Assembly (NCBI GenBank): GCA_937127445.1
Contig: CAKZLY010000021.1
Span: 15,886 to 79,885, forward strand
DNA: 64,000 nt
Source: an uncultured Ignavibacteria bacterium
GTDB lineage: Bacteria > Bacteroidota > Ignavibacteria > Kapaibacteriales > UBA2268
Reading direction: 5' to 3'
The position numbers and the translations under genes are program-made. This document shows, piece after piece, positions 1 to 64,000 of this stretch (within the stretch, counting starts at the first letter, position 1; each line of letters starts with the position of its first letter). The notes under the pieces are model-generated. The model was not told where the DNA came from, did not search any database, and was given only the letters and a program-made list of their open reading frames with translations.

Positions 1-1
1 C

Positions 2-475
2 TTCATTCCTGAACGGCACATTCATTTCATTGAGCAAAACGGCTTCAGTTTAGCACATTTTTTCGAGTCCGCAAACAAATTCGAAAGTTTTTTAAGTAAT
101 TTAATATTAAATGATACATCGGACGAAATTTTTGAACAGGTGAAAAACGAAATTCAACAAAGTTTTTCGCATCTGACTTCTATTCTAAGCGAAACCGACA
201 TTTCTCTCATTAGAACTTTGGAGAGCTACTCCCACAAATCATCTGAGTTCGTTGACAACTTACATAAGAAGTATATTTCCGCTCTCAAAAAGAAAAATTC
301 CGATTACATAGGAAAGTTTAGAAAAATTCGAAGTATTATTCTGCCAAACGAACGTTTGCAAGAAAGGCAAATTTCACCAATAAATTTCATAAATATTTAT
401 GGATTTGAAAATTTTTCTAAAATTTTAAATGAAATAGCCGATAATTACGTTAAAGGATTTATAATTTATTCATAA
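2..475 (+). CDS. Hypothetical protein, 5'-truncated at window edge. The frame is open from nt 2; ORF track starts at GTG 140.
   Basis: No stop codon in frame from position 2 to 475, so it continues upstream of the window. No recognisable motifs. Confidence 0.35.
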   Translation, partial: FIPERHIHFIEQNGFSLAHFFESANKFESFLSNLILNDTSDEIFEQVKNEIQQSFSHLTSILSETDISLIRTLESYSHKSSEFVDNLHKKYISALKKKNSDYIGKFRKIRSIILPNERLQERQISPINFINIYGFENFSKILNEIADNYVKGFIIYS

Positions 476-478
476 TTC

Positions 479-1126
479 ATGGATGAACTCATGCAAATTC
501 TTAGCGTACAATCGCTTGAAATAGACGAGATACAAATTATTCGTTTCGAAAAGTTTATCGACGAACGAGGCTATTTTACAGAAACCTACCGCGAAGACGA
601 TTTCTACGGAATTGACGAGCTTGCATTTATCAGGCGGTATGATTTTTTGCAGTTCAACGAATCATTTTCATATAAAAATACATTTCGTGGCTTTCACTTC
701 CAATGGAATCCTCATATGGGCAAATTAGTACGCTGCATAAGCGGGAATTTGCTTGATATGGCAATAGATATTCGCAAAGATTCAGAAACTTTTGGCAAAA
801 TTATTGCGTACGAACTTTCGGGTGCTCCAGATCTTGATTATTCAGAATGGATGTGGATACCGCCCGGATTTGCTCACGGAATGCTACTTACGAAGGATAG
901 CTACGTGCAGTATCTTTGCAGTGGGACTTATAATCCACGTTGCGAAGGAGTTATTTCGCCGTTGGCAGAAGACATTGATTGGTCGTTGTGCGACAAACGA
1001 ATTGCAAAGAAAATCAAGCAAGCGTTTAACAAAGATGTCTTAGTAAAAGAACGCGATTTGCAAGGTATGACACTTGCTCAGTGGAAGAGCAACAAGGCGT
1101 CTGATAAGTTTTTGAATATAGATTAG
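479..1126 (+). CDS. rfbC: dTDP-4-dehydrorhamnose 3,5-epimerase (RmlC)
   Basis: RmlC cupin motifs: ERGxFxExYR, FRGFHFQ, GKLVRC, DxAxDIR, WIPPGFAHG. Confidence 0.85.
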   Translation: MDELMQILSVQSLEIDEIQIIRFEKFIDERGYFTETYREDDFYGIDELAFIRRYDFLQFNESFSYKNTFRGFHFQWNPHMGKLVRCISGNLLDMAIDIRKDSETFGKIIAYELSGAPDLDYSEWMWIPPGFAHGMLLTKDSYVQYLCSGTYNPRCEGVISPLAEDIDWSLCDKRIAKKIKQAFNKDVLVKERDLQGMTLAQWKSNKASDKFLNID

Positions 1127-1127
1127 T

Positions 1128-2009
1128 ATGGACACAAAAGGCATAATTTTAGCAGGAGGCAAAGGAACGCGCCTTTATCCGATGACGTCTGTAATCAGCA
1201 AGCAACTACTGCCGATTTACGACAAGCCTATGATTTATTATCCGCTTTCCACTTTGATGCTTGCTGATATTCGTAACATTCTTATTATTTCTACACCGCG
1301 AGACCTTCCTTCGTTCCGCACCCTGCTTGGCGATGGTTCGCAATGGGGAATTAATCTGCAATACGCCGAACAACCTCACCCCGGAGGATTGCCCGAAGCA
1401 TTCATAATTGGTGCTGACTTCATCGGAGATAGCCAGAGCGTTTTGATTTTGGGCGATAATTTGTTCTATGGCGACCTTACATTTTTCCGTAAATCGCTTG
1501 AAAAAAACAATGGCGGAACAATTTTCGCTTACAATGTAGAAAAGCCACAAATGTACGGCGTAGTTGAGTTCGACAAAAGTGGTAATGTCCTTTCAATCGA
1601 GGAAAAACCGGAGAACCCGAAATCTAACTTTGCAATTCCGGGACTTTATATTTTTGACGAAAATGTTGTCGAAATTGCTCGCTCGCTTTCGCCAAGCAAC
1701 CGTGGCGAACTTGAAATAGTGGACATACACAAGCACTACTTGCGTCAGAACAGGTTGAAAGTGGCACCCATTGGGCGAGGAGTTGCCTGGCTCGATACGG
1801 GCACGCCCGAGAATTTCACCGAAGCATCGCTATTTATTATGTCCATAGAGAAGCGTCAGGGCACAAAAATTGCTTGTTTGGAAGAAATCGCATTAAATCG
1901 TAGCTTTATCTCGCTCGAACAGTTTGAAAACACAATGAATGAAATGGCGGATTGCAATTACAAAAAGTATTTGCAAAAAGTATTTGAAATGATAAAATTA
2001 TCATTGTGA
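1128..2009 (+). CDS. rfbA: Glucose-1-phosphate thymidylyltransferase (RmlA)
   Basis: N-terminal GIILAGGKGTRLYPMT nucleotidyltransferase motif plus YDKPMIYYPLSTLMLAxIR. Length is typical for RmlA. Confidence 0.9.
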   Translation: MDTKGIILAGGKGTRLYPMTSVISKQLLPIYDKPMIYYPLSTLMLADIRNILIISTPRDLPSFRTLLGDGSQWGINLQYAEQPHPGGLPEAFIIGADFIGDSQSVLILGDNLFYGDLTFFRKSLEKNNGGTIFAYNVEKPQMYGVVEFDKSGNVLSIEEKPENPKSNFAIPGLYIFDENVVEIARSLSPSNRGELEIVDIHKHYLRQNRLKVAPIGRGVAWLDTGTPENFTEASLFIMSIEKRQGTKIACLEEIALNRSFISLEQFENTMNEMADCNYKKYLQKVFEMIKLSL

Positions 2010-2062
2010 AAATAATTATATTTTATTAATTTGTTAATTATATTGTTATTTATAGAATTGCT

Positions 2063-2491
2063 ATGGCTAAAAAAAGAGTAATAAAGACAAACTACTTCGG
2101 CGAGTTGGAAATAGACGAGGAGTATATTTTTAAATTCAAAGATGGAATGCTCGGATTTGAAGATTTGCATGATTATATATTAATCAGCGAGGAATCAACC
2201 GCGCCTTTTAAATGGCTAATATCTGTTGACGAGCCAGAAATAGGGTTTCCTCTGCTTAGTCCATGGCATATAGACGTATATTACGATCCCGGGATTAATT
2301 ATGACCTCGAAAAGCAAGTGCTTTTTGTGGTAATCACTTTGGAGGACGAAAACGGCGAGATGAGCGCTAATATGAAAGCGCCGGTTATATTCAACATCGA
2401 GAAGCAAACAGGAGAACAAATTATCTTGCCATCAGACAAATACACAACAAACTGTGTCATTGCAAAAAAGCAAAAAACTATAAAGGAATAG
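2063..2491 (+). CDS. fliW: Flagellar assembly factor FliW
   Basis: FliW (DUF180)-like sequence: GELEIDEEYIFKFKDGMLGFEDL ... FKWLISVDEPEIGFPLLSPW. Lies immediately upstream of csrA. Confidence 0.85.
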   Translation: MAKKRVIKTNYFGELEIDEEYIFKFKDGMLGFEDLHDYILISEESTAPFKWLISVDEPEIGFPLLSPWHIDVYYDPGINYDLEKQVLFVVITLEDENGEMSANMKAPVIFNIEKQTGEQIILPSDKYTTNCVIAKKQKTIKE

Positions 2492-2495
2492 CAAA

Positions 2496-2789
2496 ATGTT
2501 AGTTCTATCAAGGAAGATAGGAGAAGTAATCACTATCGGCAATTCAATTCAGATTACTGTTTTGAGTTACGATCGTGGGGTAGTGCGTTTGGGCATAGAA
2601 GCGCCCAAATCGGTGCCTGTGCACCGCAAGGAAATATACGAGAAGATAATCCAGATTAATCGTCAGGCAGCAAAAACTCAGCTAATGGCACTAAAAGATG
2701 CAATTGCAAATTCCAATATTAAGTTTTCGCACCTAATTGACGAAGATATTAATAGCATAGCCATAAAAAAATTAAATAACAAGGAATAA
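2496..2789 (+). CDS. csrA: Carbon storage regulator CsrA, with a ~35-aa C-terminal extension
   Basis: MLVLSRKIGEVITIG...ITVL...VRLGIEAPK..VHRKEI matches the CsrA fold signature. At 97 aa it is longer than the 61-aa E. coli CsrA. Confidence 0.9.
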   Translation: MLVLSRKIGEVITIGNSIQITVLSYDRGVVRLGIEAPKSVPVHRKEIYEKIIQINRQAAKTQLMALKDAIANSNIKFSHLIDEDINSIAIKKLNNKE

Positions 2790-2793
2790 TAAC

Positions 2794-3429
2794 ATGGCTG
2801 AATATTCTGCATTAATAATTGACGATGACGTTTGGATGCAGAGGATTTTGTCCAAAACATTAGCAAGTTATGGTTTCAAGACCTCATATCTGGCGTCCGA
2901 TGGATATAATGGCATCGCACTTGCGGTGGAGCATCTGCCAACACTGATTATCATTGATATTCTTATGCCCGAACTGTCCGGACATCAAACACTGAAAATT
3001 TTGAAGTACATCAAAACTACTAAGAATATTCCGGTAATAATGGTTTCTGCTCTTTCCGACGTAGAAAATTTAGGTTTAGCGGTCAAAAATGGCATATCCG
3101 GGTTTATTTCCAAACCTTTCACCAAAGCAACTGTTTATGATAAACTTGTAGATATTTTTGGCACTGAAAAATTAGAATTGATAATAAAAGGTATCCCGAT
3201 AGACCCAGAAGAATTGTATGTAAATGAAAAGGTATTAGCACAAAAACAGGAAGAGATGCTCGAAGCGATTTCAGGCACAAAAGAACCACCCCCAGCCGAG
3301 CCGACGCCCACTTCGGAAGAAAAACCTACACCCGTTGTCAAATCAGACACTATTTTGAAGCATTATCAAGAAGACGAAAAGAAAAGTATAGAATCTATCA
3401 AAAAGCTTCTGCTGAAGAACCGTAAGTAA
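2794..3429 (+). CDS. Single-domain CheY-like response regulator with a Pro/Glu/Thr-rich C-terminal tail
   Basis: Receiver motifs: acidic pocket IIDDD, phospho-acceptor in IIIDILMPELSG, conserved SKPF lysine. Its start is 4 nt after the csrA stop and it has an AAGGAA ribosome-binding site. Confidence 0.7.
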   Translation: MAEYSALIIDDDVWMQRILSKTLASYGFKTSYLASDGYNGIALAVEHLPTLIIIDILMPELSGHQTLKILKYIKTTKNIPVIMVSALSDVENLGLAVKNGISGFISKPFTKATVYDKLVDIFGTEKLELIIKGIPIDPEELYVNEKVLAQKQEEMLEAISGTKEPPPAEPTPTSEEKPTPVVKSDTILKHYQEDEKKSIESIKKLLLKNRK

Positions 3430-3430
3430 A

Positions 3431-3688
3431 CTATTCTTGTTTATCCAACTCATTCAAAATACGTTGAGCGGTTTCCCTCAGAACTTCCGGAGAATTATAG
3501 TAACCCGAAGAAATACGTGAAAAAATACGAGAGAGCTTTTGAGCTTCACTTGAAATAGATAATGTATCGCCTCCCAATGTAGCGGACGTTTTTCCCGATG
3601 AAGTTTTTGATTTGTCCTTCTTATCAGAAACCCGCTCGTTATCTTTAGGTCCCGACACTCCCTGCGGTTTTATTGAACTGATATCCAT
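3431..3688 (-). CDS. flgM: Anti-sigma-28 factor FlgM
   Basis: Small (85 aa), disordered Ser/Lys-rich N-terminus, and the conserved C-terminal helix region ...YNSPEVLRETAQRIL. Sits among flagellar late genes. Confidence 0.55.
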   Translation of the reverse strand: MDISSIKPQGVSGPKDNERVSDKKDKSKTSSGKTSATLGGDTLSISSEAQKLSRIFSRISSGYYNSPEVLRETAQRILNELDKQE

Positions 3689-3700
3689 ATCACACCTTGA

Positions 3701-4048
3701 TTATTTTGAATAAATTAATACCGCTTTTTGTTTATTCAGTTGCTTTAATTTTTCTCCTGTATCCTTAGTCTTCTTTCGCAACAATTCTAAATTAACAGAA
3801 TCCATTTTAACAATCAAATTGATTTTTTCATTCCATTCATCTTGTTGTTTAGCAACAAATTCCTTGCCAATATCTGTTTCGAGCAAAGATTTCAGATAAA
3901 GGATGTTTTTCTCTCTTTCTTCGTAAAGATAAGAAATTTTCTCGAGATCTTCGAGTTCGAAATTGCCATTATCCAGTGATTCGAAAATACTTCTAGTATT
4001 TTCGAGAACAAGTTCGATGTTTTTCAGTATTTCATTATACTTTTGCAT
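3701..4048 (-). CDS. Flagellar export chaperone-like protein (FliT/FlgN-like?), hypothetical
   Basis: 115 aa, helical, acidic. Positioned between flaG and flgM on the same strand. No diagnostic motif. Confidence 0.25.
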   Translation of the reverse strand: MQKYNEILKNIELVLENTRSIFESLDNGNFELEDLEKISYLYEEREKNILYLKSLLETDIGKEFVAKQQDEWNEKINLIVKMDSVNLELLRKKTKDTGEKLKQLNKQKAVLIYSK

Positions 4049-4481
4049 TAGCTATTTGTCCTTCACCTTCGAGATGGCTAACAATTCTTGCAATCTTTAG
4101 AGCAATTTCAGACGGTAATTGCTGAATTACTTCTTTTGTTTTGTTATCAATAACACGTAAAATCATTTTGTTTGTATCTTTGTCTATGGAAAATTCGAGA
4201 AAAACATCGGATTCTTTAATGATATTCTTGAGTTTTTCCCCCAGTTCTTTTAAATCAGAATTCACTTTATTTTTAAATTCCTTTTCTTTCGTCTTAACTT
4301 CTTCGGTCTGGGTTTCCTTATCAAGTTTTGCACCGACAGAAGACCCTTCTTCCTTATCAGAGCTAAATTCTGCCTTAAACTGCTCGGCGAGCAGGGCAAA
4401 TCGCTCTTTTTTGGTCTCCAGCTGCAAATCTTCGAGAGAGGTCTCTCTTATTGCAGCAGTGGGCTGAATTCCATTTATCAT
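4035..4481 (-). CDS. flaG: Flagellar protein FlaG
   Basis: C-terminal FlaG-like segment: FSIDKDTNKMILRVIDNKTKEVIQQLPSEIALKIA. Directly downstream of fliD, as in Bacillus. Confidence 0.55.
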   Translation of the reverse strand: MINGIQPTAAIRETSLEDLQLETKKERFALLAEQFKAEFSSDKEEGSSVGAKLDKETQTEEVKTKEKEFKNKVNSDLKELGEKLKNIIKESDVFLEFSIDKDTNKMILRVIDNKTKEVIQQLPSEIALKIARIVSHLEGEGQIANAKV

Positions 4482-4497
4482 TTTGGACCTCTTTTAA

Positions 4498-6018
4498 TTA
4501 TTGTCCTAATGTTGCTTGTTGAGCAATCAAGCTATTATAGCCCGAGCTTAATGAAGAAGTTGACATTGTAGAAAGCAAAGAGTATTGTCCTTGCGCCTGT
4601 AAGAACACTTTCAGATAACTTTCATATTCTTTTCTGAGGCTTTGAGCTTGTTGCTCTATGCTTGCTTCAATAGAAGCAATTCTTTTATCTATATTAGTAA
4701 TTTCTCTTGTAATAGACTCATTTCTTACCTTCAAAAGCCCGCTATTACCACCTTGTGGTTTGAGATTGTAAATAACTTCATTGATTTTTGCAACAAACCC
4801 CGTTTCGGAAGTGAAAAGTTTGGCAATATTTTCAGCCCCGTTATCTTTTGCGAGAAATTCTTTTAATTTATCTTTGTCGCTTAGAACTAAAGTACCATCA
4901 TTATTTACTTTAAATCCAATATCAGTTAATCGCTTTGGAACATCTAAGTCGTTCGAGGGATTTAGAACGGATGTTCCAATAGATCTTAATCTTTGTTGCA
5001 GCGAAGAGATTGAAGTGTCTTGCCTTTGTATATCTTTATTTTGATTTAAATTGAACAAAACGCCGTTATATTCTTTAATCAAAGCATCGACGAAGCTTTC
5101 AAATCCATCTACATCTATATCGGTGGTAATTCCGATTGGTTGGGCATCGGCTGCTTGTGGTTTCAATAAGTTAATAGTAAGCCCCGGCAGCACATCTTTT
5201 ACTTCGTTTGAATTTCTAGTAATAGCGATACCATTTGCATCGAAGCTTGCATTAAGGAGCGATGCATCGGATACTTTATAGCCAGCCGAAGCACCGTTGA
5301 TAGTGGTTCGGGCGTTCGGATCTGTGAAAAGCGAAGTAGTCCAGCCAAGTAATTCAGTAGTTGATGTTTGAGTAAAAGTAATTTTATTATTTTCGCCGGT
5401 TTCTTTGGACATAAGAGAAATTCTTCCGGTTGTTTCGGTATCTTTCACAAGTGAAGCGCTAATTTTAACATCTTTAATTCCGTTAATAGCATTGACAATT
5501 TTTCTCATTGCTTCTTCGTTGGTTTCGCTTCCAGTGAAATTGACCGTAACGGTATAAGTTTTGTCGTTAACGGAGAGGTCGAAAGACTTTTCGCCAGCAG
5601 TTTCTCCGAACGAATTAGAAAGATTAAGTCTGTTGGAAACCAGCACATCATTTGTAGCGATGCGATTCACTTTAATGGAATTAGACCCAACTATGGCATT
5701 TCCGTCTGCTTTTACTGTAAAATAATCATTATCAGAGACTGTCGCTTTACGAGTTTTAAACTTGTCATTAATTCCGCTTGTAGGCGTAAATGTAAAATTA
5801 TCGCCAACCTTCTTATATTCGCCAAATTTATCGAGTTGAGCAATAAGCGAGTTAAGCTTACTATTCAAATTATTATAAAACTTCTGGCGAGTTTGAAGCG
5901 TTTGTTTGCGCGATTGCAAACCTTCCGTGCGAGTTGCTTGCGATTTTTTATAGGATTCAACAAGCAATTCGCTATAAGATTTGTCGCTACCTGATATTCC
6001 AAATGAGTCTATTGCCAT
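4498..6018 (-). CDS. fliD: Flagellar filament cap protein FliD (HAP2)
   Basis: FliD N-terminus (GISGSDKSYSELLVESYKKSQ..RTEGLQSRKQTLQTRQKFYNNLNSKL) and C-terminal coiled-coil FliD_C region. 506 aa. Confidence 0.85.
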   Translation of the reverse strand: MAIDSFGISGSDKSYSELLVESYKKSQATRTEGLQSRKQTLQTRQKFYNNLNSKLNSLIAQLDKFGEYKKVGDNFTFTPTSGINDKFKTRKATVSDNDYFTVKADGNAIVGSNSIKVNRIATNDVLVSNRLNLSNSFGETAGEKSFDLSVNDKTYTVTVNFTGSETNEEAMRKIVNAINGIKDVKISASLVKDTETTGRISLMSKETGENNKITFTQTSTTELLGWTTSLFTDPNARTTINGASAGYKVSDASLLNASFDANGIAITRNSNEVKDVLPGLTINLLKPQAADAQPIGITTDIDVDGFESFVDALIKEYNGVLFNLNQNKDIQRQDTSISSLQQRLRSIGTSVLNPSNDLDVPKRLTDIGFKVNNDGTLVLSDKDKLKEFLAKDNGAENIAKLFTSETGFVAKINEVIYNLKPQGGNSGLLKVRNESITREITNIDKRIASIEASIEQQAQSLRKEYESYLKVFLQAQGQYSLLSTMSTSSLSSGYNSLIAQQATLGQ

Positions 6019-6035
6019 AGTCAGAGCCTCCTTCG

Positions 6036-6389
6036 CTATTCAAGATTAAAGGCTTTAGCCCAAGCGTTGCGAAGTTCGGAAATGATGTAAAGCGCTTCGT
6101 CGTATTTTTTCTGGAAAATACATCTTTGACAATATTCATAAAGCCGATAGAGACGGGTTGCAGTTTCTTCGTATTCGAAATTAAGAGCACCCATAAGTTC
6201 AACAAGCACTCTGCTCATTTTATTAACATCCTGTCTTTTGCAGCTTACAATGAATAAATCATACATTTTAAGGATAATTTTTTCTTTGCTCCACGAAAGG
6301 ACTTCCTGTTCGAGATAAGCAGGAATTTTTTTGTCTTTTCCGCCACCATACATTTTCGAGGCGGCAAGTTGTTGTGCTTGTGTCAACAT
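6036..6389 (-). CDS. fliS: Flagellar export chaperone FliS
   Basis: FliS family: YLEQEVLSWSKEKIILKMYD ... ELMGALNFEYEETATRLYRLYEY. About 117 aa. Confidence 0.85.
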   Translation of the reverse strand: MLTQAQQLAASKMYGGGKDKKIPAYLEQEVLSWSKEKIILKMYDLFIVSCKRQDVNKMSRVLVELMGALNFEYEETATRLYRLYEYCQRCIFQKKYDEALYIISELRNAWAKAFNLE

Positions 6390-6420
6390 AAATTCATCCT
6401 CACATTTTGTTTTTTAAATG

Positions 6421-6450
6421 GAGCGGTATCTTCCTGATACCGCTCTTTAG
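6421..6450 (-). terminator. Hairpin downstream of flagellin copy 1 (weak intrinsic terminator)
   Basis: GAGCGGTAT-loop-ATACCGCTC stem between the flagellin stop and fliS. The T-tract is poor. Confidence 0.3.
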
Positions 6451-6472
6451 TTAAAGCAAAAACTATGCCCAA

Positions 6473-7450
6473 TTACCTAAACAATTGCAAGAATTGTTGT
6501 GGGTTTTGGTTCGCTTGGGCAAGCGAAACAAGCGATGCTTGCTGCAAGAACTGAGACTTAATTAGCTCCATTTGTTCTGTTGCAACATCTGCATCTTCAA
6601 TACGTGATATTGCAGCTTTGTAATTTGTAATTTGCGATTTAAGCACATTTTCCTGTGAATTGATACGAACCTCAATTCCGCCGAGGTACGATGCGACTTT
6701 GTTAATATTATCAATAGCCATAGCAAGCGATGAAATTGTTCGAGTAATAGCAGAAGTAGCCCCTACGTTATTAAATATACCAAGGTTAGATGCTGAAACA
6801 GAGTTTAGGTCTTCAAGATTCAGTCCTGCAACTCCAGCAAAGTTTGTTGCAGCACCAGTTGTAGTGCCACGGACAGCAGTTGCTTCGCTTGTGGCATTCA
6901 AATCGAAGATACCATTAACATTAAAATCAGGATTGCTTGTAGTTAAGTCAATTCTAATTTTCATTAAGTTGTTGTTTGCGTAGTAACCAGTAACCCACTC
7001 ACCTGTAAAGTTACCTTGAAGTAGTTGCTTGCCGCCGAACACAGTTGAGTCTGTTATAAACTGAATTTGCTGAGCAAGGCGGTATGCACCTTTTGCGAGA
7101 GCAACTTTTTCGTCAGTTCCCAAAGCTCCTGATGATGCTGTTGCAGCGGCATCTTTGATTTGGGTAACAAGGGTACTAATCTGGTCAAGAGCATCTTGAG
7201 CTATTGATGTAACGTTTTTCGCATCGCCTGCTGAATTGAGTGCAGCTTTCAATGCACCATTGCGAGCTTGCAATGCACGTGATGTAATGTAACCAGAAAC
7301 GTCGTCAGCGGCAGAGTTAATTCTCTTGCCTGTCGATAAACGTAGTTGGCGCAAAGCAATATTATTGCTGGACGCCGTTAAAGAGTTGTAAGCATTTTCC
7401 GCGGGAATATTCGTCCGTATTCTTGAATCACCGCTAATTGCTGTTGGCAT
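6473..7450 (-). CDS. fliC: Flagellin (copy 1)
   Basis: Flagellin N- and C-terminal helical domains: LRLSTGKRINSAADDVSGY near the N-terminus and ...QASLVSLAQANQNPQQFLQLFR at the C-terminus. Has its own sigma-28 promoter. Confidence 0.85.
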   Translation of the reverse strand: MPTAISGDSRIRTNIPAENAYNSLTASSNNIALRQLRLSTGKRINSAADDVSGYITSRALQARNGALKAALNSAGDAKNVTSIAQDALDQISTLVTQIKDAAATASSGALGTDEKVALAKGAYRLAQQIQFITDSTVFGGKQLLQGNFTGEWVTGYYANNNLMKIRIDLTTSNPDFNVNGIFDLNATSEATAVRGTTTGAATNFAGVAGLNLEDLNSVSASNLGIFNNVGATSAITRTISSLAMAIDNINKVASYLGGIEVRINSQENVLKSQITNYKAAISRIEDADVATEQMELIKSQFLQQASLVSLAQANQNPQQFLQLFR

Positions 7451-7522
7451 AAGCCCCTCCCAAAGTAAAGTATTATTTTGGTGCCTCCTCCACCAAAAAT
7501 TTACATCCTAATCTTATTTATA

Positions 7523-7549
7523 TTATCGGCAATTATAACAAAAACTTTA
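7523..7549 (-). promoter_or_regulatory. Sigma-28 (FliA) promoter for flagellin copy 1
   Basis: Minus strand reads TAAA-N15-GCCGATAA, a perfect match to the sigma-28 consensus, about 75 nt upstream of the start codon. Confidence 0.7.
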
Positions 7550-7585
7550 ATAAAAAAGGACGGAAATTTTTCCGTCCCGAAAAAT
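7550..7585 (-). terminator. Rho-independent terminator of flagellin copy 2
   Basis: Minus strand: GGGACGG-loop-CCGTCC followed by TTTTTTATT. Confidence 0.65.
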
Positions 7586-7625
7586 TATTTTTCTTAATTT
7601 TCTATCCAGCTAATTCAAAATAATT

Positions 7626-8612
7626 TTATCTGAATAGCTGCAAGAACTGTTGTGGATTTTGGTTGGCCTGGCTTAATGATACCAAAGAAGCTTGCTGCAA
7701 GAATTGTGACTTAATGAGTTCCATTTGTTCTGTTGCAACATCTGCATCTTCGATACGCGAAATAGCTGCTTTGTAGTTTGTGATTTGAGATTTCAACATT
7801 GCTTCCTGCGAGTTGATACGCACCTCAATACCACCAAGATATGATGCAACTTTGTTAATGTTGTCAATTGCCATTGCAAGTGATTGCAAGGTTCTAACAA
7901 CATTGGACTTACCAGTCGAATCATTTAAGTAACCGAAATAGCCCAAATCTGAGGAACTGATATTGTTGAACTCTTCCAAATTTAAGCCTGTAACACCTGC
8001 AAAGTTATTCGATGCGCCAGATACTGAACCACGAACGGCAGTTGCTTCGCTTGTAGCATTCAAGTCGAACAATCCATTGACGTTAAAGTCCCTGTTGTTC
8101 ACAGTGAGGTCAATGGAAATTTTCATCAAATCGTTGTTTGCATAGTAACCAGTAACCCACTCACCTGTAAAGTTACCTTGAAGTAGTTGCTTGCCGCCGA
8201 ACACAGTTGAGTCTGTTATAAACTGAATTTGCTGAGCAAGGCGGTATGCGCCTTTTGCGAGAGCAACTTTTTCGTCGGTGCCCAAAGCTCCTGATGATGC
8301 AGTTGCAGTAGCGTCCTTAATTTGAGCCATTAATGAGTAAATCTGGTCAAGAGCATCCTGCGCAATAGATGTTACGTTCTTTGCATCTCCGGCAGAGTTG
8401 AGAGCAGCTTTCAAGGCACCATTGCGAGCTTGCAATGCACGTGAAGTGATATAGCCCGATACATCATCAGCTGCTGAGTTAATGCGTTTGCCTGTGGAAA
8501 GGCGCAGCTGGCGTAGAGCTATGTTACTGCTTGATGCTGATAATGCATTATAGGCATTTTCTGCCGGGATGTTGGTACGAATGCGGCTATCTCCGCTAAT
8601 TGCTGATGGCAT
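7626..8612 (-). CDS. fliC: Flagellin (copy 2, tandem paralog)
   Basis: Same conserved termini as copy 1 with a divergent central domain. Has its own sigma-28 promoter. Confidence 0.85.
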   Translation of the reverse strand: MPSAISGDSRIRTNIPAENAYNALSASSSNIALRQLRLSTGKRINSAADDVSGYITSRALQARNGALKAALNSAGDAKNVTSIAQDALDQIYSLMAQIKDATATASSGALGTDEKVALAKGAYRLAQQIQFITDSTVFGGKQLLQGNFTGEWVTGYYANNDLMKISIDLTVNNRDFNVNGLFDLNATSEATAVRGSVSGASNNFAGVTGLNLEEFNNISSSDLGYFGYLNDSTGKSNVVRTLQSLAMAIDNINKVASYLGGIEVRINSQEAMLKSQITNYKAAISRIEDADVATEQMELIKSQFLQQASLVSLSQANQNPQQFLQLFR

Positions 8613-8693
8613 AATAAACCTCCATGTAAATTAATTGTTTTTTCGGGCATCCTGCCATCAATATTTATTTTTAGTCCTATCTTCTTATTTTAT

Positions 8694-8720
8694 TTTTCGG
8701 CATTTTTCTGAAAAACTTTA
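8694..8720 (-). promoter_or_regulatory. Sigma-28 (FliA) promoter for flagellin copy 2
   Basis: Minus strand reads TAAA-N15-GCCGAAAA (one mismatch to GCCGATAA), about 80 nt upstream of the start. Confidence 0.6.
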
Positions 8721-8799
8721 ATCCTTCAATGTTTTTCAGATTTGCATTTTCCTTTCATTCATATTATCGTCAACTTTTTTCTTTACTTTAGCATTTTTT

Positions 8800-9867
8800 T
8801 TAAAAATTCATTATTTTTTTTACTGCATCGAATATCTTTTCAGGTAGAAGGTGTTCTAAACAGAAGTACTCATCGTTTACACATTTCGGGCTAAAAAAGC
8901 ATTTGCACTCTTTATCTGGCTCAACTATTATGCCTCGACCATAAAGTTCAAATTCGTTTTTATTGAATATATTATTTATTAGCACAACTTTTTTTCGCAG
9001 TCCAATTGCGATATGCAGCCCCATTGTTACAGCAGTTACCACCAAATCGCATTGATTAACAAGCGAAATGAACGTGTTTAAGTCAAAGAAACCAAAATAC
9101 TGTGCTCCGCTCTTTTGCGATATTATCGTGTTCTGCTCGTGCTCTTGCTCCCCACCTAATAGAATTACCTTGTAACCCTCATCTTGCAGATGTTTAGCAA
9201 GTTCTATCCAATATTCTTGTTTCCATAGTCGTGAAACCCAGCGAGCGCCACATCCGGTATTCAATCCGATTACACCTTTCCCTCGATCTGAGATATCCCA
9301 CTGCTTATCAGTTCTAACTTCCAACTCGTATTCTTCGCCGGAAAATTCATAGCCGCATATTTCGAAAATTTCTTGAAGATAATTTTTTGTGTTTGCTTTG
9401 TTGACATCGTCGAAAAGCCCTGTTAAATATTTGTGCATAGCACGTTGGTTTGCGGGCATTGGCTTGCCTTCGACAAGTGTGAAGCCATCGATATAATCTG
9501 CATTCAGTTGCGACGCCAACGCACAAGCGTGATAGTCTTTGTCAAGATTGATTACTTTGAAAAAATGCACGCTGCGCAAACTTATTACAGATTCAAGATT
9601 AAATAGCAACACTTTATCGACTGAGGACGGAATAATTTCAGGCGAGTTTGTTACCCACCAAAGCATACATTTTGGGAACTCCTGTTTTATGCGTTTGATA
9701 AGAGGTGTTGTTCGTATTACATCTCCAATAGCACCAAGCTTTATTATTAATATATTTTCTTTCGATGGTGAATATTCGGGACAATTTTGGCAATGGTAGC
9801 CATTTTTTTTATGCGGACGGCAGGGAATATCGCCGCGAAAATACCTGCAATCTTCTTTGAACAGCAT
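8800..9867 (-). CDS. GT9-family glycosyltransferase (heptosyltransferase-like) with Cys-rich N- and C-terminal extensions
   Basis: GT9 motif LIIKLGAIGDVIRTTPLIKRIK. N-terminus has CxxxxxxxxC...CxxC; C-terminus has CKC...PKC...FC. Confidence 0.7.
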   Translation of the reverse strand: MLFKEDCRYFRGDIPCRPHKKNGYHCQNCPEYSPSKENILIIKLGAIGDVIRTTPLIKRIKQEFPKCMLWWVTNSPEIIPSSVDKVLLFNLESVISLRSVHFFKVINLDKDYHACALASQLNADYIDGFTLVEGKPMPANQRAMHKYLTGLFDDVNKANTKNYLQEIFEICGYEFSGEEYELEVRTDKQWDISDRGKGVIGLNTGCGARWVSRLWKQEYWIELAKHLQDEGYKVILLGGEQEHEQNTIISQKSGAQYFGFFDLNTFISLVNQCDLVVTAVTMGLHIAIGLRKKVVLINNIFNKNEFELYGRGIIVEPDKECKCFFSPKCVNDEYFCLEHLLPEKIFDAVKKIMNF

Positions 9868-9875
9868 TTTCTCAC

Positions 9876-10610
9876 CTATAATGAGTATTTCAACAAAAGC
9901 ATAAAATTAAAAACAGGAACTATCTGTTCTTTCTTTTCAAAATATCGAAGCGGGGTTAGCAATTCTCCGCGATTATTGTCTCTTGGAAAGAGGTTCAATA
10001 CCCCAACGCCAATAGAGGCATCAATTTTTAATTTAGATTTAAGTTGCCCTTCTATTCCCAATCGGGCAAAGCTTCCAATACGAAACGCCCCGTATTTTCT
10101 ATTTACTACATAGGAGGTATCACGATTTACGTCGTTCCGCCAGTGGTCGCGGTAGGTCAGTTCTGCTCGAGTTATTATATTACCACGCAAATCTGCACCG
10201 ACATAAATATCGGTTTTTGCCCAATCTAAATGAGTAAGTACATAATAAAACCCTGAGCCAATCGAAAGATTGTGCACCTCGTGCCAATAATAAATCGTAA
10301 GCAAGCCACTCACAGGATAGCGTTCGCCTGATGAATATATAGTAAAATCAATATCAACAGGAACACGTATTTTTTCGCCCTTGTACATAGTCAGTCGCGC
10401 AGCAAATCCTGATTGGACAGCATCAAAACTACCACCATAAACAAATCTCTTTGCCGTATCATTTTGTATTATCGGCAACTGGGCTGGATTGTCACCTAAT
10501 ATTGAAAATGTTGATATTCCTGCTCCAATAGAATATGCATCGAATATCTCGGCTTTTACTGCTGTAGCAAAGAGAAATATCCAGAGTGCAATTGAAAGTA
10601 ATTTTTTCAT
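9876..10610 (-). CDS. Secreted outer-membrane beta-barrel-like protein, hypothetical
   Basis: Signal peptide MKKLLSIALWIFLFATAVKA, alternating amphipathic beta-strands, aromatic C-terminal residues. Confidence 0.45.
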   Translation of the reverse strand: MKKLLSIALWIFLFATAVKAEIFDAYSIGAGISTFSILGDNPAQLPIIQNDTAKRFVYGGSFDAVQSGFAARLTMYKGEKIRVPVDIDFTIYSSGERYPVSGLLTIYYWHEVHNLSIGSGFYYVLTHLDWAKTDIYVGADLRGNIITRAELTYRDHWRNDVNRDTSYVVNRKYGAFRIGSFARLGIEGQLKSKLKIDASIGVGVLNLFPRDNNRGELLTPLRYFEKKEQIVPVFNFMLLLKYSL

Positions 10611-10668
10611 ATTATTGTTTGTTTGTGTAAAAATATCATTCATAATAACAAAAAAGAGTGCTCTTTTG

Positions 10669-11727
10669 CTACAATTTTTCTTTTATTGAATAATTTTTTG
10701 TCTTTTCGAAGTTCTGCTTTACTATCATCTCCCCTACCAGCCCGATTGAAAAGAACTGTACACCAACAATAATCAAAGCGATGCCAAAATTCGCAAGCGG
10801 GCGATTGCTTAAATACGTACTACCAAGAAACCATTCGACAGTCAGGTATGCATTAATTGCAAATCCTATCAACGTGAAAATCGTCCCGAATAGTCCAAAG
10901 AAGTGCATTGGTCGCTTCATAAACCGTGTGATGAACACAAAGGTAAGCAAATCCAGAAATCCATTAATAAATCGGGACAATCCAAATTTGGATTTGCCAT
11001 ACCGCCGAGCGTGATGAACTACAGGAATTTCTGCCACACGGAAACCTTCCCAGTAGGCAAGTGCAGGCAAATAGCGATGCATCTCTCCATATACTTGCAG
11101 TGTATCGGTTACAGACTTCCGATATAGCTTAAGCCCGCAGTTAAAATCGTGCAATTTTATACCGCTTACCATTGATGTTACAAAATTGAATAGTTTTGAG
11201 GGGATTGTCTTCGATATTGGGTCCTTGCGGTTTTGCTTCCAGCCAGTAACAAGGTCGTAGCCTTCTTTCATTTTCTTTGCTAAATTTTTAATTTCGGCGG
11301 GGTCGTCCTGCAAGTCTGCATCCATTGTTGCAACAAATTTTCCGCGAGCAGCTTCGAAACCAACAGCAAGAGCGGCACTTTTTCCATAGTTGCGTCGGAA
11401 ACTAATATAGCGAAATCGTTTATTTCGACGATGTATCTGCTTGATGTAGTCAAGTGAACCATCTGTAGAGCCATCATCTACAAAAATAACTTCATAGCGT
11501 CCGTGTGTGAGTTCTTGGAGTTCTTTTTCTAATTGCAATGCAAGCTCGGGAATTGATTCTTCTTCATTATATAGTGGAATTACAACAGAAATCAACAGTT
11601 CGCTTTTACTGTTTTTTTGTTGGCTCTGTTGGTTTTGATTAGAACGCTTTACGTTTTGCCCTTCTTTTTGGTTGATTTTTTCTTTTTTTTGGCTTTCTTT
11701 TCTATTGTTGCTATTTTTTTTGTCCAT
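10669..11727 (-). CDS. GT2 polyprenol-phosphate glycosyltransferase (GtrB/ArnC/DPM1-like) with a K/N/Q-rich N-terminal tail
   Basis: VVIPLYNEEESI ... FVDDGSTDGS ... DADLQDDP GT2 motifs, plus two C-terminal TM helices. Confidence 0.8.
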   Translation of the reverse strand: MDKKNSNNRKESQKKEKINQKEGQNVKRSNQNQQSQQKNSKSELLISVVIPLYNEEESIPELALQLEKELQELTHGRYEVIFVDDGSTDGSLDYIKQIHRRNKRFRYISFRRNYGKSAALAVGFEAARGKFVATMDADLQDDPAEIKNLAKKMKEGYDLVTGWKQNRKDPISKTIPSKLFNFVTSMVSGIKLHDFNCGLKLYRKSVTDTLQVYGEMHRYLPALAYWEGFRVAEIPVVHHARRYGKSKFGLSRFINGFLDLLTFVFITRFMKRPMHFFGLFGTIFTLIGFAINAYLTVEWFLGSTYLSNRPLANFGIALIIVGVQFFSIGLVGEMIVKQNFEKTKNYSIKEKL

Positions 11728-11730
11728 AAT

Positions 11731-12507
11731 CTATCTGTTAATTATTAATTTTTTAAAATAAATATTGTTGTTGATGTCTAAAATTTTAATAAAATAAATA
11801 CCATTCTTTAAATTTACAAGATTAATTTTTTCGCTTGTAGGTAAATTGGTATTAAACATTAGTTCAGATAATTCATTATAAATTTCAATCTTACTGACTT
11901 TTGTGCTATTACTTACGGAAATCCAGCTATTAGATGGATTTGGAAAAACTTCAAAAATTTCTTTGTTTTCTGGAATAGAAGTAGGCACTTTTGTATATAC
12001 TACATCAATATAAATTGGCACTTTCGGTAGGTTTTCATTGTTAATTACAACAGAAGTAGTCTTTGTCATATCTGCCGAAAAGAGAAGTCCCAGTTCATCA
12101 TAAATTCTTGCAGATTTAATGTAATTTGGCAACTTATTCCACGAAATAGTTGCAACAGAAGGGACTCGTTTGTTTAAATCAATTTTGTAACGGTGGTGGA
12201 ATTCATTTTCGTCGGCGGGGACACTTCTAAAATCCTTGTAGCTGTATAGGCCTTCTATATTTATGGTATCTAAATTGAAAACAGCAAATACATCAAATGC
12301 TGGTGGTGGAAATGGCGGTATTTCTATTTCGCCAAGATGAGTATCTAATCCGTCAGTAGCCGACGAAACCGCCCCAAACACAAGAAGCGTATCGATAGCG
12401 AATGTATTATTAATTGTAAGCCGAACTTTCACATCAAATTCGTCGGCTGTTGCTTCTGAATACATAAGTATCGTAATTATTGCAATAGCAAACAGTTTTA
12501 TTTTCAT
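11731..12507 (-). CDS. Secreted protein with T9SS C-terminal sorting domain
   Basis: Signal peptide. C-terminus ...KNGIYFIKILDINNNIYFKKLIINR matches the Por/T9SS CTD pattern. Confidence 0.6.
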   Translation of the reverse strand: MKIKLFAIAIITILMYSEATADEFDVKVRLTINNTFAIDTLLVFGAVSSATDGLDTHLGEIEIPPFPPPAFDVFAVFNLDTINIEGLYSYKDFRSVPADENEFHHRYKIDLNKRVPSVATISWNKLPNYIKSARIYDELGLLFSADMTKTTSVVINNENLPKVPIYIDVVYTKVPTSIPENKEIFEVFPNPSNSWISVSNSTKVSKIEIYNELSELMFNTNLPTSEKINLVNLKNGIYFIKILDINNNIYFKKLIINR

Positions 12508-12530
12508 ATCTACCTTCCTTATTATAAACT

Positions 12531-12570
12531 AAAAACAAATGGGCATCATTTGTTGTAGATGCCCATTTGT
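12531..12570 (-). terminator. Rho-independent terminator downstream of the 1064-aa T9SS cargo gene
   Basis: ACAAATGGGCATC-loop-GATGCCCATTTGT followed by a T-tract on the minus strand. Confidence 0.65.
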
Positions 12571-12592
12571 CTTGGAAAAGATAATTAGAAAA

Positions 12593-15500
12593 TTATCTTA
12601 CAATATTGATTTTAGCTACTTCTGTGCGGTCGCCAGCAACGATTTTAACGATATAATTACCAGTTGCAAAGCGAGAAGCATCAAAAGTATATGAATGATT
12701 GCCAGCATTCAAGCTGCTGCTGAGCAATGTAGCTACTTCATTTCCAAGTGCATCGAACAACGAAATTGTAACATTTGCATTCATCGGAATTGCAAAGTTA
12801 ACGGTTGCAGTCGATGAAACTGGGTTTGGATTAACGCTCAATGTAGCGTTCAAAGTAGCATCAGTTTTTACAAGCTTGAATACATTGTAAGTAGCACGGT
12901 TGATAGTTATTGAGTTGTTGAAGCGATTGATTTCGCCAAATACTTCGCCAGTAACTACATCAACCACTTTGTATGCGCCTTTTACGTTGTCAATTGATAC
13001 AGTAAGAGGATATTTAACGCCTTGAACGCGAACAACGCCCTCGTTCTCAGTTGTCAGGTAGCTATTATCAGCAAAGCGAACATCGAACATTTCAGCAAGT
13101 GGTGCAGGTGGAAGTTCGAATGTATTGCCGCTGATAGCTAAATCATTGGATAAGTATAATGTTCCATTGTTGTTGTCGCTGTCTTTGATGCTCAATACTG
13201 ATGAGTTTGCAAGGACAGACTTCTTAACAACAGAACCATCGATTGAGTTAAGCTTGAAGCCAAAGCGTAAGTTCTGTGGAACATTTACTTTCAGATAACC
13301 AGTTGTATTAACTTTAATCCAGTATCCAAGACCAGGAAGAATTTCGGATACTTCTTTATATCCTCTGTTAGTTTCGTAAGCCCAAACACCATATTGGCGA
13401 GTGAAGGTTACATCAGGTGCATCTTGACCAGCACTTAAAGCGTCAAATTTAATGTGGTCAATACCCAGTGGAACGGAAACCGAACCAATTGTATTCCAGC
13501 CAGTGTATAGGCGGATACCATTGAATGGAGCAACATTTTTATCAAGGTCGTAGATAAATGTACCTGGGAATTTAGTATCAACGATTGAATCGTATTTTAC
13601 AAAGTAGCCAATACCAGGTTGCAAAATACCATCTGGTGGAGTTTGATATTGGTTCTGAGTAAACAATATTGGGATATTGATTGCATTCTTATAGAAGTTC
13701 GAATAATATGGATTAACAGGACGAACTGGCATTGAGAGCAAGTTCCAACCTTTCTTAATAATAGGTTCGCCAGCTTTGTTCACGTAATCAACAACAGTAG
13801 GCAATGTATACTCAATCACAAATTCTCTAACTCTTGGATCAAGAATTGTAAATGAGAATTTACCATCGCCCAATGGAGTTGCTTCGCGCATATTAACTGC
13901 TGGGAAGTATAGTCCATTTTGTCTGTCGTGAATATAAAGTTGTGAGCCAGGATAGAAATCAGTTGTATCCCAAGTTAAAATTACTGGAGTTCCATTGTTA
14001 GCTTCAAACTTGCAATAGAAGATATGTGATTTTGCAGTATAATTAAAATCACGAATATCGCGTGAGTTGGAACGACGTTGAGCTTCATTTGCTGCAAAGT
14101 CCCAGAAACCATTTGGATATTTAGCTGCCAATACTGGGTTTACAGGGAACCAACGAGCATCAAATATTGAATTGCCTTGTGGGTCTTGACCTAATGGCCA
14201 TTCGTATGGGCATTCGCCATAAAGCGTATCAATATCGTCCGATGCGCGTGTGCCAGTACCGAAGACCAACAATTTGCTTTCACCCTTGCTGTTTGATACT
14301 GTAAGTTTGATACCTGGAACGATATTCGTTTTAACAATTGGTTCAACAGGAGTTTTGAAGAGAATGAAGTTTACTTCAAGTTTAGTTGGGTTCTCATCAA
14401 TGTATGGAGTAGTGAATGTAATATGACCAGTGTAGATACCTTCTTTTTCATTATCAACTGGCGAAATAGTAAGTTTAGAAGGGTCACAATCAACTAACAG
14501 ATAAACTTCAGGATCAGGGCCAATTGGCTGACCTTTTGGATCTTTAAAGTCTTGCGAACCAAGGATTCCTACGTCGATATAGTTAATAAAGCCTTTTCTT
14601 GTAAGTTGTGGTATAGGATTTTTGGAAATTGATCCGACAGTAACAGTTTGGAAGTTCAACCAAGGTTTGTCTGATTCGACAACGATATCCTGAATACGTG
14701 TCTTTGAAAGAGCATCAGGAATTCTAACGCGTACAATGCGTTGAGCGCGACGTGGTTGAATATCTGCATTGTCAACCGTAAGTGGAGTATATATTTTCCA
14801 ATAGCCTTCGCTAATCTTCATAATTGAGTCGCTGGAAGTTGGGCTTGTGCTTTGAACAACACCAGGACCTGGCATAAAGCGGAATTCAGGAATTTTTTCG
14901 AAAATAGTAACCCAAATTGAGCCAGGGATATATCTTTCAGGATATGTTTGCCAATCAATAACTGCAGCAGGCAAGTTATCATTGCGCATACCTGTAAGAC
15001 CTGTAATAGGCAATTGATTGGTGGTTGTTCCTTCAGCGTTTGTGAATGCAAGTGATTGAGGAGTACAAGGGAAGTTATTTACAGTAAATACGTATTCACG
15101 AATATTGATGCCGTTATATTTAATAATGTCTGCATTGATGTAGATTGGAGTATTAACTGGCAAGTTTGGATTTTCTTTGTCTACCAATACTTCAAATACT
15201 ACATAGAGCAATACATTGTATTTACGGTTAGCAACAGTAGTTGCTGGGAGTGGTGTTGTCGAAGCTCCAACGATTTTGAATTTTCTACCAGCAGAAGGAA
15301 TTGCGTCTGTTCCTTTTCTTGTTGGGAAAAGATTTTTAGTATAGTTAGTATCACGCAAATCGAATGTTTGGAAATTGAAGTTTTTAGCAAGAGGTTCTAC
15401 GTAAGGAAGGAACCTATTGTCGTTTCTTGCCTGAGCTTCTTGAGCAGTAACAGGATGATGAGTTTGAATACCAACTGCTTTGAAAACATTACCATTATAC

Positions 15501-15787
15501 GAAAGAGAAAACTCAAAACTTTTGATAGGAGCAAAAGTTTGGTCTGTTACTTCTATAAATACTGGCAAAAGGAATTCACGCTTCGATTTCGATGAAGGCG
15601 GAATCCAAATTCTGCCATCGGGATACCAAGCTGTATTGTAACCGCTTAAATCGCCGGTTAAATTCAGCTGTGGTATAATTACATCGCATTGAGCCTGTGC
15701 TTCAACATATGTTGTAAGTCCAAAGACTACAACTAATATGCCGAGTAGCATTCGACTTACCCTGCGAGTTAATAAGAGTTTATTCAT
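12593..15787 (-). CDS. Large secreted T9SS cargo protein (1064 aa), function unknown
   Basis: Signal peptide with GGGGGT ribosome-binding site. C-terminal CTD ...GNYIVKIVAGDRTEVAKINIVR. Confidence 0.6.
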   Translation of the reverse strand: MNKLLLTRRVSRMLLGILVVVFGLTTYVEAQAQCDVIIPQLNLTGDLSGYNTAWYPDGRIWIPPSSKSKREFLLPVFIEVTDQTFAPIKSFEFSLSYNGNVFKAVGIQTHHPVTAQEAQARNDNRFLPYVEPLAKNFNFQTFDLRDTNYTKNLFPTRKGTDAIPSAGRKFKIVGASTTPLPATTVANRKYNVLLYVVFEVLVDKENPNLPVNTPIYINADIIKYNGINIREYVFTVNNFPCTPQSLAFTNAEGTTTNQLPITGLTGMRNDNLPAAVIDWQTYPERYIPGSIWVTIFEKIPEFRFMPGPGVVQSTSPTSSDSIMKISEGYWKIYTPLTVDNADIQPRRAQRIVRVRIPDALSKTRIQDIVVESDKPWLNFQTVTVGSISKNPIPQLTRKGFINYIDVGILGSQDFKDPKGQPIGPDPEVYLLVDCDPSKLTISPVDNEKEGIYTGHITFTTPYIDENPTKLEVNFILFKTPVEPIVKTNIVPGIKLTVSNSKGESKLLVFGTGTRASDDIDTLYGECPYEWPLGQDPQGNSIFDARWFPVNPVLAAKYPNGFWDFAANEAQRRSNSRDIRDFNYTAKSHIFYCKFEANNGTPVILTWDTTDFYPGSQLYIHDRQNGLYFPAVNMREATPLGDGKFSFTILDPRVREFVIEYTLPTVVDYVNKAGEPIIKKGWNLLSMPVRPVNPYYSNFYKNAINIPILFTQNQYQTPPDGILQPGIGYFVKYDSIVDTKFPGTFIYDLDKNVAPFNGIRLYTGWNTIGSVSVPLGIDHIKFDALSAGQDAPDVTFTRQYGVWAYETNRGYKEVSEILPGLGYWIKVNTTGYLKVNVPQNLRFGFKLNSIDGSVVKKSVLANSSVLSIKDSDNNNGTLYLSNDLAISGNTFELPPAPLAEMFDVRFADNSYLTTENEGVVRVQGVKYPLTVSIDNVKGAYKVVDVVTGEVFGEINRFNNSITINRATYNVFKLVKTDATLNATLSVNPNPVSSTATVNFAIPMNANVTISLFDALGNEVATLLSSSLNAGNHSYTFDASRFATGNYIVKIVAGDRTEVAKINIVR

Positions 15788-15807
15788 GATACCCCCAAAT
15801 TAATAAA

Positions 15808-16980
15808 TTAATATTTTATTAGATTTTTTATAATTTTCTCTGCTTTACTATCTATTTCTACAATATAGATACCACGTGCAAATTTTTCTGCATTAATTCG
15901 TATGTGATTTTCGTATGTATTTTCTAAAAATATCATTTTACCATTAATATCGTATATTCTAACAATTTTTTCATTGTCGTTGTCTGTTTTTATTGTTATG
16001 CAATCACAAGTTCGGTTGTAATAAGCAATTGCTTCTGCACTTTCTTCAACTACTGTTGTTGTATCTGGGATATCTGATACAAGTTCCAGGTTGTTGTTTT
16101 CATATTGAGTAACACAGTCGCAATCGCCAACTATGGCATTATCAACTGAAATCCAGCCACTTGTCCTGCCAATATCGCTATTATTCATTATGTCAATAAT
16201 CAATGTGTCTTTTAGAACTTGATTATTAACTGATATAGCCATCTTTACCAAGCCATTTTCTTGTGAAATACTATTTATCACAATATTATCGTTGCTTGGC
16301 TCAATACGAGAGATTTCAAATGAACTGCCCATTTGCATTAAATCCAGCTTAACATTGCTAACCTTTTTCCCGTTGCTATTCAATACGAGCTTCGTTTGCT
16401 TTGTACCTTTATCATTGAAACTCAGCTGGTTATCACTAAATAGCACTGTGAATTTTCTATCAGGTTTATCTGCGATAACAGCTTCGACCATTGCGTTCTG
16501 TGGTTCAGCGATATCTTTTTTGAATTCCTCGGTAAATGCAATGTACGAAAGACTTACTTCCGAGGTATCGAAGCAATCGCCGAGCCAAATGCCTTGAATA
16601 GCAAGCAGTGGCAAGTCGCCTTCCACAGGTGCAAGGAACGGATTTAGATGCCCTGCAGTCCCATAAATAGCGCTATCGGCTGCCGAAATTGTAAATTGCT
16701 TTATTTCAAAGAACTCTGACAATGTACCAAAGGTACTGACAAAATTGAATTTAATTTTCGAAGGGTCATACTTTATTTCGAAATTATAACCGAATAAAGA
16801 ATCTGCCTTCGTAATCTTACCAATTGTCAAAAGAACTAAAACTTCGTGTTCGTCAATATTTTCGCATACATCTATTTTTTTAACGCTTTTAAGCGTTGGC
16901 ACTATCGTGTTATTTTGGGCTACAAGGCTGCTGAACAAAGTAACTATCAGCAGCCCGATGCCGCAAATTCTTTTCAGCAT
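15808..16980 (-). CDS. Secreted T9SS cargo protein (390 aa)
   Basis: Signal peptide. CTD ...RGIYIVEIDSKAEKIIKNLIKY. Confidence 0.55.
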   Translation of the reverse strand: MLKRICGIGLLIVTLFSSLVAQNNTIVPTLKSVKKIDVCENIDEHEVLVLLTIGKITKADSLFGYNFEIKYDPSKIKFNFVSTFGTLSEFFEIKQFTISAADSAIYGTAGHLNPFLAPVEGDLPLLAIQGIWLGDCFDTSEVSLSYIAFTEEFKKDIAEPQNAMVEAVIADKPDRKFTVLFSDNQLSFNDKGTKQTKLVLNSNGKKVSNVKLDLMQMGSSFEISRIEPSNDNIVINSISQENGLVKMAISVNNQVLKDTLIIDIMNNSDIGRTSGWISVDNAIVGDCDCVTQYENNNLELVSDIPDTTTVVEESAEAIAYYNRTCDCITIKTDNDNEKIVRIYDINGKMIFLENTYENHIRINAEKFARGIYIVEIDSKAEKIIKNLIKY

Positions 16981-18917
16981 TATCTCGAAACAACAACTTT
17001 GTTCGAAACAGTGTTTCCATTACCAGTCAAACGGTAAATATATACTCCGTTCCCAACTTTCTTGCCAGCTTCGTCTGTCAAATTCCAGTTGAATGAATAT
17101 TGTCCAGCTTTGAGCGTACCTTTGTGCAATACTTTAACCAAGTTACCTTGTGCATCAAAGATTGCCAATTCGTAGTTGCTGGAATTATCAATGCTAACAG
17201 CAATATTAGTAGTTGAATTTGCAGGATTTGGATATGCAGCCATTATCAATTCATCGCCTGCAATACCTTCTGCAAGTTTAATTTTTACGCTTTCAATATC
17301 ACGTTCGTTAAATCTAATATTGCTTGCATTAATTTCATTATTATTTGTTGCAACAGTAACATAAGCGAATGGTTTATTAGCAGCAAATTCTCCAACACCG
17401 CTAATTACAACATTATTTTTACCATTCATTGCAATAACATTTTCATCATTTGTGTTAACTGCTACAACTTCACCGTCTAATTGAAATTTAGCACCAATTG
17501 GACCAGCAAAATTAGCATCCACATAAACTGGGATATTGTAAGTGTTTTCATTTACTCTTGTCCATTCGCCGAAACGAATTGATGCAATTTCATTATTAAC
17601 TTTGCCGTATTGAGGAACTGTGTCCCAAATCCAAGGCAAATATGGGATTCTGCCTGAGATGTAAGCAATAATCAATGCTGCATCATATTCATCTGCTTGG
17701 AACATAATTTGTTTGAGTGAGCTGATGTCTGTAATTCTATGCATACTATCAGCATAGTTCATTGTTCTCCAAGGAATAGATTTTCTATTACCTAATGTAT
17801 CATAGTAGAAGCGACCATTATGATTGACATCAGCGTGATATGCTGCACGGCGGCGAATTGAATCGAGAGGAACGTTTGTAGCAATTGCTCTCATCACAAG
17901 ACGAGCATCGTTGATTGTTACAAAACGATTTTGTGGTTTATTGTAGTGTGGTTCACCGGCTGCTTTCGAAAAATCAACATCACCGTCTCCCCACCATTCA
18001 GCTATGTTGAAGCGTTTTTTAGCACGGAGGAAAATTGATAGCGCATTGTTTCTTGTTGGAGTCCATTCAGTTGTTTTAACTGTATCAGTAACAACTTTTA
18101 CTGGATCGTATGGTAGATATCCGCCATTAAACAATGCGTTCATAAAGTCAGCTTTCTGCAAAAAGCCTTTCCCTTCGCCTTTAATACCAACAGCACAGTT
18201 GTTAGTAAACAATCTTTCGTCGAACCCTGGCAGACCTGTTTGCCAGTAAGGGATTTGTTCAGTACGTTTACCAACTGTACCATAGCGGAATTCTATATCG
18301 CCTTGTGCAGAATATGGGTCAGTTGACTTATAAAGAATCAATTGGAAGTCAGCAACACTTGCTTTGAAATCTGGGAAATAGTTAATATTTAAATTTTTCC
18401 ATTCGATTGTAAATTTATCTGGTTCGCTCTTGTAAGAAATTGTAGTAGGAGCATAACCTTTGAACTTCACGCTGTCTGGACGGAAATAGTGGTCTCCCCA
18501 GAAAGGAGCAATAACGTTAACTGGATATGATGGATCATCATAGAACATAGCATTAGGATTCTTTGTCCCAGCGATTAATGTTGGAGGACCTTCCAATGTC
18601 CCGTTGATAGTAACTTTACCGAAAGTAACAAAACCATTAACGTTAATCCAAACTTTTGTGAAAACTTCGCCATTAAACTCGAATGGGAATGGAAGTTGTA
18701 CTTCTGCATATCCATCATCGAGATCTAATGTATTATTAGGTGGGACCACGAAATTTTGATAAGGAATTGCAGTGCCACCTTGGAGGAATTCAAAAGGACG
18801 ATTCACCAATTGAACGCCTTCGAACTCACCAAAAACTTGCGCTTTCAATTGCTTACCCGGGAATACAGTCATCATCAGAACCAAAATCCCGGTAGCAAGG
18901 AAAAATAATCTTCTCAT
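16980..18917 (-). CDS. Secreted T9SS cargo protein (about 645 aa)
   Basis: Start at MRRLFF with a GGAG ribosome-binding site, signal peptide. CTD ...GVYIYRLTGNGNTVSNKVVVSR. Confidence 0.55.
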   Translation of the reverse strand: MRRLFFLATGILVLMMTVFPGKQLKAQVFGEFEGVQLVNRPFEFLQGGTAIPYQNFVVPPNNTLDLDDGYAEVQLPFPFEFNGEVFTKVWINVNGFVTFGKVTINGTLEGPPTLIAGTKNPNAMFYDDPSYPVNVIAPFWGDHYFRPDSVKFKGYAPTTISYKSEPDKFTIEWKNLNINYFPDFKASVADFQLILYKSTDPYSAQGDIEFRYGTVGKRTEQIPYWQTGLPGFDERLFTNNCAVGIKGEGKGFLQKADFMNALFNGGYLPYDPVKVVTDTVKTTEWTPTRNNALSIFLRAKKRFNIAEWWGDGDVDFSKAAGEPHYNKPQNRFVTINDARLVMRAIATNVPLDSIRRRAAYHADVNHNGRFYYDTLGNRKSIPWRTMNYADSMHRITDISSLKQIMFQADEYDAALIIAYISGRIPYLPWIWDTVPQYGKVNNEIASIRFGEWTRVNENTYNIPVYVDANFAGPIGAKFQLDGEVVAVNTNDENVIAMNGKNNVVISGVGEFAANKPFAYVTVATNNNEINASNIRFNERDIESVKIKLAEGIAGDELIMAAYPNPANSTTNIAVSIDNSSNYELAIFDAQGNLVKVLHKGTLKAGQYSFNWNLTDEAGKKVGNGVYIYRLTGNGNTVSNKVVVSR

Positions 18918-18964
18918 TTTAACTCCATTATTTATTATGTATATCTTTTTCATAAGTTAATTTC

Positions 18965-18998
18965 ATATGGCTTCCCCGATTTCTCGGGGAAAGCCATA
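18965..18998 (-). terminator. Hairpin downstream of the giant gene (putative terminator)
   Basis: ATGGCTTCCCCGA / TCGGGGAAAGCCAT inverted repeat immediately after the stop codon. Weak T-tract. Confidence 0.35.
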
Positions 18999-19008
18999 CG
19001 ACAACATA

Positions 19009-22000
19009 TTATCTTACTACAACAACCGGGAAGACTGATACTGATTCACCGGCTACCAATCTTACGTTGTAAGTACCGCTTGGCAAGAGCGAACCTTTCA
19101 CATCAACTGCATTCCATTCAACGTTGTAGCTGCCAGCATTGTATGGAGCATTGATAATTGTAGCGACTTTGTTACCAAGATTATCAAATACTTCCATTGT
19201 AACATTTGTAGCGTTAGCAATGTTGAAGTTAATGTTTGTAGCTGCTCTTACTGGGTTTGGTGAAACGCTATTTATACGTGATTCAGTAATATCGTTTTGA
19301 CCATCTACGCTTGTTGCCATATCATAGATAATGATGAAGGCATCGATAGCGTCCGAAAGAATTGTGATGCGTGCCAAATCTGGATTACCGCTAACTGAGC
19401 TTTCAACAATCACGTTCTGGCTATTTCTTACAGCACCTGTCTTCATATCAACTGAGAACAAGTTACCGTTTGAATAAGCATCACGGATGTACCAGCTTGC
19501 GCCTGTTGGGTTAACAGGATCGTTCTTAGCAGGAACAGCGCTTTTTGGCCAAGTAATAGTTACTGGGTAGAGGAGCGAGCCACTGCCAGTTGTTCTTTCG
19601 CCACCAGCTTGGAAGCGACCACGATATACTCTTTCACCACTTTGACCAGTCAGTGCTCTTGGATAGATGTTGCGGTGCAAACCATTGCGCGATGGGATTG
19701 ACCAGCGAGCATCAAATACGTCGTTTGGTGGATATGGTGGGATTTCGAATTCGCAGAGGTCATAGTCAATTGTTCCTACGTTATCGCCATCTGTTCCATC
19801 ACCAGTAGTTGCACCATTTGGAGCAGTACCAAACACAAGAGTTTGATTAGCACCCATTGCGTTTGCAACTGTAACAGGTACTAAGAAGTCTGTTGGCAAT
19901 GAAAGCTGCAATCTGAATTCAAGAACAGCAACTTTACCAGCTCTGTCGCGAGCTTCAATGCGAATAGTAACCTTACCGTCTGGATCGCGATTAAGGTTAA
20001 AGTTGTTTGTCCAGATACGGATTGTTGTATCAGCTTTGCTCAATGGTCCACGAATTGACGAAGGAGTAATATTGAGCTTAGTTGGATCGCTTGGTTTAAC
20101 CAAAGTTAATGTAATAACTTCGTCTGAATTTGTGCGAGCCAAATCTAAGTCTTTCAATGTGATGAATGCCTCCCATGGTTCGCCTTGGTCTATGCACTCT
20201 ACTGCTGGTACGCCAGAAAGTTCTGGTGTATGGTTCATTGGGAGAACCTTCAAGTTAAGTGTTTTAACAGCAGACAATCCATTTTCATCAGTAACGATAA
20301 CAGTTACTTTTTCATCTTTTGGAGCGTCCTGCATACCAGGAGTACCATAGAGCAAGCCACTTTCTGCGTTAATCTTCAACCATTTTGGCGTCTTTCTTTC
20401 TACATAGACTTTGCCTGCTTCTGGGAAGCATGGATCTATTGCTATAGAATCTGTTGGATAAGTATCGTAAGCAAGTGCAAATATTAAGCGTTCACCAGTA
20501 TTAGCATCGAACACTTTTACTATTCTTGTGCTATCCATCATTGATAAGTTGTAGTCAACACCTTCTTGTGCATTTGGTAATGCATCAGTTAGGATTTCAG
20601 GTGCGTAGTTAATATATACATCTAATAATTTTTCAGTTACTCCACCATGACCATCATTTGCAACGATTGCAAATACTGTATCGTTAATTAATGATGTTGG
20701 ATTTTGGTCGTTACGTCTCAAAAGACCCAAAGCAGTAGTTCTATCAATGCTGTAATGCAATTGACCTTTCGAGAGGAAGTCAAATCCATAAGGATCAGCA
20801 ACTGTTGGATTATCGTATTTAACCATATACTGGTTGGACATCCAAATTGGACGCAATTGTTTCATACCGAACACAACTGTATCAGGAGCATCGCCGCCAC
20901 GCATTGCAACATTCATAAATCCGTATGAAGTTCTGCCGTAGCGATAATCCCAATCCAATGCCCAGCTATCTTCTAATTCGTCGTCAGTGTTGAAGTCAAC
21001 TTTGAAGCGTAATCTATCAGTTAGATTTGCTTTTAGTTTACCAGTTGCTGTCTTACCGCAAGTGTATACAGTAGGTAAGTAGTCTTTCATTACGAAATCG
21101 CTTGAGTTCTTATTAACTTTAACCATAGCTGCACCAAGTGTAGTTCCAGGCTCTAAGAAACGTGGAGCGCTGTCAACTACAAACACTTTTACGGCTTGGC
21201 GAGTTAAGTAGTTCGAAGCAAAATCGATCGTATCTTGTTGCAAGTAACGAGCATTTGTTACATCATAGATTGGATTGCTAATATATTTCGGGAATATGTT
21301 AACAAATTGGTCTATAATGTCTTGTGGAGTATTGAGAGCTTTCAACACATCAACACTACGGTAGTGTGGTGGGAAGCTACGTACTTCGAGATAGAGATCT
21401 TCACCGCCTGGCACTACGTATGGGTTAAGCGGTTGACCTTTGAACATAAAGTAGCCACTTGCATTATCTTTTTGATATGTAGCTGCTAGTGTATCAACCA
21501 ACAACCATCTCTTAAGACCTGAGTTGTCATCAACTAACCAATTATAGAGCAAGTTGGAGTATTGATTTGGGTGCAGCAGTGAGCGTGGATCGTAGAACAT
21601 ATTGCTATCAATTGCTGTAACAGTCAAGATAGAATCGCGACCGCGATCATATCCACGACCAGTGTATGTACCGTTTGCAGCTGGGTATGTTCTATCTTCT
21701 GTAACGAATATCTTATTGATAAAGTCAGTTATAATTAATGTGTCCTTCTGACCAGGATTGAATTCAGAGTCGACAATCTTAATCACTGTATCTTGTGCTA
21801 AGCGAGCAAGATCGCCAGTAAATACTGGTGGCATTGTCGAACGAGTTACCTTAAACACAATACCATCATTGTATGCAGCCAATACGCCTTCGCGCCATAG
21901 AACTGTACGTGAAATGATGCGTACTACGTCGCCTGTATCAACTGGAAGTGCACGGTAACGTTCGCCAGCAAAGTAAGTTGTATTGGAAACAGGAGTTGTT

Positions 22001-25000
22001 CCAACAAATGTTCTATTGTTGTTTGGCATCGAAGGACGGTTGCTGAACAGATTGAATACTTTTGCTAAAGCGTTCGAATCTGCGTGGTATTTACGTCCTT
22101 GCAATGCTGCTGCATCTTCGTTATAAGCATCACGATATAATTTTTCAAGAAGAACTGGATTTGAATATGGAGCAAATGGGAACAAACCATTTGAACCAAG
22201 GTTCAAAAGACCTTCAGCACTTCTTCTAATTGACGAGTTTGGATTTCTATTTGATGAGTCAGGTACTAATTCAACTCTTGCGCGGAAGATTTCGCGATAG
22301 TTTGCATCTTCGCCAACTTGCTTGAAGTTTACGCGGATATAGTCGCCAGTTGTTTCGTTGATTACAAAGAATACTGATTCATTGAGCATTCTTGTGTCGT
22401 GGTTGTTCTTTTCAACTTCACCAGTGTTGTAATCAATCATTGTTTCGAGGAACAATGGATAGCCAATTGGGTGATAGTAGCGACCTGTTTCATCTGGTTT
22501 CCATTCGCCTTGAACTTGTGATAAGAATGGATACTTCAAGTTACCTTGGTCGTCGCGAGCTTCTACTGCGAATGGATCACGCAAGTAACGTTTTATGTAT
22601 TTACCATTAGATGGAGCGTTAGCAACGCTGTATCTCTTAACTTTTGGAGCGATACCAACTGCAAAGTCTTCAATCGGGCTCATACGGCGTTTTGTATAGT
22701 CAGCTGTCTTAATATCAGTTCCTTTATCGTAAATATCATAAATATGACCGCTCATTAAGTATTTTTCAGCAATGCTGTTGTCGCCAACTGTATTTTCATC
22801 TTGTCCGTTCTTGAGAACAATTGGAGTATAGTTGTATTTATCAATTGATTCGAATGGACCTTGTGTTCTTGGGTCTGAACTTGTTTGGAACAAGAATGGC
22901 AGATAGTTAGCATCAGCATTAACTACATTATATTGATCTGCTGGAGCAATATTTACAAAGAATGTTTCCATTCTTGCAAGTTCTGGTGAATTATGATTGT
23001 TTTCAATGTTCAAAAGAACATTAGCTTCGGTATGACCCCAGTAGTTGCCACGTAATGTATCAGTACCGCCTGCACCGATACCTGTTGTTCCAGCAAGAAC
23101 GCCCTTAGTGTTTGGTGCGTCTGGCAGACGGATCATAAAGCGAGCTGTGTTGCCATAGAATGAGTTTGCAGCCTCGCTGAAAATATATGATGGCAATGGA
23201 CCTTGTACTTCGCCATAGATTGTAGCAGGAGCCAAATCTGAAGAAGCAAAGTTGCCAATTGTTGTGTTCGATGCATCTTTAATCACTGGACCGCTAATGT
23301 AGTTCTGGCTCATACCAATTGTATTGCGTTCATCAGTCTTGTTGCCAGTTACAAGTGAGCGGTTAAAGATAAGTTTAAGGTCGTAGTTATCTGAATATAT
23401 TGCAGAACCAGTAAATGCAACGTTGTTTTGAATTCTAACGCGGTTGAACAATACTGCATCAATACGGTTAGTTCTATCGAGTGTAGCTTTATCTAATAAA
23501 TAGATTGCACCACCAAGACCAACGCCATTCTCTGGTAAGTTAGTTTCTTTATGCCAACGTTTTACATCGATAAGTGCCATATCAGCAGGTGTTACTTGCG
23601 ACCAAGTTGCACCAGCGTCTTTTGTTGCGAGCAACAATCCAACATTACCTGATACGAAACCTTCGTTGTTATTTACAAAATATACGCTATTGAGTGTATT
23701 TGTAGTTCCTGAGGTAAGAGCTGTCCAGTTGTTACCACCGTCAGTTGTCTTTACGATAGTACCACTTGCACCAACTGCATAACCAATATTTTGACCATAG
23801 AAGAAGATTGATTTAAGTTCTTGGTCTGTTCCGCTATTTACGAAATCCCAAGTATTCCCGCCATCGACAGTTTTAATCATCACACCAGCTTTGCCAGTAG
23901 CAAAACCAACTGTTGCGCTCTTGAACATAATGTAGTTGAGGTCCGAAGTAAGACCAGGCATTATCTGGACGTCCCAATTATCACCGCCATTAGTTGTGTA
24001 GAGAATTAAGCCTCTATCGCCAACTGCATAGCCTTTGTTTACACCAACCCAAGCAACTGATTGTAAATTGCGAGTTGCAGGACGTTTTACTGTCCAGTTT
24101 CCACCAGCGTCTGTGGTCTTCAAAATATAACCTTCGTCAGCAACAGCATAACCTACTTGCGTACCAACGAACAATATATCATTAATCTTAGGATCATTAG
24201 TAATTGATGGAACTGTTAATTTAGTCCAGGTTTGACCTTTGTTAGTTGTCTTCAAAATTGTTGTGTACGCACCAACTGCGTAGCCAATATCATCACTTGT
24301 AAAGTATATGTCAGTTAAATCAACGTTGGTGTTGGATGGCATAAAGTCCCATTTAGCACCGCCGTTGCTGAATTTAACGATCATACCATTGTTGCCAACA
24401 GCATAACCTTCTTTGTTATCAAGCCAGTAGATAGCATTGATATGATCGCTTGGAAGAGGTGTACCTTTACCAATTTGAGTTGTTCCGCTTCCCATTTGTG
24501 AATCAATAATTCCATTGTCAAGAATGATTGTATTATCAAGGAAGCGAGTAAGCATACGAACATCAGCAACGATTGGAGCATTTGAATATGTAAATGGTTC
24601 ATTTACTGATGTATATCCAATAGCAAAGCCATCTTTAGCATCATACATATCGTAATGAACTACATCAAGGTCGGTTACGAAAATTTTATGAATAGTAGTA
24701 ATTGGATTTGCAAGAGCAATTGCACCACCATTACCATTATATACCTTATTATTGATAAAGAGCGAACCTTTTACTAAGTTCAAGTCGCCATTGAGCGAGT
24801 ATATTGCACCACCACCACGGATATCTGGCTTATTAACATCAGCAACGTTTTCGCCAACAATATTTCCGTCGAAGTTAGCGCGAACCACTTGGATTAAGCG
24901 TTTGAATGGATCCATTCCAACATTATTAGGAATGTTGAATGCAAGAGCGCCACCATAATATCCAGCTTTGTTGTTCTGGAATATTACAGGATATTTGCCG

Positions 25001-27030
25001 CCATAGAATTGCAAGGAGCCATTGACGCCACCTGCACCAGTGATGATTGTATTTCTCTTTGAATATACAGCTCCACCGAATGAAGAAGCTATGTTATTTA
25101 CAAATTTAATATCAAACCCATAATCACGTGTATTCCAAGTGTTGTCGTGACCACCGATAACAGGGGATACTAAATTATAAACATTACCATCAACATAAAT
25201 TGCACCACCAGCACCAGCTTGGTTGTTTACAAAGTATGTTTGATTAGCAATTGTCAATGCAGCATCAACATCTGATCTTACTTTGAGTGCATCGCGTTGA
25301 CCGCCACGAATTTGAATGCGGTTCAGCGTGTTTTCAGCGAATATAGCACCACCCATCGAGAAGAAGCCGTTTCCAGATTCTGCATTGTTTGCACTTACAA
25401 GGAATGGAGCTTTAGTTTGGTTGTTTTCAAACTTACCGCTGAAAATAACGCTTGTATTAGCACCAACATAAATTGCACCACCACGAGCACCGAATGAGCT
25501 CATATGTCCTTGATAGTTTGAAGCTTCGTTGTTGGTTACTTCTAATGCGTCGTTATAACCAGGGTCTAATTCAACAACGTTTCCGTTGATAAGTAATCTG
25601 TCGTTCAAACCCAATGCAATTTCCATGCGGCGGTTTTCATTAGCTTCGTTACCTGCAATGTAGAGTGCACCGCCGAAAGCTTTATTGCCATAAGCAAATG
25701 GATAATCTGCGGCAACGTCGGTAAGTTCAGTTACAACTGTAACAGGAGGAACAGTATTTAATACTTTTTGTCCAACTTTTGCAAGGATAACTTTATTTCT
25801 GTCGAATTTCACATTACGGACACGACCTAAATAAACTGCTATACGAGCGTCGTCCCAAGCCATACGTTCAAGATCGAGAAGAGGTTCTGCAGTCGGATCG
25901 TCAATATTGTCAATTAATGGAATTTTGTAGCTTTTATTGATTTCAGAAATGTTTCCATTGCGATCAGTTAACTGTGGGTTTTTAGCATCTGGATAGTATG
26001 CAGTAGGTGTATTATAAACTGGGTAACCCTCTGGGGCTTGCAAAATTTGCAATGCACCGCCCCGAACACGAGCAATATTATCTTTGAAAGTTACATTAAT
26101 AAGCCAAGTTCTTGACGAGAATGTAGTCAAAGCACCGCCAGCACCATTAGCCAAACTCTTAATTCTATTCATCAAAGCGTTATATTCAAATGTATTCAAG
26201 CCTGGAAGGTCGCTTTGAGCATAGTAAGGATGACGGTCAACAGTTGTATCTTTCTTGAAGTTTTCAAATACTACATTACGGAAGAATGCAGCGCGAGCGC
26301 CTGGAAGCACAACGATATGTCCCCATTCACGTGAGAAATTATTCACTGGCTGGCCAATGAAGCGGATTCTTGATTGTGTGAAAGGAACTGCTGCGCCACC
26401 AAATCTCTTCCAAGGTGATGTTTTCAGGTTTGGATCATTTCCTGGATTTAAGTATAAACGAGCTGCCTGGAATGCGATTGCATATTCGAAAGGAATAATC
26501 ACATAACGTGGGTCAGTAGGCAAATTGTTAGGATCCAAGTTTACAATCTTGCGAGCAACTGTGTCCAATACAACATTGAAAATATGGTTGTATTTACTTG
26601 GATGAACGGTTGGGTCGCGACGTGTGTTATACGATAATGTTCTTGTCATACCATCATCGTATAAGAAATAGCGCATATCAGCATAACCAAAACCACCTTG
26701 GTCTGCTGGATATGTTGTTACAGGATCTGGAACTGCAGTTTGGTCGTAAGTAATACGAGCAAAACCGTCAGCAATGATACGACCGCCTGTTGAGTCGATT
26801 AAGCAGCTGTTGTCAAGGAATTTTACTGTTGTCCCTGGTTCAATAATAAGAGTACCGCCGACAACAAGCTTTTTGTTGATTACGTAAATTGAGTCTCTTT
26901 GGAACACTCTTACTTCTCCGGGAGCGATGCTGCCGGAAACGTAAGCAGTTGGCAACTGTGCATATCCTTCAACGCCAAGGAATATGCATAGTAACGCTGC
27001 CAAGAAACTCATACGAAAAAATCGTTGCAT
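19009..27030 (-). CDS. Giant secreted T9SS cargo protein (~2673 aa): Pmp-like beta-helix, 7-bladed BNR/Ycf48-like beta-propeller, Ig-like domains
   Basis: GGAGGT ribosome-binding site before MQRFFRM, signal peptide. Repeated GGA[ILV]Y / FxxN motifs. Seven TT(D/N)GGxxW(T/D) Asp-box repeats. CTD ...SGTYNVRLVAGESVSVFPVVVVR. Confidence 0.7.
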   Translation of the reverse strand: MQRFFRMSFLAALLCIFLGVEGYAQLPTAYVSGSIAPGEVRVFQRDSIYVINKKLVVGGTLIIEPGTTVKFLDNSCLIDSTGGRIIADGFARITYDQTAVPDPVTTYPADQGGFGYADMRYFLYDDGMTRTLSYNTRRDPTVHPSKYNHIFNVVLDTVARKIVNLDPNNLPTDPRYVIIPFEYAIAFQAARLYLNPGNDPNLKTSPWKRFGGAAVPFTQSRIRFIGQPVNNFSREWGHIVVLPGARAAFFRNVVFENFKKDTTVDRHPYYAQSDLPGLNTFEYNALMNRIKSLANGAGGALTTFSSRTWLINVTFKDNIARVRGGALQILQAPEGYPVYNTPTAYYPDAKNPQLTDRNGNISEINKSYKIPLIDNIDDPTAEPLLDLERMAWDDARIAVYLGRVRNVKFDRNKVILAKVGQKVLNTVPPVTVVTELTDVAADYPFAYGNKAFGGALYIAGNEANENRRMEIALGLNDRLLINGNVVELDPGYNDALEVTNNEASNYQGHMSSFGARGGAIYVGANTSVIFSGKFENNQTKAPFLVSANNAESGNGFFSMGGAIFAENTLNRIQIRGGQRDALKVRSDVDAALTIANQTYFVNNQAGAGGAIYVDGNVYNLVSPVIGGHDNTWNTRDYGFDIKFVNNIASSFGGAVYSKRNTIITGAGGVNGSLQFYGGKYPVIFQNNKAGYYGGALAFNIPNNVGMDPFKRLIQVVRANFDGNIVGENVADVNKPDIRGGGAIYSLNGDLNLVKGSLFINNKVYNGNGGAIALANPITTIHKIFVTDLDVVHYDMYDAKDGFAIGYTSVNEPFTYSNAPIVADVRMLTRFLDNTIILDNGIIDSQMGSGTTQIGKGTPLPSDHINAIYWLDNKEGYAVGNNGMIVKFSNGGAKWDFMPSNTNVDLTDIYFTSDDIGYAVGAYTTILKTTNKGQTWTKLTVPSITNDPKINDILFVGTQVGYAVADEGYILKTTDAGGNWTVKRPATRNLQSVAWVGVNKGYAVGDRGLILYTTNGGDNWDVQIMPGLTSDLNYIMFKSATVGFATGKAGVMIKTVDGGNTWDFVNSGTDQELKSIFFYGQNIGYAVGASGTIVKTTDGGNNWTALTSGTTNTLNSVYFVNNNEGFVSGNVGLLLATKDAGATWSQVTPADMALIDVKRWHKETNLPENGVGLGGAIYLLDKATLDRTNRIDAVLFNRVRIQNNVAFTGSAIYSDNYDLKLIFNRSLVTGNKTDERNTIGMSQNYISGPVIKDASNTTIGNFASSDLAPATIYGEVQGPLPSYIFSEAANSFYGNTARFMIRLPDAPNTKGVLAGTTGIGAGGTDTLRGNYWGHTEANVLLNIENNHNSPELARMETFFVNIAPADQYNVVNADANYLPFLFQTSSDPRTQGPFESIDKYNYTPIVLKNGQDENTVGDNSIAEKYLMSGHIYDIYDKGTDIKTADYTKRRMSPIEDFAVGIAPKVKRYSVANAPSNGKYIKRYLRDPFAVEARDDQGNLKYPFLSQVQGEWKPDETGRYYHPIGYPLFLETMIDYNTGEVEKNNHDTRMLNESVFFVINETTGDYIRVNFKQVGEDANYREIFRARVELVPDSSNRNPNSSIRRSAEGLLNLGSNGLFPFAPYSNPVLLEKLYRDAYNEDAAALQGRKYHADSNALAKVFNLFSNRPSMPNNNRTFVGTTPVSNTTYFAGERYRALPVDTGDVVRIISRTVLWREGVLAAYNDGIVFKVTRSTMPPVFTGDLARLAQDTVIKIVDSEFNPGQKDTLIITDFINKIFVTEDRTYPAANGTYTGRGYDRGRDSILTVTAIDSNMFYDPRSLLHPNQYSNLLYNWLVDDNSGLKRWLLVDTLAATYQKDNASGYFMFKGQPLNPYVVPGGEDLYLEVRSFPPHYRSVDVLKALNTPQDIIDQFVNIFPKYISNPIYDVTNARYLQQDTIDFASNYLTRQAVKVFVVDSAPRFLEPGTTLGAAMVKVNKNSSDFVMKDYLPTVYTCGKTATGKLKANLTDRLRFKVDFNTDDELEDSWALDWDYRYGRTSYGFMNVAMRGGDAPDTVVFGMKQLRPIWMSNQYMVKYDNPTVADPYGFDFLSKGQLHYSIDRTTALGLLRRNDQNPTSLINDTVFAIVANDGHGGVTEKLLDVYINYAPEILTDALPNAQEGVDYNLSMMDSTRIVKVFDANTGERLIFALAYDTYPTDSIAIDPCFPEAGKVYVERKTPKWLKINAESGLLYGTPGMQDAPKDEKVTVIVTDENGLSAVKTLNLKVLPMNHTPELSGVPAVECIDQGEPWEAFITLKDLDLARTNSDEVITLTLVKPSDPTKLNITPSSIRGPLSKADTTIRIWTNNFNLNRDPDGKVTIRIEARDRAGKVAVLEFRLQLSLPTDFLVPVTVANAMGANQTLVFGTAPNGATTGDGTDGDNVGTIDYDLCEFEIPPYPPNDVFDARWSIPSRNGLHRNIYPRALTGQSGERVYRGRFQAGGERTTGSGSLLYPVTITWPKSAVPAKNDPVNPTGASWYIRDAYSNGNLFSVDMKTGAVRNSQNVIVESSVSGNPDLARITILSDAIDAFIIIYDMATSVDGQNDITESRINSVSPNPVRAATNINFNIANATNVTMEVFDNLGNKVATIINAPYNAGSYNVEWNAVDVKGSLLPSGTYNVRLVAGESVSVFPVVVVR

Positions 27031-27130
27031 GTTACCTCCAAAATGTGAAAATTTTGTTATAAAATCTATGTTGCTTAAAAAATCTATGTTCATTTTGCAT
27101 CATATAATATTAAATATACATAAATACGTT

Positions 27131-27856
27131 TTATTCAATAATCGTGCCAAGTCGAGCAAGTTCAATTTTAGCTGTATTTGCAAATTCTGCGAAATCACGA
27201 TTTTTTGCAATCATTGTTAGATGCTCTATTGCGCGATCTTTTTCTCCCATACGTGCATAGCAAATACCAGCAAACAGCATATAACGTCCTTTCGATGTTG
27301 GGTCGATAGCTAATCCTGCTGCTTTTTCGTAATTTTCCGCTGCATCGCTTAAATTATTGTTCTTCTCACTGCAAACAGCCAGCCCAGCGTAACCACCTTT
27401 TGAGACTTCATCGGATTTTGCTTTTGCAGCAATTTCAAAGTATTTACGCGCTTCTGATATTTTGTCCAATGCAAAATAAGCATCTCCTGCGAGCAATGCA
27501 GCAATTTCCCCTGACGGAGTTGATGAATATTCTTCAACAATTTTCACAAGACCTAATACTTTCTCTCCTCTAACGGTTGGAACAGAGTCGCCTCCAAACA
27601 ATGCGCGAGCATATTCTTCTTTGTCGAAATACGGTCTAATTCTCGAAAGCGCCAAAGCTGCTTCTTCTTTATTTTTATTGCTCGTATATGTAAAATAATA
27701 TGCAATAGCTACTATTGCTACCACTGCAACCGCTGCTATTGCTATCAATTTACCATACTTTTGAATAAAATTAACCTCGCCGCCTTCTTCCTGAACCTGA
27801 TTTTCAAGTTCGTCATCTAAATTCTGTTCATTTTTGTTATTAATCTTGTCGCTCAT
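27131..27856 (-). CDS. TM-anchored tetratricopeptide-repeat protein (YfgM-like)
   Basis: Acidic N-terminus, one TM helix (LIAIAAVAVVAIVAIAYYF), then TPR-like helical repeats. Confidence 0.5.
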   Translation of the reverse strand: MSDKINNKNEQNLDDELENQVQEEGGEVNFIQKYGKLIAIAAVAVVAIVAIAYYFTYTSNKNKEEAALALSRIRPYFDKEEYARALFGGDSVPTVRGEKVLGLVKIVEEYSSTPSGEIAALLAGDAYFALDKISEARKYFEIAAKAKSDEVSKGGYAGLAVCSEKNNNLSDAAENYEKAAGLAIDPTSKGRYMLFAGICYARMGEKDRAIEHLTMIAKNRDFAEFANTAKIELARLGTIIE

Positions 27857-27893
27857 AAATCCTTTATTTTATTAATGATACTAATTTTCTTTG

Positions 27894-27967
27894 CACGCCC
27901 GAAGGGACTCGAACCCTTAGCCTTTGGAACCGGAATCCAACACTCTATCCAATTGAGCTACGGGCGC
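27894..27967 (-). tRNA. tRNA-Arg (anticodon CCG)
   Basis: Manual cloverleaf folds cleanly: acceptor GCGCCCG/CGGGCGU (G1-U72), D-arm GCUC...GAGU, anticodon stem UUGGA/UCCAA with loop UUCCGGU, T-arm AAGGG-UUCGAGU-CCCUU. Confidence 0.8.
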
Positions 27968-28149
27968 TCGTAACAATGAGAAACTATTCGACCCTTTGGC
28001 ATACAAATATATTATTATTGAATTTTTCTACCAAGTTTTAATAGTTTTTTTTAATCCTAATTTTAAATTTTTTCTTAAATTTTCCACAATCATTTGACTA
28101 TTTTTAAAACACTGTCAGATTTTTTTCACACTTTTTTGACACATTATAT

Positions 28150-28191
28150 AAGAAAAGAAAAGGGAGCTATAATCTCTTACAACTCCCTTTT
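28150..28191 (-). terminator. Rho-independent terminator of the 1828-aa giant gene
   Basis: Minus strand: AAAAGGGAG-loop-CTCCCTTTT followed by TTTTCTTTTCTT. Confidence 0.6.
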
Positions 28192-28208
28192 CAATTTATT
28201 AATCTACG

Positions 28209-31200
28209 CTATTTCACAACTTTTAGGGTTGTTGTTGTAGAATAGTTACCAGCATTAACAACAACAGTGTAGGTGCCTGCTGTCAGGTTTCTGAGGTCCA
28301 ATCTCAATTGATTTTCACCTGCGGCAATCGAGCCAAACGATTCAGCAAAAACTTTGCTTCCAGCAATATTATAAATTCCTACTAATGCTGAACCTTCAAC
28401 AGGTGAGTAGAACGAAACGTATGCATAGTCTTTCGCAGGATTTGGCGAAATTCCAGAAATTTCGAATGCACCATCACCCTCAATTGTTACTACTCTTGTG
28501 TTGCTATATGAAAATTCACCATTTTGGTCAATCATCTTCAATCTATAAGCATATGACTTACCAGCAGAAACGCTTCTATCGATAACTGGACCATATTCAG
28601 TAGCAACTGCTGAATTACCTTTTGCCTTAACTTCATCAATTTTAGCAAATGCACCAATACCGAATTCATTAACTTTTGCTTTTTCAATATCAAATCTTGA
28701 TGAATTTACTTCTGATGCACTTACCCAGTTAAGTTCGACACGTTTTCCAACAGCATTAGCATCAAACGAGAACAGTTCGATTGGAATAATTGTTCCGCCA
28801 TTGTTCTGAACATAGTCCATCGAAGCGCGAATGAGAGCATCTGCCATTGGGAAATGTCTCCAATCAAGCCCGAAGTAAATCACATTTGTAAACAGCGATG
28901 ATGATGCAATACACATAATTTTTTGATCGAACATTATTGTGTCAGGATTGATATAGAACATACCAACACGTGCAACACCTACACCGCTTTCAGTCATATT
29001 CACTACGTCGCCAACAGGTTTCGGATCGCCAAGGAAGCCAGTTGGAACTGCTGCAAAATCGATATTGCGAGCAACTGCGAAACCACGAACCACTGATAAT
29101 GAATCGAACGGACGTGTTACCTTTGGAGTTGCTCTTAATATCTTTTCTGTGAAGTATGTTCCATCAAGGTATTGAGGAATACCATTTTGACGAACAACAT
29201 CTTGGCTTGCAATGATAAAGTTGCTCTTATCGTTCAATTTCCCTTTGTTTAAGAATTTCAAAACATCGCCGATTACGTAGGTTGTGTACATTTTATCGTT
29301 AGCATCACCAAAGAAGAGCGAACGATACATTGTATAGTTTACCGAACGTTCTTCCCAGCCGCGGCGATCGAAAATATCGAAGTCGTGGTCTGCTTCACCC
29401 TTCATCTGGAACCATCCGATTCTACGGAATGCAGTAATCAAAGTATCAGCATTCAAACGTCCAGCAATTTGGTCCATCTGCTGTGGTGTCGGGTTCGAAA
29501 CGGTATCGATATTCACAAAGCTATTTTCTACAGATAAGAGCAAATCGAGCTTAGCACGTTTCAAATAGAAGCGAACAATTTTATCTTCGAGCACATTGTT
29601 CGAAGTCATTTCATCTGGTTGAGCAAGGCTTACTCTTATTCTATAACGAGGAGTAACATTAGGCAGCATTGTAGAGAAGTGTTGAGGAACATTGTATCCA
29701 ACAACTTGCGAGTAAGTGAGTGGAATAAAGTCGTCGTTGTCTTTACCATCACCCAATCCGAATACTACAACAGCATCATCAGTTGGGCTAATCTGAGCAG
29801 TAACGATTTTAGGAGCAACTGCTGGAATAACGAAGTTGCCTAATGTATCTTCGCGGAATATTTCTACTTTTATTTGAGCAGCTGATTGGAGCATATTACC
29901 ATTGTTGCGAACAATTGCTTTGACTTCAACCGGCGACTGCGTCATAATGTATTCAGCATCATTGAAAAGCGATGTTAGACGTAGGTCTTGATAAGCACCA
30001 GGAGCTACGATCGAGTGAATTTCTATATCGTTATTGAGCAATCTACCATTGAATTCGCAAGCGCCAATATCATAACGTTGATTTGCAAAACCACGTAAAT
30101 TACCATCAATATCAGAGCTTAATACATCATATCTTGTACCACGGTTGTTAATCTTAGAGTTAATTGGAGTTGGGTTCGATTTTACTCTCAAATTGCCAGG
30201 ATTGGAACCAATCATTTCGTGATCTTGCAAGAAGTTGTAGTCAACAGAATAAATATCGCAACCAGTCCAATATCTCCATTGGTTCAATGTTTTGAATTCT
30301 CCAGTAAAGCCAAGAGTGAGCAAGTTGCGTTCAACATCTACTTCAATATAGCGATAATAGTCAATTCCGCTTGCAAGCCAGAACGCATTACGTTCAATTT
30401 TAGTACCATCTTCTTTTGGTTTTTCGTTGTAATAGAATACAGCGGTTTTTGTTTCAACAGAACTTGCAATGTTATCGTCCAGAATTGCAATAGCGTTGTT
30501 GCCCATAGTCAAATCTTTGTTCTGCATTACAGCAATGCCAGCAATATTACCAGTGTTGGCAAACTGATCGTTTGGAATAATTATAGTATTGTTAATAATT
30601 TTATCTTCACGAGTAAAGAAACCAGCTTTTGCTGGTGAAAGTATTCTATCGTTAAAGTTTGGCACATTAATGTTACGAGCAGTAGCAAGATAAATACCTG
30701 CAATGTGAGCAGCAGCGTTATTAACCTTCAAATCGTAGATCATATTATTTACAACTACGAATTTTTCTTTGTCTTTCGGGAAGAATTGAGTGCGTGTTGC
30801 ACCTTCCTGCAGTGTATAAGAAGCCTGTTCAATTTTCACGCCGAAAGTAATAAACGATGATTTAATATTGCTGATTTCGTTACCATCAATTCTAATATTG
30901 TTATTGTGATATCCCAAAAATCCTGCTTTGTCTTCGCCACCGACAATAATACCTGCTGCATCGCTTGTTGTAGCATTAATATTATATATACGGTTCTGAG
31001 CAATCAATGTATTTTCTTCGTAGCCAACAAAAATACCAGCACGTCCAACATCATAAATTTTATTCTTGATAAATTTGTTATTGTTGTTCAAATACTTGGT
31101 AATTGTTACTTCTGGACCTCTAATTTTATCCAAAACGCCCAAGCCAAGAGAAACAATACCATAACCGAATTTTGTAATTTCGTTGTTCTCAATTACTATA

Positions 31201-33695
31201 TTATTAATGTTAAGAGTATCCAGCTTGTAATAGTTATTTTGAGTGCTGGTGAAGAATGGTGGAGTGTTCCTTAATACAAAGCCAGCAGAATAAGTCCCAG
31301 ACGTACGAACATTTTCTTCGAATGTATAAAGGCTACGGTCTGCAATAAATTCGAATTTTACATTTGGGAGACTCGAAGCATACGAAGTTGTGCTGCTTTC
31401 GCCATCAACAATACAGTTCTTAACAGTAATGTTGCGAGAACCATTGCTGAAATAGAACGGAACGCGGAACATTACAGATGGCGGAGTATGCATTTTGAAG
31501 ACAAGTGATTTTTGAGGACCACCGTCAAATACAATATATCCATCGCTTGCTGCATAATCGTTCTTATGTTCGTTCAATACCGAATTAATCGGAGCAAACG
31601 CAGATGTTTGATTATGATTCTGACCAAACAAAATCCCAATACCTGATGCGCTATAAAGATTGACGACCACACTTGCACGATTTGCCATTTTCTGTTGCGA
31701 AGGACGAATAATTATTTTAGCGTTTTCTGAAGCACCAATAATCTTGGTTCTCAAATCAAGTGCAGGGTATGATAAATTTATATCCCCTAAATTGTATGTA
31801 TCATCTTCTAATTCCAATACAACTTCGCCAGAAATACCCTTTTTGTAAATTTCGTCAAATGCTTGAGAAAGGCTTGTAAAATTATTGCTTCCTGTGCAAC
31901 TCGAACAAACTTTGTACGTTCCAACCAATCCAGATTTAACAACAAACGTTGTTGTATAAGTATTGTCAACAGGATTACCTTCTGATGGATGGTCTATCAT
32001 TATTGTTGCTGTATATGTCCCAGTAGCAGTTGGAACAAACTCATTCGGGAAACGAACTATTTTATATGGTGGAAAGGTCGAAGGAATGATATCGATATCT
32101 GTTTGATCCTGGAAAACAACCTGCCCCTGTGAGTTGGTAATAGTAATAGTTGCTAATGCACCAAAAATATCTTCGAAACCATTGTTCTGCACTCTAATAA
32201 CCACAGGTTGTGGACGCAATTTGTAGTTATCGCTTGCAGTAGGTGAAAACAATGTATCAGGCTGAGCATCAACACCGTAAGTAACCTTAAATATATGTGG
32301 CGTTCCACCCATCGGAGGGAAGAAATCGTTTGATGGATTTAGATCCTGCGAGTTAAGCAAGTATACTCTTACGCGAACTTCATACTCGCCAACTTCTGTT
32401 GGAGCAAAATTCTGGAAGAAAATTGTTGTGTTTGTCCCAGGTTGTAGCGGTGCAGTTTTATTTACCCATATCACATTTGGTGGCTGATGAACTAAAACGT
32501 TATTTTTGTAAATTCTGCATTCAACGCGGAACGAATCAACAGGATTAATTCCAGAGTTTTGAACTGTAATTCCAAGAGGAATTGTTGTACCAGAAAGTGG
32601 ATATTTTGTGAACTCTTTTTTAAGCGGATATGGTATGCCCAATGCAACCAAATCCCACGGTAACGCAATATAAAACTTTTGTTGGAAATCTTGTGTCAGA
32701 TCAGGTCTTCCTTCTACTTCAAATCGAGAATAAATAGTATATTCACCACTCGCAATACCAGGATTTGATAGGTCAAGCTGACCGGTTGGACCCTCCAGCG
32801 GATCAACATTTGCTGCAATACCTTTTGCATGAGTAAATCTATAACGAACAGGGTTAGGATCTCCAACAATTGTCAATGGAATTCTTGTTACACTCAAATT
32901 ACCTTCTGCTGTTGCAACATAAATAGTATCTGGATTTGGACTTGTCGATGGGCCTACAATAGCATAACTTACGTAAACAGTTGGTTGAATAGAAGCACGT
33001 TTAATATTTACAGATGGATGATTGTTGTGTTCAAATGGGATTACTGAACCCGCTGTCAAAACTGTTGAAGCAGGCGGATAAACAGCTGTCATTTGAGGAT
33101 TTGAAAGAATTTCTATTCTTGCATTGGGACGTGGTACTGTTCCAGCGCTTGTCCCAGAAAAAGTCAAAGCACATCCGTCGCCATCTCCGTAGCGAACATG
33201 GGCTCGCCCAGAAATATTAGTGCCATATACGTTTGTTATCGCTCCATAATTTGAGTTATTATAGCAAATTTTCACTAACAAGTTTCCGCCAGTATAATTA
33301 AAGTAATTTGCTGGCTGAAAACTAAATTTATTCCACCCAGAAGAAGTTACTGTGTATGAAGGAGTGGAATATACAAGTTGCCATCCAGAAGCAACAGGAG
33401 CTGATATCGAGGTCAACGTTGTATTCTGCATATATATGGAAAATCCAGCATAAGAAGCATATGTAGGACTTATCACATTAATCGAGAATCCTCTAATCAA
33501 TCCAGGATTGCCACCGGCACCAATGATTTCAGCAGCCGTATACAAATAAAAGCAAGCTGCATCTGGATTATCATTAAACGGATAAAAACTTGTAACTGTT
33601 CCCGTTCCAATCTGGATTTCTTGAGAACGAACAGTCCCAGCAAGCACTGAAAGCACTATTGCTACAATGCTAAACCATCTTAAAAATTTTCTCAT
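28209..33695 (-). CDS. Giant secreted T9SS cargo protein (~1828 aa) with parallel beta-helix repeats
   Basis: GAGAGG ribosome-binding site before MRKFLRW, signal peptide. Periodic N/I-rich beta-helix repeats. CTD ...GTYTVVVNAGNYSTTTTLKVVK. Confidence 0.65.
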   Translation of the reverse strand: MRKFLRWFSIVAIVLSVLAGTVRSQEIQIGTGTVTSFYPFNDNPDAACFYLYTAAEIIGAGGNPGLIRGFSINVISPTYASYAGFSIYMQNTTLTSISAPVASGWQLVYSTPSYTVTSSGWNKFSFQPANYFNYTGGNLLVKICYNNSNYGAITNVYGTNISGRAHVRYGDGDGCALTFSGTSAGTVPRPNARIEILSNPQMTAVYPPASTVLTAGSVIPFEHNNHPSVNIKRASIQPTVYVSYAIVGPSTSPNPDTIYVATAEGNLSVTRIPLTIVGDPNPVRYRFTHAKGIAANVDPLEGPTGQLDLSNPGIASGEYTIYSRFEVEGRPDLTQDFQQKFYIALPWDLVALGIPYPLKKEFTKYPLSGTTIPLGITVQNSGINPVDSFRVECRIYKNNVLVHQPPNVIWVNKTAPLQPGTNTTIFFQNFAPTEVGEYEVRVRVYLLNSQDLNPSNDFFPPMGGTPHIFKVTYGVDAQPDTLFSPTASDNYKLRPQPVVIRVQNNGFEDIFGALATITITNSQGQVVFQDQTDIDIIPSTFPPYKIVRFPNEFVPTATGTYTATIMIDHPSEGNPVDNTYTTTFVVKSGLVGTYKVCSSCTGSNNFTSLSQAFDEIYKKGISGEVVLELEDDTYNLGDINLSYPALDLRTKIIGASENAKIIIRPSQQKMANRASVVVNLYSASGIGILFGQNHNQTSAFAPINSVLNEHKNDYAASDGYIVFDGGPQKSLVFKMHTPPSVMFRVPFYFSNGSRNITVKNCIVDGESSTTSYASSLPNVKFEFIADRSLYTFEENVRTSGTYSAGFVLRNTPPFFTSTQNNYYKLDTLNINNIVIENNEITKFGYGIVSLGLGVLDKIRGPEVTITKYLNNNNKFIKNKIYDVGRAGIFVGYEENTLIAQNRIYNINATTSDAAGIIVGGEDKAGFLGYHNNNIRIDGNEISNIKSSFITFGVKIEQASYTLQEGATRTQFFPKDKEKFVVVNNMIYDLKVNNAAAHIAGIYLATARNINVPNFNDRILSPAKAGFFTREDKIINNTIIIPNDQFANTGNIAGIAVMQNKDLTMGNNAIAILDDNIASSVETKTAVFYYNEKPKEDGTKIERNAFWLASGIDYYRYIEVDVERNLLTLGFTGEFKTLNQWRYWTGCDIYSVDYNFLQDHEMIGSNPGNLRVKSNPTPINSKINNRGTRYDVLSSDIDGNLRGFANQRYDIGACEFNGRLLNNDIEIHSIVAPGAYQDLRLTSLFNDAEYIMTQSPVEVKAIVRNNGNMLQSAAQIKVEIFREDTLGNFVIPAVAPKIVTAQISPTDDAVVVFGLGDGKDNDDFIPLTYSQVVGYNVPQHFSTMLPNVTPRYRIRVSLAQPDEMTSNNVLEDKIVRFYLKRAKLDLLLSVENSFVNIDTVSNPTPQQMDQIAGRLNADTLITAFRRIGWFQMKGEADHDFDIFDRRGWEERSVNYTMYRSLFFGDANDKMYTTYVIGDVLKFLNKGKLNDKSNFIIASQDVVRQNGIPQYLDGTYFTEKILRATPKVTRPFDSLSVVRGFAVARNIDFAAVPTGFLGDPKPVGDVVNMTESGVGVARVGMFYINPDTIMFDQKIMCIASSSLFTNVIYFGLDWRHFPMADALIRASMDYVQNNGGTIIPIELFSFDANAVGKRVELNWVSASEVNSSRFDIEKAKVNEFGIGAFAKIDEVKAKGNSAVATEYGPVIDRSVSAGKSYAYRLKMIDQNGEFSYSNTRVVTIEGDGAFEISGISPNPAKDYAYVSFYSPVEGSALVGIYNIAGSKVFAESFGSIAAGENQLRLDLRNLTAGTYTVVVNAGNYSTTTTLKVVK

Positions 33696-33854
33696 TAATA
33701 ACCTCTCAAATAGTAACAAAATATATTTTTATGCTCACTAAATAATTGCAAATAGCAAGTTACATTAAAATTAACAATTTTTATAGAAATAAATATAATG
33801 ATAATATAACAAATTTATAATAAAATTGTTACAAAAGAAAAATAAAAATAAAAA

Positions 33855-33965
33855 AACCGTTGCTCTGTAAAAATTTTTTAACAAGGGGATGACATTTTCG
33901 CTGATTTTTAATCGGCGGGATACAGAGCAACGGTTGCCGATTTCATCGCTTTTGCGATGTTTTTA
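33855..33965 (+). promoter_or_regulatory. Structured leader or sRNA-like element upstream of mgtE: 15-bp perfect stem, a competing 7-bp hairpin, and an intrinsic terminator
   Basis: AACCGTTGCTCTGTA (33855-69) pairs perfectly with TACAGAGCAACGGTT (33921-35). AATCGGC/GCCGATT (33910-16/33936-42) is mutually exclusive with that stem. CATCGC-TTTT-GCGATG followed by TTTTT at 33944-64. Confidence 0.4.
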
Positions 33966-34260
33966 AATACACATTTTTTCTTGATACAAAATAATCGATT
34001 TTTTTTCTAAAAAATTATAGTCTAAAATGTGATTTTATTGTAGTAAAGTACCACTTCAATTTGTAGTGCTTACCACTACAAAATTTCCCTTCTATTTTAT
34101 CATTATTTTTGATAATTTTGTATGATTTATGTTTAACAAACATTTGAACGAAATGTCCAAATCTGATGATCCTGGCAGTTGGGTTATCTCTTTAATTAAC
34201 GAAATTATGTAGTTGCGGGGATGGTTTTGCAGCTATCTCCGCCTAAAGTGTGGAGGTAAT

Positions 34261-35640
34261 ATGCAAAACATCATCATTCTTCCTGAGCTAAAAGAACTTA
34301 TCGAAGCTAAGGAGTTCGATGTAATCAAAGAAATTTTTTATGATTCTCACTCCGCCGAAATTGCAGAACAAATCTCAGTCCTCGAGCCAGAAGAAGCCTG
34401 GCAAATAATTGAACTATTCGACAAACACCGCCGTGCTGAAATTTTCAGTTTTTTAGACCTTCAGATACAGGTCGATATTGCCGAAATTATTGAACGCAGC
34501 AAACTTGTCGACCTGCTCACCGAAATGTCCTCCGACGACAGAGTTGACCTTTTCAAACGCTTCCCCGAAGAAAAGCAGGAACTCATTCTCCCGTTGCTCG
34601 CACAAGCCGAACGCGAGGATATTCGCCGCCTTGCGGAATACCCCGAAGGTAGCGCCGGTTCCGTTATGACCTCGGAATACGTCGCTATCCCAGATAACAT
34701 CACTGTTGATGAAGCTATCCGTAGAATTCGATTAGAAGCATCTCAAAAAGAAACTATCTTTTATATTTATGTTATAAATGAAAAGCGACAACTTATTGGG
34801 TTTGTCTCTCTTACCGATTTGATTATGGCTCATCCCAACACCCGCATTAAAGACATAATGAAAAGAGATGTAATCTACGTTACAATCGACGAGGACCAGG
34901 AAAAAGTTGCTCGCAAAATCCAAAAATACGACTTAATCGCCATACCCGTTGTCAATGGCAATAATGTGTTAGTCGGTATCGTTACCCACGACGACGCTAT
35001 CGACATCATCACACAAGAACAAACAGAAGACCTTGAAAAGTTCATGGCTATCGCCGGTGCTCACGCTGCCGCCGCCTACAACAAAACACCCGTTATCACG
35101 CATTTTAAAAATCGTGCCGTGTGGGTTGTTTCGCTTGCGGCAATTGGGTTAGTTTCAGGTATGATTATTCATTCATTCGAAAATACCCTGATGAACCTAA
35201 TGATATTGGCTCTTTATATGCCTATGGTTGCTGATACTGGCGGCAACGTAGGTAGTCAGTCTGCAACGGTTGTTGTGCGTGCATTAGCTCTGGGCGAAGT
35301 TACCTCCCGTGATTTTTTCAAGGTTATCTGGAAAGAATTTAGAATTTCTCTTCTGCTTGCATTGGCATTAGGTATGCTTTCGTGGATCAAAGTCGTTTTT
35401 CTTTCATCCAATTCAGAAATACCTGTAAACTTTTCTTTACAACAAATTAGTATAGTTATTGCGATTGCTCTCTCACTTCAAGTTGTTACTGCAACTTTAA
35501 TTGGCGCTATGCTTCCGCTGATTGCAACTAAATTTAAGCTCGACCCCGCTGTTGTTGCTAGTCCAGCGCTTACTACTATCGTTGATATTACTGGGCTTTT
35601 GATATATTTCTCAACTGCAAAATTTTTGCTTGGTCTCTAA
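34261..35640 (+). CDS. mgtE: Magnesium transporter MgtE
   Basis: GGAGG ribosome-binding site. MgtE N-domain, tandem CBS domains, 5-TM C-terminal domain with a PMVADTGGN-like motif. Confidence 0.9.
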   Translation: MQNIIILPELKELIEAKEFDVIKEIFYDSHSAEIAEQISVLEPEEAWQIIELFDKHRRAEIFSFLDLQIQVDIAEIIERSKLVDLLTEMSSDDRVDLFKRFPEEKQELILPLLAQAEREDIRRLAEYPEGSAGSVMTSEYVAIPDNITVDEAIRRIRLEASQKETIFYIYVINEKRQLIGFVSLTDLIMAHPNTRIKDIMKRDVIYVTIDEDQEKVARKIQKYDLIAIPVVNGNNVLVGIVTHDDAIDIITQEQTEDLEKFMAIAGAHAAAAYNKTPVITHFKNRAVWVVSLAAIGLVSGMIIHSFENTLMNLMILALYMPMVADTGGNVGSQSATVVVRALALGEVTSRDFFKVIWKEFRISLLLALALGMLSWIKVVFLSSNSEIPVNFSLQQISIVIAIALSLQVVTATLIGAMLPLIATKFKLDPAVVASPALTTIVDITGLLIYFSTAKFLLGL

Positions 35641-35664
35641 TTTTTCAGATTACTATTTACAAAA

Positions 35665-35700
35665 CAAGGCTGTCTTCTGCAGACAGCCTTGTGCATTTAT
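35665..35700. terminator. Bidirectional rho-independent terminator between mgtE and the lipoprotein gene
   Basis: 11-bp stem CAAGGCTGTCT/AGACAGCCTTG with T-rich flanks. Confidence 0.6.
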
Positions 35701-35709
35701 TCTTAAATT

Positions 35710-36384
35710 TTATCTTGCGGCTAATACTTCTTTCTTGCTGCCATCTGTGAATTCAATACTCATTGGCGACCAAATTGCTCTTAAATTCTTTGAATTACGG
35801 AAAACTTCATCTCTCTGGTTTGTCTTATCGTGTATAAACGGCATCGCGAAACGTTGAGTTTCACCGGACTTAATTGGACGGTCGCTTGCTATATTAAATG
35901 CTTTTAGCAGTGTGTTCTCTGGTGTGTAGAAATCAAGCTCACCTTTGACAAAGCGTATTTCTTTATCTGAAAGATTTGTAACTTCGAAAATTATCACATT
36001 AAGTTGCTGGCCGTCCTTTTCAAGCGGTTGAAATCCAACATATAAAAACTTATGATTTATTGCTAAATCTACTCGCTTAGCCGTTGTTTCGCAGAATGCT
36101 TTGGATTGCTGCATCACATACTCTTTTTGCGACTTGATAATATCAAGCACTGTTTTCCCAACTACAGAATCTTTGAAAGTCCCTAAGCGAACCAGTCCAT
36201 TTGTGAATAATTCTACTTCTTCTTTGGTCAAAGCCGATTCTGCTTTCACTTTTGCGGCAATTTCAGGTAGATTGTGCAATGTGATTTTTTCGCTCATCAC
36301 ATTTGTGTTAGAATATTCTTGTTTTGTGCAAGCACTCAATACAATACCAAAAATTGCAAATAATAATAACACTTTTCTAAACAT
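35710..36384 (-). CDS. Hypothetical lipoprotein
   Basis: Lipobox LLFAIFGIVLSAC. No recognisable domain. Confidence 0.45.
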   Translation of the reverse strand: MFRKVLLLFAIFGIVLSACTKQEYSNTNVMSEKITLHNLPEIAAKVKAESALTKEEVELFTNGLVRLGTFKDSVVGKTVLDIIKSQKEYVMQQSKAFCETTAKRVDLAINHKFLYVGFQPLEKDGQQLNVIIFEVTNLSDKEIRFVKGELDFYTPENTLLKAFNIASDRPIKSGETQRFAMPFIHDKTNQRDEVFRNSKNLRAIWSPMSIEFTDGSKKEVLAAR

Positions 36385-36477
36385 AGTAACTCCAATTATT
36401 ATTGAAATAATCTAATTCATAAGTTTTATATTCACAAAAATAATAAAAATTTTTAGTTTTATATATCATTTTGAATT

Positions 36478-37218
36478 TTATGCTCTCATCAACGCAGCTA
36501 CATCTACCCGTCGCGCACCTGCTTCAAGAAATACACCCGCAAGCGCATTCACAGTCGAACCCGTTGTAAGAACATCATCTATTATTAAAATAATTTTGTT
36601 TTTAATTTTTTCTGCTTCAATAATCTCAAAAATATTTTTTACATTGAAAATACGCTCACGAACACTTAATTTTGTTTGAGAGCAAGTATATTCTTTCCGC
36701 CGGGCTAATTCTAATTCAAGTTTGCTTTCAAGCACTTCGGCTACTGCTTTTGCAATAAAGACAGATTGATTATATCCTCGCTCACGCTTCTTTGCCGAAT
36801 GTATTGCCACAGGCACAACATAATCGTATCCAACATCGGAATTTCGCTTTACCGCCTCCCCAAGCATCGAACCAAACTTCTGCCCAATGTCTTTTACTCC
36901 GCGATATTTCAAAGCATAGATTAATCTCTCAAATGGGAACTCATCTGTCGATGAAAACAAACAATAGGCATTGATAAAATTTAAATTATCAAACCCGTGT
37001 ATCTCTGCAAGCTTGTTTATCGTTTGTTCGCTACTTTCCGGCAAGGGCAAAGAAGATAAGCACCGCAAGCAAGCAAACTGCTCCGCATCACCCACAATTT
37101 TTCCCCCACACACATAACAATGCTCTGGGAAAAATAAATTCTCGCCTAATGAAACAATTTTCGAAACTGTTCTAAAAATTATTTTAATGATTGCCATAAT
37201 TAAAGAAAAGAACATCAA
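36478..37218 (-). CDS. comFC: ComF-family phosphoribosyltransferase (ComFC-like)
   Basis: N-terminal double CxxC zinc-ribbon (CYVCGG...CLRC) plus PRTase motif ILIIDDVLTTGSTVNA. Confidence 0.75.
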   Translation of the reverse strand: MMFFSLIMAIIKIIFRTVSKIVSLGENLFFPEHCYVCGGKIVGDAEQFACLRCLSSLPLPESSEQTINKLAEIHGFDNLNFINAYCLFSSTDEFPFERLIYALKYRGVKDIGQKFGSMLGEAVKRNSDVGYDYVVPVAIHSAKKRERGYNQSVFIAKAVAEVLESKLELELARRKEYTCSQTKLSVRERIFNVKNIFEIIEAEKIKNKIILIIDDVLTTGSTVNALAGVFLEAGARRVDVAALMRA

Positions 37219-37295
37219 GAACGCAGAATACTTTTGGTAGAGAGGTTCGGTTTGCCGCTAAATTTAGTGGGGAACCTCTCTACAAAAGAACAAAA

Positions 37296-37673
37296 TTAAA
37301 ATACAGCAATAGCCTCAATTTCAATCAATACATCCTTCGGCAAACGAGCTACTTGAAAAGCAGCGCGAGCAGGCTTGCTTTCGCCAAAATATTCGTTGTA
37401 AATTTCGTTCATCACAGCAAAATCATTCATATCTTTGAGCAAAACTGTTGTTTTCACAACATTTTCAACTGTGAGCCCAGCCTCTTTTAAAATAGAAATT
37501 ATGTTCTTAATAGCTTGGTGAGTTTGAGTTTTAATATCCTCTCCTGCTAAATTCCCTTCAGCAGTGAATGGAATTTGCCCCGAGATGAACAAAAATTTAC
37601 CTTCTGCTTTAATCGCTTGTGAATACGGACCAATTGGTGCCGGCGCTTCTTTCGAAAATACAACTTCTTTCAT
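37296..37673 (-). CDS. ridA: RidA/YjgF-family reactive-intermediate deaminase
   Basis: [11 protein letters not shown]...GQIP... motifs. About 125 aa. Confidence 0.85.
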
Positions 37674-37713
37674 ACTAAAACCTCACATATTAAATTAATA
37701 ATGAACATAGGCA

Positions 37714-38652
37714 TCAAAATTTTACTTCAATTAATGATTTCCCAAGTAATGCAGCCCCTCTTACACCGGTATCACTCAAATACCGAGCCGATCGCAATTC
37801 AAATTTTTCTGCAAGTGGCGGAAGCAGATGCATTCGCATCACTTTTTTTGCACTCTCAAACATCAGTTCTCCAGCATTTGCAACACCACCACCAACAATA
37901 ACCGTGCTAATATCAAGTAAATTCATCGCACTCGATAAGCCATAACCTAATATTTCACCTGCTTTTTGAAGAACCTTCCTGCCTGCTGTATCGCCTTCTA
38001 CTGCGAAATTATAAATATCAACAACATCTAAATTACTTTTTATATTCAATTTCGAGGACTTATCCTTTGCTGCTTCATCACTTGCAATTGAAAGTATAGA
38101 ATTTTTACCTAAAAACGATTCAAAAGTACCTTGCTTGTATTTAATTTGAGTTTTGGAGCGACAATTATAATCAATTATTGTGTATCCAATTTCCCCGGCT
38201 CCGCTGCTTTCCCCTCGAATCAACTCTTTGTGGTAGATAATCGCCCCACCAACTCCTGTGCCAAGGGTAACGTAGATAAAAGAATCTTTGTCTTTGCCAG
38301 TTCCTTCATACATTTCAGCAAGTGCAGCCGCATTTGCATCATTTTCCACAGCCAATGGCACATCTGAATAATTTCGCAAAAATTTGAGCAGCGGAATATT
38401 TTCCCAATCCGGCAAATTAGGTGAAACAAGCACATTCCCCATCGCATCAACTACACCGGGTACACCAACCCCAACTGCTCTAATTTTCGGATATTCTCCA
38501 AAATACTCCCTTATGAGCGTTCTTAACTTTATCAAAACGCTTGCAGCACCAAGATTTGCTTCTGTCGGAATAGTTCTTTGGGCGACAAGATTTTCGCCAT
38601 CTAAAATTGCCGATTTTATGCTTGTCCCACCAACATCAATCCCAAGATACAT
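37714..38652 (-). CDS. ROK-family glucokinase
   Basis: MYLGIDVGGTSIK, ROK signature GxGxGxGGAII, and ExGH-like motifs. Confidence 0.75.
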   Translation of the reverse strand: MYLGIDVGGTSIKSAILDGENLVAQRTIPTEANLGAASVLIKLRTLIREYFGEYPKIRAVGVGVPGVVDAMGNVLVSPNLPDWENIPLLKFLRNYSDVPLAVENDANAAALAEMYEGTGKDKDSFIYVTLGTGVGGAIIYHKELIRGESSGAGEIGYTIIDYNCRSKTQIKYKQGTFESFLGKNSILSIASDEAAKDKSSKLNIKSNLDVVDIYNFAVEGDTAGRKVLQKAGEILGYGLSSAMNLLDISTVIVGGGVANAGELMFESAKKVMRMHLLPPLAEKFELRSARYLSDTGVRGAALLGKSLIEVKF

Positions 38653-38964
38653 TTATTTTTTCTCTCTTTCAATAATAATCACTTCTTCATTTGGTTTGGT
38701 CATACCATATTTTTCGCGTGCGATCCGTTCTATTTCAGTAGTATCGTAGAGCAACTTCTTAATTCTTGTGTTGAGCGAATCTTTTCGCTTCATTTCTTCT
38801 TCAATCTTTTCTTTTATCTCGCGTTTATCCATTTCGAGTTGAAAACGCTTATATAACCCTGAATCCGAGAAAACAACAAGCAGCAACACCAAAAGCAAAA
38901 CAAGCCAGAAAGTGTATTTTCGCTTTCTGGCGTTGCTTCGAGTTTGTTTTTCTTGTTCAGACAT
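38653..38964 (-). CDS. ftsB: Septum formation initiator (FtsB/DivIC-like)
   Basis: Single N-terminal TM helix followed by a coiled coil. About 100 aa. Confidence 0.55.
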   Translation of the reverse strand: MSEQEKQTRSNARKRKYTFWLVLLLVLLLVVFSDSGLYKRFQLEMDKREIKEKIEEEMKRKDSLNTRIKKLLYDTTEIERIAREKYGMTKPNEEVIIIEREKK

Positions 38965-38966
38965 TA

Positions 38967-40307
38967 TTATTTTGCAAATTTCTGCAAAAACCCAACAAAT
39001 TTATTCATTTCGTCTATTGTGCGTTTTTCAGTAACAGCCACAAGCAGCCCTTGATGGCATTCAGGGAAACGGCTTGTATCAATTCCAGGCATAATTGCAA
39101 CTTTCGAAGCTTCTTCAATGATTTGTGACGCTGGAACTGGGGGAATAACCAAAAATTCATTGAAAAATGGCTTATCGCCCAACAATTTAAAGCCACTGAT
39201 TTTTTTGATTTGTCCTGCTAAATAATGTGCTTTCTGCATAGACTGTTCGGCAACTTCCTTTATTCCCTGCTTGCCCATAGCTGCCATGTAAACAGTTGCA
39301 GCTAACATAAACAAACCTTGATTTGAGCAAATGTTCGAAGTTGCTTTTTCGCGTTTGATTTGCTGTTCGCGAGTTTGCAGTGTCAACACAAATCCGCGTT
39401 TGCCTTCCAAATCTTCTGTTATGCCAGCAATTCTGCCGGGCATTTTGCGAATAAATTCATTTTTGCAGGCAAATATCCCAAGATAAGGTCCGCCAAAACT
39501 TAATGGAATGCCAAGCGGTTGACCTTCGCCAACAACAATATCAGCATTGTATTCACCAGGTGCAGCAAGCACACCTAACGATATTGGGTTTATTACTGTA
39601 ATAAACAGCGCTTTTTTTTCGTGTGCAATTCTTTCTATTTCAAAGACATCTTCTAAATTTCCATAGGCATTTGGCTGCTGAACAATTACAGCCGACGTTT
39701 TGTCGGTAACAAGCGAACGAAGACTTTCGAGGTCGCAAGTGCCATCTTCTAATTTAGCCTGGTGGAAAGTATAATTCTTGCCAGCAGTAATTGTATCTAC
39801 CACACGTCTATAATTTGGATTGACTGTGCCGGCATAAACAAATTCTGTTTTGCGGTTATGTGCGTTTGCCATCATACAAGCCTCGGCAAGAGCAGTAGAA
39901 CCATCATACATCGACGCATTAGCCACATCCATTCCTGTAAGAGCGCATATCATAGACTGATATTCATACATTGCTTGAAGTGTTCCTTGCGAGACTTCCG
40001 CCTGATATGGCGTGTAGGCTGTTTTGAATTCAGGACGCTCTATAACTGCACCAACGATGGACGGAATGAAATGGTCGTAACTGCCGCCACCCATAAAACA
40101 AGTATGAGATGAAGTTGTAATATTTTGATTTGCCAGTTCGCCCATCATTTTTACAACTTCGTATTCGGACATTGCCGTAGGGAGATTAAGTTCTTTATTT
40201 AATCTGATTTCTTCTGGAATTGCTGCAATAAGTTCTTCAAAATTTTTTACACCAATACGTTCGAGCATTTCTTGACGCTCTCTATCTGTATTAGGAATGA
40301 AAGGCAT
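38967..40307 (-). CDS. gcvPA: Glycine dehydrogenase (decarboxylating) subunit 1, GcvPA
   Basis: Start MPFIPNTDRERQEMLERIGV with a GGAG ribosome-binding site. The N-terminal motif is conserved in GcvPA. Confidence 0.85.
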   Translation of the reverse strand: MPFIPNTDRERQEMLERIGVKNFEELIAAIPEEIRLNKELNLPTAMSEYEVVKMMGELANQNITTSSHTCFMGGGSYDHFIPSIVGAVIERPEFKTAYTPYQAEVSQGTLQAMYEYQSMICALTGMDVANASMYDGSTALAEACMMANAHNRKTEFVYAGTVNPNYRRVVDTITAGKNYTFHQAKLEDGTCDLESLRSLVTDKTSAVIVQQPNAYGNLEDVFEIERIAHEKKALFITVINPISLGVLAAPGEYNADIVVGEGQPLGIPLSFGGPYLGIFACKNEFIRKMPGRIAGITEDLEGKRGFVLTLQTREQQIKREKATSNICSNQGLFMLAATVYMAAMGKQGIKEVAEQSMQKAHYLAGQIKKISGFKLLGDKPFFNEFLVIPPVPASQIIEEASKVAIMPGIDTSRFPECHQGLLVAVTEKRTIDEMNKFVGFLQKFAK

Positions 40308-40519
40308 AATATAACTCCAAATAATAATTATGTTTATACAAAACACAAAATTAGTTTAATTATATGAGTTTTCAAAAAAATATTGCATTGTATTCGCAAA
40401 TAGAAATATACAACAAAATAAAATCAAAATCTATCTTGTATTGATATGATCGGAGTAGCTCCCAACTAATAAAGAAAAGTCTATCGATTAATAACAAATT
40501 GTTCTATAATTAAGTGTAA

Positions 40520-41266
40520 TTAATAATTTATTACTTTAAATAATAGGTCGTTCCCTTCTAATTCGTATTCAACATATTTTATTGGAACACATCTATTATT
40601 CATATCATTGAAATGCTTTAAACTTTCTATTATTTTTTTATAATTTTCTGAAGTTTTGTTAAGTATTTTTTTAGAAATCAATACTGGTTGAATATCGCTA
40701 ATTCTATTAGGGACATAATATTGCTCTAACCAATCAACATATCTTTGGATTTGAAGAGTATTATCTATTCTCGCTTCAGTCGCTTTAAGTTCGATAAGCA
40801 AAACAAGTCTTCTGTTGTCACCAATGAGAGAAAGCATTATACCCATTTTTTGCATACCAACACCACAAGCAACCTCATTTCCTAACCATTCTTAAACCTC
40901 AAAAGTTTCAAGCAAAGTTCTAAATGTTAATGACTTGATAAGTTCACTTTTTAAAAATTGATTGGAATCGTTATTATCCAAAAAAGATAAATCTTCTTTG
41001 GTTTTAAAAATACCATAGAATTTACCTTCTCATACTTTTTCAGAGTAATTTTGTTGTAAATAGAAAACGACAAAATCACCCTTTCTGATTCTTTGAGAGT
41101 CAGCAATCATTCCAACCAGATTATTTTCTGTTGAGTAATTCAACTGTGATCTCGGGTTATCATTAAAATCAATATAGTTTTCTTTTGCTCCTGTCCCAGC
41201 AAATTGGTATTCTAAATGATACTTAAATGTGTTAGTGTCAACAATGAAAACATGCGTTGTGCTCAT
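40520..41266 (-). pseudogene. PD-(D/E)xK restriction endonuclease-like gene disrupted by two in-frame stop codons (TGA at 41027-29, TAA near 40880)
   Basis: ORFs 41030..41266 and 40520..40855 are in the same frame, separated only by two nonsense codons. (D/E)xK motif LVLLIELKAT. Start overlaps the upstream methyltransferase by 4 nt. Confidence 0.55.
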
Positions 41267-42410
41267 CTTTTTACCTTTTTAAACAAAAAAATATATTCGT
41301 GTTTGAAAATATAAAATCCACCGACTAAAGCTCTATATCGCCATAATTCCTTTTGGTTCTTTTTTCCTTTTGTTTCTTCAAAATTTTTAACAATTGTGGA
41401 TTTTAAAATATATCCTCTTTTCAGGACTTCATTCATAGTATAAAATGCCAACGGTATCCACTCACCTTGCGAATACTTGTCTCCAATTACAATTGCTAAA
41501 TATCTTCCATAATCTAAAATATTATAAGTATTATCCAAAACCTTGCTAAATAAACTCAAGAATTCTTCTATACTTGAAGCATTTGATAAATCTTTCTTGT
41601 TATTGCTAAATTTTATTATATCCCAATAGGATGGATGCATAATTAAGAACTGAACAGATTTGATATTTCTTTTTTCTAATTCCTGTCTAAAATTTAATTC
41701 TGCACTGTCTGCATTTATTACTTCTGTTCTAACATTTAATATATTTTCCTCTGCAAAAATATTTTTCTTGGCAACTTCCACCACTTTTTGTTGAAGTTCT
41801 ACTCCAATTCCATTTCTCCCTAATCTTCTACACTCAATTAGCGTCGTTCCACTACCCAAAAATGGATCTAACACCCATTCTCACCTTGTTTAGTATATCT
41901 TCGTAAAAATTGATTAGGGATTTGTGGTATAAAATTGCCCCAATACCCAGCATTGTGCGCACCAGAATTATCCCTATTTTCTAATATCCATAAGCTATCT
42001 GTAATTATATCATCATATTCTTTCCATCGATTTAAGTTTATATCATTAATTTTACTTGTTTTAATCTCTATTAGACTTTTTTTAAGGCGAGATATATAAT
42101 ACTTCGCTCTTTCAACGGTTTGAGCTTCGACAATTTGGCTTAAATCTTCAAGCAGCGTATTTCTTTTTATTTTCAGAATATCCCCGTCAATTGAAATCTT
42201 CAGTAGTTCTAATTCATCCTTTCTTATATTTTTTACAATTTCTAATACTTTTTGAACTTCTAACTTAATTTTACTTGTCTCGTGTAATGTTTCAATATTC
42301 GACAAAACTTCAAGAAAGATCTTCTTATTGATAATTAAATCTATTTTATTATCAAACTTTTTATAAGAATCATCACTAAATTCAAATAAAGTAAAATTTT
42401 CGTTTTTCAT
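41263..42410 (-). pseudogene. N6/N4 amino-DNA methyltransferase, frameshifted within a CCC (GGG on the coding strand) run between motif X and motif I
   Basis: Frame A ends ...IPQIPNQFLRRYTKQGENGC*. Frame B continues (E)WVLDPFLGSGTT...VELQ...MHPSYW. Inserting one G restores ...ENG-VLDPFLGSGTT. Confidence 0.6.
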
Positions 42411-42562
42411 TGCAACCGCAATAATTAGAAAAATGCAAAATATATTAACATAAAAAATAATTTTGTCTATTGCAAAAATTTTGATTTTTTTTACAATAGC
42501 ACTTTTTTACCAAAATTACCTTCTGCTCAGAAAATTCATATACAGCATTTATTAGTTTGCTC

Positions 42563-45496
42563 TTACAATATTCTTTCTAAATCTGCTTCGCTTTCTAATA
42601 GAACTGTTCGGGCTTTGCTGCCTTCGTTCGGACCGACTATTCCCGCATCTTCTAATTCATCGATAATACGACCCGCACGAGCATAACCGACTTTCAAACG
42701 CCTCTGGATTAACGACACAGAAGCCTGTTGCAGTTGCACAACAAGACGCGCCGCTTCCTCGAAAAGCGGATCGCGGTCCTCCGCTGCAATGCTTCCCGAC
42801 GACGATTTTTCTTCCAGAAAGCTCGGAAGCATATACGGCTTGCTGTATCCAGACTGCTTCCCTATAAAATTGCATACATTTTCAACTTCATCTGTCGAAA
42901 TGAAGGCGTTCTGTATTCTTATTGGTTTTGGCGAACCGCTCGGCAAAAACAACATATCACCGTTGCCAAGCAATTGCTCTGCACCTGAAATATCAAGTAT
43001 TGTTCGGCTATCAATCTTCGATGCAACAAGATAAGCAATACGCGCAGGGAAATTCGCTTTGATTATACCTGTAATTACATCTACTGACGGTCTTTGTGTT
43101 GCAATAATTAGATGAATACCAACAGCACGAGCCATCTGTGCCAAACGAATTATAGGTTCTTCGACTTCACGCGATGCTGTTAGCATCAAGTCTGCTAATT
43201 CATCAACTACCACAACAATATACGGCATTGGCCTGTGGTCAAATTCTTTGATATGCTTGTAAGCACCCGCCCTAACTTTAGCATTATAGTCAGCAATGTT
43301 TCGTTGCCCAACCATCGCCAAAATATTATATCTATTTTCCATTTCTAAAACTGTTGATTTGAGTATAGCAACTGCATCTTGCGGATTTGTTACAATTGCA
43401 TCTTGTATATCAGGCGACATCGCAAGAAAATGATAACGTAATCGGCTATATTGCTGTAATTCCACTTTCTTTGGGTCTATAATCACAAATTTCAAGTCTC
43501 GCGGATGCATCCTGAAAAGCAAAGAATTAATTATTGTGTTTATCCCAACAGATTTTCCCGACCCAGTTGAACCAGCAATTAGCAAGTGCGGAGCTTTTGT
43601 AAGGTCGGCAACAACAACTTCGCCCGAAATCGTCTTGCCCAAAGCGATTGGTAAGTGTGCCTTCGATTCGTAAAATTTTGCAGTATTCACAACATTGCTG
43701 AACCGAACAATTGATGGATGTTGGTTCGGTATCTCCACTCCGATTGTCCCGCGTCCGGGAATTGGAGCGATAATTCTGATGCCACGAGCCTTTAATGCCA
43801 TTGCAAGATCATCGGCAAGGCTCTCTATGCGACTAATTTTTATACCAGCAGCGGGCACAAATTCATATTGAGTTACGACAGGTCCGGGTGTTACAGTAAG
43901 ATTTTCTATATAAATTTTGAATGTTTCAAGTTTTTCTTGCAAAATTCTGGCGTTCATCCTCAATTCTTCGTCGCTTACTCTAATTTCCTCGGCGCTGGTA
44001 TCGAGCAGATTAACACTTGGCGGAGTGTAGAGAATATCCTCGTCGTGAATTGCCACACCGAGCGGAGTGTTGAGGACGGGTTCGTCTTCTGGTGCAGGCT
44101 CTTCGACTTCTATGATTAAAGGTTTTGGTCTATCCGTCTCAGACGGTTTAATTTCAATTGGTTTTGGGCGAATAACTGCTTCATCTATTCCCTCTTTAAT
44201 TGGCTGTGTTGGCTTCGGCTTCACAATTAGGGCTTCGTCGATTTCTGGGATTTCAGAGTTATCCTCAACTGGGAAATATTCATTAGTCGGGCTTTCTTGC
44301 TGCTTTATTTCAAGTTTTGTCTCCGTTCTTTCAGTTGCAATTTTCTGCGAAATAGTATAATCTTTCTGCTCTTGCTTTTCAGCTTTGGTAAATTCTTCAT
44401 TCTGTTGAATTATCTCATTTCCCAGATTATGTTCATTTTGTTCAGATTGTATATTAAGCTCGCTTTCCTCACTTTGCTTGATTTTCGAAATTGATTTATC
44501 AACAAACTGACTTTCAACGTCAATTTTACGCAATCCAAGCGGTGCAATTGGTGGTGCTTGCTCTTTGAACGGGTTTTTTATGTTGATTTTCAGCTCAGGC
44601 TGTCTGGGTTGCTCTTGCTTGCTTTCGGTTGCAACAAGATTCTCCTGAACTGTTGCTTGTTCGATATTTTTGTTTTCTCGGATACTTTCGTTAGATAATT
44701 CGTCGCTTTGTTGCTGAATGTCTTGTGGTAATTCCTCCGAAAGCAGTTCTTTGTTGATTTTTTCAAAATCTTTTACTTTCACAAATAGAAATTTGAAAAG
44801 GGCAATGCTTTTTTTGTAAATTAAAAGCAAAATCTCCCAAATTTTAGCAAAAATTGGCTTCCAATTTATATTTGTCCCGAAATACACAAGCAAAAACAAA
44901 GCAATCAGGAAAAACAAAGTCGCACCGAACGGACTAAGCAATTTCGACATCACCGAACCAGCAAACAAACCAATTGCCCCGAGCCATTCTTTATCTATTT
45001 TGCTAAACGCTTCAAAATTTCTCAATGAGCCAAGCAAGGATGAAAACGAAATCCCAAACAGTAAGTAAATAATTGTGTTGCGTATAAGTCGGTCAGGGAT
45101 TTCGAATGATTTGTAAACATTCAATCCCCAGACAAATAGAAACACAGGCAAGAAAACAATTATGTAACCGATGGTGCCATTTATCATCAGGTCCGAAAGC
45201 ACCGCCCCCGTAAGCCCAAGCCAATTTTGCGTTGTTTCTGCTTTTATTCGTATCATTGAATCCGACGAAAATATCGTCAGCAGCTCTGAAAGCGTAATTT
45301 TAGCATTTAATTCATCTTTTTGCGTGTATGAAACAATCGAAAGGAACAACAAAATAGAAAAAATCATCAGCAGCACAGCAAAAATTCTGGAATAAAGCGA
45401 AAAATTCATCTCTTTGGGCGATTTGTCGGGTTTGCTTTTGGGTTGCTCTTTTTTGCTGCTGCGTTTAATCACTATTTCGTCGTTGCTTTCAGCCAT
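42563..45496 (-). CDS. ftsK: DNA translocase FtsK
   Basis: N-terminal TM helices, a Q/E/P-rich linker, the FtsK/SpoIIIE ATPase (GSTGSGKSVGIN), and a C-terminal gamma winged-helix domain. Confidence 0.9.
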   Translation of the reverse strand: MAESNDEIVIKRSSKKEQPKSKPDKSPKEMNFSLYSRIFAVLLMIFSILLFLSIVSYTQKDELNAKITLSELLTIFSSDSMIRIKAETTQNWLGLTGAVLSDLMINGTIGYIIVFLPVFLFVWGLNVYKSFEIPDRLIRNTIIYLLFGISFSSLLGSLRNFEAFSKIDKEWLGAIGLFAGSVMSKLLSPFGATLFFLIALFLLVYFGTNINWKPIFAKIWEILLLIYKKSIALFKFLFVKVKDFEKINKELLSEELPQDIQQQSDELSNESIRENKNIEQATVQENLVATESKQEQPRQPELKINIKNPFKEQAPPIAPLGLRKIDVESQFVDKSISKIKQSEESELNIQSEQNEHNLGNEIIQQNEEFTKAEKQEQKDYTISQKIATERTETKLEIKQQESPTNEYFPVEDNSEIPEIDEALIVKPKPTQPIKEGIDEAVIRPKPIEIKPSETDRPKPLIIEVEEPAPEDEPVLNTPLGVAIHDEDILYTPPSVNLLDTSAEEIRVSDEELRMNARILQEKLETFKIYIENLTVTPGPVVTQYEFVPAAGIKISRIESLADDLAMALKARGIRIIAPIPGRGTIGVEIPNQHPSIVRFSNVVNTAKFYESKAHLPIALGKTISGEVVVADLTKAPHLLIAGSTGSGKSVGINTIINSLLFRMHPRDLKFVIIDPKKVELQQYSRLRYHFLAMSPDIQDAIVTNPQDAVAILKSTVLEMENRYNILAMVGQRNIADYNAKVRAGAYKHIKEFDHRPMPYIVVVVDELADLMLTASREVEEPIIRLAQMARAVGIHLIIATQRPSVDVITGIIKANFPARIAYLVASKIDSRTILDISGAEQLLGNGDMLFLPSGSPKPIRIQNAFISTDEVENVCNFIGKQSGYSKPYMLPSFLEEKSSSGSIAAEDRDPLFEEAARLVVQLQQASVSLIQRRLKVGYARAGRIIDELEDAGIVGPNEGSKARTVLLESEADLERIL

Positions 45497-46256
45497 TTTT
45501 TACCTCGGTTGCTTTGAGCATTTTGATACTATTGCCCTCAATATACGGAATAATTGGATAAAGGTCAATTGTCGAGGCAATTTGAATATCACTATCAAAT
45601 CCCAAGCTTTCAAGCAATTTAGCATGTTCGGTGGTTCTTATGAAGTCTGTGATATTGCCTTTGTACATCTCGTAGATAGATTTAGCTAAATGAGCAGCAT
45701 CGGTGAGTTTGCAGTTTAGTTCATTGTGGAAATGTCTCACAAACGCCCCCGCTGCAAGAGTATCCTCGTAGGATATTCTTCCTTTGTTGCCCGCAGCGAA
45801 CAAAATTATTGAATGCACCGCCGGGTCGTTCTTAACACGGTTTAGCACATACTCGCAAACAGCGGACAAATTCACAAACGAAGCAACTATACGACAGGGC
45901 GATTCTTTCGCACGGGTAAATATTTGCGTGCCGTTCGTTGTTGTGAGAATAACGATTTTACTCTCGACTTTTTCTTTTGTAAATTCGGTGGGTGAGTTGC
46001 CTGCACCGAACCCATCGGGTTTCATTCCATTGCGTTCGCCGGCAAGAATAGCATTTTGTTTATCTATTGTGTTGTAGAGCTTTACTGCTTTTTCGGTTGT
46101 ATCGGTGATAATGATTTCGCGGGCATTGTTGCTAAGTGCGGTAACTATCGTTGTGCTTGCCCTCAGAACATCAATCATAATCACAACAGAATTCGAAAAA
46201 TAGGTGTTCTCGTCTATTGCAGTTGGCACCAAAAATGCATCAATAATCATAAACAA
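45489..46256 (-). CDS. 2-phosphosulfolactate phosphatase family protein (ComB-like)
   Basis: VVIMIDVLRASTTIVTAL motif, characteristic of PF04029. Overlaps the ftsK start by 8 nt. Confidence 0.6.
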   Translation of the reverse strand: MFMIIDAFLVPTAIDENTYFSNSVVIMIDVLRASTTIVTALSNNAREIIITDTTEKAVKLYNTIDKQNAILAGERNGMKPDGFGAGNSPTEFTKEKVESKIVILTTTNGTQIFTRAKESPCRIVASFVNLSAVCEYVLNRVKNDPAVHSIILFAAGNKGRISYEDTLAAGAFVRHFHNELNCKLTDAAHLAKSIYEMYKGNITDFIRTTEHAKLLESLGFDSDIQIASTIDLYPIIPYIEGNSIKMLKATEVKNG

Positions 46257-46599
46257 TTCGAACCATTATATTTTACACATTATTTAAATTTAAGTAATTT
46301 TTTTGAATTATGTAAATTTTGATAATTATATTTTTAATAAATGCGTTTGGGTATGGAATTTTTGTAAGGGCACAGAATGACTTGCCCCCACCCTATATTT
46401 CTAAGCATTTCGAAGGTTAAAGTTATCATTATCCCATTTATGTAAATACATCTAAGTTGTGGCATATTCTAATATGCGACTATCCCTTCTTCACCTTTAC
46501 ACATTTGTAATTTCATTAATTTTTTTTAATTATTTTGTATTTTTAAATTCACGGTAAAACTGATATTTTTACAATGTAAAATTTTCAAAAAGGGGAAAA

Positions 46600-47007
46600 A
46601 TGGCATTTATTAACTGGAACGATGGCCTAAAAGTGAACGTAAATACCATCGACGTTCAGCACCAGAAGCTCATTGATATTGTTAATTCTTTGTTCGATGC
46701 GATGAGCGAAGGCAAAGGTAACGATGTACTGAACGATGTTTTCAACGGTTTGCTAAATTATACTGTAGAGCATTTTTCAACAGAAGAAAAATTAATGGAG
46801 CAACACAATTATCCCAAAACTGAATTTCACAAAGTTGAGCATTCCGATCTTACTCGCCAAGCAAAAGATCTTTACGACAAATTTAAATCTGGACAGGCAA
46901 CTATTAGTGTTCCAACTCTTAATTTTCTACGTTCATGGCTGAATAACCATATTTTGTCGTCCGATAAGCAATTTGGTGACTACTTAAATAATATTGGAGT
47001 TAAATAA
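46600..47007 (+). CDS. Bacteriohemerythrin
   Basis: Hemerythrin His/Glu ligand pattern (H..EH, H....E, H..H....D). 135 aa. Confidence 0.8.
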   Translation: MAFINWNDGLKVNVNTIDVQHQKLIDIVNSLFDAMSEGKGNDVLNDVFNGLLNYTVEHFSTEEKLMEQHNYPKTEFHKVEHSDLTRQAKDLYDKFKSGQATISVPTLNFLRSWLNNHILSSDKQFGDYLNNIGVK

Positions 47008-47025
47008 TCCAACTTTCAAAAATCA

Positions 47026-47065
47026 AAAGGCTGCCACATTGATATGAGGCAGCCTTTATTTTCGT
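47026..47065. terminator. Bidirectional rho-independent terminator between the hemerythrin and aldehyde dehydrogenase genes
   Basis: AAAGGCTGCC-loop-GGCAGCCTTT followed by ATTTTCG. Confidence 0.65.
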
Positions 47066-47086
47066 ATTCAAAATAATCAATTCAAA

Positions 47087-48463
47087 CTATTCTACAACAA
47101 CAGTTTTGATATTTACAAACTCTTTGATACCCTCCTCGGAAAGTTCTCTGCCGTAGCCCGATTCTTTGATACCACCAAATGGCAACCGTGGATCGCTTTT
47201 CACTTGTCCGTTAACATGAACAGTTCCTGCATTGAGCACATTTTTAGCTAAATATTCTGCTTTTTCCATATCTTCGGTAAATACAGCAGCGCCGAGCCCA
47301 TAATTAGTGAAGTTGCAAAGCGAAATAGCAAGATCTTCACGTTCAGCACGAGTAACCGCCGCAACAGGTCCGAAAGTTTCTTGGTCGAAAATTGGCATTC
47401 CCGGCATTACCCCCGTAACTATTGTAGCAGGATAATAGAATCCCGCACCGTCGGGAATTTCTCCGCCAAGGTGCAGTTTTGCACCAAAATCAAGCGCTCT
47501 CTCCACCAGTGAATGCAATTCATCGCGCAAGTCAGCTCTTGCTTGCGGGCCAATGTCAGTATCTTTTTCAAGTGGATTGCCCATTTTGTATGATTGCATT
47601 TCGTGGGTAAATTTTTCGAGGAATTCGTCGTAAACTTCTGCTTCGACGATAAATCTTTTTGCAGCGATGCAGCTTTGACCGCTATTTACAAGGCGAGCAG
47701 CCGCGCAAACCTTTGCAGCTTTATCGATGTTTGCGTCTTTTAGCACTAAATATGGATCGCTGCCGCCAAGTTCCATAACACATTTTTTCATATATTTCCC
47801 AGCAACAGTAGTAACACGTCGTCCAACTTCCGTGCTCCCTGTTAGCGAGACAGCAGCAACATTGATATTACCAATCAATTCTTCTACTTCGTTGCCCGAA
47901 ATAACAAGCGAAGTAAAGACGTTTTCCGGCAGTCCTGCATCGAGCAAAAGATATTCGATTGCCAGCGAACAACCCATAACATTGCTTGAATGTTTGAGCA
48001 GAACAGCATTGCCTGCCATCAATGTAGGGACGGCAAATCTAAACACTTGCCAGAATGGAAAGTTCCACGGCATAATTCCCAATATTATTCCGAGTGGATT
48101 GTATGTTACGTATGATTTCTTTGCTTCTGTTTCGATCGTCTTATCCGAAAGGAAACGCTCCGAATTTTCTACGTAGTATTTGCAAACTTTTGCACATTTT
48201 TCGATTTCAGCAAGTCCCTGTGAAATTGGCTTACCCATTTCTTCTGCCATCAATTTTGCATATTGTTCCCTACGTTTCATTAATAAATCTGCAACAGTAA
48301 GAAACATTTCTGCACGAGCCGAAAACGGGCGCCGCGCCCATTCAATTTGTCGTTTTGTGGTAGTTGAAATAATTCGCTCAATTTCGTTGTGAGTGTGCTT
48401 GTTATACTCCTTGATAACTTCCCCATTATGAGGATTAACAGTTGTTATTTTGTCGCTGCTCAT
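47087..48463 (-). CDS. NAD(P)-dependent aldehyde dehydrogenase (succinate-semialdehyde dehydrogenase-like)
   Basis: ALDH motifs: catalytic Cys in GQSCIAAKR, Glu in ELGGSDP, GSTEVG. Confidence 0.85.
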   Translation of the reverse strand: MSSDKITTVNPHNGEVIKEYNKHTHNEIERIISTTTKRQIEWARRPFSARAEMFLTVADLLMKRREQYAKLMAEEMGKPISQGLAEIEKCAKVCKYYVENSERFLSDKTIETEAKKSYVTYNPLGIILGIMPWNFPFWQVFRFAVPTLMAGNAVLLKHSSNVMGCSLAIEYLLLDAGLPENVFTSLVISGNEVEELIGNINVAAVSLTGSTEVGRRVTTVAGKYMKKCVMELGGSDPYLVLKDANIDKAAKVCAAARLVNSGQSCIAAKRFIVEAEVYDEFLEKFTHEMQSYKMGNPLEKDTDIGPQARADLRDELHSLVERALDFGAKLHLGGEIPDGAGFYYPATIVTGVMPGMPIFDQETFGPVAAVTRAEREDLAISLCNFTNYGLGAAVFTEDMEKAEYLAKNVLNAGTVHVNGQVKSDPRLPFGGIKESGYGRELSEEGIKEFVNIKTVVVE

Positions 48464-48538
48464 AAAATTTCCTTTAATTATTTTATATATTTGTTTTATT
48501 TACGTTTTGCATTTGTAATAATTTTAAAGTGTAAAATT

Positions 48539-48973
48539 ATGAAAATATTCATTACAAAAATACTCGACTCCAAAATATTTTCTATAATCGCAGCACTTCT
48601 GATTATCTCTTTCGGTCTATACAAATGGAGTAATTTTTCTCATAAAGTTGATGAAATTGGTGCAAGTGCTCTTCGAAAAAGTACCGTTAAAACAATTTCT
48701 ATTTCATCAGGCATATCAAGCAACGATTTTCAAAAATTTCTCACAAATTATTACAACGAAAATGTGTATGAATTCAAGAAATATTCGGGCTATTATCAGT
48801 CGCGGGAATTTTCCGAAAGCGATAGCCTTTCCTACTTTTTCTCTGTTGCGGACGAACCAAACAAGCCACTTACCCTGCAAGTGAACTACACAAAATTGCC
48901 CAACAACTTCGACATCAAATCACACTCAGCAAATTGCCTTACAGCAGTTGAAAGAATAATTTACAATAAATAA
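48539..48973 (+). CDS. Hypothetical membrane-anchored protein
   Basis: ATG at 48539, N-terminal TM helix. No recognisable domains. Confidence 0.35.
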   Translation: MKIFITKILDSKIFSIIAALLIISFGLYKWSNFSHKVDEIGASALRKSTVKTISISSGISSNDFQKFLTNYYNENVYEFKKYSGYYQSREFSESDSLSYFFSVADEPNKPLTLQVNYTKLPNNFDIKSHSANCLTAVERIIYNK

Positions 48974-49029
48974 AAACTGCTTGCATTTTTGCAAGCAGTT
49001 GCTAAATATCTAATCAAGATAAAATTATC

Positions 49030-49923
49030 TTACTTCACCATCTTATGTTTTTTCAGTGCTTTTTGCAGCAATTTCTTGTTTTCGGGACGCATCGGAATAA
49101 GCGGCAATCTGTAATACTCCTCAATCATTCCCATAAGAACAAGGGCGGCTTTGACGGGAATCGGATTTGTCTCGATAAAGTTCAATGCAAACAAATCGAG
49201 CAAATCATAATGAATATTCATTGCACTTTCATAGTCGCCATCAAGAGCTAAATTTACCATTTGTGAGAAAATTTTCGGAGCATAGTTTGAAATCACCGAA
49301 ACCACGCCTTTCCCACCAAACAAAATTGTTGGCACAGCAAGAGAGTCGTCGCCCGCAAGCACAATAAATTTGCTCGGCGAATACTTGATAATCTCAGATA
49401 TTTGGTCTAAATCGCCCGATGCTTCTTTGGTGGCAACTATATTTTTGTAGCTTTTTGCAAGTTTAATTTGTGTTTCGGCAGAAATATTGACACCTGCACG
49501 TGATGGTACATTATAGATAATCAGTGGCAAATCAACATTTTCAGCAATTGTAGCGTAATGCTGGTAGAGCCCTTCCTGGCTTGGCTTGTTATAATATGGA
49601 GCAACAAGCAAGGCTGCATCGGCTCCTGCTTCTTTCGCCAAAATTGTCAAATCAATTGTCGCACGAGTATCGTTACTGCCTGTCCCAGCAATAATAGTTG
49701 CGTCTTTTCCAACGTGTTCGACCGCTGCTACAATCAAAGACACTTTTTCTTTTGCCGTCATTGTTGCCGATTCGCCTGTCGAACCACAAACGCAAATGTT
49801 TTTCACTCCATTTTTCAACTGAAAATCAAGCAACCGCTTAAATGCGTCGTAATCAATCGTTAAGTCGCTTTTGAATGGAGTTACTATTGCCGTTGTTGTG
49901 CCACTTAGGAAATTTTTTTCCAT
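49030..49923 (-). CDS. dapA: 4-hydroxy-tetrahydrodipicolinate synthase
   Basis: TAIVTPF, GSTGE, and a Schiff-base Lys context consistent with DapA/NAL family. Confidence 0.85.
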   Translation of the reverse strand: MEKNFLSGTTTAIVTPFKSDLTIDYDAFKRLLDFQLKNGVKNICVCGSTGESATMTAKEKVSLIVAAVEHVGKDATIIAGTGSNDTRATIDLTILAKEAGADAALLVAPYYNKPSQEGLYQHYATIAENVDLPLIIYNVPSRAGVNISAETQIKLAKSYKNIVATKEASGDLDQISEIIKYSPSKFIVLAGDDSLAVPTILFGGKGVVSVISNYAPKIFSQMVNLALDGDYESAMNIHYDLLDLFALNFIETNPIPVKAALVLMGMIEEYYRLPLIPMRPENKKLLQKALKKHKMVK

Positions 49924-50038
49924 ATACTTCCCTTTATTTATTTGCAGGTTGTTTATTTATTTGCTAACTTGTAATTATTAATAATACTTTGACTATTACA
50001 AAATAAAACATAAATTTTGAAAATAAAAAGTTTTTTTT

Positions 50039-51061
50039 ATGAGAAACAAGCAAAATTTTGACGAACCCAAAAAAGAATACATCAGAAAAAGCAAAACTTT
50101 TAGAAAAACTTTAATCAAAGATGTCCCCAAAAACATTAATAATTTCCTGCAAGGTCGTGTAATTGAGGTTAAACCCAAATATTACGTCGTCGAGCAACTG
50201 CAAACGAAATCACTTTATTCGTGTTTTGTTGCGGGACGAATTTCTTCGCCGCATAAATATTCCAATCTCATTGCCTGCGGTGATTACGTTAATTTCACAA
50301 TTGATGACAATTCTTCGAACGAACAAAGCGGGTTGATTTTTCAAGTTGAGGAACGCAAAACTAAACTTTCCCGCCGCGACCCTGCCAATCCAAATCGTGA
50401 ACAAGTTATTTCATCAAACAATTCTCATTTGCTTATCTTTATGTCTATTGATGAGCCAATAATTAATCTGCGCCTCATTGATAGAATTCTTGTTGCCGCC
50501 GAACTCGGCAAATTAGATCCTATTATTTGCATAAACAAGATTGATTTAGTTGATTTCGACGAAATTTTCGACATGTTCGACACATACAAAGCGTTGAAAA
50601 TTCCGTTTTTCCCTGTATCAGTAGCCGAGGAGTTAGGTCTGGACTTTCTTTATTCTTTTATAAAAGGCAAGGACATTGTAATCGTTGGAATGAGCGGAGT
50701 CGGTAAATCATCTCTAATCAATAAAATTTTCGGCTATGAAGTACAGCGAATTGCTGATGTGAGCGAATGGAGCGGCAAAGGTCGCCACACAACAAGCATT
50801 GTCCGGCGATTCGAACTTCCTTTCGGTGGCTACTTGACAGACACGCCTGGACTGCGTGAATTTGCACTGTGGGACGTTTCAAAAGATGAGCTTTGCTTGC
50901 TTTTCCCGGATTTCCGCCAGTATATAAATGATTGCAAATTTGCTGCCTGCACTCACACTCACGAACCCGGTTGCAGCGTAAAATGGGCTGTCGAAAAAAA
51001 TAAAATTAGCTTTGAAAGATATCAAAGCTACTTGAATATTTACTATACTTTGAATGATTAG
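50039..51061 (+). CDS. rsgA: Ribosome small-subunit-dependent GTPase A (RsgA/YjeQ)
   Basis: OB-fold N-terminus, circularly permuted GTPase motifs (GMSGVGKSSLIN, DTPG), C-terminal CxxCxHxxEPGC zinc finger. Confidence 0.85.
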   Translation: MRNKQNFDEPKKEYIRKSKTFRKTLIKDVPKNINNFLQGRVIEVKPKYYVVEQLQTKSLYSCFVAGRISSPHKYSNLIACGDYVNFTIDDNSSNEQSGLIFQVEERKTKLSRRDPANPNREQVISSNNSHLLIFMSIDEPIINLRLIDRILVAAELGKLDPIICINKIDLVDFDEIFDMFDTYKALKIPFFPVSVAEELGLDFLYSFIKGKDIVIVGMSGVGKSSLINKIFGYEVQRIADVSEWSGKGRHTTSIVRRFELPFGGYLTDTPGLREFALWDVSKDELCLLFPDFRQYINDCKFAACTHTHEPGCSVKWAVEKNKISFERYQSYLNIYYTLND

Positions 51062-51134
51062 CTGCCCCGCCAGGGCTCGAACCTGGACTTTTCTGATCCA
51101 GAGTCAGACGTGTTGCCAATTACACCACAGGGCA
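51062..51134 (-). tRNA. tRNA-Gln (anticodon CUG)
   Basis: Manual cloverleaf folds cleanly: U1-A72 acceptor (typical of bacterial tRNA-Gln), anticodon loop CUCUGGA, T-loop UUCGAGC. Begins 1 nt after the rsgA stop. Confidence 0.8.
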
Positions 51135-51181
51135 ATCTCGCTACAAAACTAATAATTAATTCTCGAACTTGCAAGGAAAAT

Positions 51182-51823
51182 TTAAACTGAACGCATAATT
51201 CTTTTGACAACCCCGAAAATCTCGAACGAGTAATCTTCGCTTACTTTAATTGGCTCGAATGCAGGATTGTCCGAATGCAACCACACAGTCCCATTTTCCT
51301 GCACAAAACGTTTAACAAGCAGATTCCCATCGATATTGACAACCACAATTTTGTTGTTTGTAGGTTTTTCGGCTGTATCAACAAAAATCATATCCCCAGA
51401 CTCGATTACACCCGTCATCGAAGCACCATCAACAGAGCAAATAATCAAGTTCTCGCTGGAAATTCCAACAATATCCAGCAGTGTTCGTTTCTCGATAAGT
51501 TCGTCCGAAACCACAGGTTGCTTGCGAGCAGCCCCAATTTTCTGAATTAACTCATTAATTTCATCGGCAGACATCAAATCGATGCGTTTGATGTCTGCTA
51601 CAAACAGTTCTCTCATACCATATCTCATTGAATTAATTGTCCACAAAGCATCTTTCAGTGCAAACGAAACAATACGCTTGTCTCGCAATGAAGCCGTGTC
51701 AAAAATCAGGTCGCGATTTTTGTAAGGCTTTTTCTTGAAATATTCGTAAACAGTGCATTTGCGAACAAGCAAATAAAGTTCGTAGTTGCTAAGAGCCTCT
51801 ATTTTTGATTTTTCCTGCCGCAA
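51182..51823 (-). CDS. S24-family peptidase (LexA/UmuD/CI C-terminal-like). Start uncertain: TTG at 51823 or internal ATG.
   Basis: S24 catalytic Ser/Lys context (VDGASMTG...KRF). Region RIDLMSADEI resembles UmuD. Confidence 0.6.
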   Translation of the reverse strand: MRQEKSKIEALSNYELYLLVRKCTVYEYFKKKPYKNRDLIFDTASLRDKRIVSFALKDALWTINSMRYGMRELFVADIKRIDLMSADEINELIQKIGAARKQPVVSDELIEKRTLLDIVGISSENLIICSVDGASMTGVIESGDMIFVDTAEKPTNNKIVVVNIDGNLLVKRFVQENGTVWLHSDNPAFEPIKVSEDYSFEIFGVVKRIMRSV

Positions 51824-52208
51824 CTTTAAGCACCTTCACTTCTTTATGTTCTTCGAATTCCACCAATGCCATTTGTTTGATTCCGTTCAGGTCGATGTTG
51901 TGTTCTTTCAGCAGTTTTCGTCTTTGTTTGCCCTGGGAATTATTTGCAAAAATATCGCCGTCGCCGGTAAGCACCCAGGTTGGATTAATCCCACGCCTGT
52001 AAAGTTCGATTAGCACTCTTGCAGGAACAGAGGCACGAGCAAGCTCGTAGTTTGCAATATTATCTCGACTTTCGCCAAGCAGGTGTGCAAACTGTTCTGT
52101 GCTAAGCTTCTTCCCTTCATTAAAAATGCTTCTTACCAGCCGAAGCCGTCGCCCGATATTTTTCAAATAATCGTTTCCCATCAAATAAAAATAATAAATT
52201 ATACACAT
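51789..52208 (-). CDS. XRE-family helix-turn-helix transcriptional regulator (Cro/CI-type)
   Basis: LSTEQFAHLLGESRDNIANYELARASVPARVLIELYRRGINPTWVLTGDG is a classic HTH_3 with a phage-repressor-like ending. 3' end overlaps the S24 ORF in another frame. Confidence 0.6.
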   Translation of the reverse strand: MCIIYYFYLMGNDYLKNIGRRLRLVRSIFNEGKKLSTEQFAHLLGESRDNIANYELARASVPARVLIELYRRGINPTWVLTGDGDIFANNSQGKQRRKLLKEHNIDLNGIKQMALVEFEEHKEVKVLKVAAGKIKNRGS

Positions 52209-52534
52209 TTTGACAATTTCTTTTCGGCACGCCGCTCTTCGATAATTTTTTTTCGCATTCGTCGCACGTGAACCAGCGACACATTCAAATCTTTTGCCAA
52301 TTCGCTTGTGGGTTTCTCCCAATTTTCCTTTATATATCGCTCAACAAACTTATCAAGATGAGAAATGCGAGGTACATAGAACATTCCACCGTTGAGGTTT
52401 AGCAGCATATTTTGCACAGCATCGAGCCCACAGTATTCTGCAAGCATACTCAAATTATCGGGAAGCTCATCTAATCGAATTTGTCGAACAACTTCCTCTT
52501 TCATACTTACCTCCAAAAAAATCAATGTTCGCAA
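52199..52534 (-). CDS. Mor-like small transcriptional regulator
   Basis: 111 aa with a ...GGMFYVPR... motif and a C-terminal HTH (TSELAKDLNVSLVHVRRMRKK), reminiscent of phage Mu Mor/C activators. Confidence 0.4.
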   Translation of the reverse strand: MRTLIFLEVSMKEEVVRQIRLDELPDNLSMLAEYCGLDAVQNMLLNLNGGMFYVPRISHLDKFVERYIKENWEKPTSELAKDLNVSLVHVRRMRKKIIEERRAEKKLSKCV

Positions 52535-52919
52535 TCAAATTTACGTAACATTTACATAATTAACAAGTAAATTTTACTTGAATTTTAATTATCTCAAAAA
52601 TACAATATAAGTATATTTTAATCATCGGTAGGTTAAGAAATTAACATCGCCAGCGTGGACAAAGCTTTTCTGCCCTTCACTATCGAAGAATTAAAGGATG
52701 TGGATTTTTTCATTCATTTCTTTGTAATAATCACAAAATTAATTTTCATCTCTATTGTTTGTTTTTTACCTCCATTTACTTCTCAGATGCCTCCGTCATC
52801 GTATGGTAATTTAGCACCTTCGGCAAATGCGTGACCCCACCGAATAATTTTCTCTTACAACTTCATAACTATTAATAATTTCTTCACTTATTCGTTATAA
52901 AAAATAAAATGGAAACAAT

Positions 52920-54026
52920 ATGTTTGAATATCCTGAAAATAGATTTCAAATTAAGCCCTCAACAAAAAAGCAAATAAAAAGCATCTCTTACGATGAGCTT
53001 ATTGATTATTTGCGTGCGGCGGGCGAGGAAAAATATCGTGCCGACCAAATTCTATATGAGATATTTGTCAATCGGGCAAGCGATTTCAACCAAATGACGC
53101 AGATACCGAAGCATTTGCGTAAAATGCTTGCCGATGTTTTCGATATTACTTCAATTTCATTGGAAGAAAAACGTGTTTCTGCTGATGGTTCAATTAAATT
53201 TTTGTTTTCACTTGCCGACCGCCAATTCATCGAAGCAGTTTATATGCCCTGGGCAAACGATGAGGGTGAAGTGGAACGCTCAACCTTGTGCATTTCCACA
53301 ATGTCTGGCTGCCCTGTTGGGTGTGCATTTTGTGCTACTGGAACTCTCGGATTTAAGAAAAACTTAACACCTTCGGAAATAATAGACCAAATCTTCATTG
53401 TCGAACAGGAGTTAGGCAAAAAAACAAATAACATTGTTCTAATGGGAATGGGCGAGCCGTTACTTAATTTCGAAAACGTTGCACGTGCTATATCCTTGCT
53501 TGTCGATGAAAAAACTAAAGTTATCAGCCGTAGGAAAATCACTTTATCAACTTCGGGAATAGTTCCTCGCATTCGTCAGCTTGCCCACACTGAATATCCG
53601 CCAAAGCTTGCAATCTCGCTTCATGCTACAACAAACGGCACACGTAACAAAATCATGCCAATTTCTCAATCTTTTGATTTATCGTCACTTATGGATGCTG
53701 TAGAATATTATTACCGACAAACCAAAATGAAAATCACATATGAATATATCCCATTCGACGGAATAAACGACACGATGGAAGATGCCGAGCGGCTACGCAA
53801 AATTGCTCAAAGAGTGCCCTCGCGCGTTAATTTCATTCCCTTCAACGATATTTCATTCACTAAGCCGCAAGGGATATCGCTCGAATTAAAGCCTTCGCCT
53901 CCCGAAAGAGTTGCCCAAATTGTCGAATACCTGCGTTCGCATAAAATCGCAGTGATTGTGCGGAACTCATTTGGATGGGACATCGAAGCGGCTTGCGGTC
54001 AGCTTGCACTATCGCGAGAACACTGA
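52920..54026 (+). CDS. rlmN: 23S rRNA m2A2503 / tRNA methyltransferase RlmN (radical SAM)
   Basis: CxxxCxxC radical-SAM motif (CPVGCAFCATG) plus RlmN-specific flanking residues. Confidence 0.9.
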   Translation: MFEYPENRFQIKPSTKKQIKSISYDELIDYLRAAGEEKYRADQILYEIFVNRASDFNQMTQIPKHLRKMLADVFDITSISLEEKRVSADGSIKFLFSLADRQFIEAVYMPWANDEGEVERSTLCISTMSGCPVGCAFCATGTLGFKKNLTPSEIIDQIFIVEQELGKKTNNIVLMGMGEPLLNFENVARAISLLVDEKTKVISRRKITLSTSGIVPRIRQLAHTEYPPKLAISLHATTNGTRNKIMPISQSFDLSSLMDAVEYYYRQTKMKITYEYIPFDGINDTMEDAERLRKIAQRVPSRVNFIPFNDISFTKPQGISLELKPSPPERVAQIVEYLRSHKIAVIVRNSFGWDIEAACGQLALSREH

Positions 54027-54027
54027 G

Positions 54028-54588
54028 ATGGGAAAGTTTTTTCTTCTCTCGTTTCTCCTGCTTCTACCGCAAATTTCTTTGGCTGATTTTGGTCGTCTTG
54101 CTTATGTCAAAACTAAAAGCGACACCCTTTGTTACGGTGAAATTATCACTGCTCGTGATAGCTTTATTGTGCTGTCAAAAATCCCGTTTGCAGACGATAG
54201 ACAAATTTTCAGGCAATTCGACAGCCTGCTTCTGGTTCGATGCAACGAAATTGACTACGTAAAAATCCTTGAAAGACCTGCAAATTTTTCTCAACGCATT
54301 AAGTTTTCGACCATTGGTGCTCTTATTGGCGGTGGACTTGTGGCTGCTCAATACAAGCAAAATAGCAAAATCAACTCTTCCGATTGGTTGCTTGTGCCAC
54401 TTTCCATTGCTCTGGGCTATTTATTAGGCGCTTATTTCGATATTTCCAACTACAAAGATAAAATTATTGTTTTCCCCGAATGTTCAAATAAATTTTATTC
54501 TGTTTTTTCTGAGCATTCCCGCTATAAAAATGCCGAACCAAAAAGTTTCACCCGAAAATTAACCCAACTGATTGAAAACAAAAATTAA
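54028..54588 (+). CDS. Hypothetical secreted/membrane protein
   Basis: ATG 2 nt after the rlmN stop, signal peptide MGKFFLLSFLLLLPQISLA, internal hydrophobic segment. Confidence 0.4.
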   Translation: MGKFFLLSFLLLLPQISLADFGRLAYVKTKSDTLCYGEIITARDSFIVLSKIPFADDRQIFRQFDSLLLVRCNEIDYVKILERPANFSQRIKFSTIGALIGGGLVAAQYKQNSKINSSDWLLVPLSIALGYLLGAYFDISNYKDKIIVFPECSNKFYSVFSEHSRYKNAEPKSFTRKLTQLIENKN

Positions 54589-54824
54589 TAAGTATTGAGG
54601 AAGCGAACCCTTTTCCAAATGCAGATACAATATGTACAAATCCAAAATATTTGCCTGTGATTTTTCCAACGTACGCATTACGTTTTTCGTCTTTACTGTA
54701 ACAATATAATTTCTTTTTATTCATTCAGATAAATAATTTTATAAATCTAAAAAAATTCTTATATTTGTAGTTCATTTTTTCGTAAAACTATAATTTATAA
54801 TAAATTATCGGATCAAGGTGATTT

Positions 54825-54971
54825 ATGAAAAGAACGTATCAGCCAAGTCGTCGTAAAAGAGTTAACAAGCACGGTTTCCGTGCACGTATGGCAACAAAAA
54901 ATGGCCGCAAAGTGCTTTCTAACCGCCGAGCAAAAGGCCGCTATCGCTTAACCGTTAGCGACGAAAGATAG
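54825..54971 (+). CDS. rpmH: 50S ribosomal protein L34
   Basis: Translation is [55 protein letters not shown] ribosome-binding site. Below the ORF-track length cutoff. Confidence 0.95.
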
Positions 54972-55042
54972 TACATTGATAATATGCATAGACTTTGAGC
55001 AACGAGGCTCACTGTTATGCAAATAAATTCAAGAGGTCGAAA

Positions 55043-55456
55043 ATGCCGTGCAGTCGGCTTGCCACAATCAAAAAACAAAAGCGTTTCCAAGAAGTTTTCG
55101 CAAATGGCAAAAAATTTTCGACTTCTAATTTATTTGTAGTAATCGAATGCAACGAAACAAATTCTAATGCTATTGAATATGCAGTTGTTACAAGTAAAAA
55201 AGTTTCGAAACGGGCCGTTGTCCGAAACCGTATTAAACGTTTGCTGAGAGAAGTTCTTCGTCAATATGTTCATTTGTTGCTGGTGGGCTGCCCACACATA
55301 TCAGCAATAATACTTTTCTGGCGGACACCCGTTGCAAAGCCGTCGCTTATAAGGCTGACCGATGTTTTCGCTGAGTTTATGATAATTGTCGAAAAATTTC
55401 GTAACTCTTGTATCAAAAGGCAAGTTGATGAAGAAAATCCTGATAATATTGATTAA
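55043..55456 (+). CDS. rnpA: RNase P protein component
   Basis: Conserved rpmH-rnpA-yidD-yidC cluster. RnpA RNR motif ([12 protein letters not shown]). AGAGGT ribosome-binding site. Confidence 0.85.
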
Positions 55457-55664
55457 ATTCTACAAATTTGCTATATCGCCGATTTTCCCGTCGTCCTGCC
55501 GTTTCTACCCAACTTGCTCTCAATACGCAATTGAAGCAATCGAAAAGCACGGCTCACTACTTGGAACTTTTTTAGCAATAAAACGTATTATCCGTTGCAA
55601 CCCATTTTCAAAAGGTGGGTTCGACCCAGTCCCCGATTTTTTGTTAAAAAAAAAAGATTATTAA
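55428..55664 (+). CDS. yidD: Membrane protein insertion efficiency factor YidD
   Basis: [31 protein letters not shown] is the canonical YidD motif. Confidence 0.9.
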
Positions 55665-55668
55665 TTAA

Positions 55669-57540
55669 TTGAAGTTGAATATGGATCGAAATTCATTTAT
55701 CGGAATGACCTTAATTATGTTGCTCATCTTTGGCTGGCTCTTCTATATGTCAGTTACGGAAGCGCCACCTCCGCCAAAAGACAAAGCAGCGGACACAACA
55801 GCTCATCAATTGCCCGAGAAAGTTCAGGATAGCCTTGCATCCGTAAAAACAATTGCTGATACTCTACAAACTCAGCAACGCTATGGTATTTTTTCACAAT
55901 TCGCTTCGCGAAACGAAACAATTTACACAATTGAAAATGATCTTTTCGTTGCTGAAATTTCCTCCCGAGGCGCTGCTCTTAAATCCTGGAAACTTAAAAA
56001 CTACAAGAAATGGGATAAAACACCTGTCCAGCTCGTTCGACACGGCAATGGCGAACTTTATATGAATTTTGTTTCTCTGGAAGCTAAAAAAATAGACACC
56101 CGCGATCTGAATTTTTCGCTTGCCAATCAATCCCCAACTAACATAAAAATTCAAGGTAATCAATCTGCCAACCTTGTTTTTGAGCTTGATTTAGGGAACA
56201 ATCGCAAAATTAAGAAAGTCATTAAGTTCTTCGGCGATAAGTACCATATAGAACAGAACATCACTGTTTCTAATTTAGAGGACATTCTTCCATCGCGTGG
56301 TTATAATTTAGTATGGGAAAAGGGATTGCCACCTCAAGAATATAATAGCGTTGACGAAGCAAACGATGCTATGGCAGTTGTCCAGATGAATGGTGAAGTT
56401 GAAGAAGTAAATGCAACCGAAACCAAACCAACCGAAAAGAGCTTTACAGGTATAATAGATTATGCTGCAATCAAAACAAAGTATTTCGCTACTTCGATTA
56501 TGCCGCAGCCGTGGCAGAGCTACGATGGTACAGTTGATATTTCGGGGTTCGTTCGCCACCACGCCAACAATGGAATTACCGAAACTTATTCTATAAACTA
56601 TCGTATACCGTACAAAGGCGGCGAGCAGGTGAACAGCTTCAAAGTGTTCATCGGTCCGCTCGAATACAATATAGTTCGTTCATATGGAATGAATGCTTTG
56701 ATTAATTTCGGCTGGCGTTTCTTAATTCGCCCGATTGGTGAATACTTTATGCTACCAATATTCCAGTTTGTACATAAATTTGTACCAAACTACGGTATAG
56801 CAATTTTAATTTTCTCTCTGATAATCAAGCTTTTGCTGCATCCGCTATCGATTACTCAAATGCGTTCAGCTCAAAAGATGCAACTTCTTTCGCCTGAAAT
56901 GGAAAAAATCCGCACCAAATATAAAGACGACCAACAAACTCAACAAAAGGAAATAATGAAACTTTATTCCGAATATGGAATAAATCCAGCAAGCGGATGC
57001 TTGCCGTTGCTGCTACAAATGCCAATTTTATTTGCATTGTGGGCTGTACTGCGTTCGGCAATAGAGCTTCGTCAAGAACCATTTATTTGGTGGATTACCG
57101 ATTTATCGATGCCCGACAAAATTTTGAGTTTCGGTTTTTCGTTCCTTGGAATTAGCCATCTATCAGGCTTAGCGCTGCTAATGGGTGCAACTATGTTCAT
57201 TCAGCAGAAGATGACCATTACGGACCCACGTCAGAAAGCAATGGTTTATATGATGCCGGTAATGTTTATTTTCTTGTTCTCGAATTTCCCATCAGGTCTG
57301 AATTTATATTATTTCTTCTTTAATTTGCTGTCGATTGGACAACAAATCTATATAAACAAGTTTTCTAAAAAACGCTTAACACTCGAAGACTTAAAGAAAA
57401 TGCCCAAAAAAGAAGGCTGGCTGCAACGCAAAATGCGGGAAGCTCAGGAATTAGCTGAAGCCCAAGGGCGCACTCTACCCGGAGTAAAAACACATCATAA
57501 CAACAAGCCAAACCAAAACCGCCCAAAACGTAAAAAGTAG
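55669..57540 (+). CDS. yidC: Membrane protein insertase YidC
   Basis: N-terminal TM helix, large periplasmic domain, C-terminal 5-TM 60-kDa IMP domain, basic C-terminal tail. Confidence 0.9.
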   Translation: MKLNMDRNSFIGMTLIMLLIFGWLFYMSVTEAPPPPKDKAADTTAHQLPEKVQDSLASVKTIADTLQTQQRYGIFSQFASRNETIYTIENDLFVAEISSRGAALKSWKLKNYKKWDKTPVQLVRHGNGELYMNFVSLEAKKIDTRDLNFSLANQSPTNIKIQGNQSANLVFELDLGNNRKIKKVIKFFGDKYHIEQNITVSNLEDILPSRGYNLVWEKGLPPQEYNSVDEANDAMAVVQMNGEVEEVNATETKPTEKSFTGIIDYAAIKTKYFATSIMPQPWQSYDGTVDISGFVRHHANNGITETYSINYRIPYKGGEQVNSFKVFIGPLEYNIVRSYGMNALINFGWRFLIRPIGEYFMLPIFQFVHKFVPNYGIAILIFSLIIKLLLHPLSITQMRSAQKMQLLSPEMEKIRTKYKDDQQTQQKEIMKLYSEYGINPASGCLPLLLQMPILFALWAVLRSAIELRQEPFIWWITDLSMPDKILSFGFSFLGISHLSGLALLMGATMFIQQKMTITDPRQKAMVYMMPVMFIFLFSNFPSGLNLYYFFFNLLSIGQQIYINKFSKKRLTLEDLKKMPKKEGWLQRKMREAQELAEAQGRTLPGVKTHHNNKPNQNRPKRKK

Positions 57541-57556
57541 AATATTTTATAATATA

Positions 57557-57595
57557 AAACAAAGGTTGCTTCGATGAGTAACCTTTGTTTTATAT
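57557..57595 (+). terminator. Rho-independent terminator after yidC
   Basis: AAAACAAAGGTT-loop-AACCTTTGTTTT followed by ATATAAT. Confidence 0.6.
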
Positions 57596-57717
57596 AATCA
57601 AACTTGTTTGCAATTAAACTTTATTTTACGACTTGCGAAATAATTGAAACACTTTTTGAAATAATGCGTATTTACAATTAAGAATGCCTCCTATAACAAA
57701 CTTAGCGTAAAATTTCT

Positions 57718-57747
57718 GACTATCCACAAGCAAGGATAGTCTTTTTT
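57718..57747. terminator. Hairpin with T-tract abutting the STAS gene stop (putative bidirectional terminator)
   Basis: GACTATCC-ACAAGCAA-GGATAGTC followed by TTTTTTATT on the plus strand. Confidence 0.4.
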
Positions 57748-58084
57748 ATTTCACCTGCTCCATTGCCTCTTCCATCGTTATTGTAATCCGCAAAATGGAC
57801 GAGACCTTTGTGATTTTGAATACATCTTGAAGTGTCTTATTCACATTCGTTAGTATCAAACGTGAATCCTTCAAGTTGTATTCGTAATTGAGCTTTATCA
57901 ACTTACCGATGCTTATCGAACTAAAATACAGCACATCTTTGAAATCCATTACAAGATTTTTGCAGCCGTCCGCAAGGGCACCCATAGCAAGATTGAAAAA
58001 TTCATCTGTTTCGTCCCCACCCACAAATTGTCCATCCAGCTTCATCAGACAATAGTTCTCGAATTTTTCAAGTTTTGTTTTCAT
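57746..58084 (-). CDS. STAS-domain anti-sigma-factor antagonist (SpoIIAA-like)
   Basis: 112 aa, STAS fold pattern, conserved Ser/Thr region. No partner kinase or anti-sigma factor adjacent. Confidence 0.6.
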   Translation of the reverse strand: MKTKLEKFENYCLMKLDGQFVGGDETDEFFNLAMGALADGCKNLVMDFKDVLYFSSISIGKLIKLNYEYNLKDSRLILTNVNKTLQDVFKITKVSSILRITITMEEAMEQVK

Positions 58085-58212
58085 AAATGAATTTTTAATA
58101 ATTTTACAAATATTACTTATTGAAGTTTTATTTATAATTTTATTGAGAAAAAATCTTTACTTTTTATGTTAACATTTAATTAATTTTACATTTTAATTTT
58201 TGTCGTCATTGT

Positions 58213-59685
58213 ATGCGTGATAAAATTAAGTCGCTGGCAAGCGACACAATTATATATGGTGTATTTCAAGTACTCGGTCGGTTCCTCTCTTTTTTGCTTA
58301 CACCGCTCTACACTAACTACCTTACAAAAACTGAACTTGCTGAAATTACTTTTATTTACTCCATTCTTGCTTTTTTGAATATAATTTTCTCTTTCGGTCT
58401 GGAAACGTCTTACTTCCGTTTCTATCAAAAGGATAATCCTGAGCAGTGCCGCAAAGTGTTTTCAAATGCAATGTTTGTAATTGCCAGCATTGCTGCTTCC
58501 TTCGCCTTGGTTGTAATCCTAACTGCCGATTATTTTGCTTACGATTTGATAGATTTACCACGAGCCGCCACAATAGTCCGAATTTCAATACTTATTCCAT
58601 TATTCGATAGCTTAATTCTAATTCCTTACGCCTATCTGCGTATGACACGTCAAGCAAGAAAATTTGCTCAAACAAGACTATTGTTGATAATCATCGCTGT
58701 TGCAAATAATTTGATTTTGGTTGTGTCGCTCGGCTGGGGTGCAATGGGTGTTATGATTTCGCAACTTATTGCGTCATCACTCGGAATTATGATAGTACAC
58801 AAAGAAGTAAGAACAAACTTTGTCAAGTATTTTGATTGGACGCTAATCAAAGATATGTTCAAATTTGGGCTGCCCACTCTTCCCGCAAATTTATCGGCAA
58901 TGATACTACAAGTGGCAGACCGCCCGTTTCTCAAAGCGCTTGCCTCGACAAACGATTTAGCAATTTATGCAGTTAATTTCCGCCTTGCTATTCCGATGAT
59001 GATAGTTGTTACAGTTTTCGATTATGCCTGGAAACCATTTTATTTGAGCCGCTACAACGAAGAAGGAGCAAAAGAACTTTTTGCTCGAATCTTTACTTAT
59101 TATGTGCTATTTTGCTCGGGAGTTTTCCTTGCAACTTCGCTATATATTGAATACGTAGTTCAATTACCATTCATCGGCGGGCGATTCATCGAACCTTCTT
59201 ACTGGACAGGGCTTGCGATCGTCCCAGTTATTTTGCTTGCATTTTTCATAAATGGCAGCCAATCGCATTTTGCTGCAGGTTTTCTTATTACAAAGAACAC
59301 ACGTTATGTTGGTATTTCCGTCGGACTTGGTGCGGCTGTCAGCCTAATTCTCAATTTAGTTCTAATTCCGCATATTTCCTATTGGGGATCGGCTATCGCA
59401 ATTGTAGCAGGCTATCTGGTAGGTGCAAGCAATTTATACATATATCAGCGAAAGATTTACCACATTACTTACGAATGGCGACGTGTTTGGATAATTATTT
59501 TCTCAACCGCTATTGTCTATTTCATAGCAAAAGAAGCTACTTTGTCCCTCGAAATGAAATGGGCATTATTAGTCAGGACGGTTGCTTTTGCCTCTTTTAT
59601 TTTTATTCTATATTTGCTTAAATTTTTTACTCCCTCGGAATTAAACCATATTCGCAATCTCTTGAAATTGAACAAAAAGGCTTAA
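58213..59685 (+). CDS. Polysaccharide biosynthesis protein / oligosaccharide flippase (Wzx/MOP superfamily)
   Basis: About 14 predicted TM helices. N-terminal motif typical of PF01943-like flippases. Confidence 0.7.
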   Translation: MRDKIKSLASDTIIYGVFQVLGRFLSFLLTPLYTNYLTKTELAEITFIYSILAFLNIIFSFGLETSYFRFYQKDNPEQCRKVFSNAMFVIASIAASFALVVILTADYFAYDLIDLPRAATIVRISILIPLFDSLILIPYAYLRMTRQARKFAQTRLLLIIIAVANNLILVVSLGWGAMGVMISQLIASSLGIMIVHKEVRTNFVKYFDWTLIKDMFKFGLPTLPANLSAMILQVADRPFLKALASTNDLAIYAVNFRLAIPMMIVVTVFDYAWKPFYLSRYNEEGAKELFARIFTYYVLFCSGVFLATSLYIEYVVQLPFIGGRFIEPSYWTGLAIVPVILLAFFINGSQSHFAAGFLITKNTRYVGISVGLGAAVSLILNLVLIPHISYWGSAIAIVAGYLVGASNLYIYQRKIYHITYEWRRVWIIIFSTAIVYFIAKEATLSLEMKWALLVRTVAFASFIFILYLLKFFTPSELNHIRNLLKLNKKA

Positions 59686-59688
59686 AAT

Positions 59689-60429
59689 ATGACTGTCCCG
59701 CAAAAAATTTCAGAAAAGCACTTCAATAAATACTCGCCGTGGTACTTCTCGGGTTTTTCCGTTCTCATTATTATTATCTGGAATATTCCCGACGGCTTCT
59801 ATTACCTTTACCCGCTAACAATTCTGGCAACATATTTTCACGAGATGGGACACGGGCTTGCTGCGTTGTTGCTTGGTGGCAATTTTCATTATCTGCTGGT
59901 GCATCCCGACGGCTCGGGCGTGGCGGTTCATTCAGGTGTGCAATTTCTTGGCTCAATTGGACAAGCGACTGTCGCCATTGGCGGTCCGCTCGGTCCTACT
60001 TTCGTTGGTACGCTCTTCATTTATGCTTCTGCATCAGTCAAAGCAACTAAAAGGTTGCTTGTAATTGTAGGTGCGTTGATTATTATCACTGTTCTAATTT
60101 GGGTGCGTTCTGTATTTGGCGTGTTGTTTTTGATAGCGGTTGGTGGATTACTAATGTATATTGGAACAAAATCGTCGGATCGAACCAAGCAACTGGTGCT
60201 TCAATTGCTTGGGGTTTCCTCTATGCTTAGTTTATACCAAAACATTGGATATTTCTTTATTGATAAAGTTGAAATGGATGGGCAAATAATGTATTCCGAT
60301 ACGGGTTATTTGCAGAAATATTTATTTCTTCCATACTGGATGTGGGCAGTTATTATTTTGGGAATTTCGTTGTTTGCATTTTATAAAAGTTTTGCATATT
60401 TATATAAAAAAAATAAGGGACTACAATGA
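59689..60429 (+). CDS. M50-like membrane metallopeptidase family protein
   Basis: HEMGH (HExxH) within a TM helix. Multi-pass membrane protein. Confidence 0.5.
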   Translation: MTVPQKISEKHFNKYSPWYFSGFSVLIIIIWNIPDGFYYLYPLTILATYFHEMGHGLAALLLGGNFHYLLVHPDGSGVAVHSGVQFLGSIGQATVAIGGPLGPTFVGTLFIYASASVKATKRLLVIVGALIIITVLIWVRSVFGVLFLIAVGGLLMYIGTKSSDRTKQLVLQLLGVSSMLSLYQNIGYFFIDKVEMDGQIMYSDTGYLQKYLFLPYWMWAVIILGISLFAFYKSFAYLYKKNKGLQ

Positions 60430-61532
60430 AAAGAGTTGCATTAATTATGGCAGGTGGTTCGGGCGAACGATTTTGGCCACTGAGCCGTCGTAAAAAACCG
60501 AAACAACTGCTAAAATTAGTTTCTAATGACAAAACTATGCTCGAAGAATCAGTTGAACGCATTGCCCCGCTTATCGATAAGCAAGATGTGTATATAATCA
60601 CAAGCGAACTGCTTGCGCCAATTATGCGTGATATGCTTACAGATTTCCCTCCTGAGAATATTATTCCCGAACCATATAAACGCAACACTGCGTCCTGCCT
60701 TGCACTTGGCGCCGCCGTGCTGCTTGCAAAATATCCTAATGAGCAGGATTTATCGGTGGCAGTGCTTACCGCCGACCAGCATATTTACCCATCGGACGCT
60801 TTCGTTGCAACAGTGGACGAAGCAATGAAATATGCCGAACGAAATGAGAAGATACTAACTATCGGTATTCCACCAACTCGTCCAGAAACTGGCTATGGAT
60901 ATATAGAACTTGGCAAAAAGGTTGACAACTGGAACTTGATTTTTGGTGTATTGAGTTTTCGCGAAAAGCCTTCTTCTGATGCTGCAATGCATTACCTTGC
61001 CTCGGGCAATTTCCTGTGGAATAGTGGAATGTTTTTCTACAAACTTTCAACTTTTATTTCTGAATTGAAGCAATACCTCCCTGAAATTGGGGATCAAATT
61101 CAACTTATGGCAAAAAATTTAAATCTTTCAATAAATGAACCAGCCAATTCATTATCAAATCACATTGGTAATATTTTTAAAGAATTCCCTAATATTTCTA
61201 TTGACTATGGACTAATGGAAAAGACGCCAAATGTTGCTGTTGCTCGTGCTCTCTTCAACTGGGACGATGTGGGAGCGATAGACGCGCTGCGGCGAACACG
61301 TTCGGCAGACGCAAGGGGGAATATTTCCATAGGTCGAGCGTCACTAATTGATACAAGCAATTCTATTGTTATCAATGAAAGCGAAAGGGCTGTTGTATCT
61401 GTTCTGGGAATGGAAAGCGTTGCCGTGGTTGTAACAGACGATGCAGTGCTTGTTTGTCCAGTGGAGATGGTGCAACAAGTGCGTCAAAGCGTAGAAGACG
61501 TAAAAAATAAGTTCGGTGAAGAATATATTTGA
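60426..61532 (+). CDS. manC: Mannose-1-phosphate guanylyltransferase
   Basis: ALIMAGGSGERFWPLSR nucleotidyltransferase motif. Length is consistent with a GDP-mannose pyrophosphorylase lacking the isomerase domain. Confidence 0.8.
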   Translation: MKRVALIMAGGSGERFWPLSRRKKPKQLLKLVSNDKTMLEESVERIAPLIDKQDVYIITSELLAPIMRDMLTDFPPENIIPEPYKRNTASCLALGAAVLLAKYPNEQDLSVAVLTADQHIYPSDAFVATVDEAMKYAERNEKILTIGIPPTRPETGYGYIELGKKVDNWNLIFGVLSFREKPSSDAAMHYLASGNFLWNSGMFFYKLSTFISELKQYLPEIGDQIQLMAKNLNLSINEPANSLSNHIGNIFKEFPNISIDYGLMEKTPNVAVARALFNWDDVGAIDALRRTRSADARGNISIGRASLIDTSNSIVINESERAVVSVLGMESVAVVVTDDAVLVCPVEMVQQVRQSVEDVKNKFGEEYI

Positions 61533-61633
61533 CGAGGAAATATTAAATTGCAAAGATGTGTTGCACCTGCGAAGGTGTGGCACATCTATTATATCCAATC
61601 ATATCGTTTGAAATTTCAGTTCGATGGTCTTTG

Positions 61634-61720
61634 CGGAAAGGGAGGGATTCGAACCCTCGGTACCGTTTCCGGTACACACGCTTTCCAGGCGTGCCAGTTA
61701 AGCCACTCCTGCACCTTTCC
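61634..61720 (-). tRNA. tRNA-Ser (anticodon GGA)
   Basis: Manual fold: acceptor GGAAAGG/CCUUUCC, anticodon loop CUGGAAA, long variable arm, T-arm GAGGG-UUCGAAU-CCCUC. 87 nt. Confidence 0.75.
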
Positions 61721-61805
61721 CCATAAATAAGATTACAAAAATAAGGAAAATAACTCAATATAAAAAAGATTTTTATATGTGATTTTTTTTTTATAGTTTT
61801 GCAAC

Positions 61806-61880
61806 GCTCCCTTAGCTCAGTTTGGCCAGAGCAACTGACTCTTAATCAGTGGGTCGCGGGTTCGAGTCCCGCAGGGAGCA
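61806..61880 (+). tRNA. tRNA-Lys (anticodon CUU)
   Basis: Manual fold: acceptor GCUCCCU/AGGGAGC, anticodon loop CUCUUAA, T-loop UUCGAGU. 75 nt. Confidence 0.8.
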
Positions 61881-61981
61881 CAAAGAAATAGCCTACATAA
61901 TTTCCTTCAAACAAAGATATTAGTAGTTATAAGTCATTTACTTTATTAATTTCTCATTCCTCTAACATATTAGGGTGTAAA

Positions 61982-62419
61982 ATGGATGAATTCTTCTACG
62001 AAGCTCTCAATCAAGCACGAAAAAGTTACAACGAAGGTGGAATCCCAATTGGTTCTGTGTTAGTATATGAGAACAAAATCATTGGGAAAGGGCATAATCA
62101 GCGTGTACAAAAAAGTAGTGCCATTTTGCACGGCGAAATGGACGCCATCGAGAACGCAGGTCGCCAACCCGTCTACGTTTACAAAAATTCCGTGCTTTAT
62201 ACAACGCTATCGCCTTGCCCAATGTGCACAGGCACAATTTTGCTTTATGGTATTCCCAAAGTGATTATCGGTGAAAATCAAACCTTCCTTGGTTCAGAGG
62301 ATTTGCTCCGCCAACACGGTGTCGAAGTTGTCGTTCTCAACTCTCAGGAATGTATTGATTTAATGAAAAAATTCATCGAGGAAAAACCTCACGTTTGGGA
62401 CGAAGATATTGGAGTGTAG
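61982..62419 (+). CDS. CMP/dCMP-deaminase-fold nucleoside/nucleotide deaminase (cytosine/guanine/tRNA-adenosine deaminase-like)
   Basis: Zinc ligands H(G)E and PCxxC (PCPMCTG). 145 aa. Confidence 0.7.
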   Translation: MDEFFYEALNQARKSYNEGGIPIGSVLVYENKIIGKGHNQRVQKSSAILHGEMDAIENAGRQPVYVYKNSVLYTTLSPCPMCTGTILLYGIPKVIIGENQTFLGSEDLLRQHGVEVVVLNSQECIDLMKKFIEEKPHVWDEDIGV

Positions 62420-62460
62420 TTATTCAGTAGTATTTTAAACTATTGAAATAAAATAAAAAC

Positions 62461-63858
62461 TTACTTTTTCAGACGACTGCGTAGAGCACTCGTTGTAAGC
62501 CCAAGATAACGAGCGGTTTGAGTTTTATTGCCGTTAAACTTAGCAAGCGCTTTTTGAACTATCTCATAATTAAGTTCTTCCAGATTAATTTCTTCGTCTG
62601 GAAGCACAAAACTGCCTGGACGCAAGACAAATTTATCTGCATCTCCCAATTGACTGTATTCTTCGAGAAATGAAATATGATTAGAACGAAGTTCATAGTC
62701 GTCGTAGAGCAACACAACCCGTTCGATAGCATTTTTCAGTTCTCTTACATTTCCATACCAGGGATGTTCCTGCAATATCTTTACAGCATATTTATCAATA
62801 AGCCTGAATTTTTTATCACGTTCAATTGCGAAATTCGTCACAAACATTTGAGCCATCGGAGCAATTGCCTCTTTCTGCTGTCGCAGCGAAGGCAGCACCA
62901 GATGAGCAGCACACAAGCGATAATACAAATCTATTCTAAAACGGTTGCTCTCAACCATATCTTTCAGATTTTTATTTGTCGAAGCAATTATTCTTACATT
63001 CAAAGGGATTTTCTCCACTCCACCGACACGGTAAAACGCCTTTTCTTCGAGAACACGCAGCAATTTAGCCTGCAGCTCGTTCGGTATTTCGCCAATTTCA
63101 TCAAGCAGAAGAGTACCACCCTGAGCAATATCGAGTTTCCCACGTTTACCACCGCTTTTGCCACCGGTAAATGACCCTTCGTCGTAACCAAAGAGTTCGC
63201 TTTCGAATAAACTGGGTGTAATAGCGGCACAATTTATTGTAACAAATGGTTTTTTATTCCCTTTTTCGCCGTGATGAATAAGCGATGCAATTATTTCCTT
63301 GCCGGTTCCGCTTTCGCCTTCGATTAGCACGGGCAGATTGTCCTGGCTAAGTTTTAGAGCTGTTTCGACAATTTTCTGCATTTGATCGGAAAAAACGCCT
63401 ATTTTCCCGATAACAGGATGTTCAAAACACGAATAATGCAGCATTTGTTTTTTTTCGTCTTTTTCATTTGCAGTATCATTTATTTGGTTCTTCTCGGATA
63501 AAATTCTACTAATCACATCGGCAACGTAGCTGATTTCAATAGGTTTCACTAAATAATCATATGCACCCTGTCGAATTGCTTCAATACAAGTATCTAAATT
63601 TGCAAATCCAGTAACAAGAATCACCTTAGTATTTTTGATATTTTTCGACGATTTAATTTCACGAAGCAACTGCATCCCGTTCATTCCTGGCATACGAATG
63701 TCAGTGATAACAATCGGAGTATTGTGTTGTCCCAAATATTCAAGAGCATCGTAAGCTGAAGAAAATTGCGAAACTTGTATAGACAAGAAATCTCTGATGT
63801 ATACCGCAAGCATCTCACGGCTACTATCGTCGTCATCTACTATTACAACGCTACTCAT
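62461..63858 (-). CDS. Sigma-54-dependent NtrC-family response regulator
   Basis: Receiver domain, AAA+ sigma-54 interaction domain (GESGTGKE, GAFTGA-like region), C-terminal Fis-type HTH. Its ATG overlaps the stop of the upstream kinase gene. Confidence 0.85.
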   Translation of the reverse strand: MSSVVIVDDDDSSREMLAVYIRDFLSIQVSQFSSAYDALEYLGQHNTPIVITDIRMPGMNGMQLLREIKSSKNIKNTKVILVTGFANLDTCIEAIRQGAYDYLVKPIEISYVADVISRILSEKNQINDTANEKDEKKQMLHYSCFEHPVIGKIGVFSDQMQKIVETALKLSQDNLPVLIEGESGTGKEIIASLIHHGEKGNKKPFVTINCAAITPSLFESELFGYDEGSFTGGKSGGKRGKLDIAQGGTLLLDEIGEIPNELQAKLLRVLEEKAFYRVGGVEKIPLNVRIIASTNKNLKDMVESNRFRIDLYYRLCAAHLVLPSLRQQKEAIAPMAQMFVTNFAIERDKKFRLIDKYAVKILQEHPWYGNVRELKNAIERVVLLYDDYELRSNHISFLEEYSQLGDADKFVLRPGSFVLPDEEINLEELNYEIVQKALAKFNGNKTQTARYLGLTTSALRSRLKK

Positions 63859-63859
63859 A

Positions 63860-64000
63860 CTACTCACCTCTATAAATAGGGAAGTTTATAATAAAAGTAG
63901 CACCGCCATCTTCGTTGTTCATTGGCTGAACAGTTCCTTTGTATTTATCGACAAACATTTTAACAATTGCGAGCCCCAACCCCGTCCCACCAACGCTTTG
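63860..64000 (-). CDS. Sensor histidine kinase, 3' end (partial; continues beyond the window)
   Basis: HATPase_c G2 box ...GGTGLGLAIVKMFVDKYKGTVQ.... Its stop codon overlaps the response-regulator start. Confidence 0.7.
   Translation of the reverse strand, partial: QSVGGTGLGLAIVKMFVDKYKGTVQPMNNEDGGATFIINFPIYRGE

Follow-up and report, generated by a model that had tools for sequence, protein, structure and literature searches.

The window, a stretch of 64,000 nucleotides (64 kb) of DNA, contains a 565-nt intergenic gap, a divergent promoter region with a giant T9SS gene on one side and mgtE on the other. The left neighbour lies on the minus strand, starts with an ATG at 33695 and encodes an 1828-aa protein with a T9SS tail. 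The right neighbour lies on the plus strand and encodes MgtE with its MgtE_N, CBS and MgtE domains; its ATG at 34261 is preceded by a GGAGG Shine-Dalgarno (SD) sequence. Because the nearest MgtE loci (92-96% amino acid identity) come from 'Candidatus Kapabacteria/Kapaibacterium' MAGs, the source organism is, judged by these sequences, a Kapabacterium (FCB group). A structured element was found in the gap, on the same strand as mgtE. As the preliminary description of this DNA stated, no plus-strand gene lies upstream of the element. The T-run of its terminator is 297 nt away from the mgtE ATG, close to the earlier estimate of about 295 nt. The features of the region are collected in Table 1.

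The 1828-aa protein carries a T9SS C-terminal sorting domain, a beta-helix and a CARDB domain. Its gene (28209-33695) stands in tandem with a second giant minus-strand gene (19009-27093), which encodes 2694 aa, and a 241-aa ORF and a tRNA gene lie between the two. In 5.8 billion proteins, the 1828-aa protein had relatives only in its own clade (two clusters) and in one further case, at 34% identity. Elsewhere in the window, G+C content is lowest at 40-42 kb (0.30), and about 950 nt at 40308-41262 contain no ORF of at least 120 codons and gave no Rfam match.

Table 1. Features of the region between the giant T9SS gene and mgtE, including predicted and candidate signals (positions in the window).
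Feature	Position	Strand	Sequence	Remarks
Candidate sigma-70-like promoter	33771..33799	+	TTAACA-17-TATAAT	11/12 consensus; predicted transcription start site (TSS) ~33806
-7 box of the giant T9SS gene	33810..33817	-	TAAATTTG	exact TAnnTTTG, invariant, 115 nt upstream of ATG 33695
Degenerate -7-box candidate	33821..33828	+	TAAAATTG	predicted TSS ~33835
A-rich tract abutting P1	33837..33854	+	GAAAAATAAAAATAAAAA	invariant in all 8 aligned loci
P1, 5' arm	33855..33869	+	AACCGTTGCTCTGTA	15-bp perfect complement of 33921-35
Junction segment	33870..33895	+	AAAAAUUUUUUAACAAGGGGAUGACAU	conserved, mostly single-stranded
P3 hairpin	33896..33920	+	UUUCGCUGAUU-UUU-AAUCGGCGGGA	10-11 bp, three U·G pairs
P1, 3' arm	33921..33935	+	TACAGAGCAACGGTT	complement of 33855-69
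Linker	33936..33943	+	GCCGATTT	first 7 nt can pair with 33910-16
P4 intrinsic terminator	33944..33964	+	CATCGC-TTTT-GCGATG + T5	found by terminator scan
Block after terminator	33960..33981	+	TTTTTAAATACACATTTTTTCT	22 nt, identical even in the most divergent lineages
-7 box of mgtE	34113..34120	+	TAATTTTG	exact TAnnTTTG in all lineages; predicted TSS ~34127
uORF in the mgtE leader	34153..34212	+	MSKSDDPGSWVISLINEIM*	conserved peptide MSKSDDPG...
Hairpin in the mgtE leader	34215..34258	+	GCGGGGAUGG...CUAUCUCCGC	begins 3 nt past the uORF stop (34210-12)

The pairings reported earlier for the element were recovered. The 15-bp stem is perfect, with its 5' arm the exact reverse complement of its 3' arm, and a 7-bp pairing of AATCGGC (33910-16) with GCCGATT (33936-42) is present. 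The canonical intrinsic terminator, CATCGC-TTTT-GCGATG-TTTTT, was likewise found in the sequence and by a terminator scan, but its coordinates had been placed one base too far to the right; the stem occupies 33944-49 and 33954-59 and the T5 run 33960-64, on the plus strand. The 7-bp helix and the 15-bp stem (P1) had been described as mutually exclusive. Topologically they are, because 0 nt separate the 3' arms of the two helices, but the competition is very unequal (-34.2 kcal/mol versus -9.1 kcal/mol).

The plus strand of the element folds at -43.9 kcal/mol (z = -6.6), and none of the 200 shuffled sequences folded equally well; the minus strand folds at -36.4 kcal/mol (z = -4.1). Only two places in the 64-kb window have a perfect inverted repeat whose arms reach 15 bp or more and whose loop does not exceed 100 nt (0/60 Markov simulations). 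The structure of the element goes beyond chance. The other inverted repeat (57552-57596; 16 bp, short loop) lies just past a gene end at 57540 and is presumably the terminator of that gene.

The consensus fold consists of P1 (13-15 bp), a long junction segment on the 5' side, the hairpin P3, an 8-nt linker and the terminator P4. Within the junction segment, a P2 hairpin is marginal and depends on U·G pairs, with a folding energy of 0.0 kcal/mol on its own. P2 is unstable by itself, which leaves about 26 nt, the invariant AACAAGGGGAUG among them, effectively single-stranded. This segment, in which AACAAGGGGATG does not vary across any of the lineages, is a candidate seed or protein-binding loop. 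P3 is more stable on the plus strand (-11.4 kcal/mol) than on the minus strand (-5.3 kcal/mol), and P4 has a stem of 6-7 bp with a UUUU loop and a U5 tail (-8.6 to -10.4 kcal/mol). Both flanks of this core are conserved as well. The A-rich tract could form an unpaired 5' leader of the RNA; its minus-strand reading is a U-tract following P1, or else an UP-like element belonging to the promoter of the giant gene. The block after the terminator is 100% identical between the window and L004/L096 despite diverged flanks. It is possibly a 3' extension able to pair with the A-rich tract, or a DNA site; when 33835-33982 was folded as a whole, it paired with 33835-42.

We found the element in 14 loci, with six distinct sequences from about four lineages, all in one narrow Kapabacteria clade in which MgtE is at least 92% identical. 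The 14 loci include the GTDB genomes L001-L004 and the metagenome contigs L090, L093 and L096, the latter from a pattern scan, while another six are on contigs fetched via MgtE look-ups. The pattern scan of metagenomes gave 24 matches, of which three were real, all of them syntenic copies. In every one of the 14 loci, the element lies between the giant T9SS gene and mgtE in the same orientation, and these loci do not distinguish linkage to mgtE from linkage to the giant gene.

A covariance model of the element (R1), built from its copies, was used for a search of 80 GTDB mgtE loci and had no match in the 76 more distant ones. The element was not found upstream of mgtE at 70-74% MgtE identity (L105, L108 and L140-L143), nor where MgtE identity was 61% or less. 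R1 also gave no match at L117, the locus of the sole distant orthologue of the giant gene (34% identity), and no second copy elsewhere in the 64-kb window. Hence, the element is a single-copy feature of one narrow clade. The preliminary description had made conservation of the structure upstream of mgtE orthologues a test of its reading. This conservation holds within the clade, where three P1 pairs covary, and is absent at MgtE identities of 74% and below. A phage or mobile origin was rejected, as 21 matches in viral contigs were at chance level by covariance model score. A repeat element or MITE was rejected as well, with a single copy in 64 kb and a scan that returned syntenic copies only; no target-site duplications flank the element in the sequence.

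Sequence conservation of the element was compared with that of mgtE. Between the window and L004, the element is 75-100% identical, whereas third codon positions of mgtE are only 51% identical; across all element-bearing lineages, these positions are 51-67% identical to the window. By this comparison, the element is far better conserved than the synonymous sites of mgtE. The whole intergenic region (33700-34260) is approximately 85-100% identical to that of L001-L003, for which third positions of mgtE are 61-67% identical. Because intergenic identity is far above third-position identity, nearly the entire divergent regulatory region would be either constrained or recently exchanged by recombination.

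Pairing is kept in 97% of the cells of the alignment. Three P1 pairs changed on both sides (A:U to C:G, C:G to U:A and A:U to U:A), against no compensatory double changes in a control with the partners slid. This covariation is thin and confined to P1, given six distinct sequences from about four lineages. P3 is 100% paired in seven distinct rows and shows a U·G to U-A change in L002, L003 and L090. The only variation in P4 is in L003, where a G-C pair has become G·U; only the plus strand tolerates this, and the same holds for a one-sided change in P2 (C-G to U-G). Moreover, three U·G pairs of P3 become A·C mismatches if read on the minus strand. Because these G·U pairs and changes fit the plus strand only, the functional molecule is most likely a plus-strand RNA.

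The same data bear on two explanations that do not involve a plus-strand RNA. The first is an element acting as DNA, either as protein-binding sites for a regulator of the divergent promoters or as a short switch inverted by a recombinase. A DNA palindrome or recombination site, too, would appear as a perfect inverted repeat whose two arms carry compensatory changes, and the location in a shared regulatory region would suit it. However, the copies have one orientation relative to their flanks, the G·U-dependent P3 and P4 are meaningless in duplex DNA, and neither a second copy in the window nor flanking duplications were found. We regard action as DNA as highly improbable. An inverton in particular was rejected on the fixed orientation relative to mgtE in 14/14 loci, and the 51-bp spacer is too short for any inverton known to us.

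The second is a terminator or insulator between the divergent promoters, working on the minus strand or in both directions, or else a minus-strand sRNA. Here P1 on the minus strand, followed by U7AU5AU5, would stop antisense transcription from the mgtE side before it reached the giant-gene promoter, and P4 with its U5 tail would stop transcription in the opposite direction. The element indeed lies exactly between two promoters, the A/T tract abutting P1 is invariant, and the minus strand still folds significantly. Conserved near-consensus -7 boxes are also present on the minus strand at 33987-94 (TTAnTTTG) and 34079-86 (exact in L004/L096). Yet an insulator has no need of the 51-nt interior, which is conserved as strongly as the stems, and a branched loop of this size is atypical for a terminator hairpin. 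On the minus strand, P3 would carry two to three A·C mismatches in every sequence, and the A-tract can also be explained by the UP-like element of the giant-gene promoter. In view of both sides, this explanation seems unlikely.

The element belongs to no known RNA family. It had been suggested not to match the M-box, and indeed RF00380 was matched neither at gathering score in the window nor at E<=10 in 33650-34300 on both strands. With Rfam 15 at gathering score, the whole window gave four tRNAs only, and the permissive scan of 33650-34300 (E<=10) returned only noise. No M-box was found in a scan of 17 related and unrelated mgtE loci, Clostridia included. The riboswitch scan works, because TPP riboswitches were detected just downstream of mgtE in two Eubacterium loci (L071 5397-5497 and L075 5388-5488). 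The element is also non-coding. A small protein gene of 25 codons (ATG at 33889, with AAGGGG before the start) was considered and rejected; its reading frame is altered in L002, L003 and L004 and cut to seven codons in L096.

Promoters in the window were assessed by their -7 boxes. TAnnTTTG precedes all four tRNA genes of the window by 10-37 nt (boxes at 61794, 51144, 28004 and 61736), and TAnnTTTG(T) occurs within 150 nt upstream of many protein genes; further boxes are at 33810, 34113, 36435, 37291, 40346, 41754, 42511 and 52345. Because such boxes precede all four tRNAs and many genes, this Kapabacterium appears to use housekeeping promoters of the Bacteroidetes-style TAnnTTTG type. In the intergenic region, only two exact boxes are conserved in all lineages, one on the minus strand for the giant T9SS gene and one on the plus strand for mgtE. 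The nn positions of the mgtE box vary between lineages (TAATTTTG, TAAATTTG and TATTTTTG). The box lies about 150 nt past the terminator and the predicted start site about 160 nt past it. From this sequence pattern, mgtE has its own conserved promoter of the Bacteroidota type, and its own leader, downstream of the terminator.

Some repeats surround this promoter. The hexamer TGTAGT recurs at 34039-34045, 34061-34067, 34076-34082 and 34207-34213, and a palindrome, TTGTAGT-N8-ACTACAA, has its centre some 55 nt before the predicted start of mgtE transcription. Because the left arm of the palindrome changes without compensation and the right half-site (ACTACAAAAAT) is invariant, it resembles an operator for a protein more than an RNA hairpin.

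The mgtE leader contains a conserved uORF, in which D/E codons differ synonymously between lineages. Related uORFs occur at 70-74% MgtE identity, with the peptide starts MPEPEEPG, MPDSDEPG, MHDSDEPG and MSDSDEPD. Upstream of mgtE, uORFs with a [DE]PG motif were found in 10 of the 84 loci, against none in 84 reverse-complement controls, and DE/P-rich uORFs in 12/83 loci against 1/83 controls. The loci with such uORFs include Poribacteria, Desulfobacterota, Thermotogae, Victivallales and Clostridia (sites at L105 2376, L141 2896, L143 2876 and L108 1628; also in L140, L014, L017 and L018). The hairpin that follows the uORF in the window is part of the RNAalifold consensus, and one pair that has gone from G·U to A-U in the L004 lineage speaks for it. 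Its 3' arm, CUCCGC, has an alternative pairing with the mgtE SD, GUGGAGG (34250-56), and the minimum free energy fold of the leader sequesters both SD and AUG. An arrangement of SD-like arm, anti-SD and SD was also seen by eye in L143 and L105. A covariance model of the leader (R2) was restricted to the clade, and other lineages were related at the peptide level only.

These features resemble the leader of mgtA, in which N-terminal DE/P motifs of the peptide MgtL (EPDP) destabilise the translating ribosome, more so at low Mg2+ (bioRxiv 10.1101/2021.02.02.429294). This ribosome destabilisation and abortive translation switch the leader and thereby induce mgtA (bioRxiv 10.1101/2021.02.02.429294). 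Both systems have a short ORF in the leader of an Mg2+ transporter gene, with an acidic/proline motif at the N-terminus (EPDP in enterobacterial MgtL; SDDPG, EPEEPG or SDEPG in the mgtE uORFs) and alternative hairpins after it. They differ in that mgtA encodes a P-type ATPase and mgtE a channel, in the phyla concerned, and in output, which is Rho-dependent termination for MgtL and predicted SD sequestration for the mgtE leader. At the sequence level, the uORF at 34153-34212 combines the DE/P motif and the alternative hairpins that mark an MgtL-type leader peptide. On this evidence, mgtE appears to be controlled by an acidic/proline leader peptide and hairpins that can sequester the SD. If translation of the uORF aborted at low Mg2+, the anti-sequestor hairpin would persist and the mgtE SD would stay accessible. 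If ribosomes instead reached the stop codon at 34210-12, they would unwind the hairpin's 5' arm, and CUCCGC could then sequester the SD. In the literature, we found no paper describing an MgtL-like leader peptide for mgtE.

The preliminary description offered two options, a riboswitch or attenuator in the leader of mgtE, or an independent small RNA. The first was not supported, since the terminator overlaps no alternative pairing and mgtE has its own promoter and leader; the separate sRNA is the better option. In detail, P1 ends at 33935 and the 7-bp helix at 33942, and the terminator, which starts at 33944, is involved in neither. The 7-bp helix found no support as a conserved switch. Across homologues it is paired to only 81%, and in L004/L096 it falls out of register; changes in L002 and L003 that seem to keep it also extend the terminator stem through pairing of A-tract and U-tail. 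With a modelled junction energy of -34 kcal/mol, the 15-bp P1 would be too stable to switch, and a switch of this kind is not plausible. Because nothing conserved competes with the terminator, no expression platform is visible.

A distal attenuator or riboswitch in a long mgtE leader (~430 nt) can nevertheless be formulated. A transcript begun upstream of the element would bind Mg2+ or some other ligand at the P1/P2/P3 junction, the bound ligand would decide between stop and read-through at P4, and this would form a second layer of control beside the proximal mgtE promoter. The constant position directly upstream of mgtE on the same strand (14/14 loci), a three-way junction followed by a terminator, as in many riboswitches, and the further conserved blocks between terminator and mgtE are consistent with it, and GGGGAUG (33885-91) could form an imperfect helix with the terminator's 5' arm. 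However, this pairing, the sole anti-terminator candidate, includes a G·G mismatch and does not covary, the terminator stands clear of the perfect 15-bp P1 and of the alternative helix, and a conserved promoter and a complete uORF leader intervene before mgtE. The element is also linked equally to the giant gene, is missing from the mgtE upstream regions of the next-closest lineages and matches no Rfam riboswitch. We therefore consider a distal attenuator improbable.

Comparison with known mgtE-linked RNAs gives a similar picture. Like the M-box (ykoK leader, RF00380), which lies upstream of Bacillus mgtE, the element is located upstream of mgtE on the same strand and is followed by a terminator. 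In contrast to the M-box, a multi-helix RNA of about 160 nt whose aptamer is coupled to the terminator via a shared or competing strand, it has an 81-nt core with two hairpins and an uncoupled terminator, 297 nt from the ATG and with the conserved promoter at 34113-20 in between. A second comparison is a riboswitch candidate from Thioalkalivibrio, the 'mgtE motif'. This structured RNA is confined to one genus, is associated with mgtE and has the mgtE SD and AUG at the base of its P4 stem (Narunsky et al., NAR 2024, PMC11109978). This motif is a precedent for clade-limited RNAs linked to mgtE. Compared by description rather than by sequence, however, it is a proximal translational leader, whereas our element is distal with its own terminator, and the position of the Thioalkalivibrio motif is more comparable to the leader at 34150-34260 than to the element.

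The best explanation, to which we give about even odds, is that the element is a separate plus-strand gene for a non-coding small RNA that ends at its own terminator. The gene would be located in the divergent promoter region between the giant T9SS gene and mgtE, and its RNA would be approximately 110-160 nt long, starting somewhere in 33806-33845 and ending at the terminator at 33964. An A-rich 5' tail would be followed by the very stable closing helix P1 (13-15 bp), holding open a junction with the ~26-nt conserved and largely unpaired UUUUCAACAAGGGGAUG and the G·U-containing P3. After the 8-nt linker, the Rho-independent terminator (P4 + U5) would also form the 3' end. We infer that the RNA has its own promoter and acts in trans; P1 and P4 would stabilise it, and the open loop would pair with target mRNAs or bind a protein.

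The element shares several properties with terminator-ended, trans-acting sRNAs. It has an intrinsic terminator at its 3' end and no conserved reading frame, and it is intergenic, non-coding, approximately 100-160 nt long and narrow in phylogenetic range. A conserved unpaired segment between stable helices and a GC-rich hairpin with a U-run at the end are further likenesses to this class. Compared with intergenic sRNAs of Bacteroidota and Firmicutes, the perfect closing helix of 15 bp is unusually long. Among the 44 gene starts of the 64-kb window, no targets stood out above background; the best duplex energy was no better than that of shuffled seeds, and matches to the seed complement were at chance level.

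One weak point of the sRNA explanation is its promoter. No exact TAnnTTTG box conserved in all lineages was found upstream of the element on the plus strand, and the candidates are a degenerate box, a sigma-70-like pair and an exact box specific to L004/L096. The degenerate box, TAAAATTG, departs from TAnnTTTG at one position in the window, L001 and L003 and at two in L002, L004 and L096; together with the giant gene's box on the minus strand it makes up a palindrome. The hexamers of the sigma-70-like pair are kept in L004/L096 as TTAACA-16-TGTAAT, with a varying spacer. The exact box of L004/L096, TACATTTG, lies at the equivalent of 33830-37. Furthermore, the invariant A-tract abutting P1 makes a good minus-strand terminator too, and an sRNA leaves both this tract and the 22 nt after the terminator unexplained.

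Taken alone, the element is a narrow-range sRNA candidate of ordinary architecture without a target, and its general interest is modest. If expressed, it would be among the first candidate regulatory RNAs described for Kapabacteria, to our knowledge an uncultured lineage of the FCB group for which no RNA biology has been recorded, and a clean case of an sRNA gene nested between divergent Bacteroidota-type promoters. A broader reading would make it a new clade-specific RNA of Mg2+ homeostasis, either as a distal attenuator of mgtE responsive to a ligand or ion, or as an sRNA acting on the MgtL-like mgtE leader. Because the heptamer GGGGAUG is present both in the element and in the anti-sequestor arm at 34217-23, the sRNA could compete for the CUAUCUCCGC strand. 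We consider this broader reading a long shot; if true, it would add an RNA layer to a leader-peptide switch of a kind so far undescribed for MgtE channels.

The more consequential outcome speaks against the riboswitch idea, as mgtE in this window is most likely not controlled by an M-box-like riboswitch, and the acidic-proline leader peptide of mgtE is of greater interest than the element itself. The recurrence of comparable DE/P-rich uORFs before mgtE genes of several phyla suggests that MgtL-style sensing of Mg2+ via ribosome destabilisation may be used far beyond enterobacterial mgtA.

Follow-up and report, generated by a model that had tools for sequence, protein, structure and literature searches.

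Type II restriction-modification (R-M) systems with N6/N4 methylases carry separate methylase (M) and nuclease (R) genes arranged in an operon, without an ATPase, a helicase or a specificity subunit. When such systems decay into R-M remnants or orphan methylases, the nuclease falls to nonsense mutations, deletions or frameshifts, while the methylase is either kept or lost later. A second group to be considered here is that of the modification-dependent endonucleases of the PUA superfamily, such as the EVE-HNH enzyme VcaM4I, fewer than 6% of which are encoded next to a DNA methylase (Lutz et al. 2019, PMC6765204).

The locus analyzed here lies in a 64,000-nucleotide stretch of DNA (hereafter, the window), where the list of open reading frames shows both a methylase and a nuclease frame to be broken between positions 40520 and 42410 on the reverse strand, to which all features described below belong. 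We consider it very likely that this locus is what remains, in non-functional form, of a two-gene R-M module, which was acquired between ftsK and gcvPA by an ancestor of an Ignavibacteria-like lineage, and was then inherited vertically. As in Type II systems, the M and R genes are adjacent, on the same strand and unaccompanied by HsdS, helicase or ATPase genes, both in the window and at two orthologous loci (L009 and L020), where they are likewise the only genes in the ftsK–gcvPA interval. The endonuclease gene is separate and encodes a nuclease catalytic core, and it is from this gene content that we infer the “Type II” label.

The first-pass annotation described a 4-nt overlap between the two genes, and this is indeed present as an ATGA at 41263–41266, which combines the methylase stop (TGA) with the nuclease start (ATG). 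Judged from the sequence, this overlap suggests that translation of the two genes would have been coupled, and in L009, L020 and most close relatives, M likewise precedes R, either overlapping it or separated from it by a few bases. The AT-rich intergenic region running from the ftsK stop to the methylase start (42411–42562) is presumed to be the promoter region of the former operon; promoter and terminator scans at the locus gave matches no higher than shuffled expectation. The GC content of the gene pair is 28.7%, compared to 38.2% for the window, and falls to 25–31% across the pair, which is consistent with a foreign origin. A repeat search for mobile-element boundaries at 40250–42650 returned only short AT-rich matches at chance level.

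The methylase pseudogene is split, as had been proposed, between motif X (IPQIPNQFLRRYTK, 41930–41889) and motif I (LDPFLGSGTT, 41871–41842). Its N-terminal fragment (41868–42410, 180 codons and a TAG stop) contains the variable N-terminal region and motif X, aligns to residues 1–177 of intact homologues of 381–385 amino acids, and ends in YTKQGENGC, while the C-terminal fragment (41263–41874, 203 codons and a TGA stop) starts with VLDPFLGSGTT and contains motifs I and IV. The frame is shifted by a 2-nt (GA) insertion at GAGA, 41879–41882: in a DNA alignment with eight relatives, all eight are without the two bases, reading GGT--GA(A/G)TGGGT where the window has GGTGAGAATGGGT. The ancestral methylase sequence is GGT GA(A/G) TGG GTn, encoding G-E-W-V, and QGEWVLDPF is found in every intact methylase homologue aligned; without the GA insertion, the window would read GGTGAATGG. 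The repair suggested in the first-pass annotation, one extra G or C in the CCC run, also restores the frame, but gives ENGV where the homologues have EWV and two bases fewer, and was rejected in favor of a GA insertion. The assignment to a methyltransferase family, in turn, stood up to the Pfam check, with the repaired protein scoring 79.5 bits (4.4e-22) against N6_N4_Mtase (PF01555), for which the cut-off is 26.7 bits. In addition, a methylase homologue (P0001) matches the PADLOC model MTase_II PDLC03351 at 3e-138.

The methylase also carries a lesion in motif IV (41637–41623), which reads HPSYW in the window compared to HPPYW in 120 of 120 homologues, a P260S substitution that is unique to the window copy among the aligned homologues. 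We note that HPPY is itself an unusual variant of this motif: HPPYW aligns with the SPPYW/DPPY of solved methylases, but the first residue is non-canonical with respect to (D/N/S)PP(Y/F). Split methylases exist, M.AquI being one example, and one could envisage that translation of both fragments yields the complementing parts of a split enzyme, leaving a residual orphan methylase that methylates without restriction. An SD-like AGGTGA precedes the initial GTG (41874) of the C-terminal fragment by 6 nt and would be compatible with such a scenario, as would the fact that this fragment keeps motif I through motif IV along with the complete C-terminal part, and the N-terminal one motif X. However, the Pro of motif IV that is invariant among the homologues is a Ser here, seven more highly conserved residues are altered, and the methylase is a single polypeptide in all 80 relatives examined; moreover, the nuclease is dead, and there would therefore be no selection for protection. 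Taking these points into account, we regard a functional split methylase as improbable.

The nuclease is a single frame of 248 codons (41266–40520), with intact homologues of 385–387 amino acids. It had been described as one frame interrupted only by TGA and TAA, which is correct as far as the single frame and the two stop codons are concerned; however, a deletion of ~414 nt was missed. The first fragment (41030–41266, 78 codons followed by the TGA) comprises most of a PUA/EVE-like N-terminal domain, and the TGA itself (41032–41030, codon 79) is a TGG in seven of the eight aligned relatives. Protein and DNA alignments, including the orthologues in L009 and L020, place the in-frame deletion at 411–417 nt, or ~138 codons, with the middle domain gone. 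Its junction is at 40886–40900 (GAG GTT TA/A GAA TGG, where the slash marks the join), and the TAA at 40894–40892 was created by this junction. The remainder (40520–40885) is a C-terminal NucS-like PD-(D/E)xK domain, in which the catalytic Asp, part of RID in the homologues, is a Gly (D142G, codon 40843–40841), and the conserved Pro preceding IELK is a Leu (LIELK, 40798–40784), while ELK is kept. Of the GMIAD...IELK stretch put forward as the nuclease motif, it is therefore the ELK that belongs to the catalytic site, whereas GMIAD (41113–41099) lies inside the PUA/EVE-like domain.

The presence of Trp (TGG) in the homologues at the position of the TGA would also fit programmed recoding, in which ribosomal frameshifting and decoding of TGA as Trp or Sec would carry translation past the frameshift and the in-frame stops to give full-length proteins. 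However, TGA is an ordinary stop codon in the window, where it closes 7 of 37 long open reading frames, and the flanking genes are unbroken under table 11; furthermore, no homologue has a frameshift at the GAGA site, a search of 40000–42800 for RNA elements gave no Rfam match (E ≤ 0.1), and ~138 deleted codons and a substituted catalytic Asp are beyond rescue by read-through. The chance that recoding accounts for the locus is negligible, and an alternative genetic code or read-through was rejected on the basis of TGA as a normal stop in the window and of a deletion that cannot be read.

The first-pass annotation also allowed for a live methylase concealed by an assembly error, and more generally, the breaks could be artefacts of assembly or sequencing, with the methylase and perhaps the nuclease being intact in the organism. 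The frameshift does adjoin a short GGG/CCC run, but what broke the frame is two bases inserted in GAGA and not a homopolymer miscount, and the locus carries at least five independent lesions, including the ~414-nt deletion and two catalytic-residue substitutions. The same lesions recur without change in a second assembly (JGI contig Ga0116210_1000204) with 1 mismatch to the window in 17,341 nt, outside this region, and NCBI, JGI, Logan and ENA all contain the four fragments, these sources being not necessarily independent in their reads. Scans of metagenome contigs for the frameshifted or the ancestral allele gave no match, with the source contig itself also going unmatched. With motif IV altered from Pro to Ser and a nuclease that is dead beyond repair, we consider an artefact, including one behind which a live methylase is hidden, very improbable.

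At alignment columns with at least 97% conservation across 120 homologues, the window copy shows eight changes in the methylase and nine in the nuclease, including P260S and D142G, while the median among the homologues is 0. Pairwise NG86 comparisons of the window copy with intact relatives give dN/dS values of 0.06–0.13 at dS of 1–2, and since synonymous sites are thus near saturation and dN/dS is low, relaxed selection is undemonstrable from these rates. On the scale of the branch, the decay must be a recent event.

Intact full-length homologues of both genes exist at 75–85% identity, and there are two loci at the same ftsK–gcvPA site, whose flanking FtsK and GcvPA are 88–89% and 95–97% identical to those of the window, respectively. 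In L009, the arrangement is ftsK–M (374 amino acids)–R (387 amino acids)–gcvPA with both genes intact, while in L020 the methylase is intact and the nuclease is frameshifted. In relation to intact orthologues at this site, the disrupted reading frames of the window are those of pseudogenes, and these loci, the intact homologues of both genes and the several independent lesions together bear out the initial description of a decayed M-then-R pair.

In the ancestral module, an intact methylase (N6/N4-related, with motif order X-I-IV and HPPY) would have methylated a specific DNA site, and an intact nuclease of 385 amino acids, with predicted N-terminal PUA/EVE-like, middle, and C-terminal NucS/FokI-like PD-(D/E)xK domains, would have cleaved DNA without the methylase's mark. 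The nuclease was probably lost before the methylase, as the state of the sister genome L020 suggests, because loss of the nuclease would end the need for protection, whereas loss of the methylase first would be lethal. In the window lineage, the nuclease was lost through the TGG-to-TGA nonsense mutation, the ~414-nt deletion, and the change of the catalytic Asp to Gly, and the methylase through the insertion of GA between its motifs X and I and the Pro-to-Ser substitution in motif IV. No activity is expected from the remnant. Palindrome avoidance was not diagnostic of the recognition site: CATG is strongly avoided in the host, with 23 occurrences observed and 155 expected, but the same holds for CTAG, GGCC and GATC, and avoidance in other hosts of the family is unspecific.

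The intact family is present in at least 588 species genomes across bacterial and archaeal phyla, and purifying selection on it is strong, with a pairwise NG86 dN/dS of 0.05–0.13 among intact relatives (dS 0.4–1.3). The M and R genes are linked in an operon in about 30 loci, and the methylase is directly upstream of the nuclease in about 27 intact loci; in L015, L020 and L074, the nuclease has decayed with the methylase intact. This linkage and the repeated decay of the nuclease beside an intact methylase lead us to infer that it acts as the restriction enzyme cognate to the methylase. The nuclease family falls short of every Pfam and NCBIfam cut-off, gave no PADLOC match, its relatives were not found in plasmid and phage collections (where methylases were found only at ≤33% identity), and our literature search returned no description of either the PUA/EVE-NucS architecture or the HPPY motif. 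The nuclease family is widespread, yet apparently never characterized.

A PUA/EVE-like reader domain in a nuclease encoded beside its cognate methylase is unusual, and the parent module could, instead of being classical Type II, encode a modification-sensing nuclease whose PUA/EVE-like domain reads a modified base, the window being a dead copy of it. The cognate mark might then inhibit the nuclease directly, or foreign modified DNA might be targeted and the methylase be otherwise employed. A PUA-superfamily reader domain is indeed fused to a nuclease domain here, and such fusions are normally modification-dependent, with <6% having a neighboring DNA methylase (PMC6765204). In addition, the nuclease matches no known restriction-enzyme model, and in L055 and L035 a PUA-NucS-like gene lies 3′ of a methylase and an ICEA/NlaIII-like nuclease, which gives it the look of an additional component. 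However, modification-dependent PUA-nucleases are expected to stand alone, whereas here a methylase gene overlaps the nuclease gene in the window and accompanies it in about 27 intact loci. The close clade strictly has a two-gene module, M then R, mostly with an overlap, and related methylases swap partners one-to-one with other small nucleases that replace R, the usual R-M pattern; an ICEA-family nuclease (Pfam ICEA, 1.9e-7), for example, follows some methylase relatives of 60–70% identity (L053 and L055). The persistence of the methylase where the nuclease decays is also as expected for a toxic partner. We therefore consider a modification-sensing parent module unlikely. There is a correspondingly small chance that the family would represent an uncharacterized R-M-like class, in which a reader-domain nuclease is obligately coupled to an HPPY methylase and checks the methylation state directly. 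If so, the reader domain might block the cleavage of self DNA, or trigger cleavage upon sensing foreign DNA, a form of discrimination unlike that of classical Type II enzymes, and one of which the window would hold merely a dead copy.

Returning to the decayed R-M pair as our preferred reading, the locus is a real and ordinary pseudogenized remnant, and its modest interest lies in the uncharacterized parent family alone. As a clean example of R-M decay, it is useful mainly for correct annotation, as two pseudogenes and not as four small genes. Together with its orthologues, it provides a natural time series at one site, with an intact pair in L009, a break in the nuclease only in L020, and breaks in both genes in the window, which fits the loss of a toxic nuclease ahead of a protective methylase. 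The highly conserved parent family is found very widely among uncultured anaerobes and archaea, and its nuclease has neither a curated family nor a biochemical description; an intact member like the L009 pair would be a reasonable target for characterization.

In comparison to solved methylases, the X-I region of the window family (with FxGxG corresponding to LDPFLGSGTT) and its PPY-type motif IV align with TTHA0409 (2zie), M.MboIIA (1g60) and DpnA (5hek). The motif order differs, in that beta-class solved methylases have IV...X-I and the window family is permuted to X-I...IV, and where Type II amino-methylases have (D/N/S)PPY, the family has HPPY, and the window copy HPSY in a frameshifted gene. 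The closest relatives of the nuclease domain are NucS/EndoMS and the FokI-type domain, but the family scores below the cut-offs of both, its catalytic Asp is a Gly in the window, and it differs from the mismatch-repair enzyme in its N-terminal domain (PUA/EVE-like) and in being encoded beside a methylase. An N-terminal PUA/EVE-like domain and a C-terminal nuclease are shared with the PUA-superfamily modification-dependent endonucleases; however, VcaM4I-type enzymes are HNH nucleases that nearly always lack an adjacent methylase, whereas the window family is PD-(D/E)xK, NucS-like and methylase-coupled. In iceA1/hpyIM-type modules (NlaIII-like, CATG), related methylases are paired with an ICEA nuclease, and the partner in the window is an unrelated PUA-NucS protein. 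With respect to R-M decay in general, finally, L020 corresponds to the state in which the methylase is kept and the window to that in which it is later lost; nothing substantive sets the locus apart, and it is a typical example of this process.

The methylase and nuclease genes between ftsK and gcvPA (40520-42410, minus strand) are a pseudogenised restriction-modification (R-M) pair, another case of a well-known kind of event. The methylase is present as an N-terminal ORF of 180 aa (41868..42410, minus strand, C-terminus ...IPQIPNQFLRRYTKQGENGC before the stop) and, in a different frame of the same strand, a C-terminal ORF of 203 aa (41263..41874, N-terminus VLDPFLGSGTT), whose stop codon, TGA, shares an ATGA (41266-41263) with the start codon of the nuclease frame. 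The nuclease frame extends to 40520 and contains an in-frame TGA (41032-41030) and TAA (40894-40892). Under translation table 11 both neighbours, ftsK and gcvPA, have intact reading frames, and TGA serves as an ordinary stop, closing 7 of the 37 long ORFs of the window. The first-pass annotation had described this layout correctly and, in substance, had also interpreted it correctly; its observations were partly confirmed and its interpretation partly supported. It was mistaken about how the frameshift arose and about which sequence is the nuclease motif, and it overlooked the main deletion.

When conceptually repaired, the methylase scores 79.5 bits against Pfam N6_N4_Mtase (cut-off 26.7), and its homologue P0001 matches the PADLOC MTase_II model PDLC03351 at 3e-138; its intact homologues are many and full-length (381-385 aa, 75-80% identity). 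The frameshift had been attributed to a base lost from a GGG/CCC run, a repair that puts the frame right without recovering the ancestral sequence. The peptide YTKQGEWVLDPFLGSGTT is present in every homologue of the protein alignment, and at the DNA level eight relatives have GGT GA(A/G) TGG GTn in place of the GGT GAG AAT GGG TG of the window, which identifies the lesion as an insertion of two nucleotides, GA, in the GAGA at 41882-41879. The family has HPPYW as its motif IV, the aligned counterpart of SPPYW in TTHA0409 and of DPPY in DpnA, MboIIA and Trm11. The window has HPSYW instead, and the proline that changed is the same in all 120 homologues. Broken apart between motifs X and I, and with a mutated motif IV, the window methylase is expected to be inactive. 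The GTG (41874) with which the C-terminal fragment opens is preceded, at a distance of 6 nt, by an SD-like AGGTGA (41874-41886). The fragment could in principle be translated separately, and a split methylase with remaining activity is therefore conceivable, but we regard such activity as very improbable.

The damage to the nuclease goes beyond the TGA and TAA that were thought to be its only interruptions. The frame holds 248 codons in the window vs 385-387 in its many full-length homologues (about 385 aa), as an in-frame deletion of 411-417 nt has removed the entire middle domain, and the deletion junction (GTT TA|A GAA TGG) itself generates the TAA. Codon 79 is TGA in the window and TGG (Trp) in 7 of the 8 aligned relatives; Gly (codon 40843-40841) stands in place of the catalytic Asp, which homologues carry in ..RIDIMLSL.., and Leu in place of the conserved Pro ahead of IELK. 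The GMIAD sequence previously taken for the PD motif sits in the N-terminal domain. From an AlphaFold model of an intact homologue, P0121 (pLDDT 70.7, pTM 0.73), the intact nuclease is predicted to consist of a PUA/EVE-like domain followed by a middle domain and a PD-(D/E)xK nuclease domain. The window frame reaches a sub-threshold 22.6 bits against NucS_C (threshold 24); the nuclease reached no Pfam or NCBIfam cut-off and matched no PADLOC model, and an exhaustive search at E <= 0.001 returned only 322 clusters (50% identity) of relatives, many of them fragments, with none found in the plasmid and phage collections. Without its middle domain and catalytic Asp, the window nuclease is non-operating.

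The first-pass annotation had left room for an assembly error. All four fragment proteins are present in NCBI, JGI/IMG, Logan and ENA, on contigs of up to 184,587 nt, and contig Ga0116210_1000204 of JGI metagenome 3300010288, from the source population, agrees with the window over 17,341 nt except at one position, which lies outside the pair, and is therefore a separate assembly carrying the same lesions. This recurrence, together with the presence of five independent lesions of different kinds, makes an assembly origin of the breaks scarcely credible. Scans of the metagenome collection for either allele gave no match and likewise did not recover the source contig itself. At columns conserved in at least 97% of 120 homologues, the window copy carries 8 changes in the methylase and 9 in the nuclease, against a per-homologue median of 0 and a 95th percentile of 4-5.

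Of 80 genome loci fetched, two have the pair between ftsK and gcvPA as in the window, with FtsK 88-89% and GcvPA 95-97% identical to the window proteins. In the Ignavibacteria MAG SKW44 (L009), both methylase (374 aa) and nuclease (387 aa) are intact. In MAG UR.bin29 (L020), the methylase is intact (381 aa) and the nuclease (7143-8302) is split into ORFs of 104 and 282 aa by a 1-nt deletion near codon 98 (GATAAT-ATGATG, near 7430-7460); this locus is an intermediate state of decay, although its break could be a MAG assembly error. In the window, the methylase is frameshifted and the nuclease carries the deletion, two stops and the Asp to Gly change. Nucleotide identity to these orthologues is 77-80% over the pair and 82-89% over the flanks, and for L020 the aligned stretch continues without a break from ftsK into the pair; shared site and unbroken alignment together indicate that the module was present in the common ancestor and then inherited vertically. 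The methylase is intact in all 80 loci, and the nuclease is disrupted in three, L020, L015 and L074, the latter two being independent events in other phyla: L015 (a Planctomycetaceae MAG, 7122-7737) lacks residues ~96-308 through a different internal deletion, and L074 (7073-7894) is truncated after ~238 residues, each beside an intact methylase. Repeated nuclease loss with the methylase kept fits the usual order of nuclease first and methylase second, and we infer this order for the window itself. The main interest lies in this three-state orthologous series (intact, nuclease broken, both broken), alongside the parent family.

The pair has a GC content of 28.7% vs 38.2% for the window (25-31% over 40200-42600, which includes the flanking spacers), a difference that suggests an older horizontal acquisition; neither repeats nor mobility genes were found at the ends of the pair. 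Several 4-bp palindromes are strongly avoided in the window (observed/expected: CATG 23/155, CTAG 4/82, GGCC 16/82, GATC 78/188), and all four are absent from 13 kb of L020, suggesting long exposure of the host lineage to several restriction systems. As a guide to the recognition site this avoidance is too unspecific, involving several palindromes with no tie to the pair. Elsewhere in the window (28209-33719, minus strand), there is an 1836-aa ORF whose corresponding gene call on the JGI contig contains Por_Secre_tail, a domain for type IX secretion sorting, as would suit an FCB-group host (Ignavibacteria/Bacteroidota).

The parent family is uncharacterised and very widespread: at least 588 GTDB species genomes encode relatives of the methylase, with bacterial hosts that include Ignavibacteria, Bacteroidota, Caldiserica, Atribacterota, Zixibacteria, Omnitrophota and Planctomycetota, and archaeal hosts that include Altiarchaeales, Thermoplasmatota and methanogens. 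Our literature search found no description of this methylase-nuclease pair. Intact pairs show dS of 0.4-1.3 with dN/dS of 0.05-0.13, and the high protein identity of the family therefore reflects strong purifying selection and not only recent spread. Compared with relatives, the window gives dN/dS of 0.06-0.13, which suggests that its branch was mostly under constraint and that the decay set in comparatively late; dS is close to saturation, and the test is accordingly weak. Methylases at >=70% identity almost always have the 385-aa nuclease directly downstream of them, and those at 60-70% have other small nucleases, including ICEA/NlaIII-family members (Pfam ICEA 1.9e-7); these nucleases and tightly packed third genes lie at L053 4805-5455, L055 1405-2049 and 2051-3154, and L035 7067-7908, the third gene in L055 and L035 being PUA-NucS-like. 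In other loci (L046, L024 and L038; L050, L066 and L034) the partner position is taken by two more small ORFs, both unrelated and with D...(D)xK-like motifs. A conserved ~180-aa ORF with no Pfam match directly follows the methylase in L013 (5551-6093), where it precedes the nuclease, and in L016 (2739-3278), where the nuclease is absent.

The intact module would most plausibly act as a Type II-like R-M system, in which the methylase would mark a specific DNA site and the nuclease would cut unmarked DNA, recognition and cleavage being assigned to different domains much as in FokI. The strictly two-gene, translationally coupled organization, the alternative small-nuclease partners of related methylases (60-70% identity) and the repeated loss of the nuclease support this reading. 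PUA-superfamily nuclease fusions are normally modification-dependent and are seldom found beside a DNA methylase gene (Lutz et al. 2019, PMC6765204), and this habit, with the gene order in L055 and L035, makes a non-classical role of the reader-like PUA/EVE-like domain possible, if unlikely. In comparison with known systems, the methylase is a member of the PF01555 amino-methyltransferases, but with motif order X-I-IV and HPPY as motif IV. The nuclease has the same fold as NucS and FokI and an architecture like that of PUA-type modification-dependent enzymes, which are, however, defined by having no cognate methylase, a feature that the nuclease described here does not share.
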